Notes under the pieces: generated by a model | What the model was told of the DNA's origin: nothing | The model's input: only the letters and a program-made list of their open reading frames with translations | Databases searched by the model: none | Translations under genes and position numbers: made by a program | Shown here: piece by piece, positions 1 to 32,142 of the stretch | Numbering within the stretch: the stretch's first letter is position 1 | How the letters are laid out: each line of letters begins with the position of its first letter | Assembly: GCA_003990765.1 (NCBI GenBank) | Contig: RBNJ01000364.1 | Coordinates: 1-32,142, forward strand | Direction of reading: 5' to 3' | DNA from: Jimgerdemannia flammicorona | Lineage: Eukaryota | DNA length: 32,142 nucleotides

Positions 1-3000
1 CCTCAACCTCCCCCTGCCCAAGCACCACCCGATCACCCACTATCTGAACCCTCCTACCACTCTTCTGGGAGATACACTGTACCAAACCCCTGCAGTACCC
101 CCCACCCATACCCCAACCCCGCCACCAGCTATTTAAAATGTCCAACAGCAACCATTCCCACTGTGCCACCTTTTCACCAACCCCAACCTGATGCCCATCT
201 TCAAATACATGCACCCAATGCCCTGCCAACCCAACCCACATAGCTAAGGCCCAACCAAGAGTCAGCCATTCATCCCCGACCCCACCCACTAACCACTGGC
301 GAAGCTCTCCCCATCTCCCCCCTCCCTCCCCTCCCCCAGCCCCCAACCCTAACCTATCCATTATACATCTCCAAAACTCCCCCAGAACCTCGCACTTTCC
401 AAGCCAATGTTCAGGTGTTTGTACCACTCCTCCCTCCTGACCAACATTAAAACAATCCTCACACTCGAATACCCCACCATCCACCAAGTGACCAGACCGA
501 TAGTTCAGCATCACATTCCGCCATAAGATCCGCCACTACACCAACCAGAACTTGGGGGGTAGCCACTGCCTCACCCATTTGCTCCAAAGCCAGAGCCCAT
601 TCCAATCCCACTCTTCCCCGATTCCAACCCTCTGCCAAGCTTCAGGCCACAGGTCCCCACCTAGTCCTCACAGGCACTCCAGACCCTCGCCCAGCTGAAA
701 GTCCTCCACCAGAACACCACCCAATAAAAGCCTGTCCCATCTCCACATCTGTGGTCCCCAAACCTCCTCGGCCTCGTCACCTCGCCACCGAAGGCTGATT
801 TTCCTAGCACCATCCACTGCTCCCCACCAAAAGTCTGTAAACCGCATCCTCCGACTCCCTTCCATGGCCACCATTGCAAGCAGGTCACCGGAGCCACGTG
901 GGGAGTAACGAACCTCCCACAACCTCTGCATGAGTGGCACCCACTTCCGACCTCTAAGCTCACTCGCCCTCCTTAGCCACCAGGCCCTCAGACACAAGAG
1001 CTGCTTAGTAAAGTCCACTAAGCCCAGTCCACCTCTTTCCAAGGGCAGTGTGGGCACCTCCCAACCAACCTGGCTCTGCCGCCCTCCCCAAATCCACAAC
1101 CTCGCCATCTTCAACAACTCCTTAACCACCCATGGTGGGAAATCCAAATGATACCCAACATACCACAGCTTTGGCATCCAGTACACATTCAACACCATCA
1201 CCCTTCTAGCAAGGGACATATGCCGGCCTCCCCATCGCATCAAGACATCACCCCACTCCTGCAGTTTATGGTCCCACCATGCCTGGTGAAGAAGAGATCC
1301 GAACACCGAGAAGTAGATCCCCAAGTAGCACACTGGTTCACCAGCTGGAACCACCGTTCCAATAATATTGCCACCTACAATTCCAGCACCCAGCACCAGC
1401 ATCTCGCATTTGTGCTAGTTCAGCTTAGCTCCAGAACCCTGCTCATACCATTCCACCATCCTCTGCAACTCTCCAACATCCTCCAAGGAGCCCAGTCCAA
1501 CCACCATATCATCGGCAAAGGCTCCCACCTTCCAGTTCACCCCTAAAATGTCCAAACCTTCAATCTTATGCCGAATCCTGTCCAGTAGTGGCTCTAGGGA
1601 AAGGGCATACAATATGGGTGACAAGGGGTCCCCTTGTGGCACCCCACAGCCCAGGGGGAAGGTCACCCCCCGGTGGCCATTAATGACCAACGCTGCCTGA
1701 CTGTCCTCCAAGAGGCCGATCAATGAACCTTGGAACCCCGGGGGGATACCAATCCGCTTCAGCACTCCCTCCAGCCATATTCTCCGCACTCTATCATAAG
1801 CCTTCTCCTGGTCCAGAAATATCAATCTGCCATCCACTCCTGTAGCCCAGGCACCTTCAATCACTCCATGAACCCAGGCCATCCCATCTCGAATCAACCG
1901 ACCACTGACAAACCCACGTTGCTCCAAACCAAGCACCTGCTGTGCGATCCCTTGCAACTGCAACACCAAGATCTTCATCACCAGTTTGTGGTCCATGTCC
2001 AGAAGCATGATTGGCTGCCAGTTCTTCCAATCCTCCCTCCTGCTCTTGTTCTTATATAGCAATGAGACCAGCCCCAAGCGCTGTCCCCCAATCCAGGCAC
2101 GAGACCAAAGAACTTCATCACACATAGCCATCATTTCCTCTAGTACCTCATGCACCCCCGTCATCTTCTGCCAAAAATCCCAGGGGAGTCCATCCTCTCC
2201 CAGGGCTGTCCCTTTACTCGTAGAGGCCACTACCTTACAAATCTCCTCGCTGCTCACCAGGTCCCCCAATGCCACAAGTCCCATGGCTGGGTCTGGGTGC
2301 CAATCCCCCAGTTGCCTTTCAATGTCCAGAGCATCCAGTCCCCCTTCATCCTCACTCCAAAGGTTCCCCCACCGGGACCGCAACAGTCCCAAAATCGCTG
2401 AGGTCCCCACCACCAGCTCGCCATTCTCATCCAAAACTCCCTCCCACTGCTGCCTTGTTTGTCGCACTTGTAACAACTGTGACAAGAACCTGGTAGGTCT
2501 CTCCCCTTCCTCCAGCCCCTGCCATCACAAGCGGGCCACCATCCCCTTCAGCTGCTCCTCTTCCTCCCTCTATAGCACCCCTTTGAGCTCCTCCACCTCC
2601 TGCCGGATCCTCGCAATATGCCAATCTGCCTCAGTCCTATCCTCCAGTACACCCGCCCATCTCTCCATGAGCACTGCCAAATGCTGTGAGGCCCACATCA
2701 CCCACCGCCTTCACTGAGCACTCTTTCCTTTCCCCGCTTCCCTCCAATACCCCTGAGCCTTCACCTTCAACCTTCTCCAGCAGTCCCCAATTGCCAGTCC
2801 TTGATCCCACCACCTGTCGATAATGCCAACCACCTCTGTTTTCCAACCCTCTCATAATGCCCTATCCTCCAACAAGGAAGAATTTAGCCGCCAATGTCTG
2901 GGCCCATCCTCATTTCCCCCAAACCTCCCCCCTCCAAGCAACCCCCAGTGATCAGACCATGGACACCATACGACTCCCAGCACTGTCCAGACATCTGCTC

Positions 3001-3628
3001 TCCAATACTCTGCTGTTAGAACCCAGTCAATCCTAGAGCCCAGTCCTGCTGCCCAATGGGTATACATCCACTGATCAGTCCAAAAATGTCTCTCTGAGTC
3101 CACTAAAGAACACAACCTTTCCATCTCCAACCAGTCCGCCAACCCACCACTATCACCTCACATGCCTCTCCCTCCATCAGTTCTGTCCAACTCCTTATCC
3201 CATACCATTTTGAAGTCCCCCCCCAGACAGTCCAACCCAGCTTCTCTCAATAAACCAGCCTCTTTCAATCTGCGAATCCAATCCACCCTCTCCCCTCTCT
3301 CAGCTGGGCAGTAACAAGACCCAACCATCAGCGAGCCCCATCCAGGCCTCTTCCATACTCCCCACACCACCTGTGCCCCCCAATGTCCAATGTCCCCAAT
3401 GTCCCCCATCCCTTTCCAAACAAGAATACCCACTATCCCCCTCCAAACTGCTGCACCCCCCCATTCCTTAGTCCAATTCTGTAAATCCACATCTGCATCA
3501 TACCGAACATCCTGTAACAAGAAGAGGTCCGCATCCAGACCCTGAAGCCAACCAAAGATGTACTTCCTCCTAACCACCCCCCATAACCCATTAACGTTCA
3601 ATGAGAATATCATAGTTGTACTGTTCAT
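1..3628 (-). pseudogene. LINE ORF2 (APE endonuclease, reverse transcriptase, C-terminal CCHC), broken by stops and frameshifts
   Basis: APE motifs SLNVNG, LLQD, YCP, GGDF, SRIDW, SDH, WRLNSSLL. RT motifs GEDG, FLDQEKAYDRV, GVPQGDPLSPILY, FADD, AKLN, YLGI. The region 463-392 translates CEDC-x14-H-x4-C. Confidence 0.93.
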
Positions 3629-3659
3629 ATTGAGTAGATATTGTAGAAGAGACCTCAAC

Positions 3660-5553
3660 CTATAATTCCATGCTCATCTCATCTCTCGCCAAGTCCAAGA
3701 GTCGCTCAGCTTCCAATTCGCCCTCCACAATATCCCGAGCATCCAGTGCCCCCAAGATTTCCTGACACTCCACCCTGTCCACCTCCTCCATATCTGCCCT
3801 GTAATCCAAGCAGACTGCGCGCCACTTCTCTAGTCCCTTCCTTGAGTTCCACAAGACAAGTGCCCTGTCACTCGCAATCCTTCTAAGCTCCTCCTCTCGC
3901 TGATCATCAACCTGATACTCAACCGACTCCAGGAGGACAGCCAGGATCTCATTCCTCATCTTCCTCGGCACCTCTTCCCCATGTAGAATCTCCTCCCAAT
4001 GCCTCTCCTCCAACACCCTGAAGTCCTCACCCCCCAGCTCTTCAGCCGCTACCCCTTCCAGGGTCTTCCACATCCACTACTCCTCATCTACTGCCTCCAC
4101 CACCCCCTGAGCAATTTGTCCCCCATCCATCTCGGGGTCCACCAGTGCACTCCTCATCCGGCACATCCATCAGCTCCTCCTCACCTCCTGCCCCAATCGG
4201 AACACTATACTGTGGGTGCCCACCTTCACCCATTTCGGCATCCACCTCCAAGTTAACCTCCCTCCCCTCCCCAACTCCAATCTGAGCCCCGCCCTGGGCC
4301 ATCTCTCCCCCATCTGCCCAGGTGCTCTCCTGCAGCCCTGCAGCCCCCTCCCTGGAGCTTCCACCAGCCCTACCCCTGCCCAACTTCGCCAACAACTCCT
4401 TCTGAATCCTCCTCCCCTGCATCTTCTCCCAGGCCCTCTTCTCCATCCGAACCCTCTTCCCATCCACCTCCCCCACCACCATCCTGGCCTCAAACTCCTT
4501 CCAGGCTAATCTCCTCCTCGCAACTGCCCCTTCCAGGTCCTCCAGAGCCTCCAACAGGTCCTCCTCCTCCTCCGGAGTCCCCTTCACCCTAGTGATCTTA
4601 CACTCCACCTGTCCCCACCTCAGCGCTGCTGGCCAGTCCCTCAACTTCCCCATATTCTCCTTTCCAGCCAGTCTCACCCTGACATCGACGTCCCCAGTTC
4701 TAAGCTCCATGCCCTCTCAGACCTTGAACCCAACATCTACAATCTCGCCATACTCCTTGATCGCCTCTACAACCAACTCCCTGGTCCTTTCCTTTGACAC
4801 CGTAGGGAGGTCCAACACTATCAACTGCACCACCCGGGGGTCCCAGTACATACACTGGGCCATAGGGACCACAACCCCACCAACCATCACCCCCTTCTCC
4901 ATAGCTGCCAACAAGGTGGCTTCCTCCTCAAACCCCACCTCAACCCCTTCCTTTCCCCTCAAGAACTTCACTGACGCTGCTCCCTTAGCCTCCTGCACCA
5001 CCAGCCCCAAAATCATCCTCGCCATCACTGCCAAGCCCCGGAAGCACATTGTGACTGCGAATTCAGACCTCGACTTCTTGAGTAATGGGGCTGACACCAT
5101 GCCCGTCACCCCATCCGCCAGGTCCCTGGGCCTCGTGCCCACTCCAAGTCCGGAAATACCAACCACCGTCACATCTGGATTTTTTGCCAGATCCCCAGTC
5201 ACAGCCCCATCAACAGTCACATCTCCAGCCCCTACTCCAGCCCCTTCCCTACCACCAGAAGTACCCTGGGGTACACCTCCCTGACCCGCAGCAGCAGCCA
5301 TCGAAGCCTTCCCCAGGCTCAGCCAACTATCCAGCCCAGAAGCCACCTTCCCCATCCTGACCTTATCAGCAAAGGTCGACCTCTCCCCTCCTCTCTGCCT
5401 CAGACCTCCCCTCCCTCCGCCGCTGGGGCCTCGGCTAGCCATCGAGGCCCCTGGCATTCCCAAACCATCTCCCCTCCTCCCCACCTACTACCAGCCAAAG
5501 GCGCCGTCACCCCCCTGGCCAGTACGCTCACCAGATCGATCGTTGCCATCCAT
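3660..5553 (-). pseudogene. LINE ORF1 (Gly-rich N-terminus, RRM-like core, acidic C-terminal region)
   Basis: ATG at 5553 is in frame with the 5484-4717 and 4710-4084 fragments; one frameshift near 4100-4200. Homologous to 13914-14999 of copy 2 (FAVTMCFRGLAV/FVVTLYFQGLAV; RDWP; EERHW/EEHW). The RRM call rests on pattern and position, not a search. Confidence 0.8.
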
Positions 5554-5635
5554 GTTGTTAGTCATCAGACACCAAAAACGTTGTGAAAAGTGTTGTCAGA
5601 GTCTTGTGTCACCCGAATGTTACTGGTGAAAGGTG

Positions 5636-8600
5636 ACTAGATATAGTATACTTATCTACTTATATTATACTTAGAACTCTATGGTTTAGAAAGTTTAACC
5701 TCAATATTAATTAGAGTAATAATGAAATTACTCTATAGAAACAAAGTCAAAAGCTTACTTTAAATCCAAAGCTAGTATAAGTAGAAAAATATCAGCTATA
5801 TAATTTTATAAAGAAGCTAAAAGAATAAAAGATTATTATCTCTACTGATATAGATAGTTCCAAAGAAAAAAGAAGCTATTCAAATTTCACAAATAATTCA
5901 GTCTCTTATAGAAGAATTCTCAGACATATTCCAAGAACCAATAAAATCTCCACCTAAAAGAAAGATCAGACATAAGATTAATATAATTTCAGGATTATTA
6001 CCTCCTTATAAACCTATTTACCCTATATTTCAGCCAGAGCTAGAAGACTTAAAAGAGGCTTTAAAGATACTTCTTAATAAAGAATATATTGAACTAAGTA
6101 TATTTCCCTATAGAGCACCCATTCTGTTTGTAAAAAAGAAAGAAAAATATTGAGAATATGTGTAAAATGCCATCTACTCAATAAGATCACTATACAAAAC
6201 TAATATCCTCTACTTAGTATAAAAGAACTACTTACTCAGCTTTACAAAGCTAAGGTTATGACCTTGGGTGACCTTAAAGAAAAGATTTTGATAGATAGGA
6301 ATAGATGAAAGAGATATAGAGAAAATAGCCTTTAAAACAAGATAGTGACATTATCAATTCAAAGTTATGCCCTTTGGATTAACTAATACTCTACTATCAT
6401 TTCAGACCTTCAGGAATGACATCTTTAAGCCTCTATTAGACAAGTGTATACTAGTTTATATAGATGACATTCTTATCTACAGTATAACTCAAAAGGAGTA
6501 TCTTCAATATCTAAGAGAAGTCTTCACTATACTGAGAAAAAATCAGTTATATCTGAAGCTTGAAAAATAACATTTCTTACAAGAAGAAGTAGAATACCTT
6601 GGATATATTGTTAGAAAAAGAATAGTCAAAACTTCACTCAGACTAATTAAGATTAGTCTCAACTTGAAAATCTTAAAGGATTATAAGGATTTCTAGGATT
6701 GGCCAACTTCTTCATATAATTTATAAAAGAATTCTCTATAGTAGCAGCCCCTTTAATAGCACAGACTCAAAAATATATGGATGTTAAAAAACATTAGACT
6801 TTTATCTAAATATAAGCCTTTAATTACCTAAAAAGACTTCTTACTAATATACTAGTACTGGGGATATCTGATCCAAAAGGCTTCTTTGAAGTTACTGCTG
6901 ATGTAATTGGAGTAGTTCTTACTTAAGAAAAACATTCAATTGCTTACTTTTCTCAAAAGTTAAAAAAAGCAGAAACAGATATACTATTTATAAAAAGGAA
7001 TTATTTATCATAGTCAGAAGCCTTAAAGAATAGAGATACTTTTTAATAAAAAAACATTTTTCTATCATAACAGATCATCAATCTCTTGTCTATATTTACT
7101 GCCAACCCATCTTGACTAAAAGACAAGTAAGATAGATAGAAGCCCTAGCAGATTATGACTTCATGGTAGAATACTACTCTGGAAAAACAAATGTCATAGC
7201 TGATACTCTTTTAAAAATAAAACAAATAGAGAAAATAGTAGTCACTATAATCATAACTAATGATCTCAAGAATCAGATCAGAGAAGCTATACTTACTAAG
7301 AAATTTGTAAATTCTTACAAAACCAATCAATAATTCAAGATTTAAAGAACTGATCAGAAAATTAAACCTCAAAGAAGAGTTACTATACTATGATGAAATA
7401 AGACTCTTAATTTCTAAAAATCAAAAACTGAGACTTCAAATTATACAAGAATAATATAATATACCTTTTGTAGAATATTATAGTTATAAAAAAACTCTTA
7501 CTAATATAACTCAGAACTTTTATTATCTAAAGATGACAGATAATATTAAGGACTTCTATTATTTCTATAACTTATATATATCAAAGAAATAAGACAAGTA
7601 ATCAAGAGCCTCTAGGACTTCTTCAATCTCTACTAATATCTACTAGAAATTGAGACTAGATTATCTTAAACTTTATAGTTAGACTATCTAAAACCAACCA
7701 AGGAAAGGATGAAATAGTAGTGTTCATAGATAGACTTAGCAAATAGATAAACTTTGAACTTACTACTACTAGTTACTATACTAGAAACAGTAAAGATTTT
7801 CTTATATATAGTTTTTAAACTATATGGACTACTCTCAAATAGTCTCAGATAGAGACCTCAAATTTATAAGTACTTTTTGGAAGATATTCTTTAGAATGAT
7901 AAATGCTAAGTTATCATTCTCTACTGTCTAATATCTATAAACTGATAGTCAGATGGAAAGAACTAACAGAACTCTCAAACAAATATTAAGAATATTCTAT
8001 AACTTCAAATAAGATGACTGAGGCCAATATCTCCTATTAGCAGAATATACTTATAATAATAACAAATAGTCATCTACTCAAATGATACCCTTCTTATGAA
8101 TACTGGTCAATATCTAAAAACTCTGACAACTATAGGAAAATCTATAGTACCTGCAGCAGAAGTCCTTATAGTAACTATTGGAAATATTATACAGTTAATA
8201 CAAAAAGAATTATAGAAGGCTCAGGAGTAATAAATCAAATATGCTAATTAATATAGAAAAGAAGTTCTCTTTAAAGTAGAAGTCTTAGTTCTCTTAAAAG
8301 TCTCTAATATAACTATAGCAAATCAGACTAGATATCTTGAATAAAGTCTATATTCAAAGTATATTAGATCTTACTTAGTTAAAGAAATAATATCTGATGT
8401 ATTATATCAATTAGAACTCTCTCAAGATATGAAAATACATTTTATATTCCATATCTTACTACTTAAATAGTACTCTAAATCAAATTCCCAATTAGAAAAT
8501 ACTTCTGCCTTTATTTGTAATAATTAAAGGACAACCAGAATATATTATAGAATAAATTTTAGACTGCCAAGTTATAAAAAGGAGACAAGAAACCTCTTTA

Positions 8601-8700
8601 GAGTATTTAGTAAAATAGGAAGACTACTCTTTATATGACTCTATCTGAGAACCAGAAAGAAATCTCACCAATGCTAAAGAAAAGGTCTTAGAATATTTGG
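5636..8700 (+). pseudogene. pol: Gypsy A pol (PR end, RT, RNase H, integrase, chromodomain), heavily C>T/G>A mutated
   Basis: ORF 6367-6570 contains the RT core YIDD. Flanking motifs are readable through many TAA/TAG/TGA stops at positions where Q, W or R are expected. Confidence 0.92.
8538..8700 (+). other. Integrase C-terminal chromodomain (degenerate)
   Basis: Translates EYIIE*ILD...LEYLVK*EDYSLYDSI*EPERNLTNA, matching the chromodomain pattern EYxVExILD...YLVKWxGY...TWEPxxNL. Confidence 0.88.
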
Positions 8701-9519
8701 TATAATAAGAAAAAAAACTTCAATCTTACTGATATATTACTCATATCTTCTAGTCTAAGGAGAATGAATAGATATAATATGTCTAAGCAATATAGGCTAA
8801 AGAATATATATAATATACTGAATTTGGAGAAGTTAAATCTCTAACTCATAGTTCTGAGGTTAACCTACTACCTACTATACTATAAGATACTGATTGCTAG
8901 AATAAAATAGTAAATATAGGAAAAGTTATAAGAAAATTTTCATGAGCCAAGACTAGTAATCTAAAAAGATTAACCATAAGAATGATAATAAAGATTGGGA
9001 CAAAAGAAGTATAACTCCCCATACTGTTAATAACTCCTATATCTAGAGATCTAGATAGAGTATTTACATTCTGATACAGCCTACCAGATGACTAACCCAG
9101 TATAGGTTAGTATTTATCAATATAGTCTAAAACAATAGCTAGCTCTAACTTTACTTACATCTAGTCTATACCTAGTAGTGTAGTAAGATAAAGTTAAAAA
9201 CTTCTAAAGTATCAAAATATACCTAGTATATAGTATGACAAATCTTTACCAGAAGGACTCAGAACAGGTCAAACCTCCAGCCTACAGACCAAAAGCCCAA
9301 TGCCTTAATAGAATAACTATCTCTCTATAAAAGGTTAAAAAAAATTTAAGTACTCAGCTTAAGAACTAAATTAAGACTTCTTAATTATACAGCAAAGCTG
9401 AGCTCCTTCTGAAAATACTCTACAAAAATCTCAAAAGAGAAAGAGATAAAAAATTATATCAAGAATATCTTGTTTTAAGAAAAACTCTCTAAGACTATTT
9501 AATGAGAATATTAAATCTT

Positions 9520-9539
9520 AAAGAAGGGATAATATAATG
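9520..9539 (+). promoter_or_regulatory. Putative polypurine tract and start of element A 3' LTR (TATAATG, from TGTAAYG)
   Basis: AAAGAAGGGATAA follows a TCT-TAA stop and precedes TATAATG. The right end of this LTR could not be found. Confidence 0.5.
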
Positions 9540-11454
9540 AAGTTACATTCCAACATTACAAAGGATAATATTATCAAGCTGACATCATTGGATTTGTATC
9601 ACCAGCAAGATTACATACTAGAAAAACTAAGAATATTAGTGAAATTATAATGATTTTATACTAATTTTAGCTCTTTTTAGCTAGTGATATCATAGTAGTC
9701 AAATACTAGTTTAGTAAATACTCACACTGATATCACTGTAGATATATCTCAGAAATAGAAAGGATACTAAAAATAGTATGGAACTAAATTAGTCTTTAGC
9801 CACATTGATATTATAAACTAAAATAGTCTATAATATTATAAAAACTAAAGCATATTGAAATTAGTTACTGATATCATCAGTCTTCTGATATCAGAAGCTA
9901 GTAAGATCTTCAAGATCAGTGACTTTATGGCTAAACTAGACCATGGTAAGCTATGAAATCATAGTTGTCATATACTAAAATAGTTTGTTTGGTAAATAAA
10001 AAAAAAGCCAGAAAATTGACTCTGAGAAATGATCAACTAAATAACTACTATATAAATTCAAAAATACCCTCCAAAAAACAAAAATAAATATAAGCAAATC
10101 ATATCCTTATCTTCAGAACATATCTGTAAAGCCCTCTGGGAAGCAGTCTATGATCATCACTACTAGTATAACTAGAAATATATTGATCTTGATACTTATG
10201 ATATTGAGTAATTTTTCAAAGCTATTGATAAGATTGCTGCAAGAATGTAATAAATTATAAGATACTTTCCAATACTAAGAAACTATCAGGCTGATAGACT
10301 CTTAGTAGACAGTGGCTTAATCCTATTAGAGATTATAGATGAATACAATATCTCTATTTCTAGATAGTATATTTTAGTTCATACCTATTATTTACTCTAT
10401 AGAAAGCTCTATGCTATTAGTAGTATAAGAGAAGTAACTCCTGCAGAAATTGGTAGTCTTGATGATCAATTAATAAGTCAAATTAAGCTAGATCTTATAA
10501 ATGACTTTAACCTACAAGAGTACTACAATGATAATGTATGGCCATATAAAAATAAAGTCTTCAATATACTCATTAGTCTATTTCAAGCACCCACTTCTCA
10601 GGTCCAGATACCTATAAATATCTGGCTATAGGGAATTTCTGTATCGTTAATATGAGACTAGCCTCACCAGTATCTATACTATTATTTATAACTACCAGAT
10701 TAGAACTAAACTCTGATAAGTTTGGCATTATATTATCTGAATTTGAGACTCTGAGAGAAGTCTTACTCCTTTCAGAGAAGTCTGTTACTATTTTATAATA
10801 TAATATATTATGTTATAAAGTATCAGTTAAAATCTAGAATAATTACTTTATAGCTAGTATGTAAAAATGATACTATTAAATAGTATCATTATGACTTTAT
10901 AATAATATCATTATAGTGTAACTTTAACATCATTTCTAGCTACTTTTTATTTTATGTTTCTTAACCAATAGCTAGTCAATGTTAAAAGACCTTTAAAATA
11001 TATAAATATCCCCAGAGAAATAACTTAAGAACTTTCAGAATTCACAAAATATAGAATAAAAGAACAATTATGACTTAAGTTCATAATATATAGATAAGTC
11101 CTAGAATAATCTCTAATAGAAAGACTACATTAAAAATTGGATATTCTGAACTCTATAAATACTTTAATTCTGAAGAATCTAAATATAATTCTCAAGAACT
11201 AGACTATATTCAAAAAGGATATACTAAAGGACTTAGACTTTAAAGAATTAAAGTATATAATTGCCAAATTGTTATCTAAGTCTTTCAGAAGGAGACTAGA
11301 TCAATTAGAAGTATATATAACAGACAGTACTAAGGTATTAAGATAGCTGCTTCCTCAAGCTATAGATATCTGATATAAGTGCCTTTAAGTCATTGATATC
11401 AAGGATCATTAACTTAAAGAGTATAATTACCATAACAGTAAAGATATACTATTA

Positions 11455-12117
11455 TATAACTGGTCATTCAGAATTCAATATTTATTTATATAATTTCTGG
11501 TCATTATTTTCACAGGTTTACTATGTATCTTAGCAGTCTAGTATATCCTTGAGTCTTTCCTAAGTCTTGTTTCAATGGCAGTCAGTTTCTTACTTGATAG
11601 GGTTTGTTTTTTTTTAATTTACTAACTAACTGACTTATATCTTAAATATATAGTCTTAATCTTATATCTTGAGTTTCATAGTAGTAAAAGTAATTCTTCA
11701 ACTCTTGAAGTCTTTTTTTAAAGTTCTTACACTTGACTTCCTTGTCTTTCAGAACTTAAGTTAGTATTATAAACCAATTGACTAAGGTTTATTCACTATA
11801 GATCAGAAGGTATTTATATAATTTTCAGACTATATATAAGGCTAGATAATTGATTGTAACTTACAATTACTAAAAGATACTAATAAGTATAGTTTTAGAA
11901 TTCAGGTGACTAACTAATTAAATAAGACTAATTTTATATTTATAATAAATTGAGCTAGTTAATATATTATCACTATTTATTCAACTAACTAACTTACTCA
12001 ATTTGGCTAATAGAGCTATCCTCATTTGCCTTAAAATTCAGTATGACTGAGATTATGTTATTCTCATTCTCTTTTTCTCCAGGAGATCCAGCTAAATTAT
12101 TTTTTATATTCATCACA
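11455..12117 (-). mobile_element. Solo LTR related to the element D LTR
   Basis: The minus strand starts TGTGATGAA (as at 27507) and ends GTTATA (from GTTACA). It contains TATAAAT followed by AGTGAATAAACCTTAGTC (11797-11780), 17/18 identical to 27797-27814. Flanks ATTA/ATTG fit a 4-bp TSD with one G>A change. No PPT precedes it. Confidence 0.7.
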
Positions 12118-13398
12118 ATTGTACTGAAATTAGTAGAGGGCTCTTGGAGTGAGAAAAGAAAGTTATTAATATTATCTTTCAGTAAAATAAGTGGGTCATC
12201 ATTATTCTTTAAATTGTTTTGGAAGGTAATATTATTGTTGATAATGTTATCAAAGAGCATATGGTTATTCTGCTCTTGAGGTCTTCAGTCAATAGTGATG
12301 TAATCTATAAAGTAGAGAATATTGTGAAATTCTAAAGAAAGCAGACTCTCAAGAAAGGGCCTTGAAATAGTGCAATTAAACAATGGATGAATTGGTCTGG
12401 ATTGGCCTCTAGAATAGGGGTTCAAAGGTCTTAAACCTCATCACTCTTGACTGTGATGGTGGATTGGGCTTCTTCTGCAAATATTTCTTTAAGGTAATCT
12501 ATATAGCAGCTTGTTAGTTCTTAAATGTCAAAGACTTTGATATATTCCAGGTTAGGAATAGTCTAGAGTATATCTGATATACTCTTTTGACCAATTTCTA
12601 TTTATATCTATCTACATAAGTAGTATCTGCAATTTCTTAAGAGCTGGTTTATGAGAATTCTTAATAGAGATAATGTCTCTTCTCATATTTTACTACATCT
12701 AAAGATACTTAGTAGTAGTAATTCTTGTCTCCATTTCATAGTGGTTGAGAGTATAGTAGTAGTGATCTCTTGTATAGAGGTTAAGTCTTAGAGTCCTTCG
12801 TATATATAACCTTATAGTCTTTTTAATATTAGTAAATATTTTTTCTTGAACTGAAAGGCCTAGATGACTTCTTGATCTTATTGTTTGATAGATAACAGGT
12901 ATTTTATTTTGTAGAAAGTCTCTTATTTGATACTTTGTACTTTTCTTTTTATTACTTCTTTTATATCTTGAGAGTTTTCTTTTTTGGCTTAAAGAGTAGA
13001 GTTATCTAATTTAAGATAGTATGCTACTAGAGTTATCATAAGTCATTATGAGTTTGGATGCAGATCATCTTATAATCAAGATAAGTTATAGTTGAGTTAT
13101 AATTTGTAACTGGTGACTTACAAAGTGTGAACAGTCTTTTGAATTCTGATATCACTAGTTTTAAAGATATTATTACATCTATCTCTTGCAAAATTAGAGT
13201 CATCCTCAGTAGTGATAGTTATATAAGAATAGTATGTCTTAATTTCTTTATTGAATAAACTGAGAACTTGCTATCCTTGTCTAGAACAAGGGCTCTCATT
13301 ATTATGACTGGGGGTTTGAATCTCTTAGAAATAGATTTTTCTATAATCTGAGACAATTTCTAATATCAATATCTATTATATAAATAAGCTTAAGAATG

Positions 13399-13415
13399 AG
13401 TCTGGCATTTTCAGC
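13399..13415 (+). repeat. Left target-site duplication of LINE copy 2
   Basis: AGTCTGGCATTTTCAGC versus AGTCTGGCATTTTTGGC at 18919-18935: 13 bp exact, 15/17 overall. Confidence 0.9.
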
Positions 13416-13500
13416 ATCTTTCTCTAGTAACATTCAGGTTACACAATTTTTTGGCAGTACTCACAATACTGTTTTTGGAAAAAAAAAAGTGACCAGCAAT

Positions 13501-15165
13501 ATAGTGACTAATGTATATTCTAAGGTGCATACTAGGTAGGGTACCCTAGTGCATTTGACTGGCAGCATGTGGGGAGGAGCCCTGGCTTGGGGGGAAGCAT
13601 GAGAGGTCTGCTGGTGAGAGAACATATATAGAGAGGGAGTAGGGTTGGAGGGCAGGGGACAGAGAGGGCAAGTTTCATAGATATAGTGAGGAGGAGACAG
13701 CTGGCATCTGGGCTGGAGAGCTGGCTGAGAAAGGGCAAGGAGATGATGAAGGTAGCAGGGTATGAGAGAGCAGTCCTTGGTGGTAGGGGCAGTGTGGCTG
13801 GGGGTATAGTGACTGGAGTGAGTGTGATTGCTGATAGTAATAAGACTGCCAATCTGGAAAAACATCCAGATGTGACTGCTGATAGCAGGGCTGAGAGGAT
13901 AGGGCTTGGATAGATGGGGGACCTGGCAGATAGTGTGATGGGCCTGATGGTGGTACTATTACTCAAGAAGTTGATCTCCAAATTTGTAGTTACTTTGTAC
14001 TTTCAGGGCTTAGCAGTAATAGTGAAGATGATATTGAGACTAATTGCTAAGCAGATGGCTGAAGCAGTGTCCATGAAGTTCCTGAAGAGATTGGAAGGAG
14101 TAGAGGTAGGTTTTGAGAAGGCAGAGCCATTGGAGGAAGCACTGAAGGCTGGGCTGATAGTTGGGGAGATGTGTATTCCAATAGCACACTACTTAAAGTG
14201 GGACTCCCAGGTGATATAGCTGCTGGTGAAAGGGTGTCCATGGTGACCACTGTGAAGATGAGAAGGAGAGTCAAGAAAGTTATGACTGAGTATGGAGAGG
14301 TGGTTGATATTGGGTTCTGGGTCTAGGAGGGGACTATATTCTAAACTAGAGATATGGATATTAAGATTCAGTTAGCAGAGAAGGAAGCTACTGAGAAAGC
14401 TAGGGACTGGCCTTCAGTAATGGTTTTGGGGGCTTTCTTATGCAAGGTGATGAGGGTGAAGAGGAGTGAGGAGGAGGAAGAGGATTTGTTAGAGATACTG
14501 GAGAAGCTGAGTGGTATAGTGAAGTGGAGAGCAAAGGCTTGGAAGGCATATGTGAAGTTGACACATTTGGAGGTTGTAGATGGGAAGAGGACCCACATAG
14601 ATAAGGGGCTGTAGGAAAGGTCCCAAGGATGAACTGGTGGATGTCCAAGAGGAGGAGTGGGATGAGACTGCAAGTACAGGAGCTAATACCTTGATGCTGG
14701 ATGGAGGAAGGCCAGCGACTCCAGGTGGGAAGGAGGTGGGAAACCTACTGTGGATGTGCAAGATGATGAACAACATTGTGGTAGAGGAGTTGGGAGAGAT
14801 AGACCTGCAAGTGATGAGTGAAGAGCATTGGGCACAGATCCTACATAGTGATGGAGTGGTGGAGGCACTGAAGGCAGAGGTTCTTACAGTTTTCCTGAAG
14901 GAGGAAGGGTATGAGGTTGATAAGGAGAGAGAGGCTGAGCTGGTGGTTGCTGCTGGTGAGTGGGCTACCTTCTGTTGGGTAGAGCATTATGGGTTGTAGC
15001 TCTGGCAGAAGGCCTGCCTGAAGTATTATGAGGATTTCGAGAAGAAGGAGGATGGGAAGCTTGCTAAACTACTGGTTAGATTGAAGGCCAAGAGGATTGA
15101 AGAGGAGGCAGTGGCTACTGAACATGATCTGGACTTAGTTCAGGAGGTGATAAATATGGAGCAGT
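13501..15165 (+). pseudogene. LINE copy 2 ORF1
   Basis: Fragments 13686-13913, 13914-14219, 14354-14614 and 14637-14999 align with copy 1 ORF1. Boundaries are approximate. Confidence 0.8.
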
Positions 15166-15198
15166 AGAGGATACACTTACCATTTCACAATATTCCTT

Positions 15199-18100
15199 AT
15201 AAACAGTACAACTAACATTTTTTTTAAATGTGAATAGATTATGTAGTTCATTTCAACATTGGAACATTTTTGCTTAGCTAAAGAGATTGGAGGCCAATCT
15301 CTTTCTTTTACAGGATATCAGATGTAAGGATGATTTGGATAAACTGGAATGGACAAGTAAATAGAGAGGTGAGGCAGTTTAGAAGAGCAAGGTTGGGATT
15401 CTGGTTTGGAGAGACAGAGGAGAGGTATGAGATGTGAGAAGCTGGAGTGATAGACTGGTTTGGGGAGAGTGGATTCATACAGGCTGGGAGCCAGTTACAG
15501 TGGGATCCTGCTACTACTCTGCTGTGTAGAGTGAGTATATCAATTGGGTGAAGGGGTTCCAGAAGAGGGGAGCTCTTGTAGAGGCTGGAGCGGATGTGCT
15601 TGACAGGGACTTTAATATGGTCAGAGATGTGCTGATGGATAGAACTGACAGAGGGCAGGGGGCTGAGGGTAGAAGTGGAGGTCTGGAGATATGAGAGAAA
15701 GTGGAGAGGCTGAGTGCTCTAATAGATGATGGCAGGAGATTCTGGGGTGACAGGATGGTATACATACACTAGGTGAGTGGCCTGGGAACAAGGATTGACT
15801 GAATTTTGATGGCAGACTGCTGGGGCTTGGATGTTTGGAGGTCACTGGAGGCTAAATGGTGTCTATGATATGATTATTGGGGATTGCTGGGCCAGAGGAA
15901 TTTTGGGGGGAGTGGGGATGGATCTGAACATTGGTGCCTCAACTCCTCTTTGTTAGATAATAAGATGCTGTGGAACAAGTGGGCTGAGGACATTTAGCAG
16001 AGAGTGAAGAGGTAGATACAGAAAGGTGCCCCAGTTGGAGTTAGGTGAAGGAGGTTGAAGGAGGCTGCTAGGGTCTATTGGGAGAAGGCTGGCAAGGTGG
16101 TCAGTAGCCAGAGAAGGAAGAGGATGAAGTGGGCTTCTGTTAAATGGGTGAGGCTTCTGGAAGATTGGGCAGATCTGTTGGCCCTGGAGGGGGTGGAGGA
16201 TTGGAGATTACTACAGGTGAAAAAGGAGATTATTGAGTTGCAACAGGGGTTGTGGGAGGAAGAGGAAGCACAGGTGCAGAGTTTGGCAGTGTGGCTATGT
16301 TGGCAGGAGCTGGAGGAAGGGGAGAGGCCCTCCAAGTTTCACATGAGGGCTCTTTAGGTAAGAAGAGTACAGCAGAGGTGGGAAGGGGTTCTTGATTCTG
16401 AGGGACTATTGGTACATGATATACAAAATATTCTTAAATTGTTAAAGAAGAGGTGGAGTGGTTTATGGAGTAAGAAGGAGGGTGGGGCTGATGCTGCTAC
16501 CATTAATAATACTTTGAAGAATTGGCACCAATCACAGGTAAAAGGGCTGGGCAGTCTGGTGTTACTGGTACAGGAGGAGGAGATTTGTCAGGTTCTTACT
16601 GTAACTATACTGGGCACAGCATCAGGGGAGGATGGCCTGCTCTGGGATTTTTGAAGGAAGATGGTGGGTGTCCCCAATATACTGGGAGAGCTGATGGCAC
16701 TTTGTAACTTAGTACTATAGTCTGGGAGATGGGTGGGTGAGCAGGATCTGGGACTGGTGATACTGCTTTATAAGAACAAGGGCAGGAGAGAGGACTGGAA
16801 GAACTGAAGGCTGATCATGCTACTGGACATGGACAGAAAGTCAGTTACTAAGGTGACAGTAGCAAGGCTCAAGAAGGGGGTCCAATAGGTCCTGGGGAAG
16901 GAGCAGCAGGGCTTTGTGGAGGGCAAGCTCATTAGGGATAGTACAGCTTGAGTACATAGTGTTATTGAAGAGACACAAGACTGTAGACTGGATGAGTACC
17001 TGGTCTTTCTGGATCAGGAAAAAGTGTACAATCATGTTCAGCAAGTTTGGATGACAAAGGTACTGAATTGGATTGATATCTCTCAGCAGTTCTGAGTGGT
17101 AATAGTCAGTCTACTGAAGGGGAGTAGAGCAGTGCTCATGTGTAATGGGCATTAAGAGGTGACTTCTCTGGATAAGGGTGTTCCCCAGGGGGACCCACTG
17201 TCTCCCATCCTATATACTCTCTCCTTGGAGCCTTTGATGGATAGGATTCAGTAGAGAATAGTAGGGCTTTCAATATTTTGCATTGGGTGGAAAGTTAGTA
17301 TCTTTGCAAATAATATAGTGGTTGGCCTGGGTTCGATCACTGATATTGAGAAACTCAAGAAGACTATGGAGTAGTATGAGGCACACTCTAGGGCTAAACT
17401 CAATTAGCATAAGTGTGAAACAATAGTGTTGGGTAATGGCCTGGTGGGGGGGGATATCATCAGAACAATTATCCCTGCTAGAGAGGTGGTGAGGTACTTA
17501 GGTATCTATCTCTTGGCATATGGATCAGTCCTACTGAGACTCTGGTAGAAGCAGTGGATTTCAATCTGGGGAGAGGTCTTGCAGAGTTAGAGAGACTGTC
17601 ACTTGTCTCTGGCAGGGTGTGTTTCAATTTTGAATGTTTACTGGCTGCTGAAGTTGAAGTATTTGACTTATCATATGGACTTTTCAGCCTGGATAGTGAA
17701 GAGATAGATGAAATTGGCCAAGGGATAGATCTGGGCCAGGAGGTGGTATCAGATTAGCTGGGAAATCTTGTCTTTGCCAGTAGATAGAGGGGGACTTGGA
17801 CTGGTTGACTTTCCAAAGAGGTTGCACTGTCTGAGAACATAGTGGCTAAAGAGAGCTGTGAAGCTGTGAGGCAGTAGCTAGATTCCCCTGATGAAGAAGG
17901 TGTGAGAGATAAAGTCCTCACCAAGAGACTCTACAGGAGATCTACTGTTCTTGGTAGAGCTTCAGAATAATGAGTATATGTGGTTTAAGGGCTTCTGGTG
18001 GAGAGTAGTGGATGGGGTATACTGAATTGGGATTTATTACCAGAAAGATGAAGGAGAGCTATCTTGGGACCCAATAATGTGAAGATGGGATCAAGTGTAG

Positions 18101-18846
18101 CTAGGGGGTGTCCCTCTAGATGACTTCAATATTAGTAATGGGGTCAAGTGCCAGAAGGGGTTAGGGCAGGACCTGTGGCTTGGCAGGTAGTAGTTGGCAG
18201 GTATTGAAGAAGAGTGAGACCAAAATAGAGTCTGGGCCTAGAGTTCTGAGGTTAGACAGTGGCTACTACTGAAGTATTGAGTGGTCTGGTGGTACATATA
18301 TGTTGAGGAGGAATATTATGCTAAACTTTCACCCAGGCTACCTTGTTGAGGGGGGAAACTTTGCTATGAGGAGTGCTACAATATTGGTCAGGAAGAGGGT
18401 TTTGTGTAGATATCAGAACATTGGCTAGGAGAGTGCAAGGTACTTAGCAACTTCGAGATAGCAGTTGGGAAATAATTGGATATTGTACATAGGTGGGATG
18501 GTGTGAGGGGTCAGTGGGAGGATTTGCAGGATAGATTAGTAGGGGGGATTGGGAAGGAGTGGCTTACTTTAGGTTGGATACTAGCTGTATGGTTGGGGTT
18601 AGCAGGTCATTGGTTGTTTGTTTTTAAGGAAGAGAGGTGTCTGAGCTTAGGGGTGCAGCTGCTGTGATGAGAAGGGTTGATAGAGGACACTCTGAAGGGC
18701 TGATAGCTTGGTTGGGGTCTCCAGAGTGGTTGGCAGCATTGTTTGGTGGAGAAAATCTGTGGTAGTAGGTGATAGGGTGATTTTCAAGTGTGAAGAAGTG
18801 GGGGAGAGTTCCCCTATGGGGATTGAGTAGTGGGAGGAGATGATGT
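15199..18846 (+). pseudogene. LINE copy 2 ORF2 (APE, RT, CCHC)
   Basis: Begins ATA AAC AGT ACA ACT (copy 1 MNSTT with ATG>ATA). Motifs LLQDIR, DFNMV, WCLNSSLL, EGERPSKF, FLDQEK, GVPQGDPLSPILY, FANN (from FADD), EHWLGEC. Confidence 0.9.
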
Positions 18847-18893
18847 AATTATATCTATAGACTGGTAATAAATGGTAGAGTCAATGTGACTAT

Positions 18894-18918
<25 letters not shown>

Positions 18919-18925
<7 letters not shown>

Positions 18926-18935
18926 CATTTTTGGC
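18919..18935 (+). repeat. Right target-site duplication of LINE copy 2
   Basis: Directly follows the poly(A); matches 13399-13415. Confidence 0.9.
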
Positions 18936-19005
18936 TTCTTGAGTTTCAAAGGAAGTATCTGTTATTTTTCAAAAAAGATGATACAGATAGAGTGAATAGA
19001 GTTGT

Positions 19006-21640
19006 TCAAATGTGTTTTACTTCTACTGAGTAGTAAGATCTTATGTAGTTGTAGTATATCTTAGTCTTGAGTACAACTCTATCCAGAGTCTTGAGTTGGT
19101 AGGTGTGGTTTATAAACTCCTGATATATGAGATAGGATTAGTTCAAGTTTTATACTCCAGTTTCCTTCTATGATAGTATAGTATACTAAGACTTATTATC
19201 TAATAAGTAGAGGTTCAAGTTAGCTTTGCAATCATAATACTTCTGTTGTCATTCTTATACCTTAGAAATAAATTCTCAATCTTATTAACATACTTCATAT
19301 AACTGAGTGATCTCTTCAGTAACTTATTTGCCAAATCTAGCTTGATTGGTTTAGTGAAGTCTTATACTTCTCAGCTATATATAAAATAGAAAGGGGTCTG
19401 TTGGGTAGTGGTCACCTTTGAAGTATAGATACTGAATAGAATTACTGAAAGATAAATATCTCAGTTTAATTAATTTTTAGTTTTACTGAGATCTCACTTG
19501 ATGGTCTGGTTTATTCATTTGATAAGTCTATTCAGTTATAGATAATAAGCTGTTTTCAGTTACAGTTTGATCATAAAGTTGTCTACAAAGGTCTTCATAG
19601 TTTTATTAATAAATTCTCAGTCTTAGTCTCTAATAATTTTCCTGGGAATACTATGGTGGCTGGAAATTTTATCATACAGAATTCTATTGCTTATTTGAGT
19701 ATCAGTACTCTCAATAGCAAAGACTTTAGGTCATTTTGTCAGATAATCTTCTATAGTGAGGATATAGAATCTTTATTAGCTAGTTACTAGTAGAGAACTA
19801 ATAATATCTATTTCTAGTCTTTGAAAGGCTCTAGATAGTGATATAATTAGCATTAGTAATACTTTATCAGTTGGTTTCTATCAGTATCTTTGGCAGATAT
19901 TATATTGTTAAATATGTATCTAAATTTGTTTCCTCATTTTTGGCTATTAGTATCTCTTCTTGATTCTTGCAATAGTGACTTTAATTCCTCAGTATATATT
20001 CTGACCATGGTTTGTTATGAGTATCTTTAGTATTTTATCTTCTTGTAAAACTTAGATATATCAATCGCCATCTACTCTCTAAAGTTCACCATCATTTTTT
20101 TGAAATTTCTTAAAATTTCTTTATATAAACAGCTTGTTAGCTGGTTGAATTTCCTTTTGGAAGCTCCTATAGTATAGGCTTTAAGTGAGAGTGAGGTGCA
20201 ATTCTTGGTTTATTTGAGTAAGTAAGAAGCAGTCTTCTGTTATAGAGGCTCCTACCCTTCTCATTAAGTTTATAGAATCCTTAACAGAGTATCAATATTG
20301 GAATTCTTAATATATTTCTTATAGATAATAGTAAACTAATATTCTTGCAGAGATATGATTTATCTGGTAAAGATTTCTGAGAGCTCTGATTTGTTGAACA
20401 ACTATTATAGAGCTTAGTGATCAGTAATAAGAATAAATCTCTTTCTCAAGAGATGGTGTCTAATGTGATCTATAGCCTATACTATAATAAGATATTCTAG
20501 CTTAGTGGCTCCCTAGTTTGCTTATATCTCATTAATGACCTTGCTAGTATACTCAATGACATATTTCTTCTTCTGGTCATTTTGTTGATCTAAGTCCAAG
20601 AGCAGGGACATCTGTTACCAAGATAAATAGTTTGTCAAAATATAGTTATACTAAAATAGAAGCTTTGGTAAGGGTCTTCTTGAGTAGGTCAAATGACTTC
20701 TATTATTCTTCCCTTCAGTAGAATAGTTGGTCTTTCTTAGAGATGTTATATAGTAGAGCTATCTTAGCTGAAAATCCTAGAATAAATTACTGATAGTAAG
20801 ATACTAATATGAGAAAAGATAGGATATTCTTTCCAGAGATAAGAGTTGGATAATTCTTAACTTTCTCTATCTTGTATAGGTTAGTATAAGTTCCTTGGGC
20901 TGAAATTATATATATATCTCAGATATTTGACTTAGTGTTTTCCAAAGAAGTATTTCTTAATATTAAGTCTAAGTTCTGAGTTTCAGATAGTATCAAATAC
21001 TTTATAGAGATCTTGTAGATATTGTTCAAATGTCTTAGAGTAGATAATCATATCATCTATGTATATCAGCACATTTATTCCAATAAGGTCTCAGTAGATA
21101 TAGTTTATTATTTTCTTGAATAAGGCTAGTACATTATCTAATCCAAATAGTTTCCAGAGATATTTATATTATTCTCATCTGATAATAAAGGCTGTCTTGC
21201 AGATATTATTCTTAGTAATGAGTATTACTTGAAATTCTTGAAACTGATCAGTGGTATTCATATACTTGCCTTTTCTAAGAGTATTGAGAAGGTCATCAAT
21301 TCTTAGCAGTGGGTAGATATCTTCTATAGTGACTTTATTAAGTTTTCTAAAGTTTACAACTATTTTCCATTCTTCTTTCTTTGGTACTATGATTGCTTGT
21401 GAAGTCCAGGGGCTTGATGAGGGTCTAATGACTCTATTTCATAATATTTCATCTATGTATTATTGTTCAAACTCAATTAAGTAGTATAGTATTCAGTAGG
21501 AGTATTGTTGGATTGGTTTGATATCTTTTATATATATGGTATATTCTATATATTGATATGGTAGAAAGTTATTATATATAGTAATAATATATCTTTATAT
21601 TCTTCGATCAACTTCTGTAACTATTATTACTGATTCTTAG
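19006..21640 (-). pseudogene. pol: Gypsy B RT, RNase H and integrase
   Basis: IRPSSSPWTS, DIYPLLRIDDLL, VLIYIDDMIIYS, ITDH*AL, a degenerate HHCC (RY**PKM...YNICQR), FQRLEIDII, and a GPY/F-type tail (HTYQLKTLD) ending in TGA at 19008-19006. Confidence 0.92.
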
Positions 21641-22080
21641 TCAGAGTTGTCTCAATGTCAACAGCTTTGATTGCCAAGTCTTCCTCTCTAATATCATTAG
21701 TCTCACTAGAGAGAACTTGCTCTTTTCCAAAAATTCAAAAACTTCTTCCTTATAGGTATCTATCATGGTTTGAAATATCTCAATATTATATCACTAGAAA
21801 TTATTATCACTTTGAAGCCCAGGTTTTAGATAGAAATATAGATTGGTAACATCAGATTATAGATTTATTCTTCAGCTAGGATGATTTTCAGAGTTCTATT
21901 GATAGATCAAATATCAGATTGTTGGTATCTACAAATAGGTATATATCAAGGCTTCTTTGTTGATATGTTGAAGAGAATATCTTCTCTTACTCAGATAGAG
22001 TAGCAGATATGTAGTTTTATTTATCATAACTGAGCTACTATTGCTAAGTAGACTTCAATGAGTGATTTTTGAGAAGTTCT

Positions 22081-22476
22081 ATTGGTACTTCCAAAACCAC
22101 CTTATTCTCTCTTAGTACTGTCTAGTTGATTCACCTCTTGAATAGTAAGCTATAATATCTTAATAAATAGAATTTGACAGATGACTTCAAAGTAGTTAAA
22201 GACTTAGTAGTTTCTACTATTATTGTGAATAATAACCTTTGGAGGACCTCAATAATCCTGATCAATAATCCCTCCTTCCTTTGACTGCTAGAGATAATTT
22301 TGATATTAGTTGTTTATAATATTCAAGTAGTATAGTGTGTAATTTGAAGATCAAAATTCCTAGTGATCCTAGGATAGAGTATTACCTAATAGAGAAGACA
22401 GAGGTCATATTTTACTGATCCTTCTGTTTGTACAAGAGGAGGTTATGCCCAAGATGATAGCAGTTTGACTTCAATA
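22081..22476 (-). pseudogene. dut: dUTPase domain of element B (between protease spacer and RT)
   Basis: VKLLSSWA*PP..TEGSVKYDL (motif I, AGYDL), GIIDQDY*G (motif III, G-x-ID-x-DYRG), ICQILF (motif IV), KRE*GGFGST (motif V). Confidence 0.88.
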
Positions 22477-23559
22477 ACTAGCTAGATCTTGAGGAATGTT
22501 ATCTCAGTAGTTATTATTATAAGTGAGAACTCCATCCTTTCTGGCTTAAAGAATAGTTAATGTACTCTAATCTTTAGATTTCTTGTACAGTTGAATCTAG
22601 TTTTTTTAAGTAGATCTAAGGCTTTTATAAAAGTGAAAGTAAGGTTGACTCCTTGTTTATCTTTAGTGTGGCCAGTAATACTAATAAATGATAGTAAGAA
22701 TTTCTAATGGTAGATCCTAGATAGAGGTCTTGTTCTTGACTTTACAGTTTCCTTTATGGTTGAAATCTTTGTATTTCCAAAAGGCCCAGTAAATTTGAGG
22801 TTCTATAAGATGGGATCCTTCCTCTTAACTTAGCTCTTATAGATAACTTCACTGAGGTAGATACTTCAATATTCATATCAGTAACAGGTAAAGGTCTTTC
22901 CACAATCACAGTATCCTTGCTTGATGAATTCCTCATTCTGCTGTTTGATTTCCTTAATTATTAGATATCTTTTTCAATATTTGTTATATATAGGTAGAGT
23001 GATCTAGAGGGTTCAGATAATGGTATAGATACTGTTGTTATTATCTTTAATTGTGAGGGTCTCCAAAGGTTAGTAAGAGAGGATCTTCTATTCTTTATTA
23101 TAGATCTTCTTGAAAAATTTTGAAATAGATGGTAGTATTCATCTGAGGACCAAAACTCATTTTAACTTTAATTGCTAGCATTGGAATCTTTTTGAGATCA
23201 AGGATTTGGTAGTTGCTACAATTATTCCTTGGTGAGTAGAAATAGTTATAGTATTTATACATATTTAAGTGAAAGGCTCACATAATTCAATTTTCTTTCA
23301 GAGGTAGAGATGGTGATATAGATGGTCTTACAAATTTGAGTACTACTTCTTTACTAATAGTCAATCAATACTTGCTTCTAGACTTTCAGTATTAATAACT
23401 TCAATAAAAAGGTTTTTTTGACTACTGTCAAGATCTTAGAGATATCAAAATCACTTTCTAGTTCTTGCAGAAAATTTACTTCACTTTTATCCTCTATAAT
23501 AGTGAGTATATCTCTATATTCTTATCATTCTGTCTTGGAGGCCTAACTTGCTCTCTTTG

Positions 23560-23930
23560 ATCCTTTTGACTCAATTAGTATCTTGTGCTTTTGTCTATAA
23601 AAGGTGAAGACCAGGAGTTATTTTTTGATATCTATATTAGCTCCAACTTAGTATAATCAGTTAGTTTCCAAAATCAGATCAGAGGAGGTTACCAGAATTA
23701 TTACAGCTTAAGGTATATTGAGGCAAACCTTTTTACCTTAAATAGATATATCTCTAACTAGTCCAAGAGAGGTAGATACTAATTCATCTGCTATGATAAC
23801 TCTTACTTTGGTTCCTTTATCAATTGCTTACTCAATCATTTCTAGTATTTACTAAATAATAATGCAAACTACTGCTTCAGTATCAATAAGGATTCTGATA
23901 TTTTCACTATGTATCTTTCTATTAACTAAT
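23560..23930 (-). pseudogene. Aspartic protease of element B
   Basis: ILIDTEAVVCII (from ILIDTGAAxCII, as in element D) and a downstream DLILETN* (DLILGTNW-like). Confidence 0.85.
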
Positions 23931-25102
23931 ATTGTAGATTAATATTCTTAATACTGGTATTTATAAACTGTATGGATAGTACTAGGTTCTAGTGTATATA
24001 GTTCTTGAACAGAGATTCTCTTAGTATCTTCTTAGGCTTCCTTAAGGAATTTTTGCCTAATCTCTAATGTATTTTTGAGAATCTTTTTGACTGTGAGACC
24101 TGTATTCTAGATATGGAGATATTTCCAAAGTGATGCTGCTTTATAGAGCATACTGCTTCTTTGATATCTAGGTCTTTTATAGTGAATTCTCTTATTTTTA
24201 TTAGACAATTCATCAGCTGAAGACTCTATACTCATGTGCTCATCTTCTTTAAGGTCAGGTAGAGAGGTACTTCTTGATACTCTTGATTGACTAGCTTCTG
24301 GTTCAGGGGTGTCTCTTCTAACTCTCTAGTCCTTCTTCTGAGAGTATCTAAATAGAAATAGCTATGTCTTGGATATTTGTCTGCAGATATAGTTACTGGC
24401 AATGGTGGTGGAAGTGGGGTCCTTAGAGATCTTTCTCATCCTCTAGTCTATATAGGTACTATATCTCAAGTTACCTTAGAGGGAAAGGCTTCATAGTATA
24501 GATAGATATCCTTTTAACCATAAAACCAGGTGGCTTCTTCCTCCATTTCTCAAGTCTCTTCATCCACTTGAATGATATTGATATTTCTATCATTAAATAG
24601 AGTTTGTTTTTTTAGACAAAATCTCTAAATGTGATCTTGTTTTCTACAGTAGAAGCAAGTTAGAGTATAGGAACCAGTTGGTAGTGAACCTATAGTTGTA
24701 ACTGGTGAGACCTGAGTGGAACTCCTGTTATTTTACTGCTAGTAGTCTGGTCTATTATCTCAATAATAATCTTGTTATTTTCTTTCTTGGTTCTTTAACT
24801 AGACAACTATAATGGCTAGGTCTTTTATTTGTTTAGTGAGTATAGTTATAGAGTATACTTGAATTCTTAGTATAGACTACTATTGTTGACTGTATTGAGT
24901 TAAAATTGAGAATAGGGGTCTGGTCTCATAGCTGACCAACTAGACTCTCAAGTTGGTTTTCTCTTATTTTATAGTTGTTCTATAAGTCCTTAAGGTTTTA
25001 GCTTAGACTAGTTCTCAATATTCTTATACTTATAGGGTAGTCTATAGTCAGCTTTCCAGCATCCTTATGCTTCAGCAACTTGTTGCTCAATACTTCAATA
25101 GC
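23931..25102 (-). pseudogene. gag: C-terminal part of element B gag with CCHC knuckle
   Basis: 24657-24616 translates CFYCRKQDHI*RFC (Cx2Cx4Hx4C). The N-terminal part is displaced by element C. Confidence 0.8.
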
Positions 25103-25566
25103 TGTAACAATTTCACAGTTATATTTAGTCTTAGTATATTTTTGTTTCTTTTAGTTAGTCTTTTTTTGTCATTTCTTGAACATTCTACTGTATTCTGCTA
25201 CCTTCTACTTGCTTAGAAACCTTTTCTTGGTGCCCAGATACCACTAGAACATTCTTATCTTTCCTTGATATCAAGTATCTTATCTTAGCTAGTTAAAGAA
25301 CCTTTCAGAACATTGTAGAATAGTATTAGTCTGCTTTGCCAAAAACCTATTTTTTGACATTTCTCTTTCTTTCCAAGATCCTTCCAAATCTTTCTTTTAG
25401 ATCATATATAAATATCCTTGTTCTCTGCCTGAATAAAGCTCAGAATATTTTCTCTCAGAAATCCTTCAAGAATACTTGAACCTTTAAGTATCTTTTCAAG
25501 CTACTTTAGGCCAATTAGAACTTCCAGATTTAGCCACTTCCTCTTAAAGAAACTAGAACTATTACA
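25103..25566 (+). repeat. 5' LTR of element C (464 bp)
   Basis: Starts TGTAACA and ends TATTACA (from TGTTACA). It interrupts B gag and is followed by a PBS-like sequence and gag. The partner LTR is outside the window. Confidence 0.75.
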
Positions 25567-25568
25567 CT

Positions 25569-25581
25569 TAATAACAGTGGG
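25569..25581 (+). promoter_or_regulatory. Possible degenerate PBS (TAATAACAGTGG, from TGGTAGCAGTGG, initiator-Met-like)
   Basis: Lies 2 nt after the LTR end and requires three G>A changes. Confidence 0.4.
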
Positions 25582-25661
25582 TGGTTACACCTTGCCTTAT
25601 TAAGAAATCTCACAGAAATTCGGAAAACAGTCACAAATAGTCACACAAATCTAAAATTAGC

Positions 25662-26560
25662 TATGAAGAGTCAGTCTATCAGCCAGACCCCTCTGCTACA
25701 GAAGAAGTAGGAGGATTACAGCTCAATATAGAGGATATAATCAATGTTATGGCCTACCAAATCTAAGAACTTCATGTATAACTAGAACAGCAGAAAACAA
25801 GAACTGTAAGTATATCATATTCTACCATAGCCACTAGTCAGTTTCAAGTTACTCAAGCCAGATATCTTCAACAGCCATTGAGGAGGGCTATCTACAGATA
25901 CATAGATCTTCCAGTTGGATGAATACTTCGAGCTCACAAGAATGGAAGAAGACATGAAAGTCCAATTTGCTACCACACTTCTCTGAGGAAATGCAGCCAT
26001 CTGGTGGCATAATTATATCATGGTTACCTCTGTACACTCATATGCATGAATCAGAGACTAGGATGCCTTCAAGAGAACCCTTTACAAGCAGTTCAAGTCT
26101 GCTAATACTATCAAACTAGCCAGAGACAAGCTAGTGAACATCAAGTAACTCAAGTCTACAATGCACAATTCTTGTCAATTCTACTCGAGCTACCAGTGAT
26201 ATCTGAGGACAAAAAGATTAACTGCTATATCCAAGATCTGAAGGAAATACATGAGTCAAGATCAAGCTAGAAGAGCCCAAAAACCTTGATGAAGCCATGA
26301 GAATTACTAATTGGTTTGATGTTATCACCTTTGGTAACTACTTTGAACCAAAATCCTGCAAGATGAATCACTTTGAGAACCACCACAAGAACCAACCAAG
26401 GACAGTTGGCCTGGCACCAATAGACCTATATACCATAAACAAAAAGAACACCAAGCTTACCACTAGGACCACCTAAAGAAATCTGGAGCCTGTTTCTTCT
26501 GTCATCAAATAGAACATATTGCAACCAAATGTCCTAAGAAGACTAGTGAACCCTCAAGAT
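25662..26560 (+). pseudogene. gag: Element C gag
   Basis: KPDIFN..T*IFQLDEYF..KVQFATTLL*GNAAIWW; knuckle CFFCHQIEHIATKC at 26491-26532. The start is approximate. Confidence 0.88.
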
Positions 26561-26616
26561 CAGTCACTATGTTGTCCAAAGATACATCTGTCAACCCCAC
26601 TACCAGTCAACTCAAG

Positions 26617-27028
26617 CTTAAGATCAAGAAGCTTCATCTAAAGGCCCAGACCCCTCAATATCAAATAGAAGAAGTCATTGGTCTTAACCTACACTCAGTC
26701 AAACAAGTCACTATTTTAGCTAAGGGCTGCACTCTGATGCCTACTGAAAATTACAGTTCAATGTCCTGAAAGACATTATGCCAGAATTGTACTGTAATCA
26801 GGACTCAGTATCAAATATCATTTAGATATAGGTACTGGTGTCATTGACCCAAACTTTTTAGAATAAGTTTAAGTTCCACTTATTAACTAGAAGGATCAAG
26901 ACTACACAGTTAAGGAAGGAGACTGAGTTGCACAAATGATCCTAGAAAAAGCCAGTCAACTTAAGATTACAGAAGTCCAAGAACTCCCTGAAACCAAATA
27001 AGATCAAAAAGATTTTAGCAGCACTGAT
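26617..27028 (+). pseudogene. dut: dUTPase domain of element C (between nucleocapsid and protease)
   Basis: LKIKKLH..AQTP..IGLNLHS (I), HYARIVL*SGLS (II, PRSGL), GVIDPNF (III), GD*VAQMIL (IV), TK*DQKDFSST (V, from TxRGxxGFGST). Confidence 0.92.
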
Positions 27029-27059
27029 CAAGCAGCCAGTCTTAGTGAAAATCAAGCTT

Positions 27060-27506
27060 AAGCTATACTCATTTCCAAAGGCTTAGTCAAAGAAAAAGAA
27101 GTTCAAGTACTCATAGACAGCAGAGCTACAAAGAACTTCATTAATCAGAATCTCATTGAAAGCCTCAGGATTCTTATCAAGTCTGTACCCAAGAACAATA
27201 GTATAATCACTACAGATGGTACTCTGTATCCCATTGAGTCAATTGCTACCAAACTACCCATCAAGATCTAGAAATATTGAGAATGAGTAGACTTTGAGGT
27301 TGCTCCACTAGGAGATTATAATCTGATCTTAAGAAAACCCTAGCTTATGAAATATAACCCAGACATCAATTGGTATAAGAATGAAGTCACCCTACTTCAA
27401 GATAGAGCTAATATTACTATCAAGACAGATACGACCATGAGCAAGATCCAGATTATAATACTTTTAGCTATATGTACAAGAGAGTACTCAAGAAGACAAT
27501 ATATAT
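27060..27506 (+). pseudogene. Aspartic protease of element C
   Basis: VLIDSRATKNFI (from LIDSGAT) ... YNLILRKP*LMKYNPDINW. Confidence 0.9.
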
Positions 27507-27648
27507 TGTGATGAACCAAAACACCTTAACCAGATGATGTAAACAATTAGGCAAGATGATGTGAACACACAGTATAGTAACCAGCAACCATTGCTGCAGA
27601 AAACTGTATAAATAGCCAGACATGCAAGAAAGAGTCTGTTTACCTGTA

Positions 27649-27720
27649 CAGACTCTGTATACCATCCAGACTCTGTAAACTGTACAGGTCCTGTACACCA
27701 TACAGACTCTGTACATCTGC
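27649..27720 (+). repeat. 18-bp tandem repeat, 4 copies (approx. CAGACTCTGTACACCATA)
   Basis: Units start at 27649, 27667, 27685 and 27703. Confidence 0.85.
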
Positions 27721-28463
27721 TATAAGTAGCAGATCTATAGTTAGCCACATAGTAACCAGATAGCAACCAACTTGTATAAATTACCCCAAAGACAAGAGTG
27801 AATAAACCTCAGTCTGAAAAGTCTGAAATTGAAGCGAAAGACAAGTCTGCCTACTACACTTCAAGAGGAACTCTACAGCCACTGTTAGGAGATTGTGAGC
27901 TTATTTCCCCTTTCCACTCCAGTCCACTTTCTGATACAAAGCTGATTTGCCGCCAAGTTCAAGGAAGAACTTTGCAACCATTTGAGTAGTCCGCTGCTTA
28001 AGGAATAAGCCGCCATTTCCAAGTTATTCTCTGCCTTCCCAAGAAAGCCACCTTGCTCAAGCCAGTTTCTGATGCAACTTCACAGTGATTTGTCATGCAA
28101 ACGAAGCCAGTCTTTAATGTAACTTTGCCAAGAGACCTTTTCTGCTGTATTCCCAGTTGAAGCCACCGATTCAGGAAGAATCCGTGCCATCCGAGTTAAT
28201 TCCCAGTTAAGCTGCCATTTTCAAGAAGTCTGCTAATTCAGGAAGAATCTGCATCATCAGCCATTTCTAAGTTATCTGCATTCCCAGAATAGCCCGATTC
28301 ATGCTGTCTAAGTTATTTGTTGTTCCCTGTGAGCCTGAGTTATCAAGTTATCTGCCGCCAGCATAATTCCTAGTTATTCGAATTATCTACGTCATCTGAG
28401 CTATTATTCCCAGTAAGAAGAACCCACACCTTACATTTCCAGTGAGCCAAATTGAGCTATCTG

Positions 28464-28585
28464 CCAGAAATCGCATACTTTTGGAAATCGTCATACTACA
28501 CAAGGATTGTCATACAGAGATTGTCATACTATACAAGGATTGTCGCACCAAGACCGTCACCCAGAAATCGCATACTTTTGGAAAT
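28464..28585 (+). repeat. 25-bp perfect direct repeat enclosing a GTCATAC..GATT mini-array
   Basis: CCAGAAATCGCATACTTTTGGAAAT at 28464-28488 and 28561-28585; GTCATACTAYACAAGGATT at 28490 and 28523. Confidence 0.9.
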
Positions 28586-28846
28586 TACCTTGCTAAACAA
28601 AATTGTACCATTCTCAGTTGACCTAAGAAGGAAAAGACACATGAATCACTGCTACACCCAGAGAACCATCCCAATAAGGAAATTGCTCATGGACATCCAG
28701 CTTTGACTATTGTACTACTAAACACCAAGGACCTCAGGAATCTAAGAACATTTTGTTGCTTTTTGACAAAGTAACTGGAGGCTCAAGCCAAACTACATCA
28801 ATCTCCAATCTTGTAATTTGCCTCAATTGAGCCAGCACGTTACATT

Positions 28847-28864
28847 TGGGGGCTCAACTGGGAA
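28847..28864 (+). promoter_or_regulatory. Primer-binding site, tRNA-Pro type
   Basis: TGGGGGCTCAACTGGGAA lies 2 nt after the LTR-terminal CA and resembles the tRNA-Pro PBS TGGGGGCTCGTCCGGGAT. Confidence 0.8.
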
Positions 28865-28877
28865 GATTTCAAAATTG

Positions 28878-31800
28878 ATATGACTTTTCAGCTCACAAGA
28901 ACCCACAGTCAAACTGAATACATTTGATACAATACCAATTTCTGCCACTATAGGAGAACTAGTCATCACTAGTATTTGGACAGGAAGAGAAGTAATTATC
29001 TCAAGACTTGCCAACTACCCAGCATCAGAAGGATCCCAACCAGAAGCAGGAGGCAGTACAGTCCAAAATCCCCAACCAGATCAACCAGATCAACCAGACA
29101 ATACAGACAGCCTTACTAGAGATTTCGGAGAACTTGTACAAGAACTAGAAGACCTTATCACACGGGCCCAATACTTTACAGCCAGATACCCCACACCAGT
29201 CCCACCAATCTCACCAATAGAACCCCTACCACAACCCCTTGCAGAACTGGAAGTAGCTCCTACAAGAATACCTAGGCCTATTCCACTCCATTTAAGAACC
29301 AGAACACCATCTTCAAGATATCCAAGCACCCCCATCTCTAGTGACAGTTCAGAAAGTGAATCAGAATCTGAATCCGAACTTGAACCAGAATCAGAAGAAA
29401 GTGATGATGAAATGGCCACCTCATTGCCAACCTTTGCAGGATATCTGGAGGAAGATCCCCAAGAATTCCTTGATGGAATCGAAGGAATTGCAGCCTTGAG
29501 AAATCTCTCAGATGAAAGAAAAATTGCCATCTACAAAGCCCAGCTCAGAGAACCAGCCAGAGGAATTTTCCATCAAACAGTGAACAACTGAGATTCAGAA
29601 CTAGTAAGACAGATACAAGCAGCAATGTCGGATGAGCTAGAATACGAAGCCATGGTCTACTGGCTCATTGAAAAATATGCAGGAAATGAAACCCGCCACA
29701 AGGCCCAGAAATCTATCATGGGAATGAAGATAAATCTTGGAGAATTACCCAGAGCCTTCTTCACAAGAATCCAGAAGAGAATGCATTCTGCCGGGTTCAA
29801 TGCCACTAACCAAGACATTATGGTCCAATGACCTTCATGAATGGAATTCCTCCAAATATTGCCCAGCATGTCTGCACCCTAGGCATCAGAAGGTCTGAAG
29901 AATAAGTAGATGCAGCCCAAGGATTCTTTGATATCAGGCAAGGAACTACCTGGAGTGACCATGACAAGAAGGAAGATAAAGATGATATCCTGATCAAAGC
30001 CCTACAAGGACTCCTTCAAGGACAAGAAAGGACCAAAGAAAGAAGGTCATCCAAGGAAGGAAAGAAGGACAGAAGTAAAATTCAAGACCTCAGCTCCAAG
30101 TTAGACCAATTGGTCAGACAGATTGAAAAACTCACCACATGTGAAAATCAGGATTACCAAAACAACAGAGGGTACCCACCACAGAGGAGCCAAGGTTATC
30201 CACCAAGAGATAACAGAAATTACCAGCAAGAAGAAAGAAGGTACCCTGTCCGAGACAGAGCCCAAGTCCAATGCTTCTACTGTGGACAATTCAGATACTA
30301 TGCCACTGAATGTAACAACAAAAGAAGTGACCAAAGGGACTCAGAACCACCAAACCAAAGGAATGACACTCAGTACAAAAAGACTGAAGCCCATCCTGTT
30401 GAAGATTTCAAAGAAGCAAGTGACAGTAAAGACTACAGTGACCTAGACTTGTACCCCACTAGGGTTACAACTTGGAAAACAGTCTATCCAGCAGAGAAAA
30501 GAAAAAGACCCATAGGAAGACCATCCAGGAACATCAGCAGAAGAATTATCCAAGAAGAGGATGAAGAACATGAGGAAGTACAAGTATAAACACCTCCCCA
30601 AACCCCCTCACCTTTTGTCCTCGAGACAAATGAGTTGCTACCAGAAGATGAAGAAATGGAACAAGAAGAACGGGAACCTGCTGCTCCAAAGCCTAAGAAG
30701 AAGTGCACTCCAAAGATCATGCCTAGAGACATTTACAATGAAGCCTGGCAGAAGATTCAAGAAGCCAAGATAGAAATCCCTCTCCTGCAGTTCTTGCAAC
30801 TGACACCAGCTGGAGTTCGAAACAAATTGCTGAGAACCACCAGGTCTAGCACTGGCCGAGTTCCAATCCCACAGCAAGAACCAGCTTCCATTCCTGTTCA
30901 AGCAGCTGAAAGACATGTCAGCACCTACCTACATGGAGATATTGGAGGACAAAAAGCGAAAATCCTCATAGACACAGGAGCAGCCATCTGTATTATTGCC
31001 AAACAATTCTTGGACACCCTCCAATGGCCCATTGATGGACCATCCAACCTCAGCATCATAGTAGTAGATGGAGCCCGAACTCAACCCCTTGGAGAAGTAT
31101 GAAATATCACTATCTCCCTTGGACACATTCAATTCTCCATCCCCAAAGCTGTTGTCACTGAAGCTGTCACCTATGACATGATTCTTGGCACCAACTGGAT
31201 GAAGGAAATGAATGCAGTTGTTGACATTGGCCAACAAGTACTCAAGTTTGACTACTGAGGCAAGAAGTACAGAGTTAAGGTGACCAGAAATGAGCAATTG
31301 AAGAAAAAGAAGAAGGTCACAATTCAGGAAGAGTATGCCAGCAGTGAAGAATCTACCACAGAAGAAGAAGAAGAATCCGAAGATGGAAACAATCCCAGAC
31401 TCAATCCCTGAATTAACCTGGTGGATGACAGACCAGAAGACAATGTGTGGACTAAGAACACCATCCCCATCACTATTGGAGCCATTGCAGGAGAAGCCAA
31501 AGGATGCCCCACATGCCTCAAGAGACACAAGTGTCCCAAGCACTCCTCCAAGATCATGGGAACAAGGAAATCGCCTGGCACAGCCTGCCCAGAGTGCAGA
31601 AGAAAGAAGAAGAAATGCAGATATGTTCCAGAAACACCTGCAACTAAAGCTGTAGAAGTACAAGCAATTTGGGGTCAAGAATCATCTGAGGAAGAAGAAA
31701 CTTCTGATCAAGAAGTTCCTGAACAAGGAGCACCTGATGAAGAAGAAGTCCCCAAACTCATTCCCTGGGATGACCCTCGCTGGACACCACCTGAAGATAA

Positions 31801-32098
31801 TGACCCCTGTAATACAGAGGAAGGACCCAGTATCATCACCATTATCCCCAAGAAAGAAACCCACTAAGAGAAAGCTTTCTGGTTGGAAGATGTCCACATC
31901 AAATGGTCTTCCACTCTCCATGAGACTACTGCTATCAGTGTCATCTGTTGGACCAACAAGAAAGATAGAGACCCCAGAGACCAGAACCCCTAACTACTCT
32001 TACACAGTCTACTATCTTTCAAGAAGTCACCACAAGGTTACAAAGTTAATTTAAAGGACAAGGCTTCTTTACCTGAACAGGAATATATCTCTTGTCTA

Positions 32099-32100
<2 letters not shown>
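28878..32100 (+). pseudogene. gag-pol: Element D gag-pro polyprotein (few stops, two apparent frameshifts)
   Basis: LPTFAG..EDPQEFL; TFMNGIP; knuckle CFYCGQFRYYATEC (30272-30313); protease ILIDTGAAICII and YDMILGTNW. One frame runs from ~29832 to ~31810, interrupted only by TGA/TAA stops consistent with CGA/CAA origins. Confidence 0.9.

Positions 32101-32142
<42 letters not shown>
32101..32142 (-). mobile_element. Poly(A) tail of a probable third LINE or other retroposed insertion on the minus strand
   Basis: 42 T interrupt element D coding sequence at the window edge; the body is not visible. Confidence 0.6.

Follow-up and report, generated by a model that had tools for sequence, protein, structure and literature searches.

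LTR retrotransposons are known to acquire accessory domains, among them dUTPases and chromodomains that steer integration. In the fungal Ty3/Gypsy elements, both the presence and the position of these domains vary, and independent acquisitions from genes of the cell are assumed to account for them, as stated in the accessible part of the source (PMC2864245). No report of a Zn2Cys6-like unit in the polyprotein of an LTR retrotransposon was found at the level of titles and the beginnings of abstracts. In transcription factors of the GAL4 type, the zinc cluster is followed by a linker and a coiled-coil dimerisation element, and such factors are reportedly far less numerous in the early-diverging fungal lineages than in the Dikarya. 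A small, basic, Cys-based zinc motif that does occur in retroelement polyproteins is the nucleocapsid CCHC knuckle, which has the form C-x2-C-x4-H-x4-C, lies in gag and binds nucleic acid. The accessible part of PMC2447501 gives the zinc cluster consensus as CysX2CysX6CysX5-16CysX2CysX6-8Cys, and that of PMC4832277 mentions a standard dimerisation domain of zinc-cluster proteins.

The locus described here lies in a 32,142-bp stretch of Jimgerdemannia flammicorona DNA (hereafter the window), of which 28.8-32.1 kb, on the + strand, are occupied by element A, a Ty3/Gypsy-type LTR retrotransposon in which gag, with its zinc knuckle, precedes an aspartic protease, all in one reading direction. Its gag core (29433-29944, +) was located by tblastn with residues 10-198 of P0003, the polyprotein of its nearest relative (29-45% identity, E 1e-15). 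A frameshift (frame 28809 versus frame 28808) lies upstream of the gag zinc knuckle, CFYCGQFRYYATEC (30272-30313, +), which is degenerate, with Tyr where His is expected; the equivalent knuckle of P0003 matches Pfam zf-CCHC. The retroviral-type protease (30935-31204, +; residues 710-799 of P0001) is recognized by the Pfam families gag-asp_proteas (1.4e-9), Asp_protease_2 (6.3e-9) and RVP_2 (1.4e-4); it carries its DTG motif within LIDTGA (30965-30982) and is broken by a TGA at 31100. The 3' part of the element falls outside the window, and hence no LTR pair is visible; the LTR of the element is placed at about 27.5-28.8 kb.

Translation of the frame from 30902 yields, at 31502-31624 (+, 41 codons), the string GCPTCLKRHKC PKHSSKIMGTRKSPGTA CPECRRKKKKCRY; the original prediction of a six-Cys motif in the protease frame, GCPTCLKRHKC-x17-CPECRRKKKKCRY, was thus read exactly. 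The first half, GCPTCLKRHKC (Cx2Cx5C; 31502-31534, +), has its Cys codons at 31505, 31514 and 31532, and is separated by a loop of 17 residues, PKHSSKIMGTRKSPGTA (31535-31585, +; His at 31541-31543), from the second half, CPECRRKKKKCRY (Cx2Cx6C; 31586-31624, +), which has Cys codons at 31586, 31595 and 31616, includes RRKKKK (31598-31615) and resembles the first half of the Zn_clus model. The module as a whole comprises some 55 residues, is strongly basic (net charge of +13 across the 41 residues of the motif) and follows the pattern C-x2-C-x5-C-x2-H-x14-C-x2-C-x6-C. It contrasts in charge with its surroundings, which are acidic on both sides as had been predicted: the net charge is -12 over the 60 residues preceding the module, where the tract SSEESTTEEEEESEDG (31340-31387, +) is found, and -17 over the 80 residues following it, which include ESSEEEETSDQEVPEQGAPDEEE (31679-31747, +). 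The in-frame stretch of 653 residues contains 13 Cys, six of which are in the motif. At least six Cys were found within some 41-residue window in 93 of 20,000 shuffles, and the two half-motifs in seven of 200,000 residue shuffles. As the full pattern did not arise in any of those 200,000, the clustering of the Cys residues is not due to chance.

A phmmer search of 1,835,955,588 proteins with the 151-residue open reading frame that carries the module returned four matches at E<=1e-3, two of which cover the module: P0006 (BC936DRAFT_139739, E 2.8e-5) and P0007 (BC936DRAFT_141612, E 5e-5), both hypothetical proteins of J. flammicorona (Endogonales). The full extent of the similarity to these two proteins is 31463-31666 (+), i.e., 68 codons that correspond to the module and about 13 residues on each side, as delimited by phmmer, alignments A1 and A2, and the self-hit of the module profile (6.2e-36). 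Alignment A2, which joins element A, P0006 and P0007, has 18 invariant columns, including all six Cys, the His and the loop residues G-x-R-x-SPG-x-A (loop columns H27, G33, R35, S37, P38, G39 and A41), and no insertion or deletion occurs over its 38-residue core, so that the loop has the same length in the three proteins. The identity of the module with P0006 and P0007 is 49% (20 of 41 positions, counted from alignment A2), with identical Cys spacing, and the regular expression of the module pattern matches residues 900-937 of P0001, 202-239 of P0006 and 167-204 of P0007. As a difference, P0007 has two more Cys after the module and P0006 one, and element A lacks them.

P0006 and P0007 have in common 54 residues (50% identity, E 3e-14) and nothing else, and each matches the window at the module only. 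Pfam detected no gag, protease, reverse transcriptase or other retrotransposon domain in either. The context of the module differs between the two: in P0007 a C2H2-like finger lies upstream, albeit at 22.1 bits, under the Pfam cut-off of 25.2, and in P0006 three acidic tandem repeats lie downstream, with a composition that resembles that of the element linkers. They are the only homologues that could be detected: in longer proteins, the profile of alignment A2 found P0006 and P0007 only, of 352 candidates, and a search with the whole of P0007 recovered no relative other than itself among 387 candidates. The conservation of the six Cys was assessed from one copy of element A, P0006 and P0007. 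Together, these comparisons support the view that the module is a real, conserved Cys domain with homologues outside retrotransposons, and the sharing of the module alone by three otherwise different proteins fits a shuffled or captured domain. It thus represents a small, unannotated Cys domain without a Pfam family and with three known members. A further phmmer match, the ankyrin-repeat protein P0005 (E 3.5e-6), was set aside, its six repeats being aligned with a Pro/Asp-rich stretch after the module (query residues 95-133) and not with the module.

Related elements were compared with element A at the corresponding place. A scan of all six frames of the window with the module profile gave 31463-31666 as the sole real match, in agreement with the earlier claim that element B of the same window has no equivalent; the same claim held the linker of B to be shorter, which is not supported, since the protease and dUTPase of B are about 360 codons apart and the linker of element A runs off the window. 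The absence of the module from B is weak evidence because B is heavily decayed (GC 0.31, CpG observed/expected 0.01). P0003 has the organization gag-PR-dUTPase-RT, with a protease-dUTPase linker of about 300 residues that contains acidic repeats of a similar type, and the profile of alignment A2 did not find the module in P0003 or in the related P0004. When residues 700-1019 of P0001 were used in a word-index search, P0003 and P0004 were the two retained of 2667 candidates, and they matched in the protease only. Likewise, the phmmer search with the 151-residue frame identified no other polyprotein carrying the module in 1.84 billion proteins. If the module was captured or exchanged, related elements would be expected to lack it, and it was not found in those that were examined (B, P0003 and P0004). 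The window itself holds a precedent, as the dUTPase follows the protease in B and precedes it in C, much as the accessible part of PMC2864245 describes for other fungal Gypsy elements, and the fragment at 5.6-13 kb terminates in a chromodomain. Like these domains, the module is an extra, non-core domain inserted in the polyprotein; it differs from them in being a small, Cys-rich and probably nucleic-acid-binding unit.

The reading that we favor, with a little better than even confidence, is that a basic Cys module located in the post-protease linker of element A is homologous to a module of host proteins and has moved between host genes and the element, and that it is a putative binder of zinc and nucleic acid. 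The module sits in a hypervariable acidic linker after the protease of a Ty3/Gypsy-type element. Movement between host genes and the element is deduced from the homology to two non-retrotransposon proteins that are otherwise unrelated. Fungal Gypsy elements are known to have acquired dUTPases and chromodomains, and by analogy it appears more likely that the element took the module from a host regulatory gene than the reverse. With respect to the proposed capture of a DNA-binding Zn2Cys6 module, what stands is a conserved Cys module in a polyprotein with homologues outside retrotransposons, and what is not supported is its membership of the GAL4/Zn_clus family. Binding of zinc and nucleic acid is suggested by the resemblance of both halves to the basic first half of Zn2Cys6 clusters (A-C-x2-C-R-x2-K-x-K-C). 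The six Cys might bind zinc, perhaps in a binuclear cluster whose conserved loop is long, and nucleic acid might be contacted by the Lys/Arg faces of two short predicted helices; RRKKKK may at the same time be a nuclear localisation signal. If the element were active, the module would be translated within Gag-Pol where, placed between its acidic flanks, it could act as a peptide that targets DNA or activates transcription, or else provide a second nucleic-acid chaperone. A role in transactivation or targeting is speculation, and the copy in the window is dead. If such a role were real, a transcription-factor-type DNA-binding module in Gag-Pol would provide elements with a new route to the control of their own expression or to the choice of their targets. 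The case is limited by its reliance on a single dead copy and two orphan homologues.

The module shares with the nucleocapsid knuckle its small size, its basic character and its presence in a retroelement polyprotein, but its pattern and location differ, element A has a separate knuckle in its gag, and the profile of alignment A2 gave no match to the knuckle regions of the window or of P0003.

It is possible, though doubtful, that transfer took place in the reverse direction or not at all, the module having been born in a retrotransposon linker and later co-opted by the host, or P0006 and P0007 having been modelled on fragments of elements. These two proteins could indeed be mis-modelled or derived from elements: both are orphans whose contigs are short (5254 and 3545 bp), P0006 is partial, and its acidic repeats are like the element linkers in composition. 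On the other hand, neither shows a retrotransposon match in Pfam or a match elsewhere in the window, and P0007 carries the C2H2-like finger. A CP-x-C-x5-C knuckle that follows the acidic linker of P0003, in the equivalent position, was considered as an ancestor of the first half and rejected, as it is not detectably homologous: the profile of alignment A2 does not hit it, and 1365 of 2000 shuffles reach its score. Were the reverse transfer true, elements would be a source from which their hosts can acquire new regulators.

That the module is a genuine binuclear cluster of the GAL4 Zn(II)2Cys6 type, i.e., a member of Zn_clus (PF00172) captured whole from a fungal transcription factor, is unlikely. 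The module and such clusters are both fungal and strongly basic, with six Cys arranged in two CxxC-x(5-6)-C halves, and A-C-P-E-C-R-R-K-K-K-K-C in the second half of the module matches the A-C-x2-C-R-x-K-K-x-K-C with which GAL4-type clusters start; the basic stretch that this string places between Cys2 and Cys3 is present in the second half, and the first half is also basic there (LKRHK). Zn_clus is the top Pfam family for all three module sequences, each time below threshold (best E 0.0017). The HMMER comparison with this family that had been proposed along with the original prediction gave 15.7 bits (E 0.017) with the 151-residue frame and 17.4 bits (E 0.0048) with the 68-residue segment, against a gathering score of 21, and the match covers positions 1-18 of the 39 of the model, with the second half of the module on the first half of the model, in the "wrong" order. 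In the PDB, all seven sequences returned by the module profile at E<=10 are GAL4, LAC9 or PUT3, with E values of 0.3-3.8; profile positions 40-53 align with residues 9-22 of GAL4 (E 0.3). The nearest Atlas clusters are likewise Zn_clus, with feature scores of 0.79-0.80 and structural TM values of 0.40-0.45, values below 0.9 being a "lead only". All the weak signals of similarity point to Zn2Cys6 proteins, each below significance, and they share a single basis, the A-C-x2-C-R-x2-K-x-K-C string, so that they are not independent.

The AlphaFold2 model computed from the three-sequence alignment (pLDDT 48.5, pTM 0.29) has two short helices of low confidence, at residues 16-20 and 43-47, that begin directly after Cys1 and Cys4, which would resemble the helices starting at each CxxC of GAL4-type clusters. 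The quality of this model does not suffice to demonstrate a binuclear fold. Its single Foldseek match in the PDB, PUT3 (E 6.5), carries no weight because the model is of low confidence.

Several observations argue against membership. Pfam scans of P0006 and P0007 over their whole length detect no Zn_clus at E<=1, and the canonical zinc-cluster proteins, although very numerous, are all missing from the phmmer matches in 1.84 billion proteins. The spacing, 2-5-17-2-6 in all three proteins, is outside the consensus given in the accessible part of PMC2447501: the first half is one residue short (x5, not x6) and the loop exceeds the range by one, while the second half conforms. In GAL4-type clusters the loop has 5-16 variable residues, in contrast to the fixed 17 of the module with their conserved His and SPG, and the cluster lies at the N terminus of a transcription factor, whereas the module lies in a retrotransposon linker between acidic tracts. 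No coiled coil or regulatory domain is apparent downstream of the module, where an acidic tract comes next, and the 68-residue model, itself of low confidence, places no helix after it. The module thus looks like a GAL4-type zinc cluster, yet its inclusion in Zn_clus is not supported by sequence comparison.

An extension of the favored reading, which we put forward as possible, though doubtful, is that the module might be an undescribed form of zinc cluster, a Zn2Cys6 unit with a duplicated half or a permuted order, composed of two tri-Cys units that both resemble the canonical first half and of a fixed 17-residue loop with His and SPG. It might have been shuffled between host regulatory genes and a Ty3/Gypsy element in the Endogonales, and might give the element a sequence-specific DNA-binding peptide of its own, an element-encoded transcription or integration-targeting factor whose flanking acidic tracts resemble activation regions. 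The fixed spacing of the module probes the limits within which the Zn2Cys6 architecture varies, here in a fungal lineage that diverged early.

It is very unlikely that the locus is a chimera in which element A was truncated after its protease and the module, contributed by an adjacent fragment of a host gene, is in frame by accident. The roughly 500 bp from the module to the end of the window (32142) contain no reverse transcriptase, RNase H, integrase or dUTPase, and the only homologues of the module are non-element proteins, as a chimera would have it. Against this, a linker repeat flanks the module on both sides, as PRLNP*INLVDDRPEDN (31394-31444, +), which holds a TGA at 31409, and as PKLIPWDDPRWTPPEDN (31751-31801, +); the two copies were found by local DNA alignment and are about 77% identical over 52 nt, the protein alignment being weak (score of 46, reached by 32 of 1000 shuffles). 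The downstream flank (31742-31879, +), which spans a TAA at 31865, recurs in the 59-residue protein fragment P0008 (phmmer E 6.4e-4, 59% identity; tblastn 56% over 48 residues, 3.4e-11). The reading frame is continuous, and the A-richness and the CpG/TpG pattern are uniform across the region. In addition, the linker of P0003 is of comparable make-up. The repeats on both sides, the P0008 flank and the uniform composition support the module being embedded in element sequence. The window itself ends in a poly-T run.

The notion that CpG deamination created a spurious Cys cluster from a basic linker by turning Arg CGY into Cys TGY codons, which might be entertained given the CpG and TpG values reported below and the fact that all six Cys codons are TGY within an Arg/Lys-rich stretch, is refuted in effect by the presence of the same six Cys, identically spaced, in two intact proteins elsewhere and by the shuffling results given above.

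Signs of deamination are nevertheless present in this copy. The observed/expected ratios in the coding part of element A are 0.12 for CpG and 1.42 for TpG, the latter rising to 2.07 in the module, and this depletion of CpG with an excess of TpG supports deamination decay in general. The in-frame stops between the protease and the motif had been thought to be TGA codons only, at sites of likely CGA; they are solely three TGA, at 31100, 31256 and 31409, and a CGA origin fits the first two, where P0003 has Arg, but not the third, which aligns with Trp in the second linker repeat of element A and in P0008. The copy of element A in the window is dead, as judged from its in-frame stops, gag frameshift and CpG decay, and the end of the window truncates it. 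The stop-free run of 151 codons around the module is no evidence of selection, because with six in-frame stops in about 730 codons a run of this length is expected about 29% of the time. On the opposite strand, a long antisense open reading frame (30932-31681, -) without a Pfam match is taken to be a by-product of the purine-rich coding strand.

Within the Gag-Pol of element A, a decayed Ty3/Gypsy element on the plus strand (~28800 to the window end), a conserved basic unit of six Cys residues and one His is found behind the protease. The motif GCPTCLKRHKC-x17-CPECRRKKKKCRY lies exactly at 31502-31624, in the protease frame and inside a 151-codon stretch, as first noted. This module has a net charge of +13 over 41 residues, and its flanks are acidic (-12 before, -17 after). 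Six of the 13 Cys in 653 in-frame residues fall within it. Shuffling of the residues gave at least six Cys inside 41 residues in 93 of 20,000 trials, a pair of half-motifs in 7 of 200,000, and the full Cys pattern in none of 200,000. The reading of frame and position and the shuffle tests thus confirm the module, and its Cys clustering is not explained by chance composition.

A phmmer search with the 151-residue open reading frame against 1,835,955,588 representative proteins returned four matches at E<=1e-3. The module is matched by two hypothetical proteins of Jimgerdemannia flammicorona (Mucoromycota, Endogonales), P0006 (BC936DRAFT_139739, 531 aa, E 2.8e-5) and P0007 (BC936DRAFT_141612, 289 aa, E 5e-5). 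The core alignment of the three sequences is indel-free with 18 invariant columns, including the six Cys, a His three residues past the third Cys and the loop G-x-R-x-S-P-G-x-A, and all three proteins match C-x2-C-x5-C-x2-H-x14-C-x2-C-x6-C. Conservation of all six Cys is therefore borne out in P0006 and P0007 with identical spacing, the element side being represented by one copy. Deamination converts CGY (Arg) to TGY (Cys) codons, and the basic linker of a decayed element could gain false Cys in this way, an artefact ruled out by the same six Cys in both homologues.

P0006 and P0007 each match the window at the module alone, which is also all that they have in common (54 residues, 50% identity, E 3e-14). 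No retrotransposon domains were found in either with Pfam; in P0007 the module is preceded by a C2H2 finger that scores below threshold, and in P0006 it is followed by three acidic tandem repeats. Further searches yielded no additional members (2 of 352 candidates, which were P0006 and P0007, and 1 of 387). A 59-aa fragment, P0008, shows 59% identity to the post-module stretch alone, spanning the TAA at 31865, which indicates that the downstream flank of element A recurs elsewhere. The ankyrin-repeat protein P0005 (1174 aa) was set aside as a module homologue, since it matches a Pro/Asp-rich stretch via its own repeats. Its six tandem repeats with L-S-D-P-S-T-W-T-x-R-D-D-E-D-P align with window positions 31694-31810, around the linker motif P-K-L-I-P-W-D-D-P-R-W-T-P-P-E-D-N-D-P (E 3.5e-6), a match that is probably compositional or repeat-driven.

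The module shares the protease frame and the A-rich, CpG-poor, TpG-rich composition of the element. A linker motif occurs on either side of it, PRLNP*INLVDDRPEDN (31394-31444) resembling PKLIPWDDPRWTPPEDN (31751-31801); the DNA copies are ~77% identical over 52 nt, and the protein score, equalled in 32 of 1000 shuffles, is weak evidence. The nearest related element, P0003, is 32% identical across the protease and has the order gag-knuckle-protease, ~300-residue acidic repeat linker, dUTPase and reverse transcriptase (RT), so that a long acidic post-protease linker is a family trait. The module was not found in P0003, where the protease part gave the sole significant alignment (2e-8) and the profile of the three modules did not match the Cys region, nor in the related element P0004, nor elsewhere in the window in any of six frames. 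Taken together, the in-frame position, uniform composition, flanking linker motif and these absences fit entry of the module into the fast-evolving post-protease linker of the element. According to a published study, fungal Gypsy elements have repeatedly acquired dUTPase in the same linker place (PMC2864245), and elements B and C of the window are further instances. Alternatively, the module of P0006 and P0007 might have been co-opted from the element, or both proteins might be faulty gene models, since they are orphans from short contigs. The module is shared, probably zinc-binding, and has moved between genes and the retrotransposon, which supports the proposed interpretation in part. Residues 740-758 of P0003 (source 'ena') read H-C-P-x-C-x5-C-x4-C-x-C, between acidic linker and dUTPase. 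This string has the CP-x-C-x5-C spacing of the first module half, but the similarity is not significant; as a module relative at an analogous place it was rejected, its score being reached by 1365 of 2000 shuffles, and may represent a zinc knuckle of that linker independent of the module.

A captured GAL4-type domain had been proposed; what stands is a real, shared module in a retrotransposon, and what does not is a canonical GAL4-type assignment. Pfam Zn_clus (PF00172, the GAL4-type Zn2Cys6 family) scored 15.7 bits on the open reading frame and 17.4 bits on a 68-residue segment, below the gathering score of 21, and covered half of the model. The match is limited to A-C-P-E-C-R-R-K-K-K-K-C-R-Y at profile positions 1-18 of 39, the second half of the module thus resembling the first half of the model. 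It was sub-threshold in all three module segments (best E 0.0017), and whole P0006 and P0007 gave no Zn_clus match at E<=1. A PDB search with the three-module profile returned seven sequences at E<=10, all GAL4, LAC9 or PUT3 (best E 0.3). In an unreliable AlphaFold2 model (pLDDT 48.5), short helices start right behind Cys1 and Cys4, and Foldseek on this low-confidence model gave one match, PUT3 (E 6.5). The nearest Atlas clusters are Zn_clus families (0.79-0.80 by features, TM 0.40-0.45 by structure), rated 'leads only' by the tool. All comparisons lean to Zn2Cys6 and none is significant; nor are the signals independent, as all depend on one basic tri-Cys string. Whereas published work gives the spacing CysX2CysX6CysX5-16CysX2CysX6-8Cys (PMC2447501), the module has x5 in its first half and a fixed x17 loop with a conserved His. 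It is therefore not assigned to Zn_clus and is described as a Zn2Cys6-like variant with both halves of the basic 'first-half' type.

Zinc would be chelated by the six Cys, either in a binuclear cluster whose long loop is structured or at a single site completed by the His. Lys and Arg residues of the two short helices would bind nucleic acid, and RRKKKK may double as a nuclear localisation signal. In an active element, the module could be freed by the protease or kept N-terminal on the next domain. As a basic cluster between acidic tracts, it could serve integration targeting or LTR transactivation, or else act as an additional nucleic-acid chaperone. A title-level literature search turned up no description of a module of this kind within the polyprotein of an LTR retrotransposon.

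In the frame from 30902, the gag region of element A leads through a degenerate knuckle (30272-30313) to the aspartic protease (DTG at 30965-30982; Pfam gag-asp_proteas 1.4e-9). In-frame TGA stops follow the protease motif at 31100, 31256 and 31409, and after the third come the 151 codons without stop (31412-31864), a run with ~29% expectation at the local stop density and therefore no sign of selection. The knuckle reads C-x2-C-x4-Y-x4-C, and its Tyr at the CCHC His position fits C-to-T mutation of a CAY codon. The present copy is non-functional, given its frameshifted gag, six stops in frame from 30587 onward, the Tyr-for-His knuckle and its truncation by the window. Directly behind element A sequence, the window closes with 43 or more consecutive T (32100-32142), so that any dUTPase or RT downstream is out of view; a non-LTR insertion on the minus strand, with its poly-A tail, could account for these T, as could an edge of the assembly. 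Upstream of gag, a 40-nt direct repeat (28464-28503 and 28561-28600, 85% identity, spacing 97 nt) presumably lies within the LTR or leader.

The window consists of nested eukaryotic retroelements. A GC-rich LINE-like element on the minus strand (1-5600; RVT_1 4.4e-22, open reading frames) has an inverted decayed copy on the plus strand (~13000-19000), recognized by inverted repeats of 71-76% identity. At 5601-13000 (plus strand) lies a Ty3/Gypsy fragment that is AT-rich and encodes RT, RNase H, integrase, SH3 and a chromodomain. It is joined by AT-rich Ty3/Gypsy element B (~18900-25500, minus strand; protease, dUTPase, RT, RNase H, integrase) and by fragment C (25601-27460, plus strand; gag, knuckle, and dUTPase preceding protease). 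The dUTPase is placed after the protease in B (~22481-22083) and before it in C (Pfam 1.3e-14, residues 382-475; protease 483-601, frame read from 25601). C stops abruptly near 27460, probably the insertion site of element A or of its LTR.

CpG depletion is strong in all window elements (observed/expected 0.01-0.12 in the Gypsy elements), and TpG is in excess in the younger ones, a pattern that fits methylation-driven deamination. RIP is not known to have been described in Mucoromycota. In the Gypsy remnants at 5601-12700 and 19000-25500 (GC 0.27-0.31, CpG observed/expected 0.01), the TpG/CpA excess is gone; their decay is extreme and exceeds simple CpG-to-TpG change. Strand GC skew is very strong in both LINE-like copies (-0.3 to -0.56 at 1-5600, +0.3 to +0.53 at ~13000-19000), and they are unequal in GC (0.55 versus 0.45) and CpG observed/expected (0.35 versus 0.02), one being far more deaminated than its partner.

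Follow-up and report, generated by a model that had tools for sequence, protein, structure and literature searches.

A putative CHCC zinc finger near the dUTPase of Gypsy retrotransposons in Jimgerdemannia flammicorona

Gypsy retrotransposons of Jimgerdemannia flammicorona encode, in a polyprotein that also contains a trimeric-type dUTPase domain, a small Cys/His domain that is real and apparently still without a name, a putative accessory zinc finger. The best explanation of its sequence is a single-zinc finger of the CHCC type, roughly 35 residues long and shorter than the 41-residue His/Cys domain described in an earlier note on this DNA. That note had proposed an undescribed system; what we find is one small domain within a known kind of element.

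A decayed contig of nested retroelements

The window analysed here is a whole 32-kb contig (RBNJ01000364.1, 32,142 nucleotides), and genome searches covered the fragmented 231-Mb assembly. The window is composed of nested LINEs and Gypsy elements, and both of its finger-bearing copies, one of family B and one of family D, are dead. CpG is almost absent and C-to-T/G-to-A decay is heavy, with G-to-A and C-to-T changes making up 64% of the differences between the window D copy and preserved copies, pointing to methylation- or RIP-type decay. CpG observed/expected is near 0 and GC as low as 25% between positions 6000 and 28000. Two related LINEs (endonuclease, RT) lie in opposite orientation at 668-5484 (-) and about 13500-18000 (+) and are 62-77% alike in patches.

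The family-B element starts near 29.4 kb on the plus strand and is truncated where the contig stops, shortly past the finger. It encodes gag at 29412..30313 with a CCHC knuckle at 30272-30313 (zf-CCHC matches proteins P0015 and P0017), an aspartic protease (PR) at approximately 30929..31255 with a DTG motif at 30962-30979, and a Zn2Cys6-like double Cys motif at 31505..31618 (Pfam Zn_clus E 0.017, below the cut-off), which is retained in P0015, an outside relative of B, and absent from family D (P0005). The 44-codon block of the finger (finger A) follows at 31823..31953, disrupted by the loss of one base and by two stop codons. Long T or A runs occur at or near contig ends, at 32100-32142 of the window and also in L155, L158 and L206; such runs are probably an assembly artefact, and the window B element is cut at one of them.

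On the minus strand, the family-D element encodes a decayed protease at approximately 23600..23930 (motif at 23893-23873, intact in P0005), a decayed finger A at 23197..23328 that forms a single frame and scores 27.4 bits, a second Cys/His motif (finger B; C-x-[HC]-G-xn-C-x2-C) at 22851..22916, a conserved helical domain at 22530..22716 (lower limit approximate) in which only the first helix is F-box-like, and a dUTPase recognised by domain match at 22027..22424. RT, RNase H and integrase, assigned by domain matches and an RT tree, occupy 19374..21450. In the B element, finger B would fall past the contig end. B copies and the window's D copy follow the Ty3/Gypsy order gag, PR, RT, RNase H, integrase. 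Several copies carry extra ORFs, next to gag in family E and downstream of integrase in B (L049:5436-6317 (-), L152:967-1824 (+), L050:7423-7758 (+)).

The reading frame of the finger

The frame from 31831 does give the 41 residues that the earlier note quoted for 31831..31953, and that reading is chimeric, joining two frames. For comparison, family-B copies were chosen by DNA similarity to the window; the family is abundant, 40 of 1147 candidate matches having been scored at 93-95% identity, and 20 loci including the window were examined. All 19 other copies carry one extra base at window positions 31882..31887 (+), the site of the window copy's missing base and the origin of the chimeric reading. 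The YHHHYP half at 31831..31881 (+) is off-frame and, by comparison with other B and D copies, outside the protein. Pattern matching places the Cys motif in frame with the upstream protease ORF in 16 of the 19 (in the remaining three, one pattern was missed owing to substitutions), and YHH appears in the Cys frame of none. In a natural B copy, 665 stop-free codons span the region and reach the dUTPase, and in P0015 the complete gag-PR-cassette-dUTPase frame is open. The junction with the protease frame, expected near 31810, actually lies near 31885.

The gapless alignment of this reading to family D at 23318-23197 also fails, since that interval holds 122 bases and the alignment therefore required an invented frameshift; the D block at 23328-23197 (-) is one frame without any frameshift. 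The D frame used for that alignment contains a stop in 28/28 matched copies of the well-preserved D subfamily, for which 29 loci were inspected; among decayed D copies the figure is 19 of 21 (25 examined). YHH is found in a single D copy, that of the window. It is almost certainly wrong that a His-rich 41-residue domain starting YHHxYP is a real product: its frame is open over a short stretch in most B copies, with YHH in 38 of 44, but the YHH half is joined to the Cys half in the window copy alone, is stopped throughout the preserved D copies and is absent from every database match. We rejected the His-rich front half as protein on the 19/19 B-copy indel and the 28/28 D stops, and with its loss the five or six His/Cys ligands originally proposed reduce to the set C, H, C, C.

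Motif, ligands and predicted fold

Read in the protease frame, the finger has the spacing C-x-H-x10-C-x2-C, with four predicted zinc ligands, and the family motif F-x2-G-x-C-x-H-G-x-R-F-[YH]-S-P-x-D-x-C-x2-C; a longer-looped subtype is also present. Cys, His, Phe, Ser, Pro, Cys and Cys are invariant in 17/17 aligned fingers, and the second His of the earlier motif is replaced by Tyr in 12 of them. We infer that the four invariant Cys and His residues would bind one zinc ion. The likely ligands in the window B copy are Cys 31891, His 31897, Cys 31930 and Cys 31939; the window D copy retains one of the four, the others reading Tyr. In charge, the core of the finger is close to neutral (K+R 4-7, D+E 3-5 in 31 residues).

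An AF2 model built from 16 sequences (mean pLDDT 80, >90 in the core) places a helix, a knuckle with C-x-H, a loop and a helix beginning at CxxC, and predicts that the finger folds independently. We take this helix-knuckle-helix layout to be reminiscent of treble-clef fingers. A model of the whole cassette (mean pLDDT 49) contains two confident helix-knuckle-helix islands, finger A and the second motif, separated by disordered linkers, with the finger sitting in acidic, poorly ordered linker sequence. The shared layout suggests that the second motif may be a paralogue of finger A; it scores <=3.1 bits on the finger profile.

The helical domain ahead of the dUTPase is shared by B, D and P0020 (P0001 residues about 369-425), and has no Pfam match at E<=10, no fold support and low AF2 confidence. 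About 110 residues after the dUTPase are also conserved in B, D and P0020 (L016 / P0001 residues about 590-665; P0015 C-terminus), and by eye, with no Pfam match, they look like a second, degenerate dUTPase-type fold.

Comparison with known zinc-finger families

The finger has no match passing threshold in Pfam, NCBIfam, PHROG, PDB sequences or fold searches, and none convincing in Atlas, in keeping with the earlier expectation that no annotated domain would account for it; fold searches returned nothing, and for so small a domain they are uninformative. As also claimed at the outset, the finger differs in both spacing and position from the CCHC module of gag and the HHCC module of integrase. 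The gag knuckle (PF00098) is spaced C-x2-C-x4-H-x4-C, and zf-CCHC found no match on the finger in Pfam scans, though it matched the gag knuckle of the same proteins. The integrase module is spaced H-x3-7-H-x23-32-C-x2-C and stands at the integrase N-terminus, whereas the finger's two leading His are off-frame and the finger lies far upstream of the integrase.

The best Pfam resemblance is to zf-ChsH2 (PF12172), a rubredoxin-like zinc ribbon, found for 3-4 members per alignment with best E values of 0.0019-0.0053. Both share a similar F..P..CxxC ending, but the finger differs in its C-x-H first knuckle and in the helix that follows CxxC in the model. The B member scores 12.2 bits on zf-ChsH2 against a cut-off of 23.2, and the profile has 0 matches in this genome at E<=1. 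Compared with the rubredoxin-like two-knuckle fold, the finger model is helix-knuckle-helix, fold searches being empty at this small size.

Together with the CxxC and the helix that come after it, the G..F[YH]SP loop resembles what we presume to be an A20-type arrangement. A20-type fingers (PF01754) use four Cys ligands, whereas the second ligand of the CHCC finger is His in 17/17. The zf-A20 profile (cut-off 21.6 bits) gave two sub-cut-off genome matches, neither of them a finger copy at E<=1, and no match in Pfam scans of finger members.

Homology and selection between families B and D

Natural copies of B and D, aligned without gaps in the protease frame, share 21 of 44 residues, and 16 of these 21 are encoded by different codons. 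Over codons 18-44, B/D identity at codon positions 1/2/3 is 0.63/0.71/0.38, and over codons 1-17 it is flat at 0.35/0.37/0.41 (532 pairs in each case). Because third positions have diverged while first and second positions are conserved, the rear 27 codons appear to be under purifying selection, and to this extent the earlier proposal of a selected Cys/His domain holds for its rear half. By these alignments, the corrected B/D homology is far beyond chance.

This homology extends past finger A through the second Cys/His motif and the helical domain to the dUTPase (33% over 491 columns, dUTPase included; E 1e-65). The remark that the surrounding linker shows little similarity is correct for the upstream linker and not for the region from finger through dUTPase, which aligns. 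Nor can B and D be called divergent Gypsy families, as they are sister lineages in the RT tree with support 99/97; since they are sisters, their finger-to-dUTPase similarity reflects common descent.

Spread of the finger and co-occurrence with dUTPase

The cassette profile, run against 1.84 billion representative proteins, returned 8 matches, 6 of them real; the two dropped as spurious were an ankyrin protein and a repeat protein, both matching outside the finger. Finger profiles gave 11 and 15 matches against the protein database. The union of cassette and finger searches comprises 18 proteins with the finger, which may not all be independent, four database matches being close to families of this genome. 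A dUTPase domain (PF00692) is present in 10 of the 18, including 9/9 of those longer than 500 aa, and the remaining 8 are fragments of 101-248 aa.

Within this genome the finger occurs in families B, D, E and F, and all four carry dUTPase (PF00692 E 1.8e-27 on P0001 and 4.4e-29 on P0005). The high-copy families E and F have the longer-looped subtype, whose scores on the finger profile are 14.2 and 10.7 bits, where none of 420 shuffled proteins exceeds 1.1. Conservation in further families, which the earlier note had left to be checked, is thus found in E, F and the database proteins, and co-occurrence with dUTPase holds in B, D, E, F and all nine of the longer proteins, elements without dUTPase having been surveyed non-systematically. 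Family C of the window has dUTPase but no finger, the best score being 1.6 bits in 12 loci. Its element at 26491-27300 (+) has a gag knuckle, dUTPase and protease and lacks the CHCC finger, making it a natural negative control; the family has at least 40 copies at 85-87%.

Extra fingers in tandem are found in four lineages, and by this comparison tandem duplication of the putative finger is recurrent. The outside relatives P0037, P0040 and P0046 have a second finger 38-47 residues past the first.

Domain order and lineage

We observed four domain orders: PR-finger-(extra domains)-dUTPase in B, D and outside relatives; PR-finger-dUTPase-RT in F and others; gag-finger-dUTPase-PR in P0028 and P0030; and gag-dUTPase-finger-PR in family E. 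Nearness to the dUTPase, as read from these arrangements, is the constant across the four. The accessory cassette proposed between PR and RT does comprise the finger, further domains, dUTPase and an optional Zn-cluster-like motif, but its position there is not fixed, the finger also sitting between gag and dUTPase and between dUTPase and PR. The finger lies about 110-340 residues ahead of dUTPase motif 3, except in family E, where it follows the enzyme, and other domains intervene between the two in B, D and two more lineages.

The deepest split of the protease tree (15 rows, midpoint root, long branches flagged) separates E, C and P0028/P0030 from B, D, F and the rest with support 100/100. 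An integrase chromodomain was observed in family E. Each finger subtype occurs on both sides of the split, which suggests exchange of the finger between lineages, the alternative being ancestral presence with loss. The base of the dUTPase tree is unresolved and the tree gives no sign that the finger and the enzyme have travelled together.

In B and two outside relatives (L147:3-2906; P0015; P0020), the frame that holds gag, PR, finger and dUTPase ends before RT. The frame change would thus lie downstream of the dUTPase and not between gag and PR, and we infer that the finger and the dUTPase would both be expressed at the level of Gag.

Possible functions

By analogy, we tentatively favour, at somewhat short of even confidence, a zinc-finger adaptor by which the particle would retain the dUTPase while reverse transcription proceeds. 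The finger would remain with the dUTPase after protease processing and hold the trimeric enzyme inside the virus-like particle, close to reverse transcription, where local dUTP would be lowered, as with the zinc-knuckle nucleocapsid (NC) of betaretroviral NC-dUTPase. Because the finger core is not basic, its partner would more likely be a protein than RNA, with Gag, RT and the dUTPase itself as candidates. Invariant ligands, purifying selection, the confident predicted fold, co-occurrence with dUTPase in the genome families and the longer database proteins, occurrence in both protease clades and the four domain orders count for an adaptor. Counting against it are family C, whose dUTPase without a finger indicates that the enzyme does not need one, the near-neutral core, unlike that of NC, the wide and domain-filled spacing between finger and dUTPase, and the dUTPase tree without joint movement.

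Family C speaks for another reading, possible though unlikely, in which the finger is a hitch-hiker or structural spacer, a real finger captured with or near dUTPase and kept for polyprotein folding or processing with no functional link to the enzyme. Plain descent in the RT sisters B and D and the acidic, poorly ordered linkers fit such a spacer, as does the accumulation of retroelement extras near PR described in parts of PMC6431247 and PMC5408684. The finger nevertheless stays near the dUTPase through reorderings that include gag-finger-dUTPase-PR and gag-dUTPase-finger-PR, and conservation of the non-ligand Phe, Ser and Pro in 17/17 suggests a binding surface.

A conserved, non-basic aromatic surface could also belong to a host-interaction module, such as a ubiquitin-binding or anti-silencing finger, which we consider quite unlikely. 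The A20-type likeness of the loop, the F-box-like helix downstream in B and D and the tandem extra fingers in four lineages would suit this role, and giant Gypsy elements have ubiquitin-related extras according to passages of PMC6431247. Set against it are the zf-A20 searches, which matched no finger copy in the genome at E<=1 or in Pfam scans, and the lack of any F-box match; such a module would also leave the tie to dUTPase unexplained.

Improbable, too, is a second nucleocapsid-like knuckle through which the dUTPase would be anchored directly on RNA or cDNA. Conserved aromatics, and basic residues (one or two) that precede the knuckle, are in its favour, together with the direct analogy to NC-dUTPase (as partly described in PMC4531489) and the extra knuckle after dUTPase in Juno elements (from portions of PMC5408684), but the charge is neutral, the spacing is CHCC rather than CCHC, and the elements retain their own gag CCHC.

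A bolder and doubtful version of the adaptor would make the finger a dedicated mobile retroelement-specific dUTPase partner that independently re-creates NC-dUTPase targeting or recruits a host factor of uracil/ubiquitin metabolism. It would have been exchanged at least twice between deep Gypsy lineages, because each of the two subtypes lies on both sides of the protease split.

Relation to known dUTPase-bearing elements

dUTPase is called rare in retrotransposons in the relevant part of PMC5408684, and the reason that they carry it is described as unclear in a section of PMC2864245. dUTPases at varying positions in fungal Gypsy elements are already known, as excerpts of PMC2864245, PMC6431247, PMC2774666 and bioRxiv 2023.09.13.557621 indicate. 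PosPlaTy3-3, -4 and -5 of Postia placenta and the Phanerochaete and Tuber elements resemble those studied here in having a dUTPase whose position varies and may lie between PR and RT; the main-text description in PMC2864245 mentions CCHC and HHCC fingers only, and no finger of the CHCC type next to the enzyme. Juno LTR retrotransposons of bdelloid rotifers likewise have an extra zinc motif adjoining dUTPase between PR and RT, but, compared by description in part of PMC5408684, their zinc knuckle follows the dUTPase, whereas the C-x-H-x10-C-x2-C finger usually precedes it.

The NC-dUTPase of MMTV and M-PMV offers a comparable zinc module fused to dUTPase, and its coupling to nucleic-acid binding was proposed to deliver the enzyme to the places where RT synthesis occurs; as described in PMC4531489, the module is the basic gag CCHC NC, fused directly by a gag-pro frameshift. 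The finger, in contrast, is CHCC, near neutral and separate from the gag NC, gag keeping its own knuckle, and it is not a member of the NC-dUTPase family. We found no description of a CHCC finger beside dUTPase in the literature searched, repeat databases, subscription papers and the supplements of PMC2864245 being outside its scope.

The finger concerns only a small set of elements, neither of its window copies is alive, and its function is a prediction. The case also illustrates that a frameshift private to a single decayed repeat copy can be enough to create half of a supposedly 'conserved motif'. The finger adds an unnamed entry to retroelement domain lists, and a small domain that follows the dUTPase through domain shuffling may offer a handle on how these elements place or control the enzyme.
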